A DNA stretch of 45,376 nucleotides, from the NCBI GenBank assembly GCA_031388885.1, contig JANMSC010000095.1, forward strand, positions 1 to 45,376, in the 5' to 3' direction. The notes under the pieces were generated by a model. It had not been told where the DNA came from, did not search any database, and saw only the letters and a list, made by a program, of their open reading frames with translations. This DNA is from Gemmatimonadales bacterium (GTDB lineage: Bacteria > Gemmatimonadota > Gemmatimonadetes > Gemmatimonadales > GWC2-71-9). The translations under genes and the position numbers were made by a program. Positions within the stretch are counted from its first letter, which is position 1. Every line of letters begins with the position of its first letter. This document shows positions 1 through 45,376 of the stretch, piece after piece.

Positions 1-1064
1 CGCGGCAGGAACTCGAGCGCCACGCCGCAGATGACACGCTGTCGCCAGTGGCACGCGCGGCGATGGCGATGGCGCGCCGACTCGACAAGATGCAGGACCG
101 GATCCTCCACGTACGCCTTGCGCCACTCGCCGAGGTGTTCGAGCGGATCCCCCCGATCGTGCGGGACCTTGCGCGGCAGCTTGGCAAAGAGGTCACGGTG
201 GAGATCGTCGGCGACGATCTCGAAGTCGACCGCGCGATTCTCGATCAATTGCCCGAACCGCTGATTCACCTGTTGCGCAATGCGGTCGACCATGGGATCG
301 AATCGCCCGACGATCGGCGCGCCCGGGGCAAGCGTCCCGCCGGAACGATCCGTGTCACGGCTCGACGTGATCGCGACGCGGTAGTGCTGGAACTCGTTGA
401 TGACGGCAACGGCATCGACCGCGAGCGGGTCGCGGACAAGGCGCGTTCGCTCGGACTGCTCGACGATGGCGTGGCGCTGAGCGACGACGGGCTCCTCGCG
501 ATCCTCGCCAAGCCGGGATTCAGCACGGCGACGCAGGTGACCGGCGTCTCCGGTCGCGGTGTCGGACTCGACGCCGTCGTCGTAAGGCTGCAAGGCGTCG
601 GCGCGTCGATCGCGATTACGACGGTTCCGGGCCGGGGCACGGTGTTCTCCATCCGGCTTCCCACCCGACTCGGCATCGTCCGCGCACTGGTGACCGGTAT
701 TGGTGAGGAGCGCTATGTCATGCCCCTCACGCATGTCACGGAACTGGTGCCGTTCGAGGACACGGCGGTGCGGGACGAGGAAGGACGCAGCCTGCTTGAT
801 GTGCAGGGCGAACGCGTGCCGGTGGTCGACATGCGCCGCTTGCTCAGCTTCCGGGGTCCACCGCCGCCCACCCGTCGACCGGCCGTGGTCTTCGAGGCGA
901 ATGGTCAGCGGATTGCGCTGCTCGCCGACGCGGTGCACGGCCAGGTCGATGCCGTCGTTCAGTCGCTGGAACGGCCCCGCGGTATGCCCCGGTGGATTAC
1001 CGGCGCGACGGTGCTGGACGACGGTACGCCGGCGTTGTTGCTGGACCTGGCGAGTGTGGTGTGA
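1..1064 (+). CDS. cheA: Chemotaxis histidine kinase CheA, C-terminal part (5' end lies outside the window; codon phase begins at nt 3)
   Basis: The frame is open from the window edge. The translation has HATPase boxes (HLLRNAVDHGIE, DDGNGID, GVSGRGVGLD) followed by a CheW-like domain (ERYVMPLTHVTELVPF ... ALLLDL). Confidence 0.9.
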   Translation, partial: RQELERHAADDTLSPVARAAMAMARRLDKMQDRILHVRLAPLAEVFERIPPIVRDLARQLGKEVTVEIVGDDLEVDRAILDQLPEPLIHLLRNAVDHGIESPDDRRARGKRPAGTIRVTARRDRDAVVLELVDDGNGIDRERVADKARSLGLLDDGVALSDDGLLAILAKPGFSTATQVTGVSGRGVGLDAVVVRLQGVGASIAITTVPGRGTVFSIRLPTRLGIVRALVTGIGEERYVMPLTHVTELVPFEDTAVRDEEGRSLLDVQGERVPVVDMRRLLSFRGPPPPTRRPAVVFEANGQRIALLADAVHGQVDAVVQSLERPRGMPRWITGATVLDDGTPALLLDLASVV

Positions 1065-1169
1065 CGCAAGAACAACAGGTCGATGGCCGAGAAGCGAGAT
1101 GTCCTACTCCGTATGCCGATTGCCCCACGGCCCACGGCTTGTACCAATCTTGACGAACACGGAGACACA

Positions 1170-1787
1170 ATGACACCCAACGACCTCGAAACCCTGCGGC
1201 GCGACGGCTTGCGTGAAGTGGCCTCGATCGGCGCCGGACACGCGGCGACGGCGCTGTCGCAGCTCACCAACCGCCGGATCATGATTTCGGTGCCGCAGGT
1301 TCGGCGAGTCGCATACGCCGACCTGCCGCAGATGCTGTCGACGTATGGTGATCACGTCGCGGTCGTGTCGATGCGGATGCTCGGTGACCTCACGGGTCGA
1401 TCGCTGCTGGTGTTTGGCGAAGACGACGCGACGCGCCTCTGCGACCTGATCCTGCGCCGCCCGATCGGCCCGCCTCGCGCACTCGGCGAGCTCGAGCGGT
1501 CGGGCCTCAAGGAGGTCGGCAACATCGTCTGTTCCGCGTACCTCACGGCGCTCAGCAACTTCATGGGCATGATGCTGCTCCCCTCGGTGCCAGCGCTCAC
1601 GATCGGGTCGATGCCGCAGGCCATTGCCAGTACCGTCGATCCCAACGAGGCCCAAACCGACCTGGTCTTTTGTGTGGACACGGCCTTCCGTGCCGACGGC
1701 GCCGAGATCCCGCTGACCGGGGCGTTTCTGCTGATGCCCGATCAGGCGTCGATCAAGGCGATCCTCGAGGCGATCCGGCTCGACTGA
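1170..1787 (+). CDS. cheC: CheC-family CheY-P phosphatase
   Basis: Two CheC-type repeats are present (DGLREVASIGAGHAATALSQL and SGLKEVGNIVCSAYLTALSNF...P). I prefer the ATG at 1170, which follows GGAGA, over the ORF-track start at 1083, but the start is not certain. Confidence 0.8.
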   Translation: MTPNDLETLRRDGLREVASIGAGHAATALSQLTNRRIMISVPQVRRVAYADLPQMLSTYGDHVAVVSMRMLGDLTGRSLLVFGEDDATRLCDLILRRPIGPPRALGELERSGLKEVGNIVCSAYLTALSNFMGMMLLPSVPALTIGSMPQAIASTVDPNEAQTDLVFCVDTAFRADGAEIPLTGAFLLMPDQASIKAILEAIRLD

Positions 1788-1788
1788 C

Positions 1789-2391
1789 ATGCCGGCGCCC
1801 CGCGCGCGGGACGCCGTCGTCGTCGCCGCCCTGCTCCGTCGCATCGGCGTCGACGATCCGGTGGCGTTGACCAATGCCGCGTGGTTCTCGGCGCGGCGGG
1901 GACTCACCGCTGCCGCACTCACGTGCGCCCAGCGTGCCGCATCGCTACCCGACGCGCCACGCGCCGCGCACCGCACCCTCCGCCAACTCCTCGCCGGCCG
2001 TGAGGCCGCGCTGCTGCTCTCGCTGCCCCTCGCGATGCATGATGCCGCCGACACCGCGGAGCGTGGGCCGGCGCTGGTCGCGACCGCCGTTGCACCGGAG
2101 GCAGTGCCGCTCACCGACGACGAGATGCTCGCGCTCGGGCGCACGCTCCTTGAGACGGGTCATCTTGCCGAATCGCTCGGGATGTTCGATGCGGTCCTGC
2201 GTCATCGTGGCACCGATCCAGTCGCGCTGTTCCATCGCGGAGTCGTGCTCGCGAAGCTGCGACGCTATGACGATGCACTCTCCGATTGGGGTGCGGTCGA
2301 GCGCGCCGATCCGGATGGTGTGCTTGGCACGCTGAGCCGCCGTCACGCCGCGTCGGCGAAGCAACTCGCCGAACTCTTCGCCACCCGATGA
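1789..2391 (+). CDS. Hypothetical protein with C-terminal TPR-like helical repeats
   Basis: The ATG lies 1 nt after the cheC stop. The C-terminal half (LETGHLAESLGMFDAVL...HRGVVLAKLRRYDDALSDW) looks TPR-like. The N-terminal half is low-complexity Ala/Arg. Confidence 0.55.
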   Translation: MPAPRARDAVVVAALLRRIGVDDPVALTNAAWFSARRGLTAAALTCAQRAASLPDAPRAAHRTLRQLLAGREAALLLSLPLAMHDAADTAERGPALVATAVAPEAVPLTDDEMLALGRTLLETGHLAESLGMFDAVLRHRGTDPVALFHRGVVLAKLRRYDDALSDWGAVERADPDGVLGTLSRRHAASAKQLAELFATR

Positions 2392-2401
2392 TCGGGCAGC
2401 C

Positions 2402-3319
2402 ATGCACGGCCCGCTGAGCGAGATCGGGCTCGCCGACGTGCTCCAGTTGCTCGAGCGTGGCAAGCGCACGGGGGTGTTGCGCGTGGTCGGACCCGATCCA
2501 ACGACACCGCGCACGCTGTACCTGCAAGCTGGCCGCATCGTCGCCCTTGATCCCGACGCGAGCGACGCGGCGCTCGCAGCCGCGCTCGCCATCCGGGCAC
2601 TCGCGTCCCTCGACCCCGCCACCCCGGAGGATGGGCCCAACGCGGTACCCCATGACGTGCGTGAGGGATTGCGTCGCCGTCTCGCGACTCGGACGCTCGC
2701 CGGGATGCTGCACTGGGTGCGAGGGCGCTTCGATTTTGAGGCGCATCCGGTGGGTGCTGGACCGCTATCCTTGTCGCCCGACGGTATCGTGTTCGATGTG
2801 GTTGATGCCGAAGGGCGCCGCAACGAGCTGGCAGCGGCCACCAACGACTTCCACGCCATCGCGGGGTTCGCGCCGCCCGACATCGTCGCCAGTGGTCCCG
2901 CACCATCACTGGGCGTGCTCGACTGGCGCATCCTCGATCTCGTCGATGGAGCACGCGACATCGCGTCCCTCGCCGCGACGCTCGGTGAGCCGGCTGAAGA
3001 CGTTGCGGATCGCGTCCGCGCACTTATGACCGCGGCTATACTTGTGCTGCAACCACCGTTGGCTGAAGCGGCGCGACTCGCGATCGATGCCGGTCGGTAC
3101 GACGAAGCGATCGCGCTACTCCGCTCTCGGGTGGCGACCGTACCGGACGAGAGCGCTGCCTGGCGTGCACTCGGGCTCGCCGAGGTTGGCGCCGGGCGGT
3201 TCGACCGCGCGGTCGATGCCTGGATGGCGTGGCGCAACGTGGCGCCCGCCAATCGCGACGAAGCCGATACCCTGATCCACGCCGCACGCACCATGCTCGA
3301 GGCCTTGCGAGAGCCGTGA
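2402..3319 (+). CDS. DUF4388/PATAN-like N-terminal domain protein with C-terminal TPR
   Basis: The N-terminus MHGPLSEIGLADVLQLLERGKRTGVLRV matches the DUF4388 signature (G.L....l.dvlQll...k.tG.L). The C-terminus has TPR-like repeats (GRYDEAIALL..., AWRALGLAEVGAGRFDRAVDAW). Confidence 0.75.
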   Translation: MHGPLSEIGLADVLQLLERGKRTGVLRVVGPDPTTPRTLYLQAGRIVALDPDASDAALAAALAIRALASLDPATPEDGPNAVPHDVREGLRRRLATRTLAGMLHWVRGRFDFEAHPVGAGPLSLSPDGIVFDVVDAEGRRNELAAATNDFHAIAGFAPPDIVASGPAPSLGVLDWRILDLVDGARDIASLAATLGEPAEDVADRVRALMTAAILVLQPPLAEAARLAIDAGRYDEAIALLRSRVATVPDESAAWRALGLAEVGAGRFDRAVDAWMAWRNVAPANRDEADTLIHAARTMLEALREP

Positions 3320-4065
3320 ACGAGTTCGCCCCGTTTCCGACGTCCGGCCCGCGAGGCCACGCGTTCCTCGAGTTGGGGGAGCGCCTGCGTCGGCGTGGCC
3401 AGCTTGATGCGGCCGCCACGGTCGCCAGCGCGGGACTGTCACACTATCCCGCCCTCGCCGACGCCCACGACTTGCTCGGGCGGATCCGCGCCGACCTGGA
3501 TGACGACGACGCCGCCACCGCGGCGTGGCAGTCGGCACTCGAGTGTGATCCCGGGCACGCGGGTGCCCGCAAGGGACTCGCGTTTCTCGCGTTTCGGCGC
3601 CGCGACTTCGCCGCGGCCGAGCGCCAGCTCGAGGCCGCCGCGTCGCAGGCCCCGCACGATGTCACGCTGCTCGCCGCCCTCGATCGCGTGCGCGTTGCGC
3701 GTCCCGCCAGTGAAGAATCGCTTCGCCTCGACGATCCGTCGAGCGGCCTCGTGCTGTTCGATGCAGAGGGGATGCGCCTGATCGGTGGCATCAGCCTGAC
3801 CGCTGGCGATGCCACGGCAGATGCCGTTGCAGCGGAAGGCGCCGGCTTCGTCCGGGATGCTGCTCGGGCCGCGCGGTTGCTTGACCTCGGGGCGTGGCGT
3901 CAACTTGTGGTCGAGGCGCCCGATGCGCGAATCGCATTGCTGCCGGTCGGCCGGGATGCCTCGCTGCTTGTGTGGCGGCCGGCAACAACCCCACTCGGCC
4001 GACTGGTCGCGACGGCAACTCGCGCCGGCGCTGCGGCTCGCGAGTGGCTCGAGAGGATGGCATGA
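3316..4065 (+). CDS. TPR - Roadblock/LC7 fusion protein
   Basis: The GTG at 3316 overlaps the upstream stop (GTGA). The N-terminal half has TPR repeats (AHDLLGRIRADLDDDDAATAAWQSALECDP, ARKGLAFLAFRRRDFAAAERQL). The C-terminal half (LVLFDAEGMRLIGGIS...ARIALLPVGRDASLLV) has the Roadblock/LC7 (MglB-like) pattern. The ORF-track start at 3229 would overlap the upstream gene by 91 nt. Confidence 0.7.
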   Translation: MNEFAPFPTSGPRGHAFLELGERLRRRGQLDAAATVASAGLSHYPALADAHDLLGRIRADLDDDDAATAAWQSALECDPGHAGARKGLAFLAFRRRDFAAAERQLEAAASQAPHDVTLLAALDRVRVARPASEESLRLDDPSSGLVLFDAEGMRLIGGISLTAGDATADAVAAEGAGFVRDAARAARLLDLGAWRQLVVEAPDARIALLPVGRDASLLVWRPATTPLGRLVATATRAGAAAREWLERMA

Positions 4066-4415
4066 GCGCCGATCCGTGGCGTCGCATCCTCGATGAAGTC
4101 ACCGGCGTGGCCGGCGTGCGCGGCGCGCTCATTGTGTCGAGCGAGGACGGACTCGTCGTCGCCGAAGCCGCGATGGCGTCACTCGAGACGGCAGACGTGG
4201 CCGCGCTCGCGGCTGGGCTGGCAAGCCGCGCCGGGCGTGTGGCGCGCGTCGCCGGAGCAAGTGCCCCGACGTCGGTCCGACTCACCGCCGAGCGCGGCAG
4301 TGTGATTGCGGTGGCTGGTGACGCGCAACTCTGGCTGGTCGCGATTACTGATCCGTCTGCCGAGCTGGGTCGGTTGCGTATCCTCCTCGGCGATCTCGCC
4401 GCGACCCTCGGCTGA
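4062..4415 (+). CDS. Roadblock/LC7 (MglB-like) domain protein
   Basis: ATGA start/stop overlap with the upstream gene. The translation MSADPWRRILDEVTGVAGVRGALIVSSEDGLVVAEA...SVIAVAGDAQLWLVAITD is a typical single-domain Roadblock protein. Confidence 0.8.
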   Translation: MSADPWRRILDEVTGVAGVRGALIVSSEDGLVVAEAAMASLETADVAALAAGLASRAGRVARVAGASAPTSVRLTAERGSVIAVAGDAQLWLVAITDPSAELGRLRILLGDLAATLG

Positions 4416-4882
4416 TGCGCGTCCTCGAGCCGTGGCTGGCGGACCCCCTCGCCGAACTGCTGCGGGAATCGTCGGCGCGGCTCGCGCTGGTGATGACGTC
4501 GTCGGGGCAGGTCATCGCTCAGCACGGATTCACGCGATCGCTTGACGTGATGGCGGCCGCTGCGCTGGGTGCCGGCATCCTCGCCACCACCGGCGAGCTC
4601 GCCCGTGTGGTCGGCTCAGGTCGGGGATTCGGCGCGGTGGTGCACCAGGGATCGGCACAGGGCGTCTGGCTCGCCGGGTTCGACACGCCGCGGGGTCGCT
4701 GGATCGGCCTTGTCGTGTTCGGACGCGAGTCGTCGGTCGGCCTCGTGCGCATGTTCTTCGAGCGATTTGCCGACACGGTGACATTGGTCGCTCCGCCGGT
4801 GACCGCGGTGCGCGAGGTGCTCGCGGAGGGGTTCGAACGCGAACTCGACGCATCCCTCCGCGCCCTGTTCGGGCGGTCCTGA
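4415..4882 (+). CDS. Second stand-alone Roadblock/LC7-like protein (divergent)
   Basis: TGATG overlap with the upstream gene. The translation LALVMTSSGQVIAQHGF...GAVVHQGSAQGVWLAGF...WIGLVVFG fits the Roadblock fold pattern. A longer C-terminal tail is present. Confidence 0.65.
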   Translation: MRVLEPWLADPLAELLRESSARLALVMTSSGQVIAQHGFTRSLDVMAAAALGAGILATTGELARVVGSGRGFGAVVHQGSAQGVWLAGFDTPRGRWIGLVVFGRESSVGLVRMFFERFADTVTLVAPPVTAVREVLAEGFERELDASLRALFGRS

Positions 4883-4884
4883 CG

Positions 4885-5502
4885 ATGGCACGACTCGCAG
4901 CCGACGGGATGTCGCTGACGGTCACGCTCGTGATCTTCGGCCCATCGCGCTCGGGCAAAAGTTCGCTGTTGCGCGGCGTACACGATCGACTCGGCGACGG
5001 GCCCGGTACGGCCCGCATGGCCGACGCGACACCGTTCAGTCCACTCGACTGGCTGGCGATCGATCTCGGCGTCATCGGTGGCCGTAACGCGACCGTCCAC
5101 CTGTATGCGGTGCCGGGCCTCGCGGCGTACGACAGCACCCGTCGATTGTTGCTCAGCCAAGCGGACGGTGTCGTCTTCCTGGCCGATTCGCAGGGCAGCC
5201 GACTCGAGGCGAACCTTGATGCGCTGCGGCAGTTGCAGGATCACGTGCTCGCGCGCGAGGGCGACATGCGCGAACTCCCGATAGTGTTCCTCTACACCAA
5301 GCAGGATCTTCCCAGTGATCTGGTGCTACCACTCGCCGCGCTCGACGAAGCGCTGAACTTTCGCAACGCGCCAAGTTTTACGGGCGATGCACTGCGAGGC
5401 ACCGGCGTGCGCGACGCGTTGCAGGCCGCACTCACCCTGGTGCTTCGTCGCCTCGCGGTGACCACCGAACCCGCCGATGTCGCCGGGTTCGGGGCCGGGT
5501 GA
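4885..5502 (+). CDS. mglA: MglA-family Ras-like small GTPase
   Basis: P-loop GPSRSGKS. HLYAVPGLAAYDSTRRLLLSQADGVVFLADSQ aligns with M. xanthus MglA [32 protein letters not shown] (MglA sequence recalled from memory). The G4 motif is TKQD. The start lies 2 nt after the upstream stop; an alternative ATG is at 4909. Confidence 0.85.
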   Translation: MARLAADGMSLTVTLVIFGPSRSGKSSLLRGVHDRLGDGPGTARMADATPFSPLDWLAIDLGVIGGRNATVHLYAVPGLAAYDSTRRLLLSQADGVVFLADSQGSRLEANLDALRQLQDHVLAREGDMRELPIVFLYTKQDLPSDLVLPLAALDEALNFRNAPSFTGDALRGTGVRDALQAALTLVLRRLAVTTEPADVAGFGAG

Positions 5503-5509
5503 GGCCGTC

Positions 5510-7477
5510 ATGCTGAATCCGCACGCGCGGTTCGCATCGTTCGTCGTCGGATCGTCGAACCGACTTGCAGCCACAGCCGCCAAGGCGGTCGCCGAGGCGC
5601 CAGGAGCGGCGTATAACCCGTTGTTCATCTACGCCACGCCAGGCCTCGGCAAGACCCACCTGCTGATGGCGATCGGCCACGAGGCGCAGGCGATCGATCC
5701 GGCGCGTACCGTGGAGTACGTCACGGTGGATGACTTTGTCGAGGCGTATCACGCGGCCCTCGCGGCGGGGCAAGCCGAGGCCTACCGGCGCCGATTCACG
5801 GAGGCCAGCCTTGTCCTGCTCGACGATGCGCAGTTGCTCTCCGATCGGCGTGAGCTGCAATCGGAGTTGCTCCGCCTGATCGACGTGTTGACCGCGGCGG
5901 ATCGACAGATTGTGCTCGCCGGCGACCGTCCGCCCGAGGAAATCCAGTCGCTCGATGAACGCTTGATTCGCCGCTTCGCGGGTGGACTGGTGATTGACAT
6001 TGGTGCACCAGACTACGAGACCCGTCTCGCGATTCTCTCGCGACGCGCCAAGGATCGGCATGCATCGTTTTCGCCGGAGGTGTTGTCGACCGTTGCGGAA
6101 TCGCCGATTGCCACGGTGCGTGAGCTGGTTGGTGCGTTCAACCGACTCGTGGCACAGCAAGCGGTACAGGCCGAACCGCTCACCGCCGGTGAGGCGCGCG
6201 CGCTGCTCGAGGCGCTGGGGCATCGCCGCGACAAGGGCGACGGTCCAGGCATGATCGTTGGTCGTGACACGGTGCGGTCGACCGACGGGTACCAGCCCGT
6301 GGAGCGCGACGAGTTTTCCGATTTTCTCACCGACCTCTCCACCACCGTTGGTCAACAAGTCGACCGCTGGCGTCAACGCGTGACCGAATCGTCGTTGCGC
6401 CATGCGGCGGCGGGATTTCGCACCGCGCGCCTCGATGCGTTGCTCGCGACCGACATGGCTGGTGATCCGGAGGATGCGCTGGCGGCGTTCGAAGCCGACG
6501 TCGCCTCGCTGCGGGCGCTGCAACTGGAACTGGAGCACGTCGCGCCGTCGCTGACGAGCGACGCCGCGTTGCACGATCCGGACCGAGTCGGCGACGCCGA
6601 AGCCCTGGTGGCAGAGGCTCGCGAGGCGGGCGAACCGTTACCGGGTCCGTCCCCCAGGAGCACGCTCGATGCGTTCGCCACCGGTCCCTCGACGCGATCC
6701 GTGGTTGAAGCGATTCGTGCGGCGGCTTCGTCACCCGGCCACCGCTACAATCCGCTGGTGATCGTTGGTCGGCCTGGCACAGGCAAGTCTCATCTGCTGC
6801 ATGCGTTCGGCCACGCCCTCAAGGCAGCCGGCCTGGCCCGCGTCGCGGTACTTGATGCATCCCAGTTCGTTGACGGGTTGGTCGGCTCCCTCGGCGAGGG
6901 GACCGTGGCCACATGGCGCCAGCGCTTGCGGCGTCTCGACGCGCTCCTGATTGACGACGTCCATGTGCTTGGGGGCAAGGAGCGCAGCCAGGAAGAGCTC
7001 TACCTCGTGTACAACCTGTTGCTCGAATCGGGACGCCAGATGGCGTTCACCGCCGTGTCTGCACCGGCACAGCTCACGGGGTTCGAGCAGCGCCTTGCCA
7101 CGCGTCTCGCGGGGGGGTTGGTGATCGAACTGGGGCCACCCGACCGCGAGGCAAAAGTGATCGAGGTGGCGCGCCTGCTCGGCGCGGCAGCCGCGGAAGA
7201 CGATCTCGTGGAGTACCTCGCGTCACGGCCCGCGTCGTCGGTGCGTGAAACCCAGCAACTGGTCCAGCGCGTGATCGTGGCAGCGGATGCGCGTCAGGCC
7301 ACGCTCTCGCTGGCACTGGTCCGGACCATCATCGAGGGTGACCCGGCCGAAACGCCCCGCGTCCCGCGGCGCGGCAGCGGCTTGCTCGCACCAGCAAGCG
7401 GTGCGATTCGCTCGCGCGAGAAAATGGTGGAGACGTGGCCCGATATGGCTGAGCGGCTGCTCGAGGAGTGGCGCTGA
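5510..7477 (+). CDS. Tandem DnaA/Hda-like AAA+ ATPase (two complete DnaA domain-III modules, no domain IV)
   Basis: Module 1 has Walker A PGLGKT (nt 5639-5656), Walker B LVLLDDAQ, sensor I VLAGDRPP, box VII ERLIRRFAGGLVIDIGAPDYETRLAIL and sensor II VRELVGAFNRL. Module 2 has Walker A GRPGTGKS (nt 6767-6790), Walker B ALLIDDVH, FTAVSAP, QRLATRLAGGLVIELGPPDREAKVIE and VRETQQLVQRV. I prefer the ATG at 5510, which follows GGTGAGG, over the ORF-track start at 5477. Confidence 0.85.
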   Translation: MLNPHARFASFVVGSSNRLAATAAKAVAEAPGAAYNPLFIYATPGLGKTHLLMAIGHEAQAIDPARTVEYVTVDDFVEAYHAALAAGQAEAYRRRFTEASLVLLDDAQLLSDRRELQSELLRLIDVLTAADRQIVLAGDRPPEEIQSLDERLIRRFAGGLVIDIGAPDYETRLAILSRRAKDRHASFSPEVLSTVAESPIATVRELVGAFNRLVAQQAVQAEPLTAGEARALLEALGHRRDKGDGPGMIVGRDTVRSTDGYQPVERDEFSDFLTDLSTTVGQQVDRWRQRVTESSLRHAAAGFRTARLDALLATDMAGDPEDALAAFEADVASLRALQLELEHVAPSLTSDAALHDPDRVGDAEALVAEAREAGEPLPGPSPRSTLDAFATGPSTRSVVEAIRAAASSPGHRYNPLVIVGRPGTGKSHLLHAFGHALKAAGLARVAVLDASQFVDGLVGSLGEGTVATWRQRLRRLDALLIDDVHVLGGKERSQEELYLVYNLLLESGRQMAFTAVSAPAQLTGFEQRLATRLAGGLVIELGPPDREAKVIEVARLLGAAAAEDDLVEYLASRPASSVRETQQLVQRVIVAADARQATLSLALVRTIIEGDPAETPRVPRRGSGLLAPASGAIRSREKMVETWPDMAERLLEEWR

Positions 7478-9096
7478 TGGCGATCAAGGGGTCACTCAAG
7501 GAAGCGTCGCTCGCCGACGTGGTGCAGCTGCTGTTCCTCGGCGGGCGTACCGGCTGCCTCTCGGTCGCGAGCGAGCGCAACTTCGGCTCGATCTGGTTCG
7601 ATGACGGATGGATTTCGTTCGCCGGTATGGTGTCGCGGCAGGATCGTCTGGGTGAGCGATTGGTTGCCGCGGGCACGTTGTCGGCGGCACAGCTCGACCA
7701 GGCGATCGCGACCCACGGTGCGACTGCCGGTCGGCGGTTGGGCAGCGTGCTGGTGCAGCTCGGGTTTCTTGGTATGCGCGAACTTGAACTGGAGCTGCGT
7801 CGGCAAGTCGAGGAGACGGTGTACACGCTCTTCACGTGGACGAGCGGCACGTTCTCCTTCGAGGCCGGCGTCAAGCCGGAAGACGCCGAAGCGACGTTGC
7901 GCCTGAATCCCGAGGGACTGTTGCTCGAGGGGGCACGACGCGTTGACGAATGGAGCGTCATCGCAAAAAAGATTCCGTCCCTTGACGTCGTGTACGCGCG
8001 GGAAGGCGAAGCCCGGCCGGCGGCCGATGATGCCGAACTGGTCGACATCGAAAAGCTGGTGTTGCCGCTGCTCGATGCGGTCCGCACGGTGCGTGCCGTC
8101 ATGGACGCGACCGGCCTCACGGATTTTGAGGTGTGCCGGGCACTCTACGGACTGCTGTCCGCGGGGCGGATCCGCCGGGTGGCGACCGCGGCGGCGCCGG
8201 CACCGCGGCAGGGTGCGGCACGTGTCGAAGAACATCGCAACCTTGGCATCGCGTTCTACCGCACCGGGATGCTGGCCGAAGCGGAGCGCGAGTTCCGGCG
8301 CGTGGCCGAATTGCAGCCGCAGGGCGGGGAAGGGCCGTTCCATCTCGGGTTGATCGCGCTGCGACAGGCACGGTGGAGCGATGCGCTGGAGGCGTTCATG
8401 CTTGCGGCGGACCGCGCCGGACCGCGCACTGCGGTGCTCCACAACCTGGCACTCGCGCTCGAGGCCATGGGCCGGCTCGACGAGGCAGACGCGGCGTTTG
8501 CCGACGCGCTCGAACGAGATCGCGACGATGCCCGCGTGTGGACTGGATGGGGCCTGCTGGCCCTCCGACGCAACGACGCGCCGCGTGCGCTGGAGCGATT
8601 CGCGCAGGCGCGCGATCGCTTTGATCAGCAGGTGGCGCCGGCACGCTGGTACTGGGGGTGCGGCTGGGCACAGGCCCTTTCTGAGACGTGGCCCGACGCG
8701 CTCAACACGGTCCGGGAAGGGGTTGCAGCGTATCCCGATCATCCGGTGCTCCGCACGACCCTGGGCGTGCTGCTCGAGGCGACCGGCGAAGTTGGCGAAG
8801 CCGAGGCGCACCTCCGCCACGCACTGGGCGAGGATCCAACCATTCCGCAGATCTCGAAGAACCTCGGCGACCTGCTCTACCGGGCCGGCCGGTGGGATGA
8901 GGCCGAAGAGTCCTACGAGCGCGCCGCCAAGCTGGCACCGTCGCTTGGTGACGACTTGTACTTCAAGCTCGGCAATCTCGCGTGTCGGCGGGGTGACTTC
9001 GCGGTGGCTCGGCGGCATTGGGGCGACGCGATCGCAATCAATCCAGAGCACGCGCTGGCGCGGGCCAACCTCGCGGGGTCGGGGACCGCGGCATGA
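7477..9096 (+). CDS. DUF4388/PATAN-like domain protein with long TPR array
   Basis: The ATG overlaps the upstream stop (TGATG); a GTG at 7468 is an alternative. The N-terminus is MAIKGSLKEASLADVVQLLFLGGRTGCLSV. At least 6 TPR-like repeats follow (e.g. HRNLGIAFYRTGMLAEAEREFRRVAELQP, SKNLGDLLYRAGRWDEAEESYERAAKLAP). Confidence 0.8.
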   Translation: MAIKGSLKEASLADVVQLLFLGGRTGCLSVASERNFGSIWFDDGWISFAGMVSRQDRLGERLVAAGTLSAAQLDQAIATHGATAGRRLGSVLVQLGFLGMRELELELRRQVEETVYTLFTWTSGTFSFEAGVKPEDAEATLRLNPEGLLLEGARRVDEWSVIAKKIPSLDVVYAREGEARPAADDAELVDIEKLVLPLLDAVRTVRAVMDATGLTDFEVCRALYGLLSAGRIRRVATAAAPAPRQGAARVEEHRNLGIAFYRTGMLAEAEREFRRVAELQPQGGEGPFHLGLIALRQARWSDALEAFMLAADRAGPRTAVLHNLALALEAMGRLDEADAAFADALERDRDDARVWTGWGLLALRRNDAPRALERFAQARDRFDQQVAPARWYWGCGWAQALSETWPDALNTVREGVAAYPDHPVLRTTLGVLLEATGEVGEAEAHLRHALGEDPTIPQISKNLGDLLYRAGRWDEAEESYERAAKLAPSLGDDLYFKLGNLACRRGDFAVARRHWGDAIAINPEHALARANLAGSGTAA

Positions 9097-9935
9097 CCGA
9101 CGAGACCGTGACGGGGTTGCGCGCGGACTATCAGCGCCTGGCCGACGCGATGGCTGGTGAGCCCGATCCGCGCGCGCGGGCAGCGCTCAAGGCAGAGATC
9201 GTTGCCCTGTTCCGTCGCACCGAGACGACGATCGCTGACCTCGCGTCATTCAAGGAAACGATTCGCGATCTCGTCGCACAGTACAAGTCGCTTCCCGACG
9301 CGACCAACGCCGCTCCGTCGGTCCGCCACGATCACATCGGTGCGTCCACCTTCATCGACCGTGGCTGGACGGAGCTGGCCGCCGGGAACTGGAGCGCTGC
9401 CGAGACGATGTTGCGACGTGCCAGCGAGCTCGACGCCACGAGTACCAGCGCGCAGTCGCTACTGGGGTGGGCGCTGGTGCACCAGGACCAGCTCGACGAC
9501 GCCCTCGAGCTGTGCCTCCGGGTGGTCCAGCGCGAACCGGAGCACGGCCTCGCGCACGTGGCCATCGGGGTGGTGTGTCTGCGCAAGGGGATCGTGGGCG
9601 AGGCGATCGAGCACCTGTCCCGGGTCGCCGCGAACGGCGGTGATCCACGGGCGGCGCTGTACGCGAACTACTGGCTTGGCGTGGCGTATCTGGAGCGCGA
9701 GATGTACGGCGACGCAGTGGAGTTTCTGCGTCGGGCACTGGCGCTGGGCCCGAACCTCGGCGAAGGATGGGCCGAACTCGGGCGGGGGCTCTGGTTCCTT
9801 GGACACGCAGCCGATGCCAGGGAAGCGTGGACGGTGGGTTCGCGGGTCCGTTTCTCGCCGCACGCGATGCGCTGCGCGGCAATGCTGGAGACGACGACTG
9901 CTGGAGGATCACCACCACGTCTCACGTCGCACTGA
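9093..9935 (+). CDS. TPR repeat protein
   Basis: ATGA overlap with the upstream stop. TPR-like repeats are present (RGWTELAAGNWSAAETMLRRASELD, YWLGVAYLEREMYGDAVEFLRRALALGP). The last ~35 codons do not look TPR-like and overlap the next ORF. Confidence 0.7.
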   Translation: MTDETVTGLRADYQRLADAMAGEPDPRARAALKAEIVALFRRTETTIADLASFKETIRDLVAQYKSLPDATNAAPSVRHDHIGASTFIDRGWTELAAGNWSAAETMLRRASELDATSTSAQSLLGWALVHQDQLDDALELCLRVVQREPEHGLAHVAIGVVCLRKGIVGEAIEHLSRVAANGGDPRAALYANYWLGVAYLEREMYGDAVEFLRRALALGPNLGEGWAELGRGLWFLGHAADAREAWTVGSRVRFSPHAMRCAAMLETTTAGGSPPRLTSH

Positions 9936-10855
9936 TTGCGCTGTTCCTGCTGCAGGCAACCCAGCCCCGCCCGACGCGAGACGCACTGGTCCGCCTCGAG
10001 ATTGGCAACATCACCGTCATCACGGATCGTCGTCACGTGGCGCTTGCGACCGCACTGGCGGAGGCCGCCAGTCGGTCCAGACGGTGGCTCGGGCTTGGGT
10101 TCGTCGATCCGGGTCCGCTGGTGCTTGCGGTCGCTCACGATGGGGCGATGCTGGGGCGGTGGTCGCAGGGGCGTATCCCGGGGTGGGGCGCGGGCTTCGC
10201 CTTGCCGAGCGCACGCACGATCGCCATTCGGGCCGACGGTGGTGACGCGTTCGGGACCCTGCGCCATGAGTTGGCGCACATCGCGCTGCACCAGCGCGTG
10301 AAAGGGCGCGTACCGCTCTGGTTCAGTGAGGGCTACGCGGTGCTTGCCGCCGGTGAGCATGGCCGCATGGACGCGCTACAACTCAACCTCAGCGTCGTCG
10401 CCGGGCGGGTGCCCGACCTGCGCGGACTCGACGCCGCCCTCCGTGCGGGCGCGAGCGACGCCGAGGCGGCCTACGCTCTCGCCGGGTCGGCGGTCGGCGA
10501 ACTTGCTCGGCGGAACCCTGGTCGGACGCTCGACCCGCTCCTCGCGCAGCTCGCGGCCGGTGCGTCGTTCGACGCTGCCGTACTGGCCACGACGGGGTTG
10601 ACGCCGGACCGGTTTGACGAGGTCTGGTACCGGAGCGTGCGCCGCCGGTACAACTGGGGGATCTGGTTCATCACCGGCGGCGTTTGGCTTCTGGTGGCCG
10701 TGGGGCTTGGTGTGTTGGCGATCTGGCGACGGCGGTACGACGCGCCGCGACGGGCTGCTCTCGACATCGGCTGGTCACTGCCGCCTGACGAGGAACATGA
10801 CAATATCATTACTGTTGCCGGAGCGCCGCTTGACCGTTCTGACACCGATCGCTAG
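9767..10855 (+). CDS. Peptidase MA-like zinc metallohydrolase with C-terminal TM anchor (start uncertain)
   Basis: HExxH (LRHELAHIALH) plus the downstream WFSEGYA glutamate motif. C-terminal TM segment NWGIWFITGGVWLLVAVGLGVLAIW. Candidate starts are ATG 9767, GTG 9827, or a non-canonical CTG at 9932 that overlaps the upstream TGA. Confidence 0.6.
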   Translation: MGRTRAGALVPWTRSRCQGSVDGGFAGPFLAARDALRGNAGDDDCWRITTTSHVALIALFLLQATQPRPTRDALVRLEIGNITVITDRRHVALATALAEAASRSRRWLGLGFVDPGPLVLAVAHDGAMLGRWSQGRIPGWGAGFALPSARTIAIRADGGDAFGTLRHELAHIALHQRVKGRVPLWFSEGYAVLAAGEHGRMDALQLNLSVVAGRVPDLRGLDAALRAGASDAEAAYALAGSAVGELARRNPGRTLDPLLAQLAAGASFDAAVLATTGLTPDRFDEVWYRSVRRRYNWGIWFITGGVWLLVAVGLGVLAIWRRRYDAPRRAALDIGWSLPPDEEHDNIITVAGAPLDRSDTDR

Positions 10856-10866
10856 CCTCAAGGGCT

Positions 10867-11058
10867 ATGACACAGACCGCCCCCAGGGCCGGGAACGCAG
10901 CTCCGCTGTTTACCCGTCGCAATCTCCTGCTGATCGGCGTCTCCCTGGCGACGATTGCAGCAGGCTACCTCGTGCTGACGACGGGGGCCGCGAGCGCGGC
11001 GGCCGTGCTCCTGGTGATCGGCTATTGCGTCCTCTTTCCGCTGGCCCTCGTCCTCTGA
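10867..11058 (+). CDS. Small two-TM membrane protein (DUF3098-like pattern)
   Basis: 63 codons with two hydrophobic helices (LLLIGVSLATIAAGYLVL, AAAVLLVIGYCVLFPLALVL) and G/C-rich third positions. The family assignment is from memory only. Confidence 0.45.
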   Translation: MTQTAPRAGNAAPLFTRRNLLLIGVSLATIAAGYLVLTTGAASAAAVLLVIGYCVLFPLALVL

Positions 11059-11069
11059 TCGTGCGACCT

Positions 11070-11143
11070 GGGCGAATAGCTCAGTTGGTTAGAGCGCCTG
11101 CCTTACACGCAGGATGTCGGGGGTTCGAGTCCCTCTTCGCCCA
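11070..11143 (+). tRNA. tRNA-Val (anticodon TAC)
   Basis: Cloverleaf read by eye: acceptor GGGCGAA/TTCGCCC, D-arm GCTC-AGTTGGTTA-GAGC, anticodon arm CCTGC-CTTACAC-GCAGG, T-arm GGGGG-TTCGAGT-CCCTC, discriminator A. CCA is not encoded. Confidence 0.9.
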
Positions 11144-11207
11144 CTGGCGTGCAGGAACTGCCCGCCGCCCCGTCTAGTTCAGGGACGCACCCCACGGAGG
11201 CAACAGG

Positions 11208-12926
11208 ATGTTGCAACGCATGACCCTGGCGATTCTCGCCACGATGTCTTCAGCACCGCTCGCGACGGCCCAGATTCGGCCCGGCGCGCGACTCGGCAGC
11301 ACGGTCGTCAGCCAGGCTCCGAAGCTGCTGGTGGCGAATCCGAGTGCGAACACCGCCGACTCCGCCGCTGCCGTGACGATCGGTCGCGCCATGCGTGAGC
11401 GGATGGAGCGGTCCGTTGGGAGCGCGTGGTCGGTGCTCACTCGGACCCAGATGAACGAAGCGCTGACGACGTTCGGCTATCCGATCGATGCCATCCTGCC
11501 CGCCAACGCAGCGCGACAGTTGGCGTCGTCGATGACGGCCCGCGCCGCCGTGCTCGGCACGTTGTCGAAGGGCACCGATGGCCGCTTTTCCGTCACCATG
11601 CGTGCCGCAGGCATTGCGGCCGATGCCACGGGTCACGTTGTCACGTTGACCCAGGCGCCGGGCCAGTCGCTCACGGACTTTGGGGCGAAGCTTGCCGACG
11701 CCATCACGCCTGCCACCAAGGCGATGGTCGATGCGAAGGGGTGCATGGATCAGCGCGAGACGAAAAAAGACAGGGCGGCTTCGGACGCCGCCAAGGCGAC
11801 GAAGGTCGTCCCGAGCCACGGATTGGCCGAATACTGCCTCTCCCTCCTGGCGCTTCAGCGTGGTGATACGGCGGCCCAGCTGCGCCACCTCGAGAACGCG
11901 GTCAGGGGCGATCCGCAGTCGCTAGTCGCGTGGAGTGCGATCGGCGTGATTGCGCAGGTTCGCAGCGACACGACCAGGGTGATCGACGTGTATCAGCGGA
12001 TGCTGGCAGTCGCGCCGACCAATCAGGAACTCCGCGAGGAGGCGTACAAGCTCTTCAGTCGGTACCAACGGCCGGATGCTGCCATGGAAGTCGTCAACAA
12101 GGGGCTGGAAGTTGATCCCTCGAATCCAGACCTCTTCGACCTTCGCAGCAACATTTGTCTGGGCAAGGAAGACTACCCGTGCGCCATCGCTGCACTTGAG
12201 CAGGTGTACGCGCTCGATTCGGCGAAAGCCGACACGAACTACTACGCGAAGATCCTGTTCGCGGCGTCGCAGCGCCCTGACACCGCGAAGTATCTTGAAT
12301 GGGCCCGTCGTGGCGCGACCAAGTACCCCGACAACGCCGGTATCCTCGAAGGCCTCGCGCGGGCGTATGGTGTTGCCGGCCTGGTCGACTCGTCGGTCGT
12401 GGTCACGCGACGCCTGGTGCAGATAGATCCGTCGAACACCGGAGCCGTGAACCAGATCGTGAAGACGATGACGGAATCCGGCAAGGCGCGACAGGCGCTC
12501 GAATTCGCCCCGTTGATCAAGGCGAGCAACGACCCGGATGCGCAGGACAATTTTGCCGGGTTGATCCTGGTTGCCGCGCAAGGTGTGGCGAATGCCGCCA
12601 CCAAGAACTGGCCGTTGTTGGTTGAGCTCGCCGAAGGTGCCCTCGCGAGCGGCACGACGTCGGCCGAACGCACCGTCACGGCGAACTTCATGCTCGGCTA
12701 CGGCGCGTACTTCCAGGTGGCCGCGCTCTCGCAGCGCGTGCGCGCGCAGAAGTCATGCGAACTCGCACGCGAGGAACAGGCGCTGGTGAACAAGGCCGTA
12801 CCGGCCCTCGAGATTGCGTCGACCGGTTCGACACCGCAGCTTGCGAGCACCGCGAAGCAGCTCCTCGGACCGATGCAGCAAGAGAAAACGGCAATGCCGG
12901 CGTTGATACAGAGTTTCTGTCGGTAG
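11208..12926 (+). CDS. Secreted TPR repeat protein
   Basis: Signal peptide MLQRMTLAILATMSSAPLATAQ. Multiple TPR-like repeats run through the C-terminal two thirds (e.g. AWSAIGVIAQVRSDTTRVIDVYQRMLAVAP). Confidence 0.75.
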   Translation: MLQRMTLAILATMSSAPLATAQIRPGARLGSTVVSQAPKLLVANPSANTADSAAAVTIGRAMRERMERSVGSAWSVLTRTQMNEALTTFGYPIDAILPANAARQLASSMTARAAVLGTLSKGTDGRFSVTMRAAGIAADATGHVVTLTQAPGQSLTDFGAKLADAITPATKAMVDAKGCMDQRETKKDRAASDAAKATKVVPSHGLAEYCLSLLALQRGDTAAQLRHLENAVRGDPQSLVAWSAIGVIAQVRSDTTRVIDVYQRMLAVAPTNQELREEAYKLFSRYQRPDAAMEVVNKGLEVDPSNPDLFDLRSNICLGKEDYPCAIAALEQVYALDSAKADTNYYAKILFAASQRPDTAKYLEWARRGATKYPDNAGILEGLARAYGVAGLVDSSVVVTRRLVQIDPSNTGAVNQIVKTMTESGKARQALEFAPLIKASNDPDAQDNFAGLILVAAQGVANAATKNWPLLVELAEGALASGTTSAERTVTANFMLGYGAYFQVAALSQRVRAQKSCELAREEQALVNKAVPALEIASTGSTPQLASTAKQLLGPMQQEKTAMPALIQSFCR

Positions 12927-12973
12927 CCCTTCCCAAAGCGTATCAGGCCGCCTACTTTGGGGCCTGGTTGTGA

Positions 12974-13047
12974 GGGGCTGTAGCTCAGTTGGTTAGAGTG
13001 CCGCACTGTCACTGCGGAGGTCGCGGGTTCGAGCCCCGTCAGCCCCG
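12974..13047 (+). tRNA. tRNA-Asp (anticodon GTC)
   Basis: Acceptor GGGGCTG/CAGCCCC, D-arm GCTC-AGTTGGTTA-GAGT, anticodon arm CCGCA-CTGTCAC-TGCGG, T-arm GCGGG-TTCGAGC-CCCGT, discriminator G. Confidence 0.9.
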
Positions 13048-13103
13048 TTCTCGCCACCCCGCCCGGTATGATTCTGGCGGGGTGGTTTGTTTTCCTTGGA
13101 GCC

Positions 13104-14024
13104 ATGAGTGACGTCGAGATGCATCACGTGCCCGTCCTGCTCGAGCCGATCATCGCCCGGGCCCGCGGGAGCGTGCGCGTGGTGGACGGGACGCTCGGGC
13201 ACGGCGGGCACGCGGCGGCGTTTCTCGCTGGTGGCGCCGAGGTGCTCGGCATCGATCGCGACCCTGACGCCATCCGCACGGCGCAGTCGCGAATCGCCGT
13301 TGGTGCCCGGATCCACTATTTGCAGGCGCAGTACGCATCCGACGAGGCGCTCGCCGCCATCCAGCGCTTTCACCCCGACTTTGCGCTCCTCGATCTCGGC
13401 GTGTCGTCGCGCCAGCTCGACGACGAACGTCGTGGGTTCACGTTCCGCCCCGGTGCACCGCTCGACATGCGCATGGGACCTGACGCTCAAACCGCCGCCG
13501 AGTGGCTGATGACAGCCGATGAAGCCACCATTGCGACCGTCTTCCGTGACTACGGCGACGAACCGCGTGCCCGGCGTCTGGGCGCCGAAGTCGTGCGCCG
13601 TCGCGGTAATGCCGCGTTCGCCACCAGCGATGATCTGGTCAATGCCATTCGGGCGGCCTTGGGTCCGAGGTCGGGTCCGGCAGAGTTTGCCCGGATCTTT
13701 CAGGCTGTGCGGATCGCGGTCAATGACGAACTCGTCGGCTTGCGGCGTGCGCTCCCGGCGATCCGCGAGGCGCTCGGCCCAGGCGGAACACTCGCCGTGA
13801 TCAGTTATCATTCGGGCGAGGATCGACAGGTGAAGGGCGCGTTCCGCGAGTGGAGCGCGGGGTGCGTCTGTCCGGGCGGATTGCCCCAGTGCGTGTGTGG
13901 TCACGTGCCGTTGGGTATTGCCCATCCTCGCAAGGCCGTCGTGCCGTCCGATAGCGAAATCGCTGCCAACTCCCGTGCCCGCAGCGCCAAGCTGCGCTTC
14001 TTCCGGAATCGCGATGCAGGTTAG
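13104..14024 (+). CDS. rsmH: 16S rRNA (cytosine1402-N4)-methyltransferase RsmH (MraW)
   Basis: HVPVLLEPI, DGTLGHGGHA, LLDLGVSSRQLD, SYHSGEDRQVK. The ATG at 13104 is preceded by GGAG. Confidence 0.93.
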   Translation: MSDVEMHHVPVLLEPIIARARGSVRVVDGTLGHGGHAAAFLAGGAEVLGIDRDPDAIRTAQSRIAVGARIHYLQAQYASDEALAAIQRFHPDFALLDLGVSSRQLDDERRGFTFRPGAPLDMRMGPDAQTAAEWLMTADEATIATVFRDYGDEPRARRLGAEVVRRRGNAAFATSDDLVNAIRAALGPRSGPAEFARIFQAVRIAVNDELVGLRRALPAIREALGPGGTLAVISYHSGEDRQVKGAFREWSAGCVCPGGLPQCVCGHVPLGIAHPRKAVVPSDSEIAANSRARSAKLRFFRNRDAG

Positions 14025-14292
14025 GGGACGCCATCTGGTGGTCGCGTGGATGACGGTATTTCTCGTCGTCGCCGCCATCGTCGTGATCCGGACGGACCGC
14101 GGCTTCGACGCGACCAACCGCGTGCGCGCACTGCAACGGGTTGCCGATTCGCTGATCGCCGAACGTGCCAACGTCATGCATGCGCTCGGCCCGCTGACCG
14201 GTGATCACCTGCGCGCGCGCGCGACCGCACTGGGCTTGCGCGTGGTCAGCGACAGCGACTTGATCGTGCTCACCCTTCCACCGCAGCGTTGA
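14014..14292 (+). CDS. ftsL: Cell division protein FtsL-like (small bitopic membrane protein)
   Basis: The position between rsmH and ftsI is the expected one. A single TM (LVVAWMTVFLVVAAIVVI) is followed by a short coiled segment. The gene overlaps the rsmH stop by 11 nt and its stop directly abuts the ftsI ATG. Confidence 0.65.
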   Translation: MQVRGRHLVVAWMTVFLVVAAIVVIRTDRGFDATNRVRALQRVADSLIAERANVMHALGPLTGDHLRARATALGLRVVSDSDLIVLTLPPQR

Positions 14293-16260
14293 ATGGCCAA
14301 ACCCGCCACCCGCATCGCGTTTCTCCAGGCGGCGCTTGCCGCCGCGGCGGCGCTTGTGCTGGTGCGCAGCGCGAAGGTGCAGGTGATCGAGCACGACAAG
14401 TGGGCAACCGTCGCGAAGCAATTGCGGCAGGTGTCGCAGGCGGCACCGGCGCGCCGGGGCGCGATCTACGATCGCAACGGCGTCCCCCTTGCCATCACGA
14501 TGGAGAAGTACCACGTCGAGATCGCGCCCGATCAGGTGCGCGATACCGCCGCCGTCGTGCGCCGGGTCTCGAAGGCGATCGGTGTTCGCGCCGATGACCT
14601 CGCGGCCCGCATCCGCGCCGGCCGGTACATCTACTACCACGGTCCGTTCCGGGCGAACGACGTGCTGTCGATCCGCGGGCTGGTCGGTGTGACCTTTCCC
14701 AGGATGGCGGTGCGTTCCTTCCCGCAGGAGATGCTGGCGCGCGGGCTCATCGGACGGCTGCGACCCGACACGAATCGCGGTGCCGACGGCGTCGAACGCG
14801 GTTTCGATTCGCTGCTGGCGGGAACGCCCGGGCAGTTGACCTTGATGCGCGACGCGAAGGGGCGCCTGATCGAGGGACCGAATGCGGTGGTGCGACGTCC
14901 GGTAGCGGGGCACGACCTCTACCTGACCATCGATCGTGACCTCCAATCGATTGCCGAGGCCGCGTTGCGCCGCGCCCTCACCGAGTTTCGCGCGGAAGCC
15001 GGCGACATCGTCGTGATGGACGTGCACACCGGCGAGTTGTATGCCGTCGCGTCGTTGCGCACGGACGCCGCGGGGCAGGTCGAGGCCACGGCGTCGGCAT
15101 TCGTCGAGCCGTATGAGCCAGGCTCAACGGCGAAGATCTTTACTGCGGGCGCCGCCGTTCGCAGCGCACCCGACACCAACCCGCAGTCTGGAAAGGGCGG
15201 GACCTGGGTCATCACGTCAGGCCGCGGCACGCGGACGATCAACGATACGCACCGTGAAGATGGACTGCTGACGCTCGGACAGACCATCAAGTACTCGAGC
15301 AATATTGCGATCGCGCAGTTCGCCCTCACGCTGACGCCAGAGCAGCATTTCACCGCGCTGCGTGACTTCGGGTTCGGTGTCGCGACCACAACCCACTTTC
15401 CGGGCGAGGCCGGCGGCTACCTCAACCGGCCCGCCAACTGGGTCAACGCCGTGTTCTCGCAGACGTCGCTGGCGCAGGGGTACGAGTTCTCGGCAACGGC
15501 GATCCAGATCGCCGCGGCGTATGCGGCGATCGCCAACGGAGGCACCCTGTTGATGCCAGCACTGCTCCGCGAGGCACGCGCCGGCGAGACGCCGACCGTC
15601 GTGTGGCGACATCGGGTCGATACGGTCCGGACGGCTGTTCCGCCCGCAATTGCCGGCAGGCTGCTCGAGTATCTCACGCTGGCGACCGACAGCGCGGGCA
15701 CCGGCACCAGGGCGCAGCTCGACCGCAGCTCGGTGATCGGCAAGACCGGTACCGCCAAGCTGCTGATCGATGGGCACTACCGGGGTGAGTACCGCGCCTC
15801 GTTTGCCGGACTCTATCCCGGGGACCGGCCGCAGGTTGTGATCTATGTGATGATCAATCGCCCACGAGTCGGGTCATATTACGGTGGCCTCGTCGCGGCA
15901 CCAATCGTGCGATCGATTCTGCAGCAGGCGTTGTCCATTCGAACCACGCCGCTCGATCGGCGCCACGTCGCCGCCGAGGTGTTACCTCGCGCAACAACTC
16001 CACGCCGCAGCATCGGGCCGTCGACTCGGATGATCACCGTCGCCCTGCACGGCCCGGCGCCGGGTACGGTTGGCGGGGCGATGGTCGAGGTCGGCCTGGT
16101 GACGGGCATGACGCTGCGTACCGCCAGCAATGCCTTGCATTCGCAAGGCCTGCACGTGAAGGCGATTGGTCGCGGTACGGTGCGCCGCACGGCACCGGAG
16201 GCTGGCGGCTCGATCCCGCGTGGCAGCACCGTCACGGTGTACGCCGACATCACACCATGA
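14293..16260 (+). CDS. ftsI: Peptidoglycan D,D-transpeptidase FtsI (class B PBP) with C-terminal PASTA domain
   Basis: N-terminal TM anchor. SxxK (STAK), SxN (SSN) and KTG (KTGTA) motifs. The last 59 codons (nt 16081-16257) fit the PASTA consensus. Confidence 0.9.
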   Translation: MAKPATRIAFLQAALAAAAALVLVRSAKVQVIEHDKWATVAKQLRQVSQAAPARRGAIYDRNGVPLAITMEKYHVEIAPDQVRDTAAVVRRVSKAIGVRADDLAARIRAGRYIYYHGPFRANDVLSIRGLVGVTFPRMAVRSFPQEMLARGLIGRLRPDTNRGADGVERGFDSLLAGTPGQLTLMRDAKGRLIEGPNAVVRRPVAGHDLYLTIDRDLQSIAEAALRRALTEFRAEAGDIVVMDVHTGELYAVASLRTDAAGQVEATASAFVEPYEPGSTAKIFTAGAAVRSAPDTNPQSGKGGTWVITSGRGTRTINDTHREDGLLTLGQTIKYSSNIAIAQFALTLTPEQHFTALRDFGFGVATTTHFPGEAGGYLNRPANWVNAVFSQTSLAQGYEFSATAIQIAAAYAAIANGGTLLMPALLREARAGETPTVVWRHRVDTVRTAVPPAIAGRLLEYLTLATDSAGTGTRAQLDRSSVIGKTGTAKLLIDGHYRGEYRASFAGLYPGDRPQVVIYVMINRPRVGSYYGGLVAAPIVRSILQQALSIRTTPLDRRHVAAEVLPRATTPRRSIGPSTRMITVALHGPAPGTVGGAMVEVGLVTGMTLRTASNALHSQGLHVKAIGRGTVRRTAPEAGGSIPRGSTVTVYADITP

Positions 16261-17702
16261 CCCTGGCCGACCTCGTTCGGGTGCTTCGGAGCCGCGATCT
16301 CGTGCTCGACGCACCTGCCGCCGACGTTGACGTGTTGTCCCTCGCGGTCGACTCGCGTCGGGTTGCGCCCGGTTGCTGTTTCATCGCCATCCGTGGGGCA
16401 GCGGCCGATGGGCATGACTTCGTGGGACCTGCGGTAGACGCCGGTGCGACCTCGGTGATCGCCGAACAGCCCGCTGGTCTCACGGTGCCCGTGGTGATCG
16501 TCCGCGATGGCAAGCGCGCGGCCGAGGTGCTCGCCGCCGAATGGCATCAATATCCCGCCGATCAGCTTTCGATCGTTGGGGTGACCGGCACCAACGGCAA
16601 GACGACGACGACGGCGCTGTTGCGTCACTTGATGAACGTGGGCGGTGACGCTGGCAGCATCGGTACTCTTGGCGCGTTCGACGGTGCCGGTGGCGCGATC
16701 GCATCCACGGCGGGGACGCTCACGACGCCGGGCCCGCTCGACCTGCAGGCGACCTTGCGCGCACTGGTTGACGCCGGTGTGCGGCGCGTCGCCATGGAAG
16801 CGTCCTCGCACGCGCTCCACCAGGGGCGACTCGATGGTATTTCGTACACCGCAGCCGTGTTCACGAACCTCACCCGCGATCACCTCGACTATCACCGCAC
16901 GATGGACGAGTATCTGGCGGCCAAGTTGCGCCTGGCTGATCTGACCGTCGCCGACGGGACACTGGCGATCAATGCGGATGACGCAGCGTGGACCCCGCTG
17001 CTGGGAGATCGACGCGTCGTCACGTGGGGGATGCATCCCGACGCACACCTCCGTGTCGAAGACGTGGTGCTCCTCACGGCGGGAAGCCGGTTCGTGCTCG
17101 AGGGTCGATTCGGCCGAGCTGAAGTCTCGTTGCCGCTGCCGGGGGACTTCAACGTCAGCAACGCCTTGGCGGCGGCGGCCGCCGTGCTCGGGCAGGGCGA
17201 TTCACTTGCCAACGTCGCGGCGCGCCTGAACCAGGCACCACAAGTGCCCGGGCGAATGGAGCGGATCATCGACGCACCATTCCATGTGCTGCGTGACTAT
17301 GCCCATACGCCGGATGCACTCGCGCGCGCGCTGGCCACCCTGCGTCCGATCACGCCGGGGCGGGTCATCGTGGTCTTCGGCTGCGGCGGCGATCGCGACC
17401 GGGGCAAGCGTCCGATGATGGGCAAGGTTGCAGCCGACGGCGCCGATCACGTCATCGTGACCTCGGACAACCCGCGCACCGAAGATCCCGAGCGGATCAT
17501 CGACGACATCGTCGCTGGCATGCCAACGGGGTCGTTCGAACGGGAGAGCGACCGCTGGGTCGCGATCGGGTTGGCGACCGGGCAGGCGCGCCCTGGCGAT
17601 ACGGTGTTGCTGGCCGGCAAGGGGCACGAGACGTACCAGGTGATCGGAACCGAATCGGTGCCATTCGATGAGCATGATATCGTGCTCGGCTTCGTGGGCT
17701 GA
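16257..17702 (+). CDS. murE: UDP-N-acetylmuramoyl-L-alanyl-D-glutamate--2,6-diaminopimelate ligase
   Basis: GVTGTNGKTTT P-loop. The DNPR motif (SDNPRTEDP) is typical of meso-DAP-adding MurE. ATGA overlap with the ftsI stop. Confidence 0.93.
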   Translation: MTLADLVRVLRSRDLVLDAPAADVDVLSLAVDSRRVAPGCCFIAIRGAAADGHDFVGPAVDAGATSVIAEQPAGLTVPVVIVRDGKRAAEVLAAEWHQYPADQLSIVGVTGTNGKTTTTALLRHLMNVGGDAGSIGTLGAFDGAGGAIASTAGTLTTPGPLDLQATLRALVDAGVRRVAMEASSHALHQGRLDGISYTAAVFTNLTRDHLDYHRTMDEYLAAKLRLADLTVADGTLAINADDAAWTPLLGDRRVVTWGMHPDAHLRVEDVVLLTAGSRFVLEGRFGRAEVSLPLPGDFNVSNALAAAAAVLGQGDSLANVAARLNQAPQVPGRMERIIDAPFHVLRDYAHTPDALARALATLRPITPGRVIVVFGCGGDRDRGKRPMMGKVAADGADHVIVTSDNPRTEDPERIIDDIVAGMPTGSFERESDRWVAIGLATGQARPGDTVLLAGKGHETYQVIGTESVPFDEHDIVLGFVG

Positions 17703-19057
17703 TGGTGCCAGGGTGGAATGACGCGCGCGTGCGGCGCGCACTCGGGCTCGCCGTTGCTGCCAGCGATGCCTCGTATGTTGGCGTGAGCACCGATACTCGC
17801 TCGGTGCGCCCGGGGTCGCTCTTCGTGGCGCTGGCGGGCGAGCGCTACGATGCGCATGCGTTCCTGGGGCAGGCGCGGGCTGGTGGTGCGACCTGTGCCG
17901 TCGTTCGCCACGGCACCGAGGGCGTGAACGGATTGATGCTGTATCACGTCACCGACACGCTCCGCGCGCTTGGCGACCTCGCCCAGTTGCACCGCCAGGA
18001 CGCATCCGGCCTGGTGATCGGTATTACCGGCCAGAATGGCAAGACCTCAACCAAAGAGATGGTTGCCGCCGTGCTCTCGACCAGATGGCGGACGCATCGC
18101 ACCCGGGCGAATCTCAACAACCTGGTGGGTGTGCCGCTCACGATCCTGGAGGCGCCCGCCGACACCGAGGCGATGGTGGTTGAGGCCGGTGCGAATGTGC
18201 CGGGAGAGATCGCGCGCTACCGCGAAATCATTCGACCAGATATTGCACTGGTGACCAATGCGGGTGCGGGGCACCTTGAAGGATTTGGCACCGTCGACGC
18301 GGTGGTCCGCGAGAAGCTGTCGCTCACCCAGGACGCGCCGCTGGCAGTCGTCGGTACGTCACCCGGTGCCCTCGTCACTGGCGCGCGTGACCGGGCGCGG
18401 CGGGTGATCACGGCGGGGCTGAGCGGTGCCGATGTGTCACCGGAGCGGGTCGAGATCACCGGCGACGGTCGGCCCGCCGTGACGATCGACGGGCGCACCT
18501 TCCTGTTAACCGCCCGGGGTGTACATCAGGCCGGAAACGCAATGTTTGCATGGGCCGTTGCCCGCGAACTTGGCCTGGACCTCGATGCCTGTGCCGCAGC
18601 ACTCGAGTCGTTCGCCCCGCCGAGTGGGAGGGGTGAGCTGACCCATTACGGCACGCTCACCGTGCTCAACGATTCCTACAACGCCAACCCGCAGTCCTTC
18701 ACCGCGGCGATCGCGCTGGCGCAGGCGCTGCGTCCGAACCGCCGCCTGGTGTTCGTGGCCGGCACGATGCGGGAACTCGGCGCACACGCCGAGGCGCTGC
18801 ACGCCGACGTCGCAGCCCAGCTCGCGGCCCTTGAGCCGGAACTACTGGCCTTGGTCGGCGAGTTTGTGCCCGCATTCGCTCCGTGGCGTGAACGCTTCCA
18901 TGGTCGCCTGCTGGAAGCCGCAGACGCGGACACGATGGGTCCGCTCCTTGCCGCGCGGTTGCAGGGCGATGAGCTCGTCGTGCTCAAGGGGTCACGGGGC
19001 GTGACGCTTGAGCGTATCCTTCCAGTCATCCTCCGCGGCACCGCCACGAGATCCTGA
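17702..19057 (+). CDS. murF: UDP-N-acetylmuramoyl-tripeptide--D-alanyl-D-alanine ligase
   Basis: VSTDTRSVRPGSLFVAL, GITGQNGKTSTKEM, DSYNANP. TGATG overlap with the murE stop. Confidence 0.9.
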   Translation: MVPGWNDARVRRALGLAVAASDASYVGVSTDTRSVRPGSLFVALAGERYDAHAFLGQARAGGATCAVVRHGTEGVNGLMLYHVTDTLRALGDLAQLHRQDASGLVIGITGQNGKTSTKEMVAAVLSTRWRTHRTRANLNNLVGVPLTILEAPADTEAMVVEAGANVPGEIARYREIIRPDIALVTNAGAGHLEGFGTVDAVVREKLSLTQDAPLAVVGTSPGALVTGARDRARRVITAGLSGADVSPERVEITGDGRPAVTIDGRTFLLTARGVHQAGNAMFAWAVARELGLDLDACAAALESFAPPSGRGELTHYGTLTVLNDSYNANPQSFTAAIALAQALRPNRRLVFVAGTMRELGAHAEALHADVAAQLAALEPELLALVGEFVPAFAPWRERFHGRLLEAADADTMGPLLAARLQGDELVVLKGSRGVTLERILPVILRGTATRS

Positions 19058-19063
19058 GGTCCG

Positions 19064-20191
19064 ATGCTCTACCACCTGCTCGCGCCCTTCGGCAAGTCGG
19101 TCCTGATCTTCAACCTGTTCAACTACATCTCGTTCCGCGCAGTGGGCGCGATGGTGACCGCGCTCCTGATCGCGTTCATCGTGGGGCCGGGCATCATCCG
19201 ACGCCTGCATCAGCACAAGGTCGGCCAGGTGATCCGGGCCGACGGGCCGGCCAGTCATCACACCAAGCGTGGCACGCCCACCATGGGCGGAATCATCATC
19301 ATTCTGGCGACCGTGTTGCCGACGCTGCTCTGGGCGCGACTCGACAATCCGCTGGTGCTGATCGCGATCGCCGCCATGCTCTGGTGCGGCGGCATCGGGC
19401 TGCTCGATGACTACCTCAAGGTGGTCCAGGGGAAGTCGCGCGGGCTGGTGGCCAAATGGAAGTTGGCAGGGCAGGTCATCTTCGGCGTGTCCCTCGCCGT
19501 CCTGCTGATGTACTTCCCGGTGATCAAGCCGGACATCGTCCCGGCAACGGCGACCACCGTGCCGTTCTTCAAGTACCTCGTGGTGGTGTTCGTGCCGGCG
19601 ATCTACGTCCTGTTTGTCACCGGGGTTGTCACTGGCTTCAGCAACGCGGTCAACCTCACCGATGGCCTCGACGGGCTCGCGGCCGGGCTGACCACCATCG
19701 CTGCCGGCGCGTTCGCCTTCTTCGCGTACATCATCGGGCGCGTCGACACGACGACCTACCTCAACATGTTCTACATTCCCGGCGCCGGTGAGCTCGCGGT
19801 CTTCTGCGCCGCACTCATGGGCGGCGCGCTCGGATTTCTCTGGTTCAACGCGCACCCGGCCAAGGTATTCATGGGGGACACCGGCTCGCTCGCGATCGGA
19901 GGATCCTTCGGGGCGGTCGCGGTGATGCTCAAGTCGGAGTTCCTGCTGGTGATCATCGGCGGCGTGTTCGTAGCGGAGGCGGCCTCGGTGATCCTGCAGA
20001 CCGGCGTGTACAAGTGGAACAAGCGATCCCGCGGTCGCGAGTACGCCGATGCGCACCGGGTGTTCCGCATGGCGCCGCTGCACCATCATTTTGAGCAGCT
20101 CGGCTGGGCGGAAACCACGGTGGTCACCCGATTCTGGATCATTGGCATCCTCTGTACCATCCTCGCGCTCGCGACGCTCAAGGTGCGATGA
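19064..20191 (+). CDS. mraY: Phospho-N-acetylmuramoyl-pentapeptide transferase
   Basis: MLYHLLAP..., HxxKxGTPTMGG (HHTKRGTPTMGGIIII), NAVNLTDGLDGLA, FMGDTGSLAIGG, PLHHHFE. Confidence 0.95.
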   Translation: MLYHLLAPFGKSVLIFNLFNYISFRAVGAMVTALLIAFIVGPGIIRRLHQHKVGQVIRADGPASHHTKRGTPTMGGIIIILATVLPTLLWARLDNPLVLIAIAAMLWCGGIGLLDDYLKVVQGKSRGLVAKWKLAGQVIFGVSLAVLLMYFPVIKPDIVPATATTVPFFKYLVVVFVPAIYVLFVTGVVTGFSNAVNLTDGLDGLAAGLTTIAAGAFAFFAYIIGRVDTTTYLNMFYIPGAGELAVFCAALMGGALGFLWFNAHPAKVFMGDTGSLAIGGSFGAVAVMLKSEFLLVIIGGVFVAEAASVILQTGVYKWNKRSRGREYADAHRVFRMAPLHHHFEQLGWAETTVVTRFWIIGILCTILALATLKVR

Positions 20192-21537
20192 CCCGTATCG
20201 ATGAGTGGCGCGCGTCCGGGCGCGAGGTGAGCGTTGCGGGTCTGGGTCGCAGCGGTGTCGCCGCGGCACAGTTGCTTTCGCACCACGGAGTCAAGGTGTA
20301 CGCCTCCGACGCGAAGGCTTCCACCGCCCGCCCGGTCGGGTTGCCGCCGAGCGTTGTTGTCGAGGTCGGCCGGCACGACCTCGATCGCATTGCCACGAGC
20401 GCAGCGCTGGTGCTGTCGCCCGGCATTCCCCCGACCGCGTCGGTGGTGCGCACCGCCATCGAACATCGCGTGGCCGTCATTGCAGAAGCACAGCTTGGCC
20501 TCGACGCACTCGCCGGCGTACCGTACATCGCGGTCACCGGCACCAATGGCAAGACCACCACGACCGCGTTGCTCGACCACATATTGCGGGCGGCCGGTGT
20601 GCGGAGCGTAGCGGCGGGCAATATCGGCAGGCCGCTGTCTGCTGTTGCGTGCGAAGCGGTACGCCCCGAATGGGTCGCTGCAGAGCTCTCGTCGTTTCAG
20701 CTGCACGACATGCCCGACGTCTCTCCCACGGTAGGGGTGCTGACGAACCTGGCGCCCGACCATCTCGATCGCTACCCGACGCTCGCCGAGTACTACGCCG
20801 ACAAGGCCAGATTGTTCGGCAACGCGCGACCGGCCTCGATCTGGGTGACGAACCTCGACAATTCCGAATCCCGAACGATGATCCGCGACATCGTCGGGCG
20901 CCACCTCGCCTTTACGACGGTACGCGACACGCGCGCCGACGCCTGGTACGATCGCAATGGAGATCAGCTGATGCTCGCCGGGCGGCCGTTGCTGGCGCGG
21001 GCCGACTTCCCGCTCCTGGGTGACCACAACGTGGCGAACGCGCTGGCGGCGTCGCTGGCGTTGCATGCCGCGGGTTTCGCAGCCGATCGCATCGCGTCCG
21101 GCCTCGCCACCTTCCGGGCGTTGCCCCACCGCGTCGAGCCGGTGCGGGAGCTCGACGGCGTACTCTGGATCAACGACTCGAAGGCGACCAACATCGCGTC
21201 GACGTCGGTGGCGATACAGGCGATGACACGGCCGTGCGTGCTGTTGCTTGGCGGGCGACACAAGGGGGAACCCTATACCGCACTCGCCGCGGCGCTCCGG
21301 GCACATGCCACGGCCGTTGTGGCCTACGGCGAAGCAGGCGAACAGATCGAACGCGACCTGCGCGATGTGGTCGAGGTGGTGCGCGCCGCAACGTTCGACG
21401 ACGTGATGGCGACGGCTCGCGGCATGGCGCCAGCCGGCGGCACTGTGCTGCTCTCCCCGGCCTGCTCGAGTTACGACATGTTCAGCAACTACGAAGAGCG
21501 TGGCGCCCGGTTCCGTGCGATCGTGGAAGGATGGTGA
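20188..21537 (+). CDS. murD: UDP-N-acetylmuramoylalanine--D-glutamate ligase
   Basis: GLGRSGVAAAQLL, VTGTNGKTTTTALL, NDSKATN. ATGA overlap with the mraY stop. Confidence 0.93.
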   Translation: MTRIDEWRASGREVSVAGLGRSGVAAAQLLSHHGVKVYASDAKASTARPVGLPPSVVVEVGRHDLDRIATSAALVLSPGIPPTASVVRTAIEHRVAVIAEAQLGLDALAGVPYIAVTGTNGKTTTTALLDHILRAAGVRSVAAGNIGRPLSAVACEAVRPEWVAAELSSFQLHDMPDVSPTVGVLTNLAPDHLDRYPTLAEYYADKARLFGNARPASIWVTNLDNSESRTMIRDIVGRHLAFTTVRDTRADAWYDRNGDQLMLAGRPLLARADFPLLGDHNVANALAASLALHAAGFAADRIASGLATFRALPHRVEPVRELDGVLWINDSKATNIASTSVAIQAMTRPCVLLLGGRHKGEPYTALAAALRAHATAVVAYGEAGEQIERDLRDVVEVVRAATFDDVMATARGMAPAGGTVLLSPACSSYDMFSNYEERGARFRAIVEGW

Positions 21538-22694
21538 CTGCGCCGTCGGTGAGACATCCCGGCGAGTTCCGCTGGGAAACCCGCCTGCTGGCGGTCGTCA
21601 CGCTGGTGCTGACCGTGTTCGGAATTGCAAATTGTTACGCGGCGGCCACGTATCTCGAGGCGTGGTTCAACGAGGCAACCGACCAGGTGTCCGGCGCATT
21701 GATCGGGGGGGTCGTGTTCCTCGCGGCAGCGTACTCCGACTACCAGATCTGGCGGCGGTTCGCGCGCCCGCTCTTTCTCGCCACCGTGGTCGGGCTCGTC
21801 GTCCTTGCCGTGGTCGCGCTCGCCTTCGGATCGGAGCAGAGTCCGGCCGCGGTCGGCGCGGTCGTGCCGTTTCTCAATGGTGCCAGGCGGTGGTTCAAGA
21901 TTGGCCCGGTGACGATCCAGGTATCGGAGATCGCTCGCTTCACGCTGACGGCGTTCGTGGCGGCGCGTGCCGTCGAACTGGGCGGCAAGGTGCGCAGCTT
22001 TCAGGGCGGATTTCTTCAGCTGGTTGCACCGATTGCCCTCGTCGTGGGCCTGGTCGCGGTCGAGCCCAACCTGTCGATGGCCATCGTGCTCGGCGTCGCG
22101 GGCGGCATGGTCGTGTTCACCGCTGGCGCACATCTCGGACACGTGCTGTTGCTCGCCCTCATGGGATTCGCCGGCGTCGGGGCGATGATCACGTTCTCGG
22201 GGTTTCGCTCCGATCGTCTCGACCGATACCGCGATACGGCGGCGATGTGCGACCCGACGCGACAAGAGTGCGCGTCGTTGATAGGCTACGGCAATGGTGG
22301 CCTCGTCGGACTCGGGTTCGGTGAGGGAACCCAGAAGCTCGGTCACCTGCCGTACGGATATTCCGATTTCATCCTGTCGACGATCGCGGAAGAATGGGGC
22401 TTGATTGGCGTCTTTTTCATGACGCTCTGCTTTGGGCTCTTCTGCTGGATGGGTTTCCGGATCGCCAAGACGGCCCGCGATCCATTCGGCATGTTCCTCG
22501 CCAGCGGGCTGACGGCGATGGTCGGTCTCGCTGCCTTCCTGCACGCCGCAGTGGTCACGCAGCTCATTCCAGCCACCGGGCTCACGCTCCCGTTTGTGTC
22601 TGCGGGACGCGTGTCACTCATCATGTACCTGTTCAGCGCCGGCGTGATCGTGTCCGTCGGACGCCGTCGTGGGCGCCCGGCGCGACAACGATGA
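21531..22694 (+). CDS. ftsW: Peptidoglycan glycosyltransferase FtsW (SEDS family)
   Basis: Polytopic membrane protein with SEDS motifs (QVSEIARF, GYSDFILSTIAEEWGLIG, GLTLPFVSAGRVS). The ATG at 21531 overlaps the murD stop. The ORF-track start at 21234 is an in-frame upstream extension inside murD. Confidence 0.9.
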   Translation: MVTAPSVRHPGEFRWETRLLAVVTLVLTVFGIANCYAAATYLEAWFNEATDQVSGALIGGVVFLAAAYSDYQIWRRFARPLFLATVVGLVVLAVVALAFGSEQSPAAVGAVVPFLNGARRWFKIGPVTIQVSEIARFTLTAFVAARAVELGGKVRSFQGGFLQLVAPIALVVGLVAVEPNLSMAIVLGVAGGMVVFTAGAHLGHVLLLALMGFAGVGAMITFSGFRSDRLDRYRDTAAMCDPTRQECASLIGYGNGGLVGLGFGEGTQKLGHLPYGYSDFILSTIAEEWGLIGVFFMTLCFGLFCWMGFRIAKTARDPFGMFLASGLTAMVGLAAFLHAAVVTQLIPATGLTLPFVSAGRVSLIMYLFSAGVIVSVGRRRGRPARQR

Positions 22695-23800
22695 CGACCA
22701 TACTCCTGGCGGGTGGCGGCACCGGCGGGCACCTCATGCCCGCACTCGCGATCGCGCGCGCCGTCAGCGAGCAGCACCCCGATTGGCGCATGTTCTTCGC
22801 CGGCGCAAAGCGCGGGATCGAGGCGCACGTGTTACCAGAACGTGGCGTGCCGCACCAGCTCTTCCCGTTCGAGCCGATCCATCGTCGGCATCTATGGCGC
22901 AACCTCAAGTGGCCCGTGCTCGCGTGGACCCTGGTGCGCGAGGTCGATGCACTGCTCGACCGGGAGCAACCGGCCGTGGTGATCGGCACCGGTGGCTACG
23001 TCAGCGGTCCGGTCGTCTGGCGTGCCGCTCGACGCGGGATCCCGACCGCGATCCTGGAACTCGATGTCATGCCGGGCCTTGCCACGCGCGGCCTCGCGCG
23101 TCGGGTGCATGAGATCTGGCTGGGGGCCCCTGAAGCCAGCGCTCGGTTGCCGCGCGCGGCCCAGGGCAAAGCGTCGGTGACCGGTGCACCAATCACCGCG
23201 CCAGATGCGTCCTGCCGCGCCGCCGCTCGCGTACGGTTCGGGTTGGGCGCCGATGATCGCCCGGTACTCGTTGTGACCGGCGGCAGTCAGGGGTCGCTCG
23301 CGATCAATCACCTGGTTTCCGACTGGCTCGACGCGGGCGGCGGCGTCGGCACACGCGTGATATGGGCCACAGGACGGGGCACCTTTGAACAGTTCGTGCG
23401 CCATCACGCACCGCCTGACGTGCATGTGGTGCCGTTCCTCGACCCGATGAGCGATGCGTGGTCGGTCGCCGACGTCTGCATTGCGCGCGCCGGCATGATG
23501 ACCATCGCGGAACTGTGCGCGTGGGGAATTCCTTCGGTGCTGATTCCGTTGCCGACGGCCGCAGCGGATCACCAGACCCACAATGCACGCGCGCTCGAGG
23601 CGGCTGGTGGAGCGGTATGCCTGACGCAGCATGGACTCAGCGCGAGGCAGCTCGGACCGGTGCTTGCCGGCCTGTTGCGCGATCCGGAGCGACGCCGTGC
23701 GATGGGTCGCGACGCATCCGCTCGCGGCCGCCCAGAAGCCGCGGGGGAGATTGCACAGCGGGTTGCTCATCTCGCCCAGAGCCGCGAGGGTGCAAAGTAG
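22691..23800 (+). CDS. murG: UDP-GlcNAc:lipid I GlcNAc transferase
   Basis: MTTILLAGGGTGGHLMPALAIA, GGYVSGP, VTGGSQGS, ARAGMMTIAELCAWGIPSVLIPLP...DHQTHNA. ATGA overlap with the ftsW stop. Confidence 0.93.
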   Translation: MTTILLAGGGTGGHLMPALAIARAVSEQHPDWRMFFAGAKRGIEAHVLPERGVPHQLFPFEPIHRRHLWRNLKWPVLAWTLVREVDALLDREQPAVVIGTGGYVSGPVVWRAARRGIPTAILELDVMPGLATRGLARRVHEIWLGAPEASARLPRAAQGKASVTGAPITAPDASCRAAARVRFGLGADDRPVLVVTGGSQGSLAINHLVSDWLDAGGGVGTRVIWATGRGTFEQFVRHHAPPDVHVVPFLDPMSDAWSVADVCIARAGMMTIAELCAWGIPSVLIPLPTAAADHQTHNARALEAAGGAVCLTQHGLSARQLGPVLAGLLRDPERRRAMGRDASARGRPEAAGEIAQRVAHLAQSREGAK

Positions 23801-23826
23801 CCGGATGTGTTCCACTCAACCTCGTC

Positions 23827-24351
23827 ATGGAGATCGACGTGAGCGAACTCATGGTGTTGCGCGTGATTCACGTGGTGGGCGGGGCGTTCTGGGTCGGGGC
23901 CGTGGTATTCAATAGCGCGTTCCTCCTGCCGGCACTCGCCGCATCGGGGCCAGCTGCGGGGCAGGTCATGGCGAACCTTCGGCGTCGGCACATGCTCACG
24001 GTCCTGCCCGTGGTGGCCATCCTGACGCTGCTCTCCGGCCTGCGCCTCATCCAGATCGCGTCAGGCGGAATTACCACGTCGTACTTCGAGACCGGGAGCG
24101 GCCGGACCTATGCGACCGGCGGCGCGTTGGCAATTCTCGGATTCCTCATCGGAATGTCAGTTGTGCGCCCCGCGCTGAATCGGGTGGCGGCGCTTGGCGC
24201 GACGATGGCGACGGCGCAGGATGATGCGACACGTGCTGCGATCGGCGCCGAGATCGGTGCGGTGCGCCGCCGCGGTGCGTCGGCAAATGCCATTGTCGCG
24301 GTGCTGCTGGTCGCCGCGACCGTGGCAATGGCCATCGGTCGATACATGTAG
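23827..24351 (+). CDS. Hypothetical ~4-TM membrane protein
   Basis: Hydrophobic helices are present (VIHVVGGAFWVGAVVFNSAFLL, LTVLPVVAILTLLSGL, ALAILGFLIGMSVV, AIVAVLLVAATVAMAI). I recognised no family. An alternative start is the ATG at 23851. Confidence 0.6.
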   Translation: MEIDVSELMVLRVIHVVGGAFWVGAVVFNSAFLLPALAASGPAAGQVMANLRRRHMLTVLPVVAILTLLSGLRLIQIASGGITTSYFETGSGRTYATGGALAILGFLIGMSVVRPALNRVAALGATMATAQDDATRAAIGAEIGAVRRRGASANAIVAVLLVAATVAMAIGRYM

Positions 24352-24359
24352 CCCTGATG

Positions 24360-24619
24360 TGGCAACGCGCCCGACGCGACGGAGCATCGCGCGACGCCCA
24401 GAAGTCGTTGTAGTCGCCGCGTTCGCGATCGCGACCACGCGCCATCACACCGTCGAGCCAGTCGATCACGGCCTTCGGCGCGAGCACTTCCGGATCGCCG
24501 CCCACGGTGGGGCATCCTTGCGAGAGCCCCGTGCCGGGCGCTTCGGAGTGCACCACGGCGGCAACGACCAGGACCGAGCGCGCGGTCGAGCGGGTTGCAG
24601 CGAGAGCATGACGGATCAC
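24360..24619 (-). pseudogene. Possible remnant of an S15/CocE-NonD (X-Pro dipeptidyl-peptidase-like) hydrolase gene
   Basis: The minus-strand translation VVHSEAPGTGLSQGCPTVGGDPEVLAPKAVIDWLDG resembles the GTG.S.G ... E..D....IDWL segment of that family. Only ~60 codons look protein-like before the frame decays into Arg/Pro-rich sequence. Confidence 0.3.
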
Positions 24620-25908
24620 GCAATCCCATTGTGAATGGCGGCGAGCATGATGTCGGTAAACGTGTCGACGTCGTCGAGGGTGGTGTTGATGTTTGGCGTC
24701 ACGCGGATCCCCGAGAACTCGGCATGATTGATTGGCGTCGTGACGATGCGATGCTTGCTCAGCAGCCAGCCATACAACTTGTCGGGCGCGATTCCCTCGA
24801 CCGATACCATCGCGATCGCGCCGGCATTCTTGCTGTCGAGCGGCGTCGGTATCCGCACTCGGTCGCTCTCATGCAGCAACCGCTTCGCCCAGCGATCGCG
24901 CAGGTAGCGCAGTCGGGCGATCTTCCGCTCGGCGCCGATCCCGCGGTGGAACGCCAACGCGACCGAGATGGCGTTGTGATTGGCGGCGGGATGGGTGCCG
25001 ATCTCTTCAAACTTGCGGGGGTTGTCATCCATCGAGGGCGCAGCGGCCATCAACGGCCAGATTCCCTTGATCTTCGCCTTGCGGACGTAGAGAAAGCCGG
25101 TGCCGATTGGAGCGAGGAGCCACTTGTGGAGCGACGTCCCGTAGTAGTCGCAATCGAGGTCGGCGTGAGTGAACGGGAAGTGTGCGTAGGCATGGGCGCC
25201 ATCGACGAACACCTCGATGTTGCGCTCCCGCGCCATCTGGACGATTTCCTTGACCGGCAGTATCTGCCCGGTCAGGTTGGTGATGTGGGTGATCTCGATC
25301 ACCCGCGTCTTCGGCGTGATCGCGTGCCGGAACACGTCGACCAGGTAGTCCGTGGACGGCACCGGCACCTTGAACGACACCTGTTTCAGCACGATGCCCT
25401 CGCGCCGCACCCGTTGCTCCCAGCTGGTCAGCATCCGTCCGTAGTTCTGGTTGGTCACCAGCACTTCGTCGCCGCGCTGCAAGTCGAGCCCGAAGATCAG
25501 GGTCTCGAGCGCCTCCGACGCGCCGCGCGTGATGGCCAACTCTTCAGGATCGCAACCGAAGTCGCGTGCGAGATCGCGACGGACGCTCTCGAGTCGTGGC
25601 TCGAGCACCTGCCACATATGGTACACCGGGAGCTCGTTGCTGAATCGCAGGTCGCGGATCATCGCCTCAAGCACATGCGTCGGAGTCGGGCAGACGCCGC
25701 CGTGGTTGAGGTTGATCATCGTGTGGTCGGTGTCGAACGCGCGCTGAATTTCGCCCCAGTACGCCTCATCGTCCGCCGCGGCGGCAGGGTCGACCGTGCT
25801 CAGGCGGTCGGTAGCGCGCACCACGTGACGCATCGCCGATTCGCGGAACATCGGGAGCGCGGCGCTGGCGCCGGCGAGAGAATGGAGAAAATGCCGGCGT
25901 GACGACAT
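24616..25908 (-). CDS. Class V aminotransferase-fold PLP enzyme (isopenicillin-N-epimerase/cysteine-desulfurase-like) with twin-arginine signal
   Basis: Tat-type N-terminus MSSRRHFLHSLAGASAALPMF. PLP-lysine context SLHKWLLAPIGTGFLYV. Class V fold motifs (ITHITNLTGQILPV, VDGAHA). Confidence 0.85.
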   Translation of the reverse strand: MSSRRHFLHSLAGASAALPMFRESAMRHVVRATDRLSTVDPAAAADDEAYWGEIQRAFDTDHTMINLNHGGVCPTPTHVLEAMIRDLRFSNELPVYHMWQVLEPRLESVRRDLARDFGCDPEELAITRGASEALETLIFGLDLQRGDEVLVTNQNYGRMLTSWEQRVRREGIVLKQVSFKVPVPSTDYLVDVFRHAITPKTRVIEITHITNLTGQILPVKEIVQMARERNIEVFVDGAHAYAHFPFTHADLDCDYYGTSLHKWLLAPIGTGFLYVRKAKIKGIWPLMAAAPSMDDNPRKFEEIGTHPAANHNAISVALAFHRGIGAERKIARLRYLRDRWAKRLLHESDRVRIPTPLDSKNAGAIAMVSVEGIAPDKLYGWLLSKHRIVTTPINHAEFSGIRVTPNINTTLDDVDTFTDIMLAAIHNGIA

Positions 25909-26084
25909 TGGTGCTCCGCGGAGGTGTAGGGACGACAGGTGGCACGGCAGGGAAGTCGGGACGATACCCGGCTGGAGTGCGAGGCGCCACTCGGCAGCGT
26001 AGTATCCTTATCGATCCGTCGCTGCCGCGCCGCCGACGGCGTCGTACCGGGCCGCTGACGGGCTCCCGAACCGTTGAGGACGCC

Positions 26085-26660
26085 ATGCTCCGATGGTTGA
26101 GTCGCGTGCTGGGCGTCGCGCCGCCGGCGATGCAACGTCGTGTGGTGCGATGGTGGCCTGCGACGGTCGAGCATACCCGCGACGATATCGATACCGATGG
26201 GTTGTTCGTCCGACTCGACCGGGTGCTGGGGCTGATCGAGCACCATGTGCCGGAGCGGTTCGACCAGTTGCGTGCGCACGTGGCGGGGTTTCGCGTCGTT
26301 CGGTTTCCGTGCCGTGGGGCATTCCAGTCGGACACGCGCGAGTGTCTCGTCGAACTCACCTTCCTGGCGGACGCGGGCCGCCTGGACGAAGAGATCGCCG
26401 CAACGATCGTGCACGAGGGTGAGCACGCGCGTCATCGCGCGATGGCAGTGCCTGCCATTGCGCTGGCCGACGAGGAGCGCGCCTGTCGCGAAGCCGAGCT
26501 GGAGTTTGGGCTTCGGGCACCGGGCGGCGCCAAGGTCGTCGAGCGTGCCCGTGCGAGTCTGGCCCTTGCCGACGATGAGGTCGCGCCGACCGTGGACTGG
26601 TCGGTCGCGGTCGAGCGCATGCGGGCAGAGGATCGCCGGGCCAAGTTCGATGTTCGATGA
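26085..26660 (+). CDS. Hypothetical protein with HExxH-like motif
   Basis: The ATG at 26085 is preceded by GAGGA. The ORF-track start at 25899 adds an Arg-rich extension that overlaps the divergent gene. The motif is ATIVHEGEHARH. No family was recognised. Confidence 0.5.
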   Translation: MLRWLSRVLGVAPPAMQRRVVRWWPATVEHTRDDIDTDGLFVRLDRVLGLIEHHVPERFDQLRAHVAGFRVVRFPCRGAFQSDTRECLVELTFLADAGRLDEEIAATIVHEGEHARHRAMAVPAIALADEERACREAELEFGLRAPGGAKVVERARASLALADDEVAPTVDWSVAVERMRAEDRRAKFDVR

Positions 26661-26687
26661 TCGCTCATCGATGAGCGATCATCGAAC
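26652..26687. repeat. Perfect 36-nt palindrome built from (T)TCGATG/GATGATC heptamers
   Basis: GTTCGATGATCGCTCATCGATGAGCGATCATCGAAC equals its own reverse complement (checked base by base). It is centred on ATCGAT and overlaps the TGA stop at 26658-26660. Confidence 0.95.
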
Positions 26688-26708
26688 CACCACTCTCAGG
26701 AGCAACCC

Positions 26709-27110
26709 GTGACCGATCGCGCCACCGGCACATTTGACGTCAAGCTCCTCCCGCTTGCCGCGCATCACACCGGCGACAACGCGCCTGTCGGCCGGATGTC
26801 GATCGACAAGGTCTTCCACGGTGATCTCGCCGGTACCAGCGAGGGGGAGATGCTGGCCGCAATGACGGCTGTCAAGAACTCGGCTGCGTATGTCGCGCTC
26901 GAGCGCGTCACCGGCACGCTCGGCGGGAAGAAGGGGTCGTTCGTGTTGCAGCACACCGGCATCATGAATCGTGGTGTGGGCACGCTGACGGTCACTGTGG
27001 TTCCTGATTCCGGTACAGACGAGCTGGCGGGGCTGACGGGCACGCTGGAGATCATTGTCGAGGGGAAGCAGCATTCGTACGTGTTCGAGTACACGATGAT
27101 CGAGAAGTGA
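26709..27110 (+). CDS. DUF3224 domain protein
   Basis: The GTG start is preceded by AGGAG. ATGTFDVKL...DKVFHGDLAGTSEGEMLAA...YVALERVTGTLGGKKGSFVLQHTG...VVPDSGTDELAGLTG...FEYT matches my memory of DUF3224 proteins. Confidence 0.75.
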   Translation: MTDRATGTFDVKLLPLAAHHTGDNAPVGRMSIDKVFHGDLAGTSEGEMLAAMTAVKNSAAYVALERVTGTLGGKKGSFVLQHTGIMNRGVGTLTVTVVPDSGTDELAGLTGTLEIIVEGKQHSYVFEYTMIEK

Positions 27111-27135
27111 GAAGCGAGAAGCGATAGGCGAGCGG
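27101..27135 (+). repeat. Degenerate heptamer array of the (C/G)GAGAAG family
   Basis: CGAGAAG TGAGAAG CGAGAAG CGATAGG CGAGCGG. The stop codon of the DUF3224 gene (27108-27110) lies inside unit 2. Confidence 0.6.
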
Positions 27136-27184
27136 CATTGGCACGAGGCATGGGGCGAGGGCTAGACGGCAACCGCTCCTCGCT

Positions 27185-27805
27185 TCACGCCTGCTGCCGC
27201 ACCCCCCAGTACCGCCGCAGCGTCCCAAGAATCACGGGCAATCCACGGAACACGCAGAAGAACAGCGCCACCCATGCCGTCATCTGGAAGATCCGCAGCA
27301 TCGAGACTGATTCACCGCCCATGTCGGTGATGGTCGCCTTGTCACCCAACGCCAGCGTCAGCGCGAGACCGCAAAACGTCACGACCTTGGTGACGGCGTA
27401 ACCGGTGCGCATGAACGGCGACCCAACCAGGAACCGACCGAGCGGCGAACGATGCTGTTCGAATGGAGCGACGCCCTGGGCTACGCCAATACTGCGGAAT
27501 GCATCGGTGAGCGTGGTGCGGGCGATCACGATCAACGCAATCGCCACCGGAATCATGCGAAGATCAGCGAAACAGACCCACAGCACGAGTTCGTAGGTTC
27601 GGTCGGCCGCGATATCGAGCACGCTGCCGAAGAGGGAGGTCTCGCCGCGTCGGCGGGCGACCACGCCGTCAACGGTGTCGAGCATCAGGCCGATGAAAAG
27701 CAGCACAACGCCGACGAGGCGGAGGGTGTGGGATCCGTGGTACAGGATCAGGATGATGCCGAGGAGCAGCGGAAAACGTGACAGCGTAATCCAGTTGGCC
27801 AGCAC
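27185..27805 (-). CDS. CDP-alcohol phosphatidyltransferase family protein
   Basis: Signature D-x2-D-G-x2-A-R-x8-G-x3-D-x3-D is present as DTVDGVVARRRGETSLFGSVLDIAADR. The protein is polytopic and hydrophobic. Confidence 0.85.
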   Translation of the reverse strand: MLANWITLSRFPLLLGIILILYHGSHTLRLVGVVLLFIGLMLDTVDGVVARRRGETSLFGSVLDIAADRTYELVLWVCFADLRMIPVAIALIVIARTTLTDAFRSIGVAQGVAPFEQHRSPLGRFLVGSPFMRTGYAVTKVVTFCGLALTLALGDKATITDMGGESVSMLRIFQMTAWVALFFCVFRGLPVILGTLRRYWGVRQQA

Positions 27806-27888
27806 ACCTGCCTCCGGGCTGAACGGGAACCATCATGTTCGTTGGGGGTCTATATTGCACTCCGCCAGTCACTACTCACGGAGCGCCT

Positions 27889-28362
27889 GTGTCTTCCGCC
27901 AATGTCCGAATCGTCATGATCGCCGCGCTCGTCGCCGCAGCCTGTACACCGGAGGATACGTCGGTGCCTGAACCCACGTCCATCGAAGCGGCGAGTTTCG
28001 CGTCGTCGCTCAACGTCAACCTCCCCACGTCCACCAAGCTGCCATCGGGGATGTACATCAGGGACATTGCAGTCGGGGGGGGCGCCGCAGTGGCATCCGG
28101 CCAGACCCTCTCCATGCGCTACACCGGCTGGCTCAGCAACGGGACGCAGTTCGACGCCACCGGCAACGGCGCGCCGTTCACGTTCCGCCTCGGCGCCGGG
28201 CAGGTAATCGGTGGCTGGGACCAGGGTGTCGCCGGGATGAAGGTCGGCGGAACACGTCAGCTCATCATCCCACCCGCGCTTGGCTACGGCAGCCGTGGCA
28301 CCGGGCCCATTCCGGGGAACGCCATCCTGGTGTTCACGGTGGAAGTCGTGACGGCGCAGTGA
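27889..28362 (+). CDS. FKBP-type peptidyl-prolyl cis-trans isomerase, probable lipoprotein
   Basis: YTGWLSNGTQFD...FTFRLGAGQVIGGWDQGVAGMKVGGTRQLIIPPALGYG. Lipobox-like LVAAAC. I prefer the GTG at 27889, which follows GGAG, over the ORF-track start at 27835. Confidence 0.88.
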   Translation: MSSANVRIVMIAALVAAACTPEDTSVPEPTSIEAASFASSLNVNLPTSTKLPSGMYIRDIAVGGGAAVASGQTLSMRYTGWLSNGTQFDATGNGAPFTFRLGAGQVIGGWDQGVAGMKVGGTRQLIIPPALGYGSRGTGPIPGNAILVFTVEVVTAQ

Positions 28363-28811
28363 GTGGGCCGACCACGGTACGACCGTTCCAGACCCGCGCA
28401 AACCACGCCCGCTACGTTCCGCTGTGGCACTTTTTCGCGACACCGCTGGTCATCGTGCTGTTCGCCTGGGCCATGCTGCGACTGGCGCAGGCACCGACGG
28501 CCCGAGCCGTCGCCGACGCACTGTTCATGGTCGCGTTCGTCATTCTCTTCGCCTATGCCCGACACTTCGCACTGCGGGTACAGAATCGGGTCATCCGGCT
28601 GGAGGAACAGCTTCGATTCCAGCGGCTGCTCCCGGCCGACCTGATTGCGCGAATGAGCGAGTTCAGGACCGCCCACTACATCGCGCTCCGCTTCGCCTCC
28701 GACGCAGAGCTACCCGACCTCGCTCGCACGGTACTTGACCAGCAGATCACCGACAAGAAGCAGATCAAGTCGATGATCCGCGAGTGGCGCGCAGACTACC
28801 TGCGAGCGTGA
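28359..28811 (+). CDS. Two-TM membrane protein (DUF6526-like pattern)
   Basis: GTGA overlap with the FKBP stop. NHARYVPLWHFF, then two TM helices, then ALRVQNRVIRLEEQLRF. The family assignment is from memory and tentative. Confidence 0.6.
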   Translation: MSGPTTVRPFQTRANHARYVPLWHFFATPLVIVLFAWAMLRLAQAPTARAVADALFMVAFVILFAYARHFALRVQNRVIRLEEQLRFQRLLPADLIARMSEFRTAHYIALRFASDAELPDLARTVLDQQITDKKQIKSMIREWRADYLRA

Positions 28812-28921
28812 CCGGCTACTTGCCGACCCGCGTCTTCCTGACCCAGCCCTCGGCAGTGTTGGTGTAGCCACCTTCCCGCCCGACGGTCATCGGAGGAATC
28901 TGTGGTGCGGTCCGGTTCCAC

Positions 28922-28964
28922 GGAAGGGAGGGCGTGCGGCGCACGGCACGCCGGGCGTCCCTTC
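28922..28964 (+). other. Imperfect GC-rich stem-loop in an intergenic region (function unknown)
   Basis: GAAGGGA (28923-29) pairs with TCCCTTC (28958-64). The inner stem GGCGTGC (28931-37) pairs with GCACGCC (28946-52). There is no U-tract, so it is not a canonical intrinsic terminator. Confidence 0.35.
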
Positions 28965-28993
28965 TATGAGTTCACCCGCACATGGAGGGATGC

Positions 28994-29581
28994 ATGACCC
29001 GAAAGATGTGGCTCGGCGCTGCGTTGACCGCTGGCCTGGTCGGTTGCGCCGCACTCCAGCAGTTCAGCGCGCTCCGCCAGGTGGTGTTCACACTCGGTCG
29101 GATCGGCACCGGACGGCTGGCCGGGGTCTCCCTGACGCGCATCGCCTCGTATTCCACGCTGTCGGCCACGGAGGTGGCCCGGATCACGATCGCGGTCGCA
29201 CGCAAGGACTTGCCGCTCGACTTCGTGCTCGATGTCCATGCCGACAATCCGATCGAGAACAAGGTGGCGGCGACCATGGTGCGGCTCGCCTGGTCGCTCT
29301 ACCTCGACGACAAGCAAACGATCTCAGGCGTCGTGGATACGTCCATCACGATTCCGTCGGGCGGTCAGGTTGTGATCCCGATGCGGATGCGCCTCAACCT
29401 GATGGAGTTCTTCGACGGACCCGCTGAAGACCTCGTCAACATCGCCGCCGCGGTGGCTGGGCTGAACACCGACCCCACCCGCGTGTCGCTCCGCGCCGTC
29501 CCCACCATCAACACCCCGATCGGGCCGATCGCCTATCCGACGCCGATCACGATTGTGACCCGGACAGTGGGCGGGCCGTAG
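28994..29581 (+). CDS. Lipoprotein, LEA type-2 (LEA14-like) fold candidate
   Basis: Signal peptide plus lipobox MTRKMWLGAALTAGLVGC. The ATG at 28994 follows GGAGGGA. The beta-rich region DFVLDVHADNPIENKVAATMVRLAWSLYLDDKQTISG resembles LEA_2 proteins (tentative). Confidence 0.6.
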   Translation: MTRKMWLGAALTAGLVGCAALQQFSALRQVVFTLGRIGTGRLAGVSLTRIASYSTLSATEVARITIAVARKDLPLDFVLDVHADNPIENKVAATMVRLAWSLYLDDKQTISGVVDTSITIPSGGQVVIPMRMRLNLMEFFDGPAEDLVNIAAAVAGLNTDPTRVSLRAVPTINTPIGPIAYPTPITIVTRTVGGP

Positions 29582-29583
29582 GG

Positions 29584-29639
29584 CGAGAAGGGAGAAGGGA
29601 GAGGGGAGAAGGGAGAAGGGAGAAGGGAGAAGCGAGAGG
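29584..29639 (+). repeat. 56-nt heptamer tandem array, 8 units (CGAGAAG, GGAGAAG, GGAGAGG, 4 x GGAGAAG, CGAGAGG)
   Basis: Read directly from the sequence. It starts 3 nt after the TAG stop (29579-29581), is preceded by GTAGGG, and is nearly pure purine on the + strand. Confidence 0.95.
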
Positions 29640-29713
29640 CGCGGAAGGACGGCTGGTGGCGGGTCGAGGCTGGGCGATGTTGTCCGGTCCATCCGCCGCC
29701 TTATCTTGCGTCC

Positions 29714-31087
29714 GTGACGGCCCTGTTCGACCCCACCGACCCACGCCCAATTCACTTCGTCGGCATCAGCGGCGCAGGCATGAGCGCGCTCGCGCTCGCC
29801 GCGCTACGTCGCGGCGTCGTCGTCACCGGCTGCGATCACGACACGAGCGCGTTCGCGGACCTGCAAGCGGCCGGCGCGCTGGTGCATTCCGGGCACGACG
29901 CGGCGCACGTCACCGGCGCTCGCGCCGTGATCGTGACTGCCGCGGTTCGCTCCGACCAGATCGAGCTCGTCACGGCCCGGATGACCGGCATTCCGGTTGT
30001 TCCCCGGAAGGAGGCGCTCGCGGCCCTCGTCAACGGCACCACGCTGGTCGCGATTGCCGGCACGCATGGCAAGACGACCACCACGGTGATGACCACCGAG
30101 GCGTTGCGCGCCGCCGGACTGCATCCGTCGGGCCTCGCCGGTGGGCGCGTCGCCTCCTGGAGCGGCAATGCGTCGCTCGACGGCAACGACCTCTTCGTGG
30201 TCGAAGCGGATGAGTATGACCAGGCGTTTCTCACGCTTCACCCGACCATCGCCGTCGTCAACAATGTTGAGGCCGACCATCTGGAGTGCTATGGGTCGGT
30301 CGAGGCGATGGAGCTCGCCTACGTGTCCTTTGCATCGCGAGCGACTCGGACCCTCGTGGGTACGGCTGACCCCGGGAGCGAGCGGGTTGCCGCCGCGCTC
30401 GGCGCCGCCGCGTGGCGCTTCGGAATCGAACGCGGTGACCTGCTCGTCACGCCGCGCGAGCTGTCGGCGGCCGGGTCAGTCGCGGATGTTCAGCTTCCCG
30501 ACGGTCGTTCCGTCGTGCTGCGCCTCAGCGTGCCGGGAGTGCACAACCTGCGCAACGCCACCGCGGCGCTCGGCGTGGCGTTCACGCTCGGCGCAGACCT
30601 CATGAAGGCACTCGATGCGCTGCGCGCGTTCAGCGGCGTCGGTCGTCGATTTGACCGCCTCGGCGAAGTCGCCGGCGTGGCGATCGTCGATGACTATGCC
30701 CATCATCCGACCGAGCTCGTCGCCACCATCGCGGCAGCACGGCAGGCCTTTCCCGATCGGCGCCTGGTGGTCGTATTCCAGCCGCACCTCTACTCGCGCA
30801 CCCGCGAACACGGGCCAGCGATGGGTGTGGCGCTCGCCGCGGCCGACTTGATCATCGTCACCGACGTGTACGGCGCACGCGAACAGCCCGAGCCGGGCGT
30901 GACCGGCAAGATCGTGGCGGATGCTGCCGTCGCGCTCGGCGCGTTCGTCGTGTACGAGCCCAATCGCGAGCAACTCAGCAGCGAGGTCGCCGAGCTGGTG
31001 CGCGCGGGAGACGTCCTCGTCACGCTCGGCGCTGGCGATGTCACCCGAGTCGGCCGCGATGTGGCCGATATCCTTGTGGCACGATGA
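29714..31087 (+). CDS. murC: UDP-N-acetylmuramate--L-alanine ligase
   Basis: IHFVGISGAGMSALA, IAGTHGKTTTTVM, VVEADEYD, DDYAHHPTE. GTG start. Confidence 0.93.
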   Translation: MTALFDPTDPRPIHFVGISGAGMSALALAALRRGVVVTGCDHDTSAFADLQAAGALVHSGHDAAHVTGARAVIVTAAVRSDQIELVTARMTGIPVVPRKEALAALVNGTTLVAIAGTHGKTTTTVMTTEALRAAGLHPSGLAGGRVASWSGNASLDGNDLFVVEADEYDQAFLTLHPTIAVVNNVEADHLECYGSVEAMELAYVSFASRATRTLVGTADPGSERVAAALGAAAWRFGIERGDLLVTPRELSAAGSVADVQLPDGRSVVLRLSVPGVHNLRNATAALGVAFTLGADLMKALDALRAFSGVGRRFDRLGEVAGVAIVDDYAHHPTELVATIAAARQAFPDRRLVVVFQPHLYSRTREHGPAMGVALAAADLIIVTDVYGAREQPEPGVTGKIVADAAVALGAFVVYEPNREQLSSEVAELVRAGDVLVTLGAGDVTRVGRDVADILVAR

Positions 31088-31764
31088 CGCGCCGCACCCG
31101 GGCACTCGTTGCGGCGGCGATGATCGGAGGGTGCGCGCTCGCGGTACTCGTGCTGCCGCGACTGGCTCGGGGTGCCCCGTTCTTTCGGCTGCAACACGTT
31201 GAGGTGGTCGGCACACGCTTCCTCGACGTGCAGGACGTGGTCCTGCGCCTCGGCCTCGCTCGTGATGCCAGCATCATCGATCCGCTTGATGCGGTGCGCG
31301 CCGCGGTCGTGGCGGAGCCAGGGGTGGTGAGTGCCGACGTGTCCCGTCGATTTCCCGGTACGCTGCGGGTCACCGTTCGTGAGGCCGTCCCGGTGGCGCT
31401 CGCGGTGCAGGCTGATCGGCTCGTCTTTCTCGATCACCGGGCGACGGTGCTTCCATTCGATCCGGCCCGACACGCGGTGTCGCTCCCGATTGCCGATCGG
31501 AGCGCCGCCACCACGACCCTGCTCGCGCGAATCATGGTGACCGATCCTGCATGGTACGACATCATTGATACCGCGACGGACGATCACGGTGACGTGGTCC
31601 TTGCCACCGCGGGTCAACTGGTCCGCATGCGTGCGAACGCGGATGACGAGTCGCTGCGCGCAGTACGACTCGTGCGCGACTACCTCGCGCAACGCGGTGT
31701 CGCGTGGCGCGAACTCGATGCCAGGTTTACCGGCCGGGTCTTCGTCCGACGGGCGGCAGCATGA
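31084..31764 (+). CDS. ftsQ: Cell division protein FtsQ (POTRA domain)
   Basis: ATGA overlap with the murC stop. N-terminal TM (ALVAAAMIGGCALAVLVL), then a POTRA-like segment (FRLQHVEVVGTRFLDVQDVV...LRVTVREAVPVA). The gene sits immediately upstream of ftsA. Confidence 0.8.
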   Translation: MTRRTRALVAAAMIGGCALAVLVLPRLARGAPFFRLQHVEVVGTRFLDVQDVVLRLGLARDASIIDPLDAVRAAVVAEPGVVSADVSRRFPGTLRVTVREAVPVALAVQADRLVFLDHRATVLPFDPARHAVSLPIADRSAATTTLLARIMVTDPAWYDIIDTATDDHGDVVLATAGQLVRMRANADDESLRAVRLVRDYLAQRGVAWRELDARFTGRVFVRRAAA

Positions 31765-33017
31765 CCGTGCCGGTGCAACGCCTCGTCGCCGCGGTCGACA
31801 CCGGGAGCACCAAGGTCACCGCCGTGATTGGCGAGGTGACCGGGGATGCTCGCTCATGGGGACTGCGAGTCCTCGGCGTCGGAATCGAACGGTCGAACGG
31901 CATGCGGCGCGGGGTGATTCGCGACTTCGAGGAAACCGTTCGGGCGGTGCGCAAGGCGATGCACGACGCCGAACGGATCGCCGGGATCGAAGTGGGAACG
32001 GTGTACTGCGGTGTCGCCGGCGAACACGTCGCGCAGCGCGTGTCGCACGGCGTCGCGAGCGTCACGGGAAGCGAGATCCGGACATCGGATCTGGCGCGAG
32101 TGAATGATGTCGCGAGCAACGTCTCGTTTGGTCACGATCAGGAACTGCTCCACGCGATTGCGCACGACTACCGCGTTGACGGCCAGCCCAGCCACGGCGA
32201 TCCGATCGGCATGACCGGGGAGCGCCTCGAGGCCGAGGTGTACTTGATCACGGCACGGTCGAGCGCGATGGCTCACCTGCGCCGGGTGATCGAGAAGGCC
32301 GGATGGCACGTCGGCGAATTCGTCCTCGAGCCGCTCGCAGGTTCGCTCGCCGTGCTTAGCGCCGACGAGCGGGAGACGGGCGTCGTGCATGTCGACCTTG
32401 GCGGCGGGAGCACCACCGTCGCCATCTTTCAGGGTGGCAAGCTCAGGCACACCGCGTCCCTCCGATTTGCCGGCGGACACGTTACCGGCGACCTCGTTCA
32501 CGGGCTCCAGGTGACTCAGGCCGACGCCGAGCGAATCAAGGTGACCTGGGGGGCGGCCTACGAGCCGCTGGTACCCGAGGTCGAGGTGATCGAACTCCCC
32601 GCGATGGCTGGGCAGGCCGCGCGGCGGGCACCCAGGCGGTTGGTCGCTCATATCATGCACATGCGGCTTCAGGAGGTCATGGAGCTGGCACACGACGAAG
32701 TTGCGCGTGCAGGGTGGGCCATGGCTGGCCTGCCGGGCGGAGTCGTCCTGAGCGGCGCGGCCGCAGCCGCCCCGGGAATGGTCGAACTCACCCGCGACGT
32801 GTTCGCGGTGCCGGTACGCATCGGCTATCCTGCAAACGGGCTGCGCGGATTGGTGGACCAGGTTGGCGCGCCGGGGTTTGCGGTACCGGTGGGGCTCGCA
32901 CTCTATGGCGCGCGGCAGGTGGCACAGGGCGGGGGGTTCGGCGCGGCTGGCAACGCCTCCCCTGCGGTCGAACGAGTACTCGGACCAGTCAAGCGGTGGT
33001 TTCAGGATTTCTTCTGA
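31761..33017 (+). CDS. ftsA: Cell division protein FtsA
   Basis: ATGA overlap with the ftsQ stop. Actin-fold motifs (AAVDTGSTKV, DLGGGSTTVAIF) and a C-terminal amphipathic helix (VLGPVKRWFQDFF). Confidence 0.93.
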   Translation: MTVPVQRLVAAVDTGSTKVTAVIGEVTGDARSWGLRVLGVGIERSNGMRRGVIRDFEETVRAVRKAMHDAERIAGIEVGTVYCGVAGEHVAQRVSHGVASVTGSEIRTSDLARVNDVASNVSFGHDQELLHAIAHDYRVDGQPSHGDPIGMTGERLEAEVYLITARSSAMAHLRRVIEKAGWHVGEFVLEPLAGSLAVLSADERETGVVHVDLGGGSTTVAIFQGGKLRHTASLRFAGGHVTGDLVHGLQVTQADAERIKVTWGAAYEPLVPEVEVIELPAMAGQAARRAPRRLVAHIMHMRLQEVMELAHDEVARAGWAMAGLPGGVVLSGAAAAAPGMVELTRDVFAVPVRIGYPANGLRGLVDQVGAPGFAVPVGLALYGARQVAQGGGFGAAGNASPAVERVLGPVKRWFQDFF

Positions 33018-33036
33018 CCGACCCTCGGGGGGCGGC

Positions 33037-34254
33037 ATGACTGACGGAATGATTTTCGAGCTGGAAGAGCAGTCCGCGCAGAATGCGAGGATGAAGGTCG
33101 TCGGCGTTGGAGGTGGCGGCGGAAATGCCGTCAACCGGATGATCGAGGAGCATCTGGCCGGGGTGCAGTTCATCTCGGTCAACACCGATGCCCAGGCCCT
33201 CGCGTCGTCGCGCTCCGACATCAAGGTTCAGATCGGGAAGAAGCTCACCCGTGGCCTTGGGGCTGGGGCGCGCCCCGAGATCGGACGTCAGGCGATCGAG
33301 GAAAATCGCGACGAGGTCCTCGAGCATCTCCAGGGCGCTGACCTGGTCTTCGTGACCTGTGGCATGGGCGGCGGGACTGGCACGGGTGCTGCTCCGATCA
33401 TCGCCCAGATTGCCAAGGACATCGGCGCCCTCACGGTCGGCATCGTCACCAAACCGTTCCTCTTCGAGGGACGGAAAAGGATGAAGCAGGCCGAAATGGG
33501 GATCACAGAGCTCCGCCGAAACGTTGATACCATGATCGTCGTACCGAACGAACGGCTGCTGGCGGTGGTGGGCAAGGGCATTCCGTTCCAGGACGCACTG
33601 AAAAAGGCCGACGAAGTGTTGCTAAATGCAACGCGAGGGATCGCGTCGCTGATCACGAGCACCGGGATCATCAACGTCGACTTTGCTGATGTGCGTACGA
33701 TAATGCAGAATGGTGGCGCGGCTTTGATGGGGACCGGCATCGGCCGGGGCGAAAATCGGGCGCTGGAGGCGGCCCAGCAGGCGATCTCGTCGCCACTGCT
33801 CGACAACGTCTCAATCAACGGGGCCAGCGGAGTCCTCATTAACATTATTGGCGGCAACGACTTGACCTTGGGCGAGGCAACCCAGATCAGCGAGATCATC
33901 CACGACGCCGTTGGCGACGATGCCCAGATCATCTTTGGCGCCGGTAGCGACCCCCGCATGGAAGGTGAGGTCAGGGTGACGGTGATCGCGACGGGCTTTG
34001 ATCGGGCGGTCACAGGGGAACCTGTGGTGGAGCGTTCAGCGTCTACCGGGTCAGTACTCCCGTTCACGTCGCGCCGGATGACCGGTAGTGGATCATCAGG
34101 CCATGCGGCGGCACCGACCGCGCATCACGCGGCCACGGCTCCGGTGCAGCAACCGTTTGTCCGTCCGGCTCCGGCTCCGACCGTTCGGCCATCGGGCGCT
34201 CAGGATGTTGGTGACATGGAGATTCCAACCTTTATCAGGCGGCAAATGGATTGA
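33037..34254 (+). CDS. ftsZ: Cell division GTPase FtsZ
   Basis: VVGVGGGGGNAVNRM. Tubulin signature GGGTGTGAAP. NVDFADV. C-terminal conserved peptide DMEIPTFIRRQ. Confidence 0.97.
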   Translation: MTDGMIFELEEQSAQNARMKVVGVGGGGGNAVNRMIEEHLAGVQFISVNTDAQALASSRSDIKVQIGKKLTRGLGAGARPEIGRQAIEENRDEVLEHLQGADLVFVTCGMGGGTGTGAAPIIAQIAKDIGALTVGIVTKPFLFEGRKRMKQAEMGITELRRNVDTMIVVPNERLLAVVGKGIPFQDALKKADEVLLNATRGIASLITSTGIINVDFADVRTIMQNGGAALMGTGIGRGENRALEAAQQAISSPLLDNVSINGASGVLINIIGGNDLTLGEATQISEIIHDAVGDDAQIIFGAGSDPRMEGEVRVTVIATGFDRAVTGEPVVERSASTGSVLPFTSRRMTGSGSSGHAAAPTAHHAATAPVQQPFVRPAPAPTVRPSGAQDVGDMEIPTFIRRQMD

Positions 34255-35519
34255 TGCAAAAACGCACTCCCCGATTCGCTCTCGCGCTCCTTGTGCTTGG
34301 CTGCGCCGCATCGTTTGCGGCACGCGGCAACTGGCCTTGGGCGCGATTTACCGAGGTGCCGGTGGCGCGTGCCATCGTCGTCACGAATCCGTTCCGGGTG
34401 GTGCGTGACACGCTGCAGAGCGGTGAAGCCGTCAGCACGTTGCTCGAGCGCCAGGGCATTCGGGGGCTCAACCTCGCCGCCTTCGCGCGCAGCCTTGCGC
34501 TCGACCCGCGCCGGTTCCGTCCGGGCCTCATTTTTTCGGTTCGTCGCGATGCGTCGACGGATGAGCCGACGCACGTCGAGGTCCGCGCGAGCGCCGAGCA
34601 GCGGTTGCGGTTCATTCGCACCTCGTCGGGTGATTGGACCGGGGAGGCCGTGCCCGTTCGGTGGACGATCGACACGATCCGCGTCTCGGGTGAGATCGAG
34701 TCGTCGCTCTCCGACGCGGTTGACCGTGAGATTTCCGCAGCGACGCTGGATCGCAGCGAGCGATTGCGGATGGTCTACGAACTCGCGGAGGTCAACGAGT
34801 ACACCGTCGACTTCTCCCGCGATCCGCAGCCAGGTGACCAGTTCGCCGCGGTCGTCGAACGACTCGTGTCGGAAGAGGGTGATGTCCGGTTCGGCAGGAT
34901 CCTGGCGAGCTCGATGTCGATCGGTGGCCGCGACCTCAACGCGTACAGCTTCGCTGGCACCGCCGACCGCGCATCGTTCTACGACGCGAAAGGGTCGGCG
35001 CTCAAGCGCGCGTTCCTGGTGACGCCGGTGCAGTTCCGTCACATTTCCAGCGCATTCTCTCGTGCCAGGCGGCATCCGGTGCTGGGCCGGATGCGTCGCC
35101 ATGAGGGCATCGATTACGCCGCGAATACCGGCACACCGGTGCGGGCCGCGGGCGACGGTGTGGTGCTGCGCGCCGGCCGAGTTGGCGGGTATGGCAACCT
35201 GGTCGAGATTCGGCACCGCAATGGTGTCACGACCCGGTACGGACACCTCAGCCGCATCGCGCTGGGACTGCGCGCCGGCATGGAGGTGCGCCAGAGTCAG
35301 GAAGTCGGCAAGGTTGGCTCGACCGGTCTCGCCACGGGGCCACACCTCCACTACGAGTTCCGGGTCAACGGCGTCGCGCGTGACCCGCGCAGCATCAAGA
35401 GTGAAGGCGGCGCGCCGCTGCCGCGCGCCAGCATGGCAGCGTTTGAGCGGCAGCGCACCATCCTCGCGCAACTGCTTGACCGCTCCCTGCCACCGATCGC
35501 ATCATCATTCGCTGACTGA
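34254..35519 (+). CDS. M23 family (LytM/EnvC-like) metallopeptidase
   Basis: TGATG overlap with the ftsZ stop. N-terminal signal/anchor. HEGIDYAANTGTPVRAAGDGVV, GYGNLVEIRH, GSTGLATGPHLHYEF. Confidence 0.88.
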   Translation: MQKRTPRFALALLVLGCAASFAARGNWPWARFTEVPVARAIVVTNPFRVVRDTLQSGEAVSTLLERQGIRGLNLAAFARSLALDPRRFRPGLIFSVRRDASTDEPTHVEVRASAEQRLRFIRTSSGDWTGEAVPVRWTIDTIRVSGEIESSLSDAVDREISAATLDRSERLRMVYELAEVNEYTVDFSRDPQPGDQFAAVVERLVSEEGDVRFGRILASSMSIGGRDLNAYSFAGTADRASFYDAKGSALKRAFLVTPVQFRHISSAFSRARRHPVLGRMRRHEGIDYAANTGTPVRAAGDGVVLRAGRVGGYGNLVEIRHRNGVTTRYGHLSRIALGLRAGMEVRQSQEVGKVGSTGLATGPHLHYEFRVNGVARDPRSIKSEGGAPLPRASMAAFERQRTILAQLLDRSLPPIASSFAD

Positions 35520-35536
35520 GCCGGGCGCATGCGCCC

Positions 35537-37306
35537 GTGCTGATTCTCGCCGCACTCGTCGTTTCGGTTGCATTCGCCGCGTGGACGTACCGCCTTCGGC
35601 TCACTGAAGGCCCGGTGCGTCTCGCGGCGATGTGCCGTGCGGTTGGCGTGGCCGCACTCCTCGTGTTGCTGCTTGACCCAGGGCTCGTGGCGCGGATCAG
35701 CGCACCGCGCGCCGTGGTGCTGCTCGACAATTCCGTGTCGATGCACGGCGCAGGAGGCCGACATGCCGCCGCACTGGCCGCAGCCGCGGCACTTGGGGAC
35801 ACGACGTCGTTCGGTGTACTGGCACCGGGCGAACCCGGTGGACACACCGCAGTTGCCCCGGCGCTGAACGGTGCCGTTGCGGGCGGGCGGCCAGTGGTGA
35901 TCGTGACGGACGGCGAGGTGTCCGATATGGCCGCAGTGCCGGCAGACGTGCTGGCCCAGACGGCAGTGCGACTCTTCGCGCGTCCTGCAGGCAACGACGT
36001 CGCGATCGTCGAGGTGCGCGGATCGCAGCGATTGGCCGCCGGCGATTCGCTTGTGCTGGACGTCGAAGCATTGGCGGTCGGTCAGGCGCCGGACACAGCG
36101 TCGGTCGAAGTCCGTGACGGCGAACGCGTCGTGTTGCGCGGTACGCTTCGGTTCGGCGACGGACCCCGCGCCCGTGCGCGTGTTCGGCTCGCGGGCGTGG
36201 TGCCGGACGGCGTCACCGGAACGCGTTGGCTCACGGTGACGCGGACCGGCGCACCAGACGCCGAGCCGGCTGATGATGCGCGACTCTGGCGGATCGTTGT
36301 CACTCCGACGCCGGGTGTGGTGGTGCTCGCCGCGTCGCCCGATTGGGATGCGCGCTTCCTGTACAACACGCTTCGCGATGTGGTCGAAACGCCAATACGG
36401 GGTTACGTGCAGCTCGAACCAGGCAGCTGGCGCCGCATGGACGATTTGCGCCGAGTGCCGGTGGCGGAGGTGCTCGCCGCGGCACGCGGCGCGGACTTGC
36501 TCGCGGTGCGCGGCGACTCGACGCCGTGGCGCGCCATGGGCCGAACGAGACTCCTGTGGGTTCCGAGTGACGCGGCGGGCGATTGGTATCTGGGCGCTGC
36601 AGGGGCTTCGCCGATCGCCGGTGCGTTCGCCGGCGTTGATGTCGATTCGTTGCCGCCCGCCACTGCGGCCAGACCACTCGACCCGATCGGCGCCAACGGC
36701 TGGACTGGGGCCGTCGCGAAGCTTTCGCGGCGCGGTGCCGACGTGCCGGTGATCGGGGGACGGGATGGCCCGAGCGGGCGAGTCGTGCTGATCGGCGTCG
36801 ATGGGCTGTACCGTTGGGGTTTTCGCGGTGGCGCGAGTGAACAGGTGTGGCGGACCATGGTTGCGGATGCGGCGTCGTGGCTGCTCGCCACCCCCGATGC
36901 GGCCGGTGCTCGGGCGCGTGTGCTGCACCCCGTGACGCAACGGGGCCGCGCGGTGCGCTTCCAGTGGACGGGGGTCGGGGCCGCCCTGCCGGTTGCTATC
37001 GCGATCGACGGTGGCCGGGCCCAACGTGCCGATACGCTGCGCTTCGACGGCGCCGGCGAAGCGACACTGGCGCTTCCGGTCGGTCGCTACCAATACCGAC
37101 TCGATCGCGGTGGCGCGGGTGCATTCGCCGTCGAACCTTACGCCGACGAGCTCGTGCCGTCGCCAGTGACGCTCACCGAGCGCGTGGCCGAAGCACGCCC
37201 GGCGCCGGCGCGGCGATCGCTGCGCGAACTGATCTGGTTGTTCGGAGTGGTGGTCGGGGGGTTTGGTGGGGAGTGGATGGTGCGACGGAAGTTGGGGATG
37301 AGGTGA
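35537..37306 (+). CDS. Membrane protein with VWA-like (MIDAS DxSxS) domain, BatA/BatB-like architecture
   Basis: Two N-terminal TM helices. VVLLDNSVSM (DxSxS) and VVIVTDGE. C-terminal TM plus basic tail LIWLFGVVVGGFGGEWMVRRKLG. GTG start. Confidence 0.65.
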   Translation: MLILAALVVSVAFAAWTYRLRLTEGPVRLAAMCRAVGVAALLVLLLDPGLVARISAPRAVVLLDNSVSMHGAGGRHAAALAAAAALGDTTSFGVLAPGEPGGHTAVAPALNGAVAGGRPVVIVTDGEVSDMAAVPADVLAQTAVRLFARPAGNDVAIVEVRGSQRLAAGDSLVLDVEALAVGQAPDTASVEVRDGERVVLRGTLRFGDGPRARARVRLAGVVPDGVTGTRWLTVTRTGAPDAEPADDARLWRIVVTPTPGVVVLAASPDWDARFLYNTLRDVVETPIRGYVQLEPGSWRRMDDLRRVPVAEVLAAARGADLLAVRGDSTPWRAMGRTRLLWVPSDAAGDWYLGAAGASPIAGAFAGVDVDSLPPATAARPLDPIGANGWTGAVAKLSRRGADVPVIGGRDGPSGRVVLIGVDGLYRWGFRGGASEQVWRTMVADAASWLLATPDAAGARARVLHPVTQRGRAVRFQWTGVGAALPVAIAIDGGRAQRADTLRFDGAGEATLALPVGRYQYRLDRGGAGAFAVEPYADELVPSPVTLTERVAEARPAPARRSLRELIWLFGVVVGGFGGEWMVRRKLGMR

Positions 37307-37413
37307 TCGACGACCGATGATCGATGATCGATGATCGATCGTCGATGCTCGTTCGTCAACCAGCGATGATCGGTGTACGTTCAAGTCGCCATCGATCATC
37401 CATCATCCGTCAT
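37302..37413. repeat. GATGATC heptamer array followed by inverted (GATCATC-type) units
   Basis: GGTGATC GACGACC GATGATC x3 GATCGTC GATGCTC GTTCGTC ... GATGATC ... CGATCAT CCATCAT CCGTCAT. The upstream TGA stop (37304-06) lies inside unit 1. There are seven GATC sites within ~100 nt. Confidence 0.9.
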
Positions 37414-37451
37414 CGGAGGGTGTATGAACCGGCACCCACATCTGGAATCCC

Positions 37452-38366
37452 ATGCCCCGACTCGGCTCCCCCCAACGCGGCATCTGGCAACGCCTCAAGC
37501 GCCTCGCGCTCACCGACGTCGGTGCGCTGGCTCGAGGTCTCAACGCGCGCGATCTCGAGGCGATGGAGCGGCTGCTGATCGAGGCCGATTTTGGTGTGCC
37601 CGCAACACTGGACCTCACCGAGTTCCTCGAGGGTGAGGTGCGCCGGGGCAAGCTCACGAACGAGGCACAGCTGCGTGATGCACTGGTCGCACGGCTGGGC
37701 GAGATGCTGACAGGACCGACGGATCCTGCACGGCTCGCCACGCCGGCGAGTGGACCCACCGTCGTGCTCGTCGTCGGTGTGAACGGCGTCGGCAAGACGA
37801 CATCGGTCGCAAAGCTTGCGCGCCGATTGCAACGCGAAGGCAAGATCGTGCTGCTCGGCGCGGCCGACACCTATCGCGCGGGCGCCGTTGCGCAGCTCGA
37901 GGTCTGGGCGCAGCGCCTCGGCATCGACTGCGTGTCGGGGGCGCCGGGTGGCGATCCGGCAGCAGTTGCGTTCGATGCCGTCGAGGCGGCGATATCGCGT
38001 CGCGCCGACGTGGTGTTGATCGACACCGCCGGCCGTTTGCACACGCAGGACGGGTTGATGGCCGAGCTCGGCAAAGTCGTGCGGGTCATCAAGCGGAAGA
38101 TCGCCGATGCGCCGCACGAAGTGCTCCTGGTGCTCGACGGCACCGTGGGGCAGAACGCGGTGCAGCAGGGGAAAATGTTTGCCCGGGTCATCGCGCCAAC
38201 CGGGCTGATCGTGACCAAGCTCGACGGCACGGCGTCTGGTGGCGCACTGGTGGCGCTGCGCCGAGAGCTCGACACGCCGGTGCGCTTCGTCGGCACGGGC
38301 GAGTCGCTCGACGACCTCGAGCCGTTTGACGCCGAGGCGTGGGCCACGGGCCTGGTCGGAACGTGA
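37452..38366 (+). CDS. ftsY: Signal recognition particle receptor FtsY (NG domain only)
   Basis: VVLVVGVNGVGKTTSVAKLA, DTAGRLH, TKLDGTASGG. There is no long acidic A domain. Confidence 0.93.
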   Translation: MPRLGSPQRGIWQRLKRLALTDVGALARGLNARDLEAMERLLIEADFGVPATLDLTEFLEGEVRRGKLTNEAQLRDALVARLGEMLTGPTDPARLATPASGPTVVLVVGVNGVGKTTSVAKLARRLQREGKIVLLGAADTYRAGAVAQLEVWAQRLGIDCVSGAPGGDPAAVAFDAVEAAISRRADVVLIDTAGRLHTQDGLMAELGKVVRVIKRKIADAPHEVLLVLDGTVGQNAVQQGKMFARVIAPTGLIVTKLDGTASGGALVALRRELDTPVRFVGTGESLDDLEPFDAEAWATGLVGT

Positions 38367-38815
38367 CGCGGCGCGGCGCGGGGCTGAGCGGAGTTGTCGC
38401 GGGCACGCTGTGCGCCGGCGGTGCCTACGCCACCGCGTGGTTGAGTGGCGGAACGTCTCCTGCGGCACCGTGGTTGATGGTGGCCGGCATCGCGCTGACG
38501 CTCCCTGGCACGGTGCTGTTGGGTGCGGGGCGATCGACGCGGCAGCCGTGGCTCATCGGCGCTGCGGTTGTCCTCGTGATCCTGCTGCCCGGGGTATTGG
38601 CCGCGGCGCTGCTCCTGCCACACGAAACGCCGGCCGACCGCCTCCTGCTCGGGCTACCACGGCGCCTCGCGCTGGTGGTCTACGGTATTGGCCTCGTGCC
38701 CGCGCTGATCCTGCCGCTCGCGTTTGCGCGCAATTTCCGCGACGACGGCCTTGATCCCGACGGACTGAAAGCGTTGCGTGACGAATGCGCCCGCCTGCGG
38801 GGCGAATCGTCGTGA
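38363..38815 (+). CDS. Hypothetical polytopic membrane protein, coupled to the SSS transporter
   Basis: The GTG at 38363 overlaps the ftsY stop (GTGA). There are 4 hydrophobic segments. The gene's stop overlaps the GTG of the downstream symporter. Confidence 0.55.
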   Translation: MTRRGAGLSGVVAGTLCAGGAYATAWLSGGTSPAAPWLMVAGIALTLPGTVLLGAGRSTRQPWLIGAAVVLVILLPGVLAAALLLPHETPADRLLLGLPRRLALVVYGIGLVPALILPLAFARNFRDDGLDPDGLKALRDECARLRGESS

Positions 38816-40281
38816 AGACCCCCGAGGTGGTAGCAGCCGCAATCGCGTACGCCCTCGTGTGCACGGTCATCGCCTGGTGGGCGTCGCGGCGCGTTACGAG
38901 CGCGCGTGAATTCTTCGTGGCCGGCAAGGGTGTCGGCGTCTGGACGCTTGCCATCGCGTCGATGGCCTCGGCACTATCGGGGTTCGCCTTCATTGGCGGA
39001 CCCGGGCTCGTCTATGCCACCGGCGCGGGCGCGCTCTACATCGTGCTGCCCGCGGCAATCACCGGCGCACTTAGCGCGTGGGTGCTGGCGCGACGGCTGC
39101 GATTGCTCGCTGAGGTGCGCGGGCTGATGACGGTGCCCGATGCCATCGGCGCGCGGTATCGGTCGCCCGGCGCACAGGGATTGGCGGCCGTTGCGATCCT
39201 GATCGCGATCGTGGGCTATATGGCGACCAACTTCCTGGCGCTCGGCCTGGTGATCGACGCGATCTTCGGGACCGGGCTCACGGCCGGAGTTGTGATCGGC
39301 GCGGCGGCCATCCTTGCGTACTCGGCGGCGGGAGGAATCGTCGCGGGGATCTATACCGACCTCTTCCAGGGCGCGGTGATGGCCATCGCATCGTTATTGG
39401 TTTTCATCGCCGCGCTGCAATCAGGTGGGGGGCTGGGCGACATTTCGCGCGACATCATGCAGGGCGATGCGGCATTCCTCGGGCCGTGGGGCTCCTTTAC
39501 GCCACTCGCCGCGATGTCGCTCTTCTTCGTGTTCGGGCTCGGTGTGCTGGGCCAGCCGCACGTCATCCACAAGTACTACATGGTGCGTGATCCACGGTCG
39601 CTTCGCTGGTATCCGCTCCTGATGACCGCCGCGATGCTCGTCACACTCCTGCTGTTCTTCGGGGTCGGGATTGCGATGAAGGCGCGCGTGCTGGCCGGAG
39701 ATATCCCGCCGCTGGCACGCCCCGACGACGCGACCCCCCAGTTCCTGTTGCGCTATGCGTCGCCGCTCCTCGCGGGGGTGGTGTTCAGCGGTGTGGCCGC
39801 TGCGATCATGAGCACCGTGAACTCGTTCATCAACGTCGGGTCAGCGGCGGTGGCACGTGACATCCCACGCGCGCGCGGGTGGCGCGTCGCAAACGAGCTT
39901 CGGGTGGGACGGGTGTCATCGGTCGTGCTCACGGTGATCGCCGTGCTGATCGCCCTCAGGAGCAACACACTCGTAGCGCTGCTCGGGGTGTTTGGCTGGA
40001 GCCTGTTCGCTTCGACGCTTGTGCCGGCACTGGCGATCGGCCTTGCGTGGGAGGGCGCAACGCGCTCGGGTGCGATTGCTTCGATCGTCACCGGGCTCGC
40101 GCTGACGCTCGTGCTCGAATCGCTGGTATGGGGCAAGGTCATCGCGCTGCCGGCCGGGGTGTCGGCGGCGGGCCTCACCGTGGTGGCATCGATCCTGATG
40201 TTTTTTGCAGTGTCGTGGCTCACTCGATCAACCGCGGCGCGGGACCTCGACCCCGACGTCCGGTTGATCATGGATTTGTGA
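38812..40281 (+). CDS. Sodium:solute symporter (SSS) family transporter
   Basis: About 13 TM segments. The N-terminus (EFFVAGKGVGVWTLAIASMASALSGFAFIGGPGLVY) is typical of the SSS family. GTGA overlap with the upstream ORF. Confidence 0.88.
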   Translation: MKTPEVVAAAIAYALVCTVIAWWASRRVTSAREFFVAGKGVGVWTLAIASMASALSGFAFIGGPGLVYATGAGALYIVLPAAITGALSAWVLARRLRLLAEVRGLMTVPDAIGARYRSPGAQGLAAVAILIAIVGYMATNFLALGLVIDAIFGTGLTAGVVIGAAAILAYSAAGGIVAGIYTDLFQGAVMAIASLLVFIAALQSGGGLGDISRDIMQGDAAFLGPWGSFTPLAAMSLFFVFGLGVLGQPHVIHKYYMVRDPRSLRWYPLLMTAAMLVTLLLFFGVGIAMKARVLAGDIPPLARPDDATPQFLLRYASPLLAGVVFSGVAAAIMSTVNSFINVGSAAVARDIPRARGWRVANELRVGRVSSVVLTVIAVLIALRSNTLVALLGVFGWSLFASTLVPALAIGLAWEGATRSGAIASIVTGLALTLVLESLVWGKVIALPAGVSAAGLTVVASILMFFAVSWLTRSTAARDLDPDVRLIMDL

Positions 40282-40284
40282 CCG

Positions 40285-40704
40285 TCAATACGTGAACACC
40301 ACGACGTTCAATGGCTTCGAGTAGATCATGACCGGGCTGGCGTTCCCCTCCGACACGCGGGTGACGAACCGGTACGTCCCAAGCGCTTCGGGTGCTTGGG
40401 TCGAGAACGGATAGCTCGAACCGCCCGCGACGCTAATGACGATTGCGATACAAATCGGCCCGCCGTCGCTGATACGTTGCCACTTGCCGCTGACCCGCTG
40501 TTCGACCGCGACGGTGCACGGGAGCGGACCCGTGCGGACGTCCTGCTCGCTGCCGTTGATGAGGCTGAGGGCCAGCATCGATCCTGGTGCAACAGGCCCG
40601 GCGGGCACGTCGAGCACGATGTCGCCGTCAACCGGGCCAGTGACGTTGCAGCCTGCCGTTGCTGACAGGGCGAGGGCGATGAGTACGGCGCGCACGGCAT
40701 GCAT
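40285..40704 (-). CDS. Hypothetical lipoprotein
   Basis: MHAVRAVLIALALSATAGC (signal plus lipobox). The remainder is beta-rich and no family was recognised. The ORF-track start at 40761 adds 19 non-signal residues. Confidence 0.6.
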   Translation of the reverse strand: MHAVRAVLIALALSATAGCNVTGPVDGDIVLDVPAGPVAPGSMLALSLINGSEQDVRTGPLPCTVAVEQRVSGKWQRISDGGPICIAIVISVAGGSSYPFSTQAPEALGTYRFVTRVSEGNASPVMIYSKPLNVVVFTY

Positions 40705-40825
40705 GGCGGTCAACCGGAATTGGGTGTGAAGGCAGGGTACACAACTGGCCCTCCGAATCACAGACCCGCCCCGGTCGTTCTGACGTCACATCGATATCGA
40801 CGCTGGCCCTCTCTTATCATTCGAC

Positions 40826-42883
40826 GTGCCCCAGCTCCGACTCGACACGCCCGTCCAGTTCCTGAAAGGTATCGGCGAGAAGCGCGCCGAGGCCTTCGCG
40901 CGCCTCGGGGTGCACACCACGCAGGACCTGCTGCTCCACCTGCCGCACCGGTATATCGACGCCTCGAGTGTCACGCCCCTGGCTGAGGCCCGGGTCGGGG
41001 ACGATGTCGCGTGTGTCGGCACGGTCACGAGCAAGGGCGTGTTGCCCACGCGGAAGGGGCTCCGAGTCTTTCACGCGGTGCTGCGCGATGCCAGTGGCGT
41101 GCTGGAGTGCGCGTGGCCGGGGCAGGCGTTCCTCGACCGCACCATCCAGGTCGGTCAACTCCTGCTCGTCGCGGGTCCGGTCCGGTTCTATCACGGCCGC
41201 CAGATGGCGCCGCGCGAGATGGTGATTCTCGGCGACGACGGCGAATCTCCCGGACGCGTCCTGCCGGTGTACCCCGCTACCGAGGGGCTCTCGCACAAGC
41301 AGATCCGGACGATCATCGACGCACACCTCGATTCGCTCATTCCACTCGTTCCAGACATCCTGCCGGATGAACTGAAGGCGCGATTCGCGCTGCCGTCGCT
41401 CGCCGAGGCGGTCCGCCTGGTCCATCGGCCGACGTCACTGACCGAAGCGGAGCAGGGGCGGCGGCGGCTGGCCATTGACGAGCTGCTCGACTTGCAACTC
41501 ATGCTGGCGCGGGCGCGTCACATCGCGCGACACGGGCAACGCGGCACCCCGTTCGTGTTGCATCGCACGCTGACCACCCAGCTACGCGAGTCGTTGCCGT
41601 GGACCCTCACACCCGACCAGAAGCAATCGGTGCGTGAGATTTTCGATGACATGACGAAGGCCGACCGGATGCACCGGCTCGTGATGGGTGATGTCGGCAC
41701 CGGCAAGACCGTCGTGGCGTTGTTCGCGATGCTGCTCGCGGTCGAAAACGGCTACCAGGCGGCGCTGATGGCACCCACCGAGTTGCTGGCGGAGCAGCAC
41801 TATCGCACGCTCGCGACGCTGCTGGCGCCGCTGGGGATCCACCCCGAGATGCTGGTTGGGCGACTCGGCGCCAGCGACAAGAAGGCGGCGCGGGCACGAC
41901 TCGCGTCGGGTGAGACCCAACTCGTGGTAGGGACTCACGCGCTGGTGCAGGAGGGCGTTGCGTTCAGCAAGCTCGGCCTGGTGGTGATCGACGAGCAGCA
42001 CCGTTTTGGGGTCGAGCAGCGTTCGGCGCTGATGCTGAAGGGCGAAGCGCCTGATGTGCTGCTGCTCACGGCGACGCCGATTCCGCGGTCGCTGGCGCTC
42101 ACGCGGTACGGCGACCTCGACATGAGTGTCCTCAAGGTGCGACCACCGGGGCGGGGTACGATTCGCACGGCGGTGCGCACGCCGACGCAGCGCGCCCGGG
42201 TGTTCGACTTCATGCACCAGACCGCGCAGGGTGGCGGACAGGTCTATATCGTGTTGCCGGTGATCGAGGAATCGGAGCGCGCCGATTTGAGGGCAGCGCA
42301 GACGATGGCGACGTCACTTGCGGCGCAGTGGCCCGACGTAGTGGTCGGCCTGGTGCACGGGCGGATCAAGCCACCGGAGCGCGAGCAGGTGATGCGCGAC
42401 TTTCGCGATGGCACGGTCGGTGTGCTGGTGGCGACCACGGTGATCGAGGTCGGCATTGACGTGCCGAACGCCACGGTGATGGTCATAGAGCATCCTGAGC
42501 GTTTTGGTCTTGCGCAGTTGCACCAGTTGCGCGGTCGGGTGGGACGCGGCACCAAGGAGTCGCACTGCATCCTGCTCACGTCGTCAGATGGCGTGCCTGA
42601 TCGGCTGCGCGCGTTCGCTGCGACCGATGACGGCTTCCAGATTGCGGAGCTTGATCTTGAGGAGCGCAGTCACGGTGATCTGCTCGGCGCTCGGCAATCG
42701 GGCGGCGTCGATTTCCGGATTGCGCGGTTTCCCGATGACACTGACTTGCTGTCGGAGGCGCGAGCGCTTGCGCGGGCGATTCTCGATACTGATCCTGGGC
42801 TCGAGCGGCGAGAGAACAAGCCGCTCAGGGAACGGGCCGTGGCGCGGTATCCGAAGGCGGATGTGCTTTTTCGTGTAGGGTGA
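40826..42883 (+). CDS. recG: ATP-dependent DNA helicase RecG
   Basis: Wedge/OB N-terminal region (LKGIGEKRAEAFARLGVHTTQDLLLHLPHRY). Helicase motifs GDVGTGKTVVA, DEQHRFG and TATPIPRS, plus QLHQLRGRVGRG. Confidence 0.93.
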   Translation: MPQLRLDTPVQFLKGIGEKRAEAFARLGVHTTQDLLLHLPHRYIDASSVTPLAEARVGDDVACVGTVTSKGVLPTRKGLRVFHAVLRDASGVLECAWPGQAFLDRTIQVGQLLLVAGPVRFYHGRQMAPREMVILGDDGESPGRVLPVYPATEGLSHKQIRTIIDAHLDSLIPLVPDILPDELKARFALPSLAEAVRLVHRPTSLTEAEQGRRRLAIDELLDLQLMLARARHIARHGQRGTPFVLHRTLTTQLRESLPWTLTPDQKQSVREIFDDMTKADRMHRLVMGDVGTGKTVVALFAMLLAVENGYQAALMAPTELLAEQHYRTLATLLAPLGIHPEMLVGRLGASDKKAARARLASGETQLVVGTHALVQEGVAFSKLGLVVIDEQHRFGVEQRSALMLKGEAPDVLLLTATPIPRSLALTRYGDLDMSVLKVRPPGRGTIRTAVRTPTQRARVFDFMHQTAQGGGQVYIVLPVIEESERADLRAAQTMATSLAAQWPDVVVGLVHGRIKPPEREQVMRDFRDGTVGVLVATTVIEVGIDVPNATVMVIEHPERFGLAQLHQLRGRVGRGTKESHCILLTSSDGVPDRLRAFAATDDGFQIAELDLEERSHGDLLGARQSGGVDFRIARFPDDTDLLSEARALARAILDTDPGLERRENKPLRERAVARYPKADVLFRVG

Positions 42884-42887
42884 GGAG

Positions 42888-42943
42888 CGAGAAGGGAGAA
42901 GGGAGAAGGGAGAAGGGAGAAGGGAGAAGGGAGAAGCGAGAGC
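42888..42943 (+). repeat. 56-nt heptamer tandem array, 8 units (CGAGAAG, 6 x GGAGAAG, CGAGAGC)
   Basis: 54/56 identical to the array at 29584-29639. It is preceded by GTAGGG-TGAGGAG, where TGA (42881-83) is the recG stop. Confidence 0.95.
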
Positions 42944-43077
42944 CGAGTGGGGCGAAGGGTCGACGCCGGTAGCGGTGCGGCGCACCGTCTCAGGAGAACG
43001 CGCTCTCGGGTCCGTGTCCTGCCCGTCCTCCCGATCGTCTCCTTCCTACGATCCTTCCTTTTTCAAGGAGACGCAGC

Positions 43078-43665
43078 ATGCGACACCGTCTGGTGCCTGC
43101 CGTCCTCGCCATCGCTGTGGCACAACTGGCTTGTTCTGACCCGATCAGCTCCGAAACAGGGCGAGCCGAAGCCCTGATCCAGGACACCCCGATTGGTGCC
43201 GCAACGGTCTCCGGCTCGCTCGCCGGCAACATTTTTGCTTCGCTCGCTGCAGACGGCACGACGTGGGTCAACTTGGGCTCTCCCAATGGCATCACGGTTT
43301 CTCTCCAGCTCGTGGGAAGCGCCTCGACCGTTCACGGGGAGGCAGACACGGACGCCGGGACCTACACGCGAGTGCGTCTGACGTTCAATGGTGTTGTCGC
43401 ACGGCTCACGGCCGGCTCCGTCGTGGGCGGGGTAACCCTTACCAGCGATGCCAACATTACTCTCGGTGGTGCTGACCAGCGGGTCGAGCTCACCGTGACG
43501 GTGCCGAGTTTTGCAGTCGAAACCAACCCGACCGTCCAGCGCACCATCGTCTTCGAACTCCGGTCCCAACTCTGGCTGACGGCCGCTGTCCTTCAGGCGG
43601 GGACCGTGCAGGACGCTGCCCTTCAGGCGGCGGTCCAAGCGACGACCCGGATCGATCCCCGGTAG
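43078..43665 (+). CDS. Hypothetical lipoprotein
   Basis: AAGGAGA lies upstream of the ATG. Signal plus lipobox MRHRLVPAVLAIAVAQLAC. The remainder is beta-rich with no confident family assignment. Confidence 0.6.
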   Translation: MRHRLVPAVLAIAVAQLACSDPISSETGRAEALIQDTPIGAATVSGSLAGNIFASLAADGTTWVNLGSPNGITVSLQLVGSASTVHGEADTDAGTYTRVRLTFNGVVARLTAGSVVGGVTLTSDANITLGGADQRVELTVTVPSFAVETNPTVQRTIVFELRSQLWLTAAVLQAGTVQDAALQAAVQATTRIDPR

Positions 43666-44016
43666 CCCGCCGTGAGCGGCTGATCTTCGTTCGGACGTGC
43701 ACTCCATTGATATGGCCTTCGCGTTCGTGCAGGTGCCCCGACAGATAGTGATAGAAGTACACCGCCCAGATACCGTCAGCATTCTCGTCGGGTCCCCAGG
43801 TGAGGTGCCGGCGTCGCGCCTCGAGCAAGAGCGCACCGATGTCCCCGGTCCATACCCGGTCTCCGTCGGCGCCCGCAGCCGGTCGGCAGGCCGTAAGGCG
43901 GCGGTCGGAATCCACCTGCCTGCGAACAGCTGCGAGCGCACATGGTGCGACCCGAAAGCGGGCGGTATCGTTCCTGCTTCGGTCGGTCGCTCCGTCATTT
44001 CCACCTGGAGTCGGGC

Positions 44017-45114
44017 ATGCGAATCATTCGTTGGACTGGGCTCACCTTCGTCCTCGTGCAGGGCTGCACCCCCAGCGAGGGAGGACAACGCACAACTCCA
44101 CTCGATCAGATGGAAAGGGTCACCCAGGCACTCGTTGCCCCGCCGCTGGTTCCCGAGCACGTGCAGGTCGCATCAGGACCGCCGCGCATTGTGCAGGTGC
44201 GGATGGAGATCGCGGAGAAACTCGTCGACATCGGTCCTGACGGTGCCAAGGTCTGGGCGATGGCGTTCAATGGGACGGTACCGGGTCCACTCATCGTGGT
44301 GCATCAGGACGACCAGGTAGAACTCACCCTGATCAATCCTGCCAGCAACACCCTCGTTCATAACATTGACTTCCATGCTGCAACCGGTGCGCTCGGTGGC
44401 GGCGAGCTGACGCAGATAGGTCCCGGACAGCAAGTGGTGCTTCGGTTCAAGGCGACGCGAACCGGCGTCTTCGTGTATCACTGCGCGCCGGGTGGGCCGA
44501 TGATTCCGTTCCATGTGGTGTCCGGCATGAACGGGGCGATCATGGTCCTGCCCCGGGACGGCCTGCACGACGCCGAGGGCAAGCCGGTCAGCTACGACCG
44601 CGCCTACTATGTCGGCGAACAGGATTACTACCTGCCCCGCGACGCCAAGGGAGCGTACAAGCAATACGCGGTCCCTGGTGCCGGGATGGCCGACATGATC
44701 GAAGTGATGAAGCGTTTGACCCCCACCCACGTTGTGTTTAACGGGGCGGTCGGCGCGCTGACCGGCGCCAACGCATTGACGGCGAAGGTCGGCGAGCGCG
44801 TGCTGTTCATTCACTCGCAGGCGAACCGGGACACCCGGCCCCACCTGATCGGCGGGCACGCAGACCTCTTTTGGCGGGGCGGTTCCTTCTCCGATCGGCC
44901 GGCGACGAATCTCGAAACCTGGTTCGTCGAAGGCGGTTCGGGTGCAGCAATGATGTACAAGTTTCTCCAGCCGGGGTTGTACGTCTACCTCAATCACAAC
45001 CTGATCGAGGCGGTGCTCCTTGGTGCGGCTGCCCACGTGAAGGTGGACGGCGGCGAATGGAACAAGGAGTTGATGGAGCAGGTTGCCAAACCCGGGATGA
45101 TCGCGGCCCCATGA
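44017..45114 (+). CDS. nirK: Copper-containing nitrite reductase NirK, probable lipoprotein
   Basis: Cu-ligand motifs [15 protein letters not shown] and [20 protein letters not shown]. The ATG at 44017 follows GGAG. N-terminus [17 protein letters not shown] (lipobox). Confidence 0.92.
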
Positions 45115-45240
45115 CCGGAGCACGGCTGCTCGCCGGGGCGTGTCTGGACGGCGCCGCAAGGAAACTGCGTTGAGGTGCCGACGCACGGTGAGCGTGTTGG
45201 TGGAGTACGACAAGCTGGCAGGTATGTGCCGGCTAACAAC

Positions 45241-45277
45241 AGCATGCAGCTGACGGCGCTTCGCGCCGCAGCTGATG
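45241..45277 (+). other. Stem-loop downstream of nirK (possible transcript 3'-end structure)
   Basis: GCAT-g-CAGCTG-a-CGGCGC TTC GCGCCG CAGCTG ATGC gives 16 bp with two single-base bulges. No U-tract follows. Confidence 0.35.
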
Positions 45278-45322
45278 CTGGGCGTTCGGCCGCAACGAAT
45301 AGCCCGAGAGAACGGATACGGA

Positions 45323-45376
45323 CATGAGCAAGTATAGGAGTGCGTTACCTCAGCTCGGCCGCGATTTCTTCATGAC
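45323..45376 (+). CDS. 5' end of a probable homocysteine S-methyltransferase family gene (runs off the window)
   Basis: MSKYRSALPQLGRDFFM resembles the conserved N-terminus (..LPQL...FLTDGG..) of that family. Only 18 codons are visible and local GC is visibly lower. Confidence 0.35.

Follow-up and report, generated by a model that had tools for sequence, protein, structure and literature searches.

The first 10,855 nt of the window (the whole stretch of DNA analyzed here, 45,376 nt from a Gemmatimonadales bacterium) carry 12 genes on one strand with junctions that overlap or nearly abut. Taken together with the gene order in relatives, these 12 genes make up one conserved Gemmatimonadota operon, whose co-transcription we infer. 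On balance, we favor the reading that the locus is a Frz/Mgl-like switch, in which a chemosensory phosphorelay and a polarity module would serve a polar machine, most probably type IV pili. The new part is a tandem DnaA-domain-III ATPase with a conserved placement in che operons, of which we found no description in the literature searched.

The chain of 12 same-strand genes from cheA/cheC to a peptidase gene, proposed in a first-pass annotation, was borne out by re-reading the sequence, as were its junctions: 1 nt at 1787/1789, GTGA at 3316, ATGA at 4062, TGATG at 4415, 2 nt before 4885, 7 nt before 5510, TGATG at 7477, and ATGA at 9093. At six junctions, the stop codon of one gene overlaps the start codon of the next. 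A 10-nt gap at 2391/2402 was missing from the list, and cheA and cheC are probably separated by ~105 nt. Within the region, internal promoter-like and terminator-like sites show no excess over shuffle expectation, and base composition is uniform. According to the gene tables of relatives, the operon starts upstream of the sequenced stretch with cheY and, in relatives, cheW. Downstream, a small conserved two-helix membrane ORF of 63 aa (10867–11058; this and all other features are on the + strand) comes after the peptidase gene in L002, L003, and L005, the relatives checked, and the unit is closed by this ORF and a tRNA-Val (UAC) found by ARAGORN at 11070–11144, which is the downstream limit of the protein-coding unit. 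The next gene (11208–12926; Pfam TPR_19/TPR_14) encodes a TPR protein, secreted or periplasmic, whose N-terminus bears a signal-like hydrophobic segment as judged by eye. It is a conserved neighbor between the module and rsmH plus the dcw cluster and is probably transcribed separately.

The first-pass guess of Gemmatimonadota as the source proved right. Gene order is conserved on ~35 independent Gemmatimonadota contigs at anchor-protein identities of 32–78%, an arrangement far beyond chance. On all of these contigs, the module has ileS-lspA-rluD to one side and the dcw cluster to the other, and in most lineages cheR-cheD-cheB lies downstream of it. Because these three genes sit beyond the module (L011, L019, L020, L023-27, L029-32, L034-37, L040, and L042), the module is nested inside the che operon. 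In a second deep lineage (L009 and L092; "Cloacimonetes bacterium 4572_55"), cheW/Y/A/C, a big TPR gene, a PATAN gene, and the tandem DnaA gene form one string without GTPase or Roadblock genes, in a different chromosomal context away from the dcw site. In the L005/L006 lineage, cheA and cheW are missing from the cluster and cheY, cheC, and the entire module remain; in L093, the tandem DnaA and big TPR genes occur without che genes. Genes for type IV pili, gliding, or flagella are present neither in the cluster nor beside it, and its flanks are housekeeping genes and the dcw cluster; the context therefore gives no pointer to the output.

Searches of Pfam, NCBIfam, and the PDB upheld every domain call made earlier, with matches for CheA, CheC, TPR, two DUF4388/PATAN, three Roadblock, one MglA-family GTPase, and two Bac_DnaA domains, and also for Peptidase_MA_2. 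The window opens in the 3′ part of cheA (1–1064), encoding the HATPase_c and CheW-like P5 domains (Pfam HATPase_c 2e-14, CheW 3e-26; NCBIfam CheA 9e-79). On the 99.25%-identical contig L001, full-length cheA encodes 502 aa, with an Hpt domain containing HTIKG and no P2 domain. The cheC gene (1170–1787; Pfam CheC 2e-16; NCBIfam CheC_Thtogales 8.6e-41), of the CheY-P phosphatase family, had been given a start at 1083; the start is probably 1170, yielding 205 aa in agreement with the L001 gene call and with orthologs of 205–207 aa, which gives the cheA-cheC gap noted above. Taking the CheC active-site motifs to be E-x2-N-x22-P, we read motif 1 off the translation as E-x2-S and motif 2 as an intact E-x2-N-x22-P. 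CheY has the standard phospho-acceptor residues.

Three further genes encode TPR proteins or a peptidase. The small TPR protein of 200 aa (1789–2391; Pfam TPR_16/TPR_2) is, from tblastn synteny, a shortened counterpart of an 820–900 aa TPR protein at the same position in distant relatives, big TPR genes being present in L005, L011, L009, L092, and L093. A second TPR protein, whose N-terminal segment is helical (9093–9935; Pfam TPR families), is syntenic in relatives. The last gene encodes a Peptidase_MA_2 zinc peptidase with HELAH (9827–10855; Pfam 35.8 bits, cut-off 32.4), which carries a transmembrane helix at its C-terminus together with an RRRxDAPRRAAL tail that is conserved in orthologs. 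Its start is uncertain: canonical in-frame starts occur only at 9767, 9827, and 10037, none abutting the TPR stop at 9935, and a non-canonical codon near 9932 is a further candidate.

Of the three Roadblock/LC7 proteins, the first (3316–4065) combines TPR_2 with a C-terminal Roadblock domain (Robl_LC7 26.9 bits, cut-off 23), the C-terminal part having a weak PDB match to 7f8m. The second is a single-domain protein of 117 aa (4062–4415; Pfam Robl_LC7 1.1e-9) that matches PDB Roadblock proteins at 3e-4 and weaker, and may take an MglC-like position in a complex. The third (4415–4882), with a Roadblock fold and a C-terminal extension, falls under the Pfam cut-off yet matches MglB of Myxococcus xanthus (PDB, 2.4e-10), MglB of Thermus thermophilus (PDB, 2e-6), and the NCBIfam MglB profile (4.8e-7); by homology, it is an MglB. 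It is also the best-conserved module protein in the window's clade, with a mean pairwise identity of 73.8% (clade A).

The adjoining MglA-family small GTPase (4885–5502; PDB MglA 8e-30) is degenerate in the window's clade. Its P-loop is kept and G4 reads TKQD, but the arginine finger position is Ala and AVPGL replaces TVPGQ at G3. In the ortholog alignment, the GTPases of distant relatives (clade B), encoded next to MglB, show TDRT and TVPGQ and are canonical MglA proteins of group 1, and identity to M. xanthus MglA is 57% for the clade-B ortholog and 36% for the window GTPase. In the window's clade, the GTPase evolves fast and has lost residues for MglB-stimulated hydrolysis, namely the finger arginine and the catalytic glutamine; a classical GTPase cycle is therefore unlikely there, and the protein is most likely a non-hydrolyzing adaptor. 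This clade has a reduced system, without cheRDB, with the big TPR protein cut to 200 aa, and with a GTPase lacking the catalytic Arg and Gln. The earlier proposal of a GTPase/ATPase switch tied to a chemosensory kinase is supported in part: the coupling to che genes is stronger than the window alone could show, as che genes bracket the module in most lineages, and the GTPase switch is doubtful in the window.

The two PATAN (DUF4388)-TPR proteins differ in the helical insertion of the PATAN domain. In PATAN1 (2402–3319; Pfam DUF4388 9.9e-14), the MshEN-like motif is gone in the window's clade, with no RLG motifs in the sequence; the clade-B counterparts score 30–32 bits on NF053729. PATAN2 (7477–9096; Pfam DUF4388 3.7e-33) scores 39.5 bits on this NCBIfam profile (cut-off 38), and its insertion (aa 55–112) matches residues 7–63 of MshE (PDB 5htl_A, E 4.3e-6). 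This insertion is a tandem MshE-type, putatively c-di-GMP-binding motif and is kept in Gemmatimonadota orthologs. The tandem RLGxx(L/V/I)(L/V/I)xxG...Q pattern is shared with MshEN of Vibrio cholerae MshE (5HTL), which binds c-di-GMP (PMC5013675), whereas binding by PATAN2 is predicted. The MshEN motif forms the N-terminus of a secretion/pilus ATPase, whereas that of PATAN2 lies inside the PATAN domain of a TPR protein, and its first copy in the window ends in H rather than Q.

The tandem ATPase (5510–7477, 655 aa; Pfam Bac_DnaA 1.2e-85 in two stretches) consists of two complete DnaA ATPase modules (IIIa plus lid), each matched by the NCBIfam DnaA and Hda profiles, with a conserved, family-specific helical linker between them (~aa 273–373) and a conserved acidic-hydrophobic C-terminal tail. 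In the window, as in DnaA and Hda, both halves have Walker A, Walker B, the sensor II arginine, and box VII; across the family alignments, neither half shows any variation in Walker A or Walker B, and the arginine fingers are not conserved. Unlike DnaA, the protein has neither domain I nor the DnaA-box-binding domain IV, as judged from profile searches and the family alignment, and its gene lies in che operons and not at the origin. Unlike Hda, it has no Hda-type clamp-binding motif by eye. In the predicted structure (AF2 pLDDT 84), each half has the DnaA domain III fold (Foldseek, Bacillus subtilis DnaA domain III, TM 0.95, rmsd 1.4 Å, 40% identity), and no tandem arrangement of this domain is among the Foldseek PDB matches listed. 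In all lineages examined, the gene adjoins one for a big TPR protein, and in all except one it also adjoins a PATAN gene.

Nothing known of MglA systems predicts a DnaA-derived ATPase. This counts against our main reading, as do the absence of pilus, gliding, flagellar, and MCP genes from the cluster, the degenerate GTPase of the window's clade, and the lineages L005/L006 and L093 with few or no che genes. A cell-cycle or chromosome regulator is an unlikely alternative. The tandem protein would then co-assemble or compete with DnaA or with single-stranded origin DNA in an Hda-like manner, and Che, MglA, and PATAN would couple polarity to replication or division, for instance in budding cells. 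The near-perfect match of each half to DnaA domain III and the invariant Walker motifs fit this idea, as does GKERSQEE, almost invariant in the C-terminal half, which we take to be the ssDNA-contacting B-motif with R245 of Escherichia coli DnaA that is lost in Hda. Also in its favor are the invariable position of the Gemmatimonadota cluster directly upstream of the dcw division cluster, two bactofilin genes near the ATPase gene in L093, and the reported interaction of the PATAN-REC protein PatA of Anabaena with the divisome (PMC7380572). However, domains I and IV are absent, the N-terminus opens with domain III and shows no clamp-binding motif by eye, and the arginine fingers vary family-wide. 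The dcw position may be a frozen syntenic block, as the cluster lies elsewhere in L009 and L092, and the remaining partners (MglA, MglB, PATAN, and Che) point to polarity or motility.

Somewhat less probable still is an ordinary flagellar chemotaxis pathway, in which the embedded proteins are accessories that place or regulate the flagellar apparatus and not pili. Gemmatimonas aurantiaca has been described as flagellated, CheC, CheD, CheR, CheB, CheW, CheY, and CheA make up a complete set such as flagellar CheC/CheD-type systems have, and the phospho-acceptor residues of CheY are standard. Yet in the L005/L006 lineage, where cheA and cheW are lacking from the cluster, the module persists in full along with cheY and cheC. 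Genes of the fli, flg, or mot groups do not adjoin the cluster, and no MCP gene lies in or beside it. Where studied, moreover, MglA/MglB and PATAN proteins act on type IV pili or gliding (PMC7519303; 10.1101/2021.06.11.447907).

It is very unlikely that the locus is no functional unit at all, only a che operon side by side with unrelated TPR, Roadblock, GTPase, and ATPase genes, their tight spacing reflecting a compact genome. Conserved order alone is no proof of shared function, since the block is syntenic also with the unrelated housekeeping flanks ileS, lspA, rluD, and rsmH. Against this reading, che genes flank the module on both sides in most lineages, six junctions have start/stop overlaps, che, big TPR, PATAN, and tandem DnaA genes recur in another chromosomal context in the second lineage, and Frz-MglA/MglB and PATAN-REC fusions provide precedents. 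An anti-phage or conflict system of NTPases, TPR proteins, and a peptidase, suggested by faint STAND-type and P-loop similarities of the ATPase and by the peptidase at the cluster end, is effectively refuted by a weak, P-loop-level PADLOC match (mad8, 28 bits, no stretch passing alone), by vertical conservation at one chromosomal site phylum-wide that is neither patchy nor mobile, and by the uniform base composition.

The first-pass annotation did not recognize the combination of genes as a described system. In the literature searched, this holds for the tandem DnaA ATPase and its conserved placement in che operons, but other parts of the combination have been described. Frz is known to be functionally linked to MglA/MglB in Myxococcus (PMC3441718). 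The proximity of MglB and MglA genes to PATAN genes was pointed out by Makarova 2006 (cited in PMC4316618) and by Wuichet and Sogaard-Andersen 2014, whose supplementary table lists Gemmatimonas aurantiaca GAU_1409 as 'PATAN>MglA>-PATAN>'; such proximity is frequent (10.1101/2021.06.11.447907). As in the M. xanthus Frz/MglA/MglB/MglC/RomR/SgmX system (PMC3441718, PMC4719450, PMC7519303, PMC11580455), a CheA/CheW/CheY/CheR/CheB-type pathway is tied to a group-1 MglA, with the Roadblock GAP MglB, a further Roadblock paralog, a large TPR protein as GTPase partner, and PATAN proteins in the vicinity of SgmX, where a study of SgmX and T4aP considered them among candidate partners (PMC11580455). In M. 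xanthus, frz, mglBA, mglC, romR, and sgmX are unlinked, whereas the Gemmatimonadota operon holds all in one; it has no RomR/RomX and no FrzZ-type or CheA-REC fusion protein, adds CheC, CheD, and the tandem DnaA-type ATPase, and in the window's clade its MglA homolog is catalytically degenerate. Cyanobacterial Tax/Pix systems likewise have a Che-like pathway with PATAN output (PatA-type PATAN-REC) and a PATAN insertion formed by the helical repeat of T4P/T2SS ATPase N-termini (10.1101/2021.06.11.447907). Here, PATAN is fused to TPR and not to a receiver, CheY is separate, MglA, MglB, Roadblock, and the ATPase are extra, and a PilB/PilC target is assumed by analogy. Actinobacterial conservons (CvnA-D; mfp operon) also co-encode a histidine kinase, Roadblock, and MglA-family GTPase (PMC4316618), but their kinase is a membrane sensor kinase and not CheA, their DUF742 protein (CvnC) and group 2 GTPase (GTPGQ) are absent from the Gemmatimonadota operon, and they have no PATAN, TPR, or DnaA-type ATPase.

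In the Frz/Mgl-like switch that we favor, the phosphorelay would comprise CheW, CheY, CheA, and CheC, with CheR, CheD, and CheB in most lineages, and the polarity module the MglA-family GTPase, MglB, and two more Roadblock proteins, with the TPR scaffolds, two PATAN-TPR proteins, and the tandem ATPase as partners. The stand-alone CheY would be phosphorylated by CheA and dephosphorylated by CheC, and CheY-P would act on the PATAN, Roadblock, and GTPase proteins. Contact between the separate CheY and PATAN is expected because the two domains are fused in cyanobacterial PatA-type regulators. PATAN is an output domain that binds PilB1 and PilC, and the repeat that forms its insertion also occurs at the N-termini of T4P/T2SS ATPases (10.1101/2021.06.11.447907). 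A c-di-GMP input could enter via the MshE-type motif of PATAN2, and the tandem DnaA ATPase may dock on the big TPR and PATAN partners as an ATP-dependent element for assembly or scaffolding. The switch would thereby set or invert the activity or polar placement of its target machine, most probably type IV pili, by analogy with the action of Frz on MglA/MglB in Myxococcus and the binding of PilB/PilC by PATAN in Synechocystis.

The window opens with an unbroken chain of plus-strand genes, read from the sequence as spanning positions 1-10855. In order, these encode the 3′ part of cheA, cheC, a small TPR protein, PATAN-TPR protein 1 (PATAN1, 2402-3319), a TPR-Roadblock protein, a Roadblock protein, an MglB-like Roadblock protein, an MglA-like GTPase, a tandem DnaA-type ATPase (655 aa, 5510-7477), PATAN-TPR protein 2 (PATAN2, 7477-9096), a TPR protein and a Peptidase_MA_2 protein. 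The tight junctions reported in the first-pass annotation are all present: a 1-nt gap at 1787/1789, GTGA at 3316, ATGA at 4062, TGATG at 4415, a 2-nt gap at 4885, a 7-nt gap at 5510, TGATG at 7477 and ATGA at 9093. To these we add, as a correction, a 10-nt gap at 2391/2402. Internal promoter-like and terminator-like sites within the cluster region show no excess over shuffle expectation.

Profile and PDB searches bore out every domain assignment made at first pass. The CheA C-terminus carries HATPase_c and CheW-like domains (Pfam), and CheC is matched at 2e-16 by Pfam and 8.6e-41 by NCBIfam. DUF4388/PATAN (PF14332) scores 51.9 bits in PATAN1 and 114.6 bits in PATAN2 (cut-off 25); both proteins end in TPR repeats, not in a receiver domain, and CheY (121 aa) supplies the receiver as a protein of its own. 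The first two Roadblock proteins reach 26.9 and 38.3 bits on Pfam Robl_LC7 (cut-off 23). The third, encoded at 4415-4882 immediately 5′ of the GTPase gene, scores 18.5 bits on the same model; we identify it as an MglB homologue because it matches solved MglB structures in the PDB (2.4e-10) and the NCBIfam MglB model (4.8e-7). The GTPase finds almost nothing on Pfam, and phmmer aligns it with Myxococcus xanthus MglA over its whole length (residues 11-190, 8e-30). The 655-aa protein contains two Bac_DnaA stretches (Pfam, 1.2e-85), and the last protein of the chain scores above the Peptidase_MA_2 cut-off, with HELAH and a C-terminal transmembrane helix.

The unit starts 5′ of the window, which holds only the C-terminal part of CheA. 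CheY and full-length CheA are seen in the closest relative, the same-species contig L001 (JANOIP010000533, GCA_031407795.1; 99.25% DNA identity), and in other relatives, and a cheW gene 5′ of cheY appears in L002, L003 and further contigs of other species. CheY carries the usual acidic-pocket, phospho-acceptor Asp and Lys residues, and the phosphorylation site of CheA reads HTIKG. Of the two CheC active-site motifs, the second is intact and the first has Ser for Asn. The cheC start is most likely at 1170, giving a protein of 205 aa, since the gene call in the 99.25%-identical contig agrees and orthologues are 206-207 aa long.

At the 3′ end, a start scan of the peptidase gene found no canonical start codon adjoining the TPR stop at 9935, and the GTG at 10037 is preceded by IGNITVITD, a conserved stretch of the N-terminus (window 9767-10037). 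The gene therefore starts either well upstream, with 109-169 nt of overlap with the TPR gene, or at a non-canonical CTG or ATT at 9932-9937. It is followed by a 63-aa membrane ORF (10867-11058) with two predicted helices and a conserved C-terminus (...LLV(I/L)GY(C/V)V(L/F)(F/V)P(L/I)(A/G)L...), which is also present in L002, L003 and L005. A tRNA-Val (UAC) gene at 11070-11144 separates this ORF from a gene for a secreted TPR protein. Long antisense ORFs, such as those on the minus strand at 1945-3360 and 7492-9051, were rejected as genes and are attributed to shadows of 68% G+C DNA, because all profile matches and all cross-genome conservation are on the plus strand.

We compared gene tables of eleven contigs and carried out a tblastn synteny screen of 43 loci. 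Wherever the contig is long enough, Gemmatimonadota loci, including those of Longimicrobiales, share the order (ileS-dksA-lspA-)rluD, (cheW-)cheY-cheA-cheC, TPR, PATAN-TPR, TPR-Roadblock, Roadblock, mglB-like, mglA-like, tandem DnaA, PATAN-TPR, TPR, peptidase, secreted TPR, and then rsmH and the dcw genes. Where the ATPase shares 40-56% identity with that of the window, most lineages have cheR-cheD-cheB between the PATAN2 gene and the TPR gene that otherwise follows it (L011, L019, L020, L023-27, L029-32, L034-37, L040 and L042). The module of TPR, PATAN, Roadblock, MglB-like, MglA-like and ATPase genes is therefore nested within the che operon. The window's own clade (ATPase identity of at least 62%) has no cheRDB in the cluster, and its first TPR gene encodes 200-375 aa as against ~890 aa elsewhere. 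The L005/L006 lineage keeps cheY and cheC and is without cheA and cheW. No MCP gene was found in any cluster examined. In two MAG contigs, L034 (~9381-13636) and L039 (~8738-9964), the GTPase and PATAN2 frames seem frameshifted, which is more likely to reflect assembly error than real pseudogenes.

All Gemmatimonadota contigs of sufficient length have the module directly 5′ of rsmH and the dcw cluster. In the window, the regions 12984-34254 and 37452-38366 hold the dcw cluster, with rsmH, ftsI (with a PASTA domain), Mur ligase genes, ftsA, ftsZ and an M23 peptidase gene, and after it an SRP54-type GTPase gene that is probably ftsY. Two minus-strand genes, for a class-V aminotransferase (24616-25908) and a CDP-alcohol phosphatidyltransferase (27185-27805), split the cluster between its mur/ftsW part and murC-ftsA-ftsZ.

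Outside Gemmatimonadota, the ATPase gene recurs in a lineage of which 'Candidatus Cloacimonetes bacterium 4572_55' is the named member. There, at another chromosomal site, it stands with cheW-cheY-cheA, a PEP-CTERM-type ATPase gene, a cheW-like gene, cheC, a gene for an 826-aa TPR protein and a PATAN gene, and Roadblock and GTPase genes are absent. The PEP-CTERM-type ATPase of this che operon (272 aa; L009 4035-4853, L092 3743-4561) is most like the XrtA/PEP-CTERM system-associated ATPase TIGR03015, at 254 bits, below the cut-off of 324.5, and the operon also encodes a CheW-domain protein of 310-344 aa. In L093 (3765-4667 and 7373-12094), from a Gemmatimonadota-labelled MAG (GCA_003697105.1), a gene for an 867-aa TPR protein precedes the tandem DnaA gene and there are no che genes beside them; the 200-aa and 729-aa products encoded 3′ of it have no Pfam match. 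Two bactofilin genes lie a few genes away in the same MAG. In this survey, a large TPR protein and a PATAN protein are the ones that accompany the ATPase most persistently, usually in a che operon.

The first-pass annotation had read the cluster as an unfamiliar combination resembling a GTPase/ATPase switch complex, either controlled or read out by a chemosensory kinase. Its domains and its status as a conserved unit stand; the combination proves to be partly known already, and a GTPase switch is doubtful in the window's clade. The window GTPase has a P-loop, GPSRSGKS, of the pattern GxxxxGK[ST]. However, the arginine-finger position beside the G2 threonine (R53 in M. xanthus) is occupied by Ala, and G3 reads AVPGL, not TVPGQ, leaving no catalytic glutamine. 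Group 1 has been defined by an arginine finger in all members and by TVPGQ (Wuichet and Sogaard-Andersen 2014; PMC4316618), so that the window GTPase lacks two defining features.

The arginine finger is missing throughout the window's clade. The P-loop is retained there, the G2 threonine is gone in most members, G4 is T/S/A-K-x-D, and G3 varies in the orthologue alignment among AVPGL, AIPDQ, VVPVG, GIPAE, AVSGS and others. Orthologues in the other clade do have the finger (TDRT), and canonical group-1 MglA (TDRTLFFDFLP, LYTVPGQ, NKQD) is found in lineages with cheRDB as well as in L005, L008 and L033. Identity to M. xanthus MglA is 57% for the protein of L011 and 36% for that of the window. 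In the window's clade, GTPases share a mean 48.6% identity in pairwise comparison, as against 73.8% for the MglB homologue and 70.3% for PATAN2. Among five module proteins that were compared, the GTPase ranks as the best conserved in the other clade (74.5%), where the MglB homologue stands at 47.5% and PATAN2 at 55.1%. The window GTPase is best viewed as an MglA-derived protein that is probably non-hydrolysing and probably acts as a constitutive adaptor. GAP activity of MglB on the GTPases of this clade is doubtful, because they do not have the catalytic residues.

PATAN2 offers a possible second input. Its residues 55-112, RLGERLVAAGTLSAAQLDQAIATH-GATAGR-RLGSVLVQLGFLGMRELELELRRQ, contain the tandem 24-residue motif RLGxx(L/V/I)(L/V/I)xxG(L/V/I)(L/V/I)xxxxLxxxLxxQ by which MshEN domains are recognized. 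This segment passes the NCBIfam c-di-GMP motif model NF053729 (39.5 bits, cut-off 38) and aligns with residues 7-63 of Vibrio cholerae MshE (5HTL, 5htl_A; E 4.3e-6), and the tandem motif of MshE has been shown to bind c-di-GMP (PMC5013675). The motif makes PATAN2 a putative c-di-GMP receptor. It is retained in Gemmatimonadota orthologues and partly degenerate in the lineage of L009. In PATAN1 the corresponding insertion is degenerate, with the motif lost in the window's clade and a weaker version (30-32 bits) elsewhere. The MshE-type motif is located in the helical insertion of the PATAN domain. This insertion has been described as a repeat that T2SS and T4P ATPases share at their N-termini, and PATAN binds PilB1 and PilC (10.1101/2021.06.11.447907). 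A search with the N-terminal domain of PATAN2 returned Gemmatimonadota fragments only and no characterised relatives.

An AlphaFold2 model of the ATPase, built from 45 sequences (mean pLDDT 84), has AAA+ modules at ~1-238 and 396-609 and a confident helical linker at 273-373, with disordered stretches at 240-273 and 613-635 and short C-terminal helices. Foldseek ranks domain III of Bacillus subtilis DnaA first (8bv3_A; TM 0.95 on target, rmsd 1.4 A, 40% identity); further DnaA structures come next, and Hda is a more remote match. Among the matches listed, none has a tandem DnaA-domain-III architecture, and p97-type tandem AAA+ proteins match only loosely. Both halves have a Walker A (GK[TS]) and a Walker B (DD) with little or no variation. 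All 45 aligned sequences share the sensor II arginine of the first half; the window protein has the box VII arginines, which are not conserved in the family as a whole. The C-terminal half carries a nearly invariant GKERSQEE, which we take to be the ssDNA-contacting B-motif of E. coli DnaA (R245) that is missing from Hda. The linker (EF..FL..V..QV..WR...W..G..T.RLE) and the C-terminal tail (SG....R.REK.V.WP...R..EE[WLIF]x) are family-specific and have no Pfam match. Because the C-terminus is acidic-hydrophobic and TPR neighbours are always present, we suggest that it may serve as a TPR-clamp ligand.

The family is distinct from both DnaA and Hda. True DnaA matches bear PF08299 and PF11638, and the tandem proteins have neither; searches of the window ATPase for domain IV (Bac_DnaA_C) and domain I (DnaA_N) gave no match. 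Hda is a single domain III with an N-terminal beta-clamp motif, and the window protein is instead tandem, begins with domain III itself, shows no clamp motif on inspection by eye and scores 158.7 on TIGR03420 (Hda), below the cut-off of 194.8. Exact look-up of the window's ATPase and GTPase gave no match, and the cluster representative P0001 led to L001. The best 120 ATPase homologues are full-length or nearly so at 54-100% identity, and a search of 1.84 billion representatives yielded end-to-end relatives of ~650 aa down to ~32% identity; all named ones among the former, and the named ones among the latter, are Gemmatimonadota. Past ~28 two-domain relatives, the similarity search reaches ordinary single-domain DnaA. 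In a single-protein genome scan, about half of 80 loci were ordinary dnaA caught via GKERSQEE and were set aside, and no cultured Gemmatimonas genome was among the loci. The tandem family is almost confined to Gemmatimonadota and one related lineage, and it is nearly always found in che operons.

Frz signals to MglA and MglB in Myxococcus (PMC3441718). The Roadblock protein MglB is the GAP for MglA (PMC3199381), its Roadblock paralogue MglC binds MglB (PMC7949163), and for type IV pili MglA has an effector in the TPR protein SgmX (PMC7519303). By analogy, the cluster is most likely a self-contained version of a Frz-Mgl-type circuit, for which we infer all contacts, the output machine and the role of the ATPase. 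CheA would phosphorylate CheY, and CheC would take the phosphate off. The separate CheY and PATAN proteins would contact each other, as expected from the fusion of PATAN and receiver domains in cyanobacteria. The signal would then reach the MglB/Roadblock/GTPase complex and the TPR scaffolds, with c-di-GMP entering via PATAN2, and would determine the activity or polar location of a machine, type IV pili being the most probable one; none of the flanking genes points to the output machine. The tandem DnaA protein would be an ATP-dependent assembly element bound to PATAN and TPR proteins. A reduced form of the circuit would operate in the window's clade.

The main alternative is that the ATPase acts in the cell cycle or on the chromosome. 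Its near-perfect DnaA modules, the retained B-motif and the constant site upstream of dcw all speak for such a role, and a study in Anabaena reports an interaction of PatA with the divisome (PMC7380572). However, the ATPase is without any DNA-binding domain, and the second lineage carries the gene at a different chromosomal position. Gemmatimonadota include budding bacteria. In a more specific version, which we consider improbable, the tandem protein would be an AAA+ signalling element derived from the replication initiator that passes chemosensory, c-di-GMP and polarity input, received via PATAN and TPR proteins, to DnaA or to ssDNA at the origin, and would also replace the decayed MglA as the switch in the window's clade. 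If true, replication or origin positioning would be coupled to cell polarity.

A flagellar chemotaxis pathway is possible, since most lineages carry a full set of che genes, but it agrees poorly with the lineages in which the module is kept without cheA and cheW. Mere adjacency of unrelated genes is unlikely given that che genes bracket the module, codons overlap and the association recurs at another chromosomal site. A defence system was excluded for practical purposes by a PADLOC scan.

The overall logic of the cluster follows a known pattern. Reports from 2006 and 2014 already noted PATAN genes in the vicinity of MglB and MglA genes (PMC4316618), and the 2014 supplementary table of Wuichet and Sogaard-Andersen gives 'PATAN>MglA>-PATAN>' for GAU_1409 of Gemmatimonas aurantiaca T-27 and 'MglB>MglA>' for a second pair, GAU_1115. 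The gene after MglA in the GAU_1409 string is presumably the tandem DnaA ATPase, and the published table suggests that cultured G. aurantiaca carries the cluster. An article on Frz evolution (PMC4546325) has no mention of Gemmatimonadota or of gene linkage. The cluster also differs from known systems. Actinobacterial conservons have a CvnA-type sensor kinase, DUF742 and a group-2 GTPase (GTPGQ), whereas the window has CheA, no DUF742 match and a G3 that is not GTPGQ; PatA-type response regulators join PATAN to a C-terminal receiver, whereas the PATAN proteins of the window are fused to TPR repeats. In the literature searched, four features appear to be undescribed: a whole Mgl-type module nested in a che operon across the phylum; a family of tandem DnaA-domain-III proteins that accompanies che, TPR and PATAN genes in two deep lineages; an MglA homologue that has decayed in one clade where MglB and the ATPase are conserved; and the extra Roadblock and TPR-Roadblock proteins.

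Cooperation among Ras-like GTPases, Roadblock GAPs, PATAN proteins and chemosensory pathways is known mainly from Myxococcus genetics, where the genes are scattered. Their occurrence as one unit across an entire phylum provides a parts list of proteins expected to cooperate, including two extra Roadblock proteins, several TPR scaffolds, a putative c-di-GMP-sensing PATAN protein and a peptidase. If cultured G. aurantiaca carries the cluster, it can be tested. The window's clade, in which GTPase catalytic residues are lost and MglB and the ATPase are strongly conserved, amounts to a natural experiment. The operon-level wiring and the DnaA-derived ATPase are noteworthy for specialists in bacterial polarity, and a role for such an ATPase in a signalling operon would be new biology.

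Follow-up and report, generated by a model that had tools for sequence, protein, structure and literature searches.

Why should an ATPase built from the core of the replication initiator DnaA be encoded among chemosensory and cell polarity genes? The question is raised by a 45,376-nucleotide stretch of DNA from a Gemmatimonadales bacterium (GCA_031388885.1 JANMSC010000095.1:1-45376; hereafter, the window), in which a 655-aa protein with two DnaA domain III modules is encoded between an MglA-family GTPase and a PATAN (DUF4388)-TPR protein (Table 1). Here, we propose that this tandem protein is a non-initiator ATP switch or scaffold that acts with the PATAN-TPR protein in a Che/MglA-MglB polarity operon, a reading to which we assign a probability of about one-half. 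The first-pass annotation of this DNA had likewise argued for a nucleotide-switch complex rather than a role in initiation, an interpretation that fits all of the context evidence.

Table 1. Features of the tandem gene and its surroundings, with positions counted from the first nucleotide of the window
Feature	Coordinates	Strand	Details
C-terminal part of CheA (HATPase_c and CheW domain)	48..1064	+	Gene probably starts upstream of the window
CheC-like protein	1083..1787	+	E = 2e-16
TPR protein	1789..2391	+	
Upstream PATAN-TPR protein, 305 aa	2402..3319	+	Without MshEN motif
TPR and Roadblock protein	3316..4065	+	Start GTG 3316
Second Roadblock/LC7 protein, ~117 aa	4062..4415	+	Robl_LC7 E = 3e-9; ATG 4062 overlaps upstream stop; 117-aa orthologue in L001
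MglB-like Roadblock/LC7 protein, 155 aa	4415..4882	+	PDB MglB E = 2.4e-10; NCBIfam and Pfam matches
MglA-family small GTPase, 205 aa	4885..5502	+	PDB MglA E = 8e-30
Tandem DnaA domain III protein, 655 aa	5510..7477	+	Stop TGA 7475-7477; 100% identical to P0001 (NCBI)
Module 1, AAA+ base and lid, aa 1-235	5510..6214	+	Pfam E = 4.5e-47; TIGR00362 246.8 bits; 8bv3 E = 2e-49
Module 1 motifs			Walker A ATPGLGKTH (aa 42-50), Walker B LLDDAQ (aa 103-108), sensor I D139-R140, box VII R151/R155, sensor II R204
Module 1 two-helix insertion after strand 2			Helices 73-85 and 89-97 (AlphaFold2 secondary structure)
Variable disordered connector, aa ~236-268	6215..6313	+	pLDDT <50 for aa 242-269; variable in length, with no conservation in A1 and A2
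Conserved helical linker domain, aa 269-373	6314..6628	+	pLDDT 85-96; stand-alone model pLDDT 81
Module 2, AAA+ base and lid, aa 381-612	6650..7345	+	Pfam E = 1.2e-37; TIGR00362 169.8 bits
Module 2 motifs			Walker A GRPGTGKSH (aa 420-428), Walker B LLIDDVH (aa 479-485), GKERSQEE (aa 489-496), box VII R528/R532, sensor II R573
C-terminal tail, aa 617-655	7358..7474	+	RRGSGLLAP..RSREKMVETWPDMAERLLEEWR; low pLDDT
PATAN(DUF4388)-TPR partner, 539 aa	7477..9096	+	DUF4388 E = 3.8e-33 and TPRs; ATG overlaps tandem TGA by 1 nt
Two MshEN-type 24-aa motifs in the PATAN insertion	7645..7806	+	aa 57-80 RLGERLVAAGTLSAAQLDQAIATH; aa 87-110 RLGSVLVQLGFLGMRELELELRRQ
TPR protein	9093..9935	+	ATG 9093 overlaps PATAN-TPR stop
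Peptidase_MA_2 protein (PepMA)	9767..10855	+	Start uncertain

The longest open frame around the tandem gene spans positions 5477 to 7477, and ATG 5510, which lies 7 nt past the upstream TGA and is preceded by GGTGAGG, is the likely start. Full-length homologues with 54 to 100% identity form more than 115 clusters, and more distant ones with 30 to 60% identity are found as dozens of 50%-identity representatives aligned from end to end. A subfamily of about 605 aa comprises more than 118 clusters. Overall, the family exceeds 350 full-length clusters, the named ones all from Gemmatimonadota, and the gene was found in 46 species-level genomes. None of the named homologues was traced to a cultured isolate, and a literature search found no publication describing a tandem DnaA domain III protein. 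The family is already in databases, but under generic or wrong names.

Could the gene be an artefact (a mis-assembly, a frameshift fusion, or a pseudogene) or a helper of an IS21/IstB-type mobile element? The probability of this is close to nil. The gene is broken over several frames in two loci (L036 and L043), and IstB_IS21 does match the protein, at 59.7 bits. However, the neighbors MraW, PATAN-TPR, PepMA, and MglA are also frameshifted in these two loci, so the splits are attributed to assembly indel errors. In hundreds of independent assemblies, the same uninterrupted ORF of 600 to 670 aa is present; a mis-assembly, frameshift fusion, or gene fusion was thus rejected, and the gene that had been annotated as a single unit is real. 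Bac_DnaA scores 286 bits, far above IstB_IS21, and NF038214, for which the cutoff is 200 bits, scores 88. With these weak IstB scores and no transposase or helicase gene nearby, an IstB/DnaC helper ATPase was ruled out. In addition, the chromosomal synteny is fixed, with the tandem gene always flanked by a divIVA-ileS-rluD block on one side and by the mraW-ftsZ dcw cluster on the other.

On sequence evidence, both modules are classed as DnaA type and not as Hda type. Bac_DnaA (PF00308) matches the protein twice, at aa 2 to 163 (E = 4.5e-47, full profile) and at aa ~383 to 540 (E = 1.2e-37), with zero domain IV matches, the profile result that the first-pass annotation had predicted; the motif strings that it quoted for both halves were all found in the translated sequence. 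It had called the modules "DnaA/Hda-type," of which the first half was borne out and the second was not. For both modules, TIGR00362 (DnaA) scores higher than TIGR03420 (Hda), by 169.8 versus 86.1 bits for module 2, and module 2 scores 124 bits against Bacillus subtilis DnaA (8bv3) and 37 bits against Hda; an Hda origin of module 2 was ruled out by these scores. In the AlphaFold2 model, two confident AAA+ base-and-lid modules were obtained (mean pLDDT, 87.7), and the initiator-type insertion of two helices after strand 2 is found in both. The Foldseek comparison with domain III of B. subtilis DnaA (8bv3) gave a TM score of 0.96 and an rmsd of 1.4 Å, with approximately 40% identity for module 1. 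Sensor I is present in module 1 only. The two modules are 30% identical to each other, and a recent internal duplication was unsupported, with module 2 scoring 105 to 110 bits against module 1 and 118 to 126 bits against DnaAs of other phyla. Among proteins of canonical length, module 1 had its best relatives in Clostridia, Myxococcota, and a Thermoplasmata-binned MAG, and not in Gemmatimonadota.

The remainder of DnaA was sought by several routes. DnaA_N and Bac_DnaA_C (PF08299) gave no Pfam match at E ≤10 when the protein was searched in separate pieces, and no cryptic domain I or IV was found by Pfam, NCBIfam, the AlphaFold2 model, or the N-terminal length. The TIGR00362 alignment is confined to profile positions 104 to 342 of 437, that is, to domain III. 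The protein begins at the first residue of this domain (aligned with M110 of B. subtilis DnaA), only 6 to 12 residues stand ahead of the first conserved Phe across the family, and beyond module 2 the model has just disorder and a short tail. The claim that DnaA domains I, II, and IV are missing is backed by the Pfam search, the TIGR00362 range, the N-terminal length, and the model. Because the helix-turn-helix of domain IV is missing, the tandem protein cannot read DnaA boxes.

The whole protein scores 412.6 bits and passes the TIGR00362 equivalog cutoff of 343.9 bits because the scores of the two modules (246.8 and 169.8 bits alone) are summed. The labeling as "chromosomal replication initiator" in JGI data is likely due, at least in part, to this summing. 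"Chromosomal replication initiator protein" mislabels occur in many metagenome annotations and, for Gemmatimonadota, can distort both the prediction of origins from dnaA and the counting of genes. dnaN, recF, and gyrB are absent from the window and from all 45 loci, and no dnaA or other replication gene is present in any tandem locus. A canonical dnaA is assumed to be located elsewhere in the genomes that carry the tandem gene. In other respects, the protein is like DnaA domain III, with Bac_DnaA matched over its full profile, Walker A and B, box VII, sensor II, the insertion, and the lid. It differs from DnaA in having two modules per chain, an added helical domain, an acidic tail, and a signaling operon in place of dnaN and oriC.

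Motif conservation was determined for 286 sequences in three sets. In every set, 94% or more of the sequences keep the ATP-site residues of module 1, including Walker A and B; for Walker A and B of module 2, the figures are 100%, ~84%, and 0%. Judged by these alignments, the module 1 ATP site is the only one universal in the family. Module 2 of the ~605-aa subfamily has lost its P-loop (Walker A), Walker B, and lid and has retained R492, R528, and R532, all three of which are 100% conserved in both large subfamilies. Thus, "two complete modules" is a fair description of the 655-aa protein and not of the family as a whole. The DnaA box VII and sensor residues are all retained in both large subfamilies, and the box VII arginines of module 1 are 100% conserved in the ~605-aa subfamily despite a module 2 without an ATP site.

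In the mechanism that we propose, module 1 would bind and hydrolyze ATP. Module 2 would be the partner module that gives an arginine finger to an ATP site, whether in cis or within a head-to-tail oligomer, an arrangement resembling the DnaA-Hda pair or an ATP-dead clamp-loader subunit with its arginine kept. In the ~650-aa subfamily, module 2 might contribute a second ATP site. The pTM of the AlphaFold2 model is only 0.52, and the model therefore does not fix the placement of the modules or a pairing of the arginine finger in cis. The family offers a natural experiment, with two live ATP sites in one form and one live site plus an arginine-only module in the other, and these contrasting subfamilies make the mechanism directly open to mutagenesis.

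Arginine donation of this kind has counterparts. Like Hda/HdaA, the tandem protein is an AAA+ protein that derives from DnaA, lacks DNA-binding domains, and keeps the arginine finger (R155 and R532, at 100% in both large subfamilies), and module 2 of the ~605-aa form appears to serve solely as an arginine donor. In contrast, Hda is a single module of ~230 to 250 aa with an N-terminal clamp-binding motif of the QL[SP]LPL type, and the tandem protein has two modules in 655 aa. No beta-clamp-binding motif (QL[SDP]L[FPL] or Q[LIVM].[LIVM][FLPW]) was matched anywhere in it, and there is no N-terminal extension. The TIGR03420 cutoff of 194.8 bits was also missed, by the whole protein (158.7) and by each module (78.2 and 86.1). 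Clamp-loader delta-prime and some ORC subunits are ATP-dead AAA+ subunits that retain the arginine finger. The ~605-aa module 2 is comparable, lacking the P-loop and Walker B and keeping R528 and R532 in 100% of sequences; however, those proteins are separate subunits of DNA replication machines, whereas the tandem modules are fused and encoded in a signaling context. Type II AAA+ proteins (Cdc48/p97, NSF, Rix7, and ClpB) also have two AAA+ modules per polypeptide, one of them degenerate in some lineages. They form stacked hexameric rings of the classic clade, whereas the tandem modules belong to the initiator clade. Foldseek matches to p97 and Rix7 were loose (rmsd >14 Å, 14 to 18% identity), the best matches of both modules were DnaA, and type II proteins have nothing that corresponds to the ~145-aa insert separating the tandem modules.

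The invariance of the module 1 arginines where module 2 lacks an ATP site means that they could act between chains or on a foreign target such as DnaA. A replication or cell cycle regulator that co-oligomerizes with genuine DnaA through its DnaA-type AAA+ surfaces is thus an alternative, though an unlikely one. Its arginine fingers would stimulate DnaA-ATP hydrolysis or block filament growth, in the manner of Hda without the clamp, and would tie initiation to polarity, c-di-GMP, or division signals. The closeness of module 1 to B. subtilis DnaA domain III (~40% identity, TM score of 0.96), the full retention of box VII and sensor residues in both large subfamilies, and the conserved location of the gene, with the divIVA-ileS-rluD block on one side and the dcw cluster on the other, would suit such a regulator. 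However, the protein has neither a clamp-binding motif nor an N-terminal extension, the Hda model stays under its cutoff, and dnaN, dnaA, and other replication genes occur in no locus. Its invariant partners are signaling proteins (PATAN-TPR, MglA/B, and Che), and one family member, P0184, has the order module 1-linker-module 2 followed by a receiver domain and is encoded in a phosphorelay locus, next to Hpt/REC genes, a hybrid kinase, and an RR-HD-GYP gene.

Another alternative, which we consider quite improbable, is an ATP-dependent filament or remodeler that binds single-stranded nucleic acid, for example, to anchor or organize DNA or RNA at the cell pole. Residues V211 and R245 of Escherichia coli DnaA and I190 of B. 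subtilis DnaA have been reported as contacts to single-stranded DNA. R492 and V458 of module 2 align with these contact positions, and because they are kept, nucleic acid binding is conceivable. The two-helix insertion of both modules, the GKERSQEE motif with its invariant R492, and the V or I at position 458 speak for such a protein. However, in module 1 the hydrophobic residue is replaced by His, Gln, or Glu and the Arg by Glu, R492 may be purely structural, no domain IV is available for DNA site targeting, and enzymes of nucleic acid metabolism are missing from the gene context.

The first-pass annotation described a helical linker of ~180 aa; the helical domain stood, and the length was revised to ~145 aa, including a disordered stretch. 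As judged from the model, the linker is a conserved folded domain and not just a spacer. F269, F272, W287, G302, and D356-P357 are near-universal in it, and it gave no Pfam or NCBIfam match; no fold in the PDB matched it either (best E, 3.3). The acidic tail is fixed in length, with WP plus 11 residues ending in ..EE[WL]x-COOH; the W of this WP is located 13 residues from the C terminus in 118 of 118, 118 of 118, and 36 of 50 sequences of three sets. The C terminus of the ~605-aa subfamily is LLIEELD-COOH. The terminal ..EE[WL]x-COOH peptide may dock into the partner's TPR domain, in the way that EEVD-COOH is bound by TPR clamps.

The gene had been described as translationally coupled between an MglA-like GTPase and a DUF4388-TPR protein. 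Both couplings are indeed tight, to MglA upstream (PDB MglA, E = 8e-30) and to the DUF4388/PATAN-TPR protein downstream. The invariant neighbor is nevertheless the PATAN-TPR gene, which immediately follows the tandem gene in 40 of 40 loci, its start overlapping the tandem stop by 1 nt, and which is also downstream in L085 to L087, and not MglA, which is upstream in 38 of 40 loci and missing from all four sampled ~605-aa loci. The tandem gene, PATAN-TPR, and PepMA make up the conserved core trio. For the PATAN-TPR start, GTG 7468 was replaced by ATG 7477, in view of the TGATG overlap.

The PATAN-TPR partner is likely a c-di-GMP receptor, as predicted from its MshEN-type motif of 24 residues, RLGxx(L/V/I)(L/V/I)xxG(L/V/I)(L/V/I)xxxxLxxxLxxQ. 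The 107 PATAN ORFs contain 65 matches to this motif, compared with none in the 1.72 M other residues of the six-frame translations. NCBIfam NF053729 (MshE-related) scored 39.4 bits on the partner, barely over its cutoff of 38, and Pfam MshEN gave no match to it. In the proposed mechanism, c-di-GMP at the PATAN insertion, together with Che/MglA signals, would gate the ATPase state. An ATPase paired with an MshEN-type motif is also found in the MshEN-linked T2SS-E/PilB secretion ATPases. Here, however, the motif is in a co-translated partner, the ATPase is a DnaA-type AAA+ protein, and the c-di-GMP link is predicted from the motif.

The tandem gene is usually part of an operon with Che-like, MglA/MglB, and Roadblock genes. 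The operon is tightly packed, with gaps of -4 to +18 nt. An MglA-family GTPase and an MglB Roadblock protein are encoded together in the window, and the full CheW-RR-CheA set was seen in L001. The window MglA is degenerate at catalytic positions (R53 to A, T78 to A, and Q82 to L, in Myxococcus xanthus numbering). In an alignment of 45 MglA orthologues, R53 is present in 35 and Q82 in 40; the window lineage has A and L. The arrangement resembles the Frz-MglA/MglB-SgmX module of Myxococcus in that a Che-like system, MglA, MglB, extra Roadblock proteins, and TPR proteins are combined in one operon (PMC11580455; PMC4316618). In contrast, a DnaA-like ATPase is not in the described version, and MglA of the window lineage is without R53, T78, and Q82. 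As reported previously, MglA-GTP recruits the PilB ATPase via the TPR effector SgmX, with which PATAN proteins co-occur (PMC11580455). PATAN response regulators have also been described as interacting with the type IV pilus motor (bioRxiv 10.1101/2021.06.11.447907). No type IV pilus genes were found within the window. The output of the proposed switch would be control of cell polarity or of a motility apparatus of the type IV pilus type, not origin firing. Given the position of the locus between the divIVA-ileS-rluD and dcw blocks, division rather than motility may be the target.

A wider and rather speculative version, to which we attach little probability, would have a DnaA-derived, c-di-GMP-gated switch tie polarity and chemosensory signaling to the cell cycle, docked by PATAN-TPR at the pole or division site, with its spare arginines engaging DnaA or timing division. 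If true, this switch would be a clamp-independent counterpart of Hda, encoded between the divIVA and dcw blocks. As for the switch or scaffold itself, the data suggest that the ATPase core of a replication initiator has been reused in duplicate, without its DNA-reading domain, as a phylum-wide part of a signaling operon. If this reuse holds, DnaA-family AAA+ modules are more than replication parts. In a poorly studied phylum, the locus points to a conserved three-way link that would connect an AAA+ switch with a probable c-di-GMP receptor (PATAN-TPR) and with the MglA/MglB GTPase system of cell polarity.

A parallel case was seen in proteins that combine MshEN with DnaA modules and whose genes adjoin pilB, pilT, pilC, pilD, and pilS. 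These fusions were rejected as members of the tandem family by module-by-module comparison, in which their modules were nearer to canonical DnaA. Their high ranking against the tandem family is inflated by the summing of two module scores; in P0197, one of these fusions, the DnaA modules are 1,300 aa apart.

The tandem gene in the window (G+C content of ~67%) probably starts at ATG 5510, 7 nt past the TGA that ends the upstream gene, with GGTGAGG in front of the start. Its 655-aa product contained all of the motif strings quoted in the first-pass annotation, which had described two DnaA domain III modules without domains I/II and IV. This description was borne out. Two Bac_DnaA matches were obtained in Pfam, no match to DnaA_N or Bac_DnaA_C was obtained at an E value of ≤10 when the protein was scanned piece by piece, and the alignment to the NCBIfam DnaA model TIGR00362 was confined to model positions 104 to 342, which correspond to domain III. 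The protein start coincided exactly with the start of domain III in Bacillus subtilis DnaA. In the AlphaFold2 model (47-sequence alignment; mean pLDDT, 87.7; pTM, 0.52), two AAA+ modules were predicted, each with a base and a lid and each with a two-helix insertion after strand 2, which is typical of the initiator clade. The top Foldseek match was B. subtilis DnaA domain III (8bv3; TM score of 0.96 on the target, rmsd of 1.4 Å), whereas the double-ring AAA+ proteins p97 and Rix7 aligned only loosely (rmsd of >14 Å). The tandem two-module observation is confirmed.

Coordinates of features in the window, the tandem protein, its partner and related loci
Feature	Location	Strand	Detail
MglA homologue	4885-5502	+	205 aa; E 8e-30 vs M. 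xanthus MglA
Longest frame of tandem ORF	5477-7477	+	
Bac_DnaA PF00308, module 1	aa 2-163		E 4.5e-47; profile 1-162 (Pfam)
Variable disordered stretch	aa ~236-268		Inter-module region, first part
Conserved helical domain	aa 269-373		Inter-module region, second part; confidently folded in predicted structure
Bac_DnaA PF00308, module 2	aa ~383-540		E 1.2e-37 (Pfam)
Disordered segment	aa 615-637		Precedes conserved tail
Two 24-residue MshEN-type c-di-GMP-binding motifs	partner aa 57-80, 87-110 (window 7645-7806)	+	In tandem, in alpha-helical PATAN insertion
mraW	13068-14024		dcw cluster
ftsW	21234-22694		dcw cluster
dcw interruption	22892-29581	both	~7 kb
Class-V aminotransferase	24616-25908	-	In dcw interruption
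murC	29714-31087		dcw cluster
ftsZ	32863-34254		dcw cluster
AAA-type ATPase	L087 11792-12592		266 aa; AAA_22/AAA_16 matches; between cheB and two cheW
divIVA-ileS-(dksA-like)-(lspA)-rluD block	L085 2444-3847; L086 4067-4750; L001 1-2824		

Of the earlier label "DnaA/Hda-type," the first half held and the second did not. TIGR00362 outscored the Hda model for both module 1 (246.8 versus 78.2 bits) and module 2 (169.8 versus 86.1 bits), and module 2 reached 124 bits against B. subtilis DnaA versus ~37 bits against solved Hda structures. By these scores, both modules are DnaA-type. They shared 30% identity, and module 2 was equally or more distant from module 1 than from the DnaAs of unrelated phyla; thus, an origin by recent internal duplication was not supported. 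The protein was classed as a DnaA/Hda-family, initiator-clade AAA+ protein with a new architecture and in a non-replicative context. As had been supposed, no described tandem version came to light: our literature search found no tandem or domain-IV-less DnaA paralogues of such a kind and no paper joining DnaA with MglA and Roadblock. Database names were generic or, at JGI, "chromosomal replication initiator protein," likely because the two module scores add up to 412.6 bits and pass the TIGR00362 cutoff of 343.9 bits, which neither module reaches alone. Many members bear the initiator label, and where origins of Gemmatimonadota are predicted from dnaA, it could lead the prediction astray.

A mis-assembled fusion of two ORFs, the artefact against which the first-pass annotation had cautioned, was refuted by hundreds of full-length homologues. 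Among 5.8 billion proteins, >115 clusters spanned 100% of the query at 54 to 100% identity (642 to 673 aa); those with a name were "DnaA/Hda family protein" or "DnaA ATPase domain-containing protein" from Gemmatimonadales/Gemmatimonadota MAGs. When 1.84 billion representatives at 50% identity were searched exhaustively, the result added dozens of 640- to 700-aa proteins aligning end to end at 30 to 62% identity, whose named members were all Gemmatimonadales. A second large subfamily of ~605 aa (>118 clusters) was found in Gemmatimonadota, including Longimicrobiales. With one genome per species, 46 full-length loci were collected, all from Gemmatimonadota except a 4-kb low-coverage contig binned as Solirubrobacterales, and no cultured isolate was found among the named carriers. 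In two long-read MFD MAGs (L036 and L043), the tandem gene was split, but so were MraW, PATAN-TPR, PepMA and MglA, each over 2 to 5 frames, which indicates assembly indel errors rather than pseudogenes. A mobile-element reading was likewise refuted by the conserved full-length homologues and the locus context.

Catalytic residues were compared across 286 sequences of the ~650-aa subfamily, the ~605-aa subfamily and divergent representatives. D483 is the second acidic position of the module 2 Walker B motif. In the ~605-aa subfamily, G423 was replaced by E, K426 by A or G, and DD by H/Y-G, and the whole module 2 lid was missing.

Conservation of catalytic residues in the three sequence sets
Residues	~650-aa	Divergent	~605-aa
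Module 1 Walker A G45, G47, K48, T49 and Walker B D105, D106	100%	≥94%	100%
Module 1 sensor I, box VII arginines, sensor II	100%	~58-86%	100%
Module 2 Walker A/B	100%, except G423 115/118, D483 104/118	~84%	0%
Module 2 box VII R528/R532 and R492	100%	58-76%	100%

Judged by this comparison, module 1 alone has an ATP site conserved in every sequence set, and module 2 is always retained as a folded AAA+ core with its arginines, even where nucleotide binding is impossible. ATP-dead AAA+ subunits persist as arginine-finger donors in clamp-loader delta-prime and some ORC subunits, and module 2 of the ~605-aa subfamily shows the same pattern of a dead ATP site with arginines kept. Module 2 also retains R492 and V458, at positions that contact ssDNA in DnaA, which would suggest a single-stranded nucleic-acid binder. 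Module 1 lacks both residues, nothing in the genomic context favours nucleic-acid binding, and this reading is quite improbable.

The signature residues of the linker and tail were nearly universal in the same 286 sequences. The helical nature of the linker was upheld, but its length was not, since the inter-module region measured ~145 aa instead of ~180 aa. Its helical domain matched nothing in Pfam or NCBIfam, and the PDB held no fold relative (best Foldseek E value of 3.3). In the tail, the W of a "WP" pair lay exactly 13 residues from the C terminus in 118/118 sequences of each subfamily; among the divergent representatives, 36/50 had it there. The C terminus of the ~650-aa subfamily read ..R-L-[LI]-E-[ED]-W-x and that of the ~605-aa subfamily L-L-I-E-E-L-D-COOH.

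In the window, the gene belongs to a tightly packed operon, in which neighbouring genes are separated by -4 to +18 nt, in the order CheA (C-terminal part), CheC-like, TPR, PATAN-TPR (upstream copy), TPR-Roadblock, Roadblock, MglB-like (an MglB homologue of 155 aa, E value of 2.4e-10), MglA-like, tandem protein, PATAN-TPR (the partner) and TPR. Beyond these lie Peptidase_MA_2, a TPR protein of 572 aa and then the dcw cluster (mraW, ftsI, murE ... ftsA, ftsZ). The placement between an MglA-like GTPase and a DUF4388-TPR protein held for the latter throughout and for the former in part. Among 45 loci surveyed, PATAN-TPR started ≤400 nt downstream in 40/40 testable loci, whereas MglA ended ≤400 nt upstream in 38/40, the two exceptions belonging to the ~605-aa subfamily. 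These two loci and two others sampled directly read (YggS-DivIVA-)IleRS-RluD-tandem-PATAN/TPR-PepMA, with an NtrC-type regulator after PepMA in L085 and L086; no Che, Roadblock or MglA gene was present in the four. In a Gemmatimonadaceae MAG (L087), PATAN-TPR was followed by CheR-CheD-CheB-AAA-CheW-CheW, which leaves the pair surrounded by a complete chemosensory operon; this arrangement, with its 266-aa AAA ATPase, explains the extra ~5 kb of the ~50%-identity clade. Thus, the invariant partner is PATAN-TPR (plus PepMA), whereas MglA/MglB and Che are common neighbours that the pair can do without.

Whether or not the Che/Mgl block accompanied it, the pair was always wedged between two cell-division blocks phylum-wide, just after the divIVA-ileS-rluD block and, in the ~650-aa subfamily, also just before mraW. 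The dcw cluster of the window was itself interrupted after ftsW by genes on both strands, including an aminotransferase and several small ORFs without a family match. The window MglA carried R53A, T78A and Q82L substitutions at residues catalytic in M. xanthus MglA, with the P-loop intact, and may be GTPase-dead or GTP-locked in this clade; the orthologue was canonical in most other loci (35 to 40 of 45).

An Hda-like, clamp-independent regulator directed at DnaA would suit the constant position of the gene, flanked by the divIVA-ileS-rluD block and by the dcw cluster, and the module 1 arginines that stay invariant in the ~605-aa subfamily, where module 2 has no ATP site. However, the protein has no clamp motif, no locus contains a replication gene and the only partners are signalling proteins, which makes such a regulator unlikely. 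Judging by sequence, predicted structure and gene context, we favour a signalling/polarity-associated ATP switch rather than an initiator, with a probability of about 0.7.

The partner starts at ATG 7477, overlapping the TGA of the tandem gene (TGATG). It scored 39.4 bits against the NCBIfam MshE-related c-di-GMP model (cutoff, 38). The motif regex gave 65 matches in the 107 PATAN ORFs from these loci, against none in 1.72 million other six-frame residues; variant copies occurred in the partner of the ~605-aa subfamily, and the motif was absent from the upstream PATAN-TPR of the window (2402-3319).

For the ATP switch, a tentative scheme can be drawn, the specific steps of which are somewhat doubtful. 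Module 1 would be the nucleotide-dependent switch, and the box VII arginine of module 2 would complete an ATP site, either in cis or between chains of an oligomer joined head to tail; module 2 would add a second site in the ~650-aa subfamily. The terminal acidic peptide, held at a fixed, exact distance from the C-terminal carboxylate, may dock into the TPR domain of the partner. This would resemble the binding of EEVD-COOH peptides by TPR carboxylate clamps, and Hsp70 IEEVD is one residue apart from the IEELD-COOH of the ~605-aa subfamily. Putative c-di-GMP binding by the partner, plus Che/MglA inputs where present, would set the ATPase state, with the polarity or motility apparatus as output. 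As reported previously, MglA-GTP recruits the PilB ATPase through the TPR protein SgmX, with which PATAN proteins co-occur (PMC11580455), and Gemmatimonadetes are known to have group 1 MglA (PMC4316618). In Synechocystis, PATAN response regulators are reported to bind to the pilus motor (bioRxiv 10.1101/2021.06.11.447907). This published work fits the signalling/polarity reading. Taken as a whole, our best explanation of the tandem protein has even odds.

Domain fusions were also found. Among relatives of unusual length, P0184 (L084 8001-10217, ENA ERZ28493041) aligned without a break to module 1, linker and module 2 (aa 6 to 546) and had a C-terminal receiver domain; by sequence, it is a true family member. 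Its neighbours were Hpt-REC-Hpt-REC genes, a PAS hybrid histidine kinase and an RR-HD-GYP phosphodiesterase. A type IV pilus locus (L083 2359-13973; GCA_030620115.1, JAUXFG010000024.1) held four consecutive MshEN genes (983, 436, 398 and 1990 aa) between pilD and pilB-pilT-pilC-pilS; the 436-aa product was MshEN only, and in the other three MshEN was joined to one or two modules of the DnaA type. One such relative was named from Candidatus Fermentibacteria. Module-by-module comparison rejected these fusions as family members, since their modules were nearer canonical DnaA and those of P0197 lay 1,300 aa apart. They were treated as a parallel case, in which c-di-GMP/pilus signalling recruited the DnaA core independently, and the L083 genes are another, uncharacterised non-replication use of this core. 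Finally, DnaA-like genes with ~41 to 46% identity to module 1, one named DnaA [Thermoplasmata archaeon], were seen on archaea-binned contigs (L049, L050, L069, L071, L077 and L080; protein P0263; Thermoplasmata/Thermoplasmatota and Methanobacteriota MAGs), which could reflect mis-binning or a bacterial initiator acquired by horizontal transfer.

What the first reader, a model, noticed from the sequence alone, without database searches (positions are those of the whole stretch)
29579..29643. 56-nt GGAGAAG heptamer array starting at a stop codon (copy 1), just upstream of murC
Eight tandem heptamers (CGAGAAG GGAGAAG GGAGAGG GGAGAAG x4 CGAGAGG) begin 3 nt after the TAG of the upstream lipoprotein gene. 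They are preceded by GTAGGG. The tract is nearly pure purine on the coding strand. Each unit contains a Shine-Dalgarno-like GGAG, so the transcript would carry about 8 consecutive anti-SD binding sites. A 7-nt period rules out a coding repeat. The array is 54/56 identical to one 13 kb away (42888-42943), with the same terminal variant units. This implies a templated or mobile element or strong selection, not simple slippage. It recalls the heptameric STRR repeats of cyanobacteria, but I know of no description in this kind of genome.
Basis: seen in the sequence. Interest (0 to 1): 0.65.

Follow-up and report, generated by a model that had tools for sequence, protein, structure and literature searches.

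The report
Purine heptamer repeats after stop codons
The 56-base run of GGAGAAG units right after a gene's stop codon is real, and it is a fast-changing slippage repeat of a kind already described in other bacteria, new for this phylum (Gemmatimonadales) and with no proven function.

Summary
Array 1 (29584-29639) starts 2 nt after the TAG of a lipoprotein gene. Array 2 (42888-43943 region, core 42888-42943) starts at the TGA of recG and is 54/56 identical. A third, degenerate copy (27101-27135) overlaps the TGA of a DUF3224 gene.

The window is a complete 45-kb contig of a Gemmatimonadales bacterium. The arrays are not assembly artefacts, because independent assemblies of relatives carry an array at the same site. 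They are not part of a larger mobile element, because the flanks share nothing significant.

They behave like slippage repeats. At the array-1 site, relatives have 4-5 GGAGAAG units or CGAGAAG units. A strain 98.4% identical in recG lacks array 2.

Period 7 is the commonest tandem-repeat period in Gemmatimonadota DNA sampled without regard to repeats. Across many phyla, (GGAGAAG)n starts at a stop codon with the purine strand as sense strand (31/94 against 6/94; random 4%).

The same positional bias, G-quadruplex potential and inverted pairs were published for G-rich heptamers of Xanthomonas and Nostoc. I therefore file this as a new member of a known kind. Function is unproven. Array 2 has a degenerate pyrimidine partner plus T5 and looks like a hairpin or terminator. 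Array 1 has no partner.

The parts
28994..29581 (+). Upstream gene, a 195-aa predicted lipoprotein (lipobox LVGC, no Pfam family). Its TAG stop is at 29579-29581.
   Evidence: (P0001, 195 aa). One metatranscriptome contig covers 29282-29501.
29584..29639 (+). Array 1: 8 heptamers, CGAGAAG GGAGAAG GGAGAGG (GGAGAAG)x4 CGAGAGG. It lies on the sense strand 2 nt after the stop codon and has six G3+ runs.
   Evidence: The orthologous site is occupied in L198, L199, L200 and L207.
29640..29713 (+). Spacer between array 1 and murC. It has a predicted GC-rich hairpin at about 29655-29700 (not better than shuffles). TTATCTTGC at 29701-29709 is conserved in L206 and L207 just before the GTG start.
   Evidence: (z -0.27). 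No sigma-70-like promoter or terminator was found by the scan. No significant pyrimidine partner for the array.
29714..31087 (+). murC (Mur ligase), followed by ftsQ, ftsA and ftsZ.
40826..42883 (+). recG. Its TGA stop is at 42881-42883.
42881..42943 (+). Array 2: a degenerate first unit TGAGGAG (which contains the recG stop), then CGAGAAG (GGAGAAG)x6 CGAGAGC. The core 42888-42943 is 54/56 identical to array 1.
   Evidence: Absent from L210, a strain with 98.4% nt identity in recG.
43017..43064 (+). The only 45-nt stretch with at least 82% pyrimidine on the + strand of the whole window, ending in T5 (43059-43063). It is a degenerate complement of array 2, lies just before the AAGGAG SD and ATG 43078 of the next gene, and is conserved in L210.
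   Evidence: duplex -53.3 kcal/mol, 0 of 300 shuffles and 1 of 300 random genomic segments as good. (MFE pairs the array with this tract).
27101..27135 (+). Array 3: a degenerate CGAGAAG/TGAGAAG array. The TGA at 27108-27110 within its second unit is the stop of the DUF3224 gene (26709-27110). The next gene is convergent (27185-27805, minus strand).
   Evidence: No G-quadruplex potential.
37304..37414 (+). A second heptamer family in the same contig. (TGATCGA)n at 37304-37351 begins with the TGA stop of conserved gene 35537-37306. A complementary arm lies at 37390-37414, before ftsY.
   Evidence: The syntenic relative L208 has only a 12-nt spacer at this place.

Best explanation
The tract is a non-coding heptanucleotide simple-sequence repeat (unit NGAGAAG). 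It belongs to a class of purine-rich or G-rich heptamer arrays that lie at gene 3' ends, with the purine strand as the mRNA-sense strand and the first unit at, or within a few nt of, the stop codon.

**Shown**
- It is real and recurs three times in 45 kb.
- It has no shared flanks.
- It is evolutionarily labile in copy number, in unit sequence and in presence or absence.
- Related genomes are full of period-7 arrays with other units in the same kind of slot.

**Inferred**
- The arrays arise and are homogenised by replication slippage or unequal exchange within the array. The interior becomes uniform and the edge units stay variant. That gives the shared C-(G)n-C pattern without transposition.
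- They persist because the stretch between a stop codon and the control region of the next gene is the one place where a 7-nt-period insertion does no harm.
- The orientation bias reflects what the transcript tolerates or uses. The sense RNA is C-free and unpaired. Any antisense RNA would be about 57% C and nearly G-free, which is the composition Rho binds (a rut-like tract).

**Likely RNA-level consequences**
- Arrays 1 and 2 can fold a three-layer G-quadruplex and can pair with the 16S 3' tail.
- Where a pyrimidine copy lies downstream, the array is the 5' arm of a long hairpin.
- Array 2 has such a degenerate partner followed by T5. It most likely works as a terminator or 3'-end-stabilising hairpin for recG.
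- Array 1 has no partner and is most likely a tolerated, possibly weakly functional, single-stranded spacer in the lipoprotein-murC transcript.
For: **Reality and non-randomness:**

**Independent assemblies** carry an array at the array-1 site:
- L198 and L207: TAA-CGCGAGG-(GGAGAAG)3-4.
- L199 and L200: TAG-GGGG-(CGAGAAG)n.
- Nucleotide identity of the upstream gene to these relatives is 80-81%.

**Array 2** is absent in L210. recG there is 98.4% identical and the upstream 171 nt are 100% identical. Only the seed TGAGGAG-CGAGAAG-CGA is present.

**No shared flanks:**

**Period 7 dominates.** In 411 kb of MurC-selected Gemmatimonadota loci, period 7 is the commonest tandem-repeat period: 50 arrays against 25 of period 3. 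The five period-7 arrays include the two best-scoring tandem repeats of the window.

**Free-slot argument.** The window has about 130 nt of heptamer arrays exactly between a stop codon and the ftsY SD, where the syntenic relative L208 has a 12-nt spacer.

**Orientation and adjacency**
- In Gemmatimonadota loci the upstream gene is on the purine strand in about 25 of 30 arrays, and most arrays start within 40 nt of the stop.
- Across all phyla, 31/94 arrays start -12..+10 nt from the end of an ORF of at least 100 codons on the purine strand, against 6/94 on the other strand (p = 4e-5). The random expectation is 4%.
- The 5' end of the purine strand abuts an ORF boundary far more often than the 3' end.

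**Hairpin form.** 35/107 arrays have a significantly complementary tract within 150 nt downstream, against 12/107 upstream. In Gemmatimonadota the figures are 10/24 against 0/24. L041 is a textbook stem plus T-run. For array 2.

**G-quadruplex and anti-SD energies:**

**Published precedent.** Rehm et al. 2015 (PMC4692102) report the same positional bias, inverted pairs, length and sequence variation at conserved sites, and G-quadruplex formation. Heptanucleotides are the most abundant long SSR class in most prokaryotic genomes and slippage has been proposed as their origin (Mrazek et al. 2007, as summarised in PMC4679880).
Against: - Tolerance alone does not explain why the purine strand is the sense strand.
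- It also does not explain why an array has stayed at the array-1 site across about 20% nucleotide divergence while array 2 turns over within 1.6%.
- Two arrays 13 kb apart share the same interior unit and the same edge variants, although the seed left in L210 is CGAGAAG. This needs either biased expansion of the G unit or copying between arrays.
- At the array-2 site the difference between the window and L210 is a replacement of about 60-85 nt, not a clean gain of units.
- No RNA data bear on termination, stability or ribosome binding. The one metatranscriptome run gave a single contig inside the upstream gene.
- The whole-region folds around the arrays are not better than shuffles.
- My gene calls for related loci come from a crude GC3/ORF heuristic.
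Confidence: 0.6

Rival explanations
1. A selected gene-end punctuation element. The G-rich sense tract is ribosome-free just after the stop codon. It forms an RNA or DNA G-quadruplex or an R-loop, or it keeps Rho off the sense transcript while giving any antisense transcript a C-rich, G-poor loading site. Either way it sets transcript boundaries or insulates neighbouring genes.
For: - The strand and stop-codon polarity holds across phyla.
- Arrays 1 and 2 have six G3 runs and a predicted gain of about 10-12 kcal/mol as a G-quadruplex.
- The antisense strand is 57% C and nearly G-free, which matches the known Rho preference (established knowledge).
- Rho is encoded in Gemmatimonadales (L201).
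- About half of the Gemmatimonadota arrays precede a convergent gene.
- In Xanthomonas, transcripts start or stop more often at G-quadruplex-capable repeats (PMC4692102).
- Cyanobacteria commonly lack Rho (from memory) and show the stop-codon bias less often: 1/7 against 53/87, p = 0.04.
- The array-1 site stays occupied across about 20% divergence.
Against: - The G-quadruplex is not conserved. CGAGAAG arrays (L199/L200), array 3 and TGAGAAG units have no G3 run.
- Array 1 stands in front of the essential murC gene with no detectable promoter behind it, so it cannot be a strong terminator.
- Array 2 is dispensable in a near-identical strain.
- The cyanobacterial contrast is weak and confounded by genome architecture.
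- There is no RNA evidence here.
Confidence: 0.2
2. An anti-Shine-Dalgarno binding array. The transcript tethers or parks 30S subunits after termination, as a standby site, a ribosome sponge or an mRNA stabiliser in the manner of STAB-SD elements.
For: - (GGAGAAG)n gives 9 contiguous pairs (AGAAGGGAG) with a canonical ...CCUCCUUUCU-3' tail, at -13.2 kcal/mol.
- The arrays stay unpaired in the predicted folds.
- Structured regions lie between the arrays and the next start codons.
- In relatives, (GGGAGCA)n at the murC-ftsQ junction ends as the ftsQ SD.
Against: - The next start codons are 75 and 136 nt away. Only 11/98 arrays have a start codon within 15 nt.
- Array 3 and about half of the Gemmatimonadota arrays face a convergent gene.
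- The orthologous array in L199/L200 is CGAGAAG, which pairs at only -6.6 kcal/mol.
- Many post-stop heptamers in relatives have no GGAG at all.
- The same placement is seen in Bacteroidota (7/12), which rarely use SD pairing (established knowledge).
- The 16S tail of this organism is not in the window, so the pairing is assumed.
Confidence: 0.08
3. Templated spread. The arrays are copied from one another, or from a master copy, by ectopic gene conversion, template switching or a mobile or retro-element. That would explain the identical interior unit and the identical edge units at loci 13 kb apart.
For: - The two arrays are 54/56 identical and both have the C-(G)n-C layout.
- Array 2 is present or absent between strains 1.6% apart. 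The seed in L210 is CGAGAAG, yet the interior of array 2 is GGAGAAG.
- In one other MAG (L006, L046), array, conserved loop and inverted array recur at several loci like a REP element.
- Genomes that have one such array tend to have several.
Against: - There is no significant similarity outside the arrays.
- No terminal inverted repeats, target duplications or element genes are nearby.
- Units and copy numbers drift locally at the orthologous site.
- A single C-to-G change in a short proto-array, followed by expansion of the interior unit, gives the same pattern.
Confidence: 0.1
4. An assembly artefact or a chance low-complexity run.
For: Short-read contigs of relatives break inside the arrays.
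Against: - Shuffles give 0.13 hits against 15 observed.
- The same site carries arrays in Logan and NCBI assemblies from other samples, and L207 spans its array completely.
- Contig X2 enters array 1.
Confidence: 0.01

Closest known systems
G-rich heptameric SSRs of Xanthomonas (GGGAATC) and Nostoc (GGGGA(C/T)T), Rehm et al. 2015, PLoS One (PMC4692102)
   Same: - Tandem 7-nt units with a G3 run per unit, so arrays of 4 or more units are G-quadruplex capable.
[quoted passage not shown]
- Closer to the ORF on the 5' side than to the one on the 3' side.
- Inverted pairs occur.
- The same unit recurs at many loci of one genome.
- Length and sequence vary between close relatives at conserved sites.
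- Function is unresolved.
   Different: - The unit here is GGAGAAG with C and T variants. It is pure purine and complementary to the 16S 3' tail.
- The phylum is Gemmatimonadota, with a wide scatter in other phyla.
- The window's arrays have 8 units, not the preferred 4.
- G-quadruplex formation is only predicted here.
- Overall strand bias is stronger in my sample than reported for Xanthomonas (30% against 35%).
Heptanucleotide long simple sequence repeats of prokaryotes (Mrazek, Guo and Shah 2007, as summarised in PMC4679880)
   Same: - Period 7 is the most abundant long-SSR class.
- The repeats are mostly non-coding.
- Polymerase slippage is the proposed origin.
- Occurrence is lineage-specific.
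   Different: That survey predates Gemmatimonadota genomes and, as summarised there, does not describe the stop-codon polarity.
Cyanobacterial STRR heptamers (units such as CCCCAGT, TTGGTCA and CAACAGT; recalled from memory)
   Same: Tandem 7-nt units in intergenic DNA at many loci per genome.
   Different: Different units and taxon. In my sample, cyanobacterial (GGAGAAG)n arrays are rarely adjacent to a stop codon (1/7).
TAACTGA direct repeats of marine Beggiatoaceae (MacGregor 2015, PMC4679880)
   Same: Intergenic heptamer arrays at more than 100 loci, in a fixed orientation relative to genes, for which a post-transcriptional role has been proposed.
   Different: Those lie just upstream of start codons and replace the SD. 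They contain stop codons in all three frames and have little SD character. The arrays here follow stop codons.
Intrinsic terminators and REP/BIME-type intergenic palindromes
   Same: - They sit after stop codons.
- In a third of cases the array plus a downstream complement forms a long stem, sometimes followed by a T-run (L041; array 2 with T5).
   Different: - Array 1 has no second arm.
- The stems are built from tandem units with lineage-specific sequence.
- The window's copies share no conserved family sequence apart from the repeat unit.

Membership tests
G-rich/purine heptamer SSR class (Rehm et al. 2015; Mrazek et al. 2007) | Head-to-tail copies of a 7-nt unit, at least 3-4 copies, more than expected by chance | tested here: met
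   TRF gives 7.6 copies at 93-97% match. There are 15 pattern hits against 0.13 expected.
G-rich/purine heptamer SSR class (Rehm et al. 2015; Mrazek et al. 2007) | Non-coding, within 0-50 bp of (or overlapping) the stop codon of the upstream ORF, with the G-rich strand as the coding strand | tested here: met
   The offsets from the stop codon are +2, 0 (or +4 for the core) and -10 nt for the three arrays. The bias across loci is 31/94 against 6/94.
G-rich/purine heptamer SSR class (Rehm et al. 2015; Mrazek et al. 2007) | One G3 run per unit, so that 4 or more units can fold a G-quadruplex | tested here: inconclusive
   Arrays 1 and 2 each have six G3+ runs and a predicted gain of 10-12 kcal/mol. 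Array 3 and the CGAGAAG orthologue have none. No physical test was possible.
G-rich/purine heptamer SSR class (Rehm et al. 2015; Mrazek et al. 2007) | The same unit recurs at many loci of one genome | tested here: inconclusive
   There are three loci in the only 45 kb available. Several MAGs contributed 2-4 loci each to a truncated scan. No whole genome was at hand.
G-rich/purine heptamer SSR class (Rehm et al. 2015; Mrazek et al. 2007) | Copy number and unit sequence vary between close relatives at a conserved site | tested here: met
   The window has 8 units, L207 has 4-5, L199/L200 have CGAGAAG units, and array 2 is absent from L210.
Cyanobacterial STRR | STRR unit sequences in (heterocystous) cyanobacterial genomes | tested here: not met
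   The unit is GGAGAAG and the organism is Gemmatimonadales. The STRR units are recalled from memory.
Mobile element (MITE/REP-like) | Conserved sequence beyond the repeat, terminal inverted repeats or target duplications shared by the copies | tested here: not met
   Flank alignments are no better than random pairs. The motif tests were not significant.
Intrinsic (Rho-independent) terminator | A GC-rich stem-loop directly followed by a U-run | tested here: inconclusive
   Array 2 pairs with 43017-43064 and T5 follows, but the loop is about 75 nt and the whole fold has z = -0.84. For array 1 the scan found none.
Functional Shine-Dalgarno site of the next gene | A purine motif 5-10 nt upstream of a start codon | tested here: not met
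   The arrays end 75 and 136 nt before the next start codons, and array 3 faces a convergent gene. Only 11/98 arrays have a start codon within 15 nt.
Rho utilisation (rut)-like tract on the antisense transcript | At least about 60 nt of C-rich, G-poor, unstructured RNA that Rho binds | not testable with these tools
   The composition fits: the complement of array 1 has 32 C, 22 T and 2 G, and it is unpaired in the fold. Binding and termination cannot be tested here.
Any Rfam RNA family | A match at the gathering score | tested here: not met
   Only two tRNAs are found in the window. Nothing credible lies at either array.

The most novel reading that the evidence does not exclude
Purine/G-rich heptamer arrays that abut stop codons are a selected gene-end module shared across phyla, not just tolerated slippage products. 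Their function would lie in RNA composition and structure rather than in sequence. They would give a C-free sense strand and a C-rich antisense strand for Rho insulation, a G-quadruplex or R-loop, or one arm of a self-renewing hairpin. In this reading the units turn over by concerted evolution while position and polarity are kept. The ftsW-murG hairpins of related Gemmatimonadota show this pattern: both arms have changed unit together in different lineages.
Probability: 0.2. Interest if true: 0.7.

Novelty: new member of a known kind. Interest (0 to 1): 0.4.

Why it matters
Heptamer SSRs are the commonest long repeats in bacterial genomes, yet nobody knows why they cluster at stop codons or whether they do anything.

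This contig, with its relatives, gives a compact natural experiment:
- The array-1 site is occupied by different units across relatives.
- Array 2 is gained or lost between strains 1.6% apart.
- Single-arm and hairpin forms occur side by side.
- One unit is a near-perfect complement of the 16S 3' tail.

If a function such as transcript-end definition, Rho insulation or ribosome tethering were shown, it would add a widespread class of 3'-UTR element to bacterial gene regulation.

If there is no function, the strand and stop-codon polarity would point to a transcription- or translation-linked bias in slippage mutagenesis.

There is also a practical point. These arrays break short-read metagenome assemblies exactly at gene ends.

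Tried and rejected
1. **Laying reads or contigs across the arrays.** Laying the flanks confirmed only that the upstream gene is present and showed one RNA contig. No RNA run covers the recG end. I therefore obtained no evidence on transcript ends or on copy-number polymorphism within a sample.

2. **Orthologous murC loci from metagenomes (80 loci, MurC 47-71% identical).** None has an NGAGARG array, even of 2 units. The array is therefore not conserved at that depth. The lipoprotein homologues at about 66% identity sit in other neighbourhoods.

3. **A shared 3' motif (GGCGRRGGSTMGASG) and the GTAGGG prefix.** Neither is significant. Smith-Waterman scores of all flank pairs fall within the random distribution.

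4. **The array as the SD of the next gene.** Rejected on distance.

5. **A coding repeat.** Rejected. The period is 7 and the array lies after the stop codon. The minus-strand ORFs 29324-29755 and 42584-42985 that read through the arrays exist only because a pyrimidine tract contains no stop codons.

6. **Watson-Crick structure of array 1 with its surroundings.** It is no better than shuffles.

7. **Rfam.** No family matches.

8. **Promoter/terminator scan.** It found nothing at the arrays.

9. **The genome-contig scan stopped at its row limit (117 loci).** The apparent enrichment of Gemmatimonadota (23/117) therefore cannot be turned into a rate.
Full report
**1. What is in the sequence**

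Array 1 lies at 29584-29639 and has eight heptamers: CGAGAAG GGAGAAG GGAGAGG (GGAGAAG)x4 CGAGAGG. It starts 2 nt after the TAG (29579-29581) of a 195-aa predicted lipoprotein gene and ends 75 nt before the GTG of murC.

Array 2 has its core at 42888-42943: CGAGAAG (GGAGAAG)x6 CGAGAGC. This core is 54/56 identical to array 1. A degenerate unit, TGAGGAG, precedes it and contains the TGA stop of recG.

TRF scores these two as the best tandem repeats of the window. A 14-mer search with up to 2 mismatches gives 15 hits, all on the + strand, where shuffles give 0.13.

That search also shows a third, degenerate array at 27101-27135 (CGAGAAG TGAGAAG CGAGAAG CGATAGG CGAGCGG). The second unit of this array supplies the TGA stop of a DUF3224 gene.

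All three arrays therefore lie on the sense strand of the upstream gene and start between -10 and +4 nt from its stop codon.

A different heptamer family, (TGATCGA)n at 37304-37351, also begins with a stop codon. It is the stop of gene 35537-37306, which is real because it is 58% identical to the syntenic protein of a relative.

**2. Whose genome, and are the arrays real?**

The window is a whole 45,376-nt contig. Its proteins have their best named relatives in Gemmatimonadales MAGs. Near-identical DNA occurs in sediment and soil metagenomes.

The gene map reads mraY-murD-ftsW-murG, then about 5.9 kb of unrelated genes, then murC-ftsQ-ftsA-ftsZ-M23 peptidase-unknown gene-ftsY-SSF symporter-recG.

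Independent assemblies rule out an artefact:
- Logan contigs of relatives of the lipoprotein gene (89% and 86% amino-acid identity) all end about 32 nt into an array at the same place.
- An NCBI MAG contig (L207) spans its array completely.
- A DNA contig of another sample runs 22 nt into array 1.

**3. How the arrays evolve**

At the array-1 site:
- L198 and L207 read TAA-CGCGAGG-(GGAGAAG)3-GGAGAAC. That is 4-5 units against 8 in the window.
- L199 and L200 read TAG-GGGG-(CGAGAAG)n, which is a different unit.
- The upstream gene is 80-81% identical at the nucleotide level in these relatives.

At the array-2 site, strain L210 is 98.4% identical in recG and 100% identical in the 171 nt upstream. 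It has only TGAGGAG-CGAGAAG-CGA, followed by a different 40-80 nt that contains a perfect palindrome. Homology returns further on, and the pyrimidine tract and T5 are conserved.

More distant relatives have no array at either site:
- recG overlaps the next gene in L211 and L212.
- The lipoprotein sits in other neighbourhoods.
- None of 80 murC loci (MurC 47-71% identical) has even two NGAGARG units.

The flanks of the three copies share nothing beyond chance.

This is the behaviour of a slippage repeat: uniform interior, variant edge units, copy-number change, unit turnover and rapid gain or loss. It is not the behaviour of a transposed element. What simple slippage does not obviously explain is why arrays 1 and 2 both have a GGAGAAG interior between CGAGAAG and CGAGAG edges. 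Biased expansion of the G unit or ectopic copying between arrays both remain open.

**4. The wider class**

They come from many phyla, and 23 are Gemmatimonadota. Several MAGs contributed 2-4 loci each.

- In the Gemmatimonadota loci the gene upstream of the array lies on the purine strand in about 25 of 30 cases. The array usually starts within 40 nt of that gene's stop codon (the gene calls are my own GC3 heuristic).
- Without gene calling and over all phyla, an ORF of at least 100 codons ends -12..+10 nt before the array on the purine strand in 31 of 94 arrays. On the pyrimidine strand the count is 6 of 94 (sign test p = 4e-5). Random positions give 4%.
- The purines of the stop codon often run straight into the array, as in T-AAG|GGAGAAG and TGAGAAG.
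- The 5' end of the purine strand abuts an ORF boundary in 43% + 17% of arrays. The 3' end does so in 9% + 10%.
- Only 11 of 98 arrays have a start codon within 15 nt downstream.
- About a third have a significantly complementary pyrimidine tract within 150 nt downstream: 35/107 against 12/107 upstream. In Gemmatimonadota the figures are 10/24 against 0/24. L041 is a clean stem plus T-run.

In DNA chosen without regard to repeats (411 kb around murC of Gemmatimonadota relatives), period 7 is the commonest tandem-repeat period, with 50 arrays against 25 of period 3.

- The ftsW-murG spacer there carries inverted pairs of heptamer arrays. The first arm starts -12..+8 nt from the ftsW stop codon. 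The unit differs by lineage (GAATGCG, GATTGCG, GAACGCG, GTGCGTG, GAGGTAA and others). Both arms stay complementary, with MFE from -52 to -108 kcal/mol.
- At the murC-ftsQ junction, (GGGAGCA)n and similar arrays run through the tail of murC and end as the ftsQ Shine-Dalgarno site.
- At ftsY, the window has about 130 nt of heptamer arrays exactly where relative L208 has a 12-nt spacer between stop codon and SD.

**5. What the arrays could do**

On the transcript, arrays 1 and 2 are C-free and remain unpaired in predicted folds.

- With G-quadruplex energies switched on, each gains about 10-12 kcal/mol as a three-layer quadruplex. Array 3 gains nothing.
- (GGAGAAG)n pairs with a canonical 16S tail over 9 contiguous positions (-13.2 kcal/mol). 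CGAGAAG pairs at only -6.6. The tail of this organism is assumed, not seen.
- The antisense strand is 57% C and almost G-free. That is the composition Rho prefers (established knowledge), and Gemmatimonadales encode Rho.
- Array 2 has a partner. 43017-43064 is the only stretch on the + strand of the window with at least 82% pyrimidine. It pairs with the array at -53.3 kcal/mol, which 0/300 shuffles and 1/300 genomic segments match. It ends in T5 just before the SD of the next gene.
- Array 1 has no significant partner. No promoter-like or terminator-like site was found in its spacer.
- No Rfam family matches either region.

**6. Interpretation**

*Shown:* a real, labile, non-mobile heptamer SSR that sits in a strongly non-random position and orientation.

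*Inferred, origin and persistence:* The arrays arise by slippage. They persist in the only slot that tolerates a 7-nt-period insertion. The ftsY comparison shows that slot directly.

*Inferred, orientation and roles:* Orientation is set by what the transcript tolerates or uses. Array 2 most likely acts as the 5' arm of a terminator or stabiliser hairpin for recG. Array 1 is most likely a tolerated single-stranded spacer.

The anti-SD idea is attractive for GGAGAAG itself, but it does not explain the placement. The same slot is used by units without GGAG. It is used before convergent genes. It is also used in Bacteroidota (7/12).

A selected role in transcript punctuation or Rho insulation is not excluded, and I give it about 0.2.

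**7. Relation to what is known**

Heptanucleotides are the most abundant long SSRs in most prokaryotic genomes, and slippage has been proposed as the cause (Mrazek et al. 2007, as summarised in PMC4679880).

Rehm et al. 2015 (PMC4692102) describe G-rich heptamers in Xanthomonas and Nostoc with:
- the same stop-codon proximity on the coding strand, including overlap with the stop;
- the same 5' polarity;
- inverted pairs;
- variation at conserved sites;
- G-quadruplex formation in vitro;
- an unresolved function.

The TAACTGA repeats of Beggiatoaceae differ because they precede start codons.

I found no paper on such repeats in Gemmatimonadota.

The finding is therefore a new member (new unit, new phylum) of a known kind. 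The added observations are the complementarity to the 16S tail, the cross-phylum polarity of one unit, and the turnover seen between near-identical strains.

**8. Limits**

- There are no usable RNA data.
- No whole genome of the lineage was available.
- The genome scan was truncated.
- Gene calls in related loci are heuristic.
- All structure and energy statements are predictions.

Noticed in passing
window 37304-37351 and 37390-37414: (TGATCGA)n begins with the TGA stop of conserved gene 35537-37306, and a complementary CATCCAT/GATCATC arm follows before ftsY. The syntenic relative L208 has only a 12-nt spacer between stop codon and SD, so about 130 nt of heptamer arrays were added in this lineage.
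   Followed up: partly
window 26645-26685: A perfect palindrome, TTCGATGATCGCTCATCGATGAGCGATCATCGAA, of the same GATGATC family lies just upstream of the DUF3224 gene. A similar GATGATC array is at L199 104-127.
   Followed up: no
window 23800-29714: The dcw cluster is split between murG and murC by about 5.9 kb of unrelated genes: a class-V aminotransferase, DUF3224, a CDP-alcohol phosphatidyltransferase, FKBP, DUF6526 and the lipoprotein. L208 is split at the same point by other genes. Most relatives have murG and murC adjacent.
   Followed up: partly
L127, L141, L146, L147, L151, L153, L159, L160, L162, L165, L166, L170, L171 (ftsW-murG spacer): Inverted pairs of heptamer arrays form 20-30-bp stems that start at the ftsW stop codon. 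The unit sequence differs between lineages while the two arms stay complementary. So position and structure are conserved while the sequence is completely replaced.
   Followed up: partly
L147, L162, L170, L171, L183 and others (murC 3' end): (GGGAGCA)n, (GGGAAGA)n and (GGGACGG)n arrays run through the C-terminal tail of murC. In several loci they end as the ftsQ Shine-Dalgarno site (GGGAGCAgtcgcATGA). This is an example of an SD-containing heptamer being amplified.
   Followed up: partly
L210 2230-2413: In a strain 98.4% identical in recG, the array-2 site holds only TGAGGAG-CGAGAAG-CGA followed by a perfect palindrome, GTGCGACACATGTGTCGCAC. So two alternative modules occupy the same slot after the stop codon.
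   Followed up: partly
L006, L046, L051, L066 (one MAG, CBFGRM01): The unit 'array, conserved loop TGCCCTTGCAAGGAAAC, inverted array' recurs at several loci. That makes it a REP-like dispersed palindrome built from the same GGAGAAG unit.
   Followed up: no
L057, L078, L084, L088, L099 (next to the arrays): A repeat of the GTCATTCCGAGCGAAGCGAGGAATC type lies directly beside the heptamer arrays in several Gemmatimonadota MAGs.
   Followed up: no
L199 141-167: (GGGGCAT)n lies on the sense strand 6 nt after the stop codon of the CDP-alcohol phosphatidyltransferase gene. It is another G-rich heptamer array after a stop codon in a close relative, at a site where the window has none.
   Followed up: no
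window 29324-29755 (-) and 42584-42985 (-): ORFs of 143 and 133 aa read through the arrays on the pyrimidine strand. They exist only because CTTCTCC tracts contain no stop codons, and gene callers may report them wrongly.
   Followed up: no
window 11070-11143 and 12974-13047: Two tRNA genes lie on the + strand.
   Followed up: no
L198, L199, L200 (contig ends): Short-read (Logan) contigs of relatives end about 32 nt into the array. These repeats therefore fragment metagenome assemblies exactly at gene 3' ends.
   Followed up: yes
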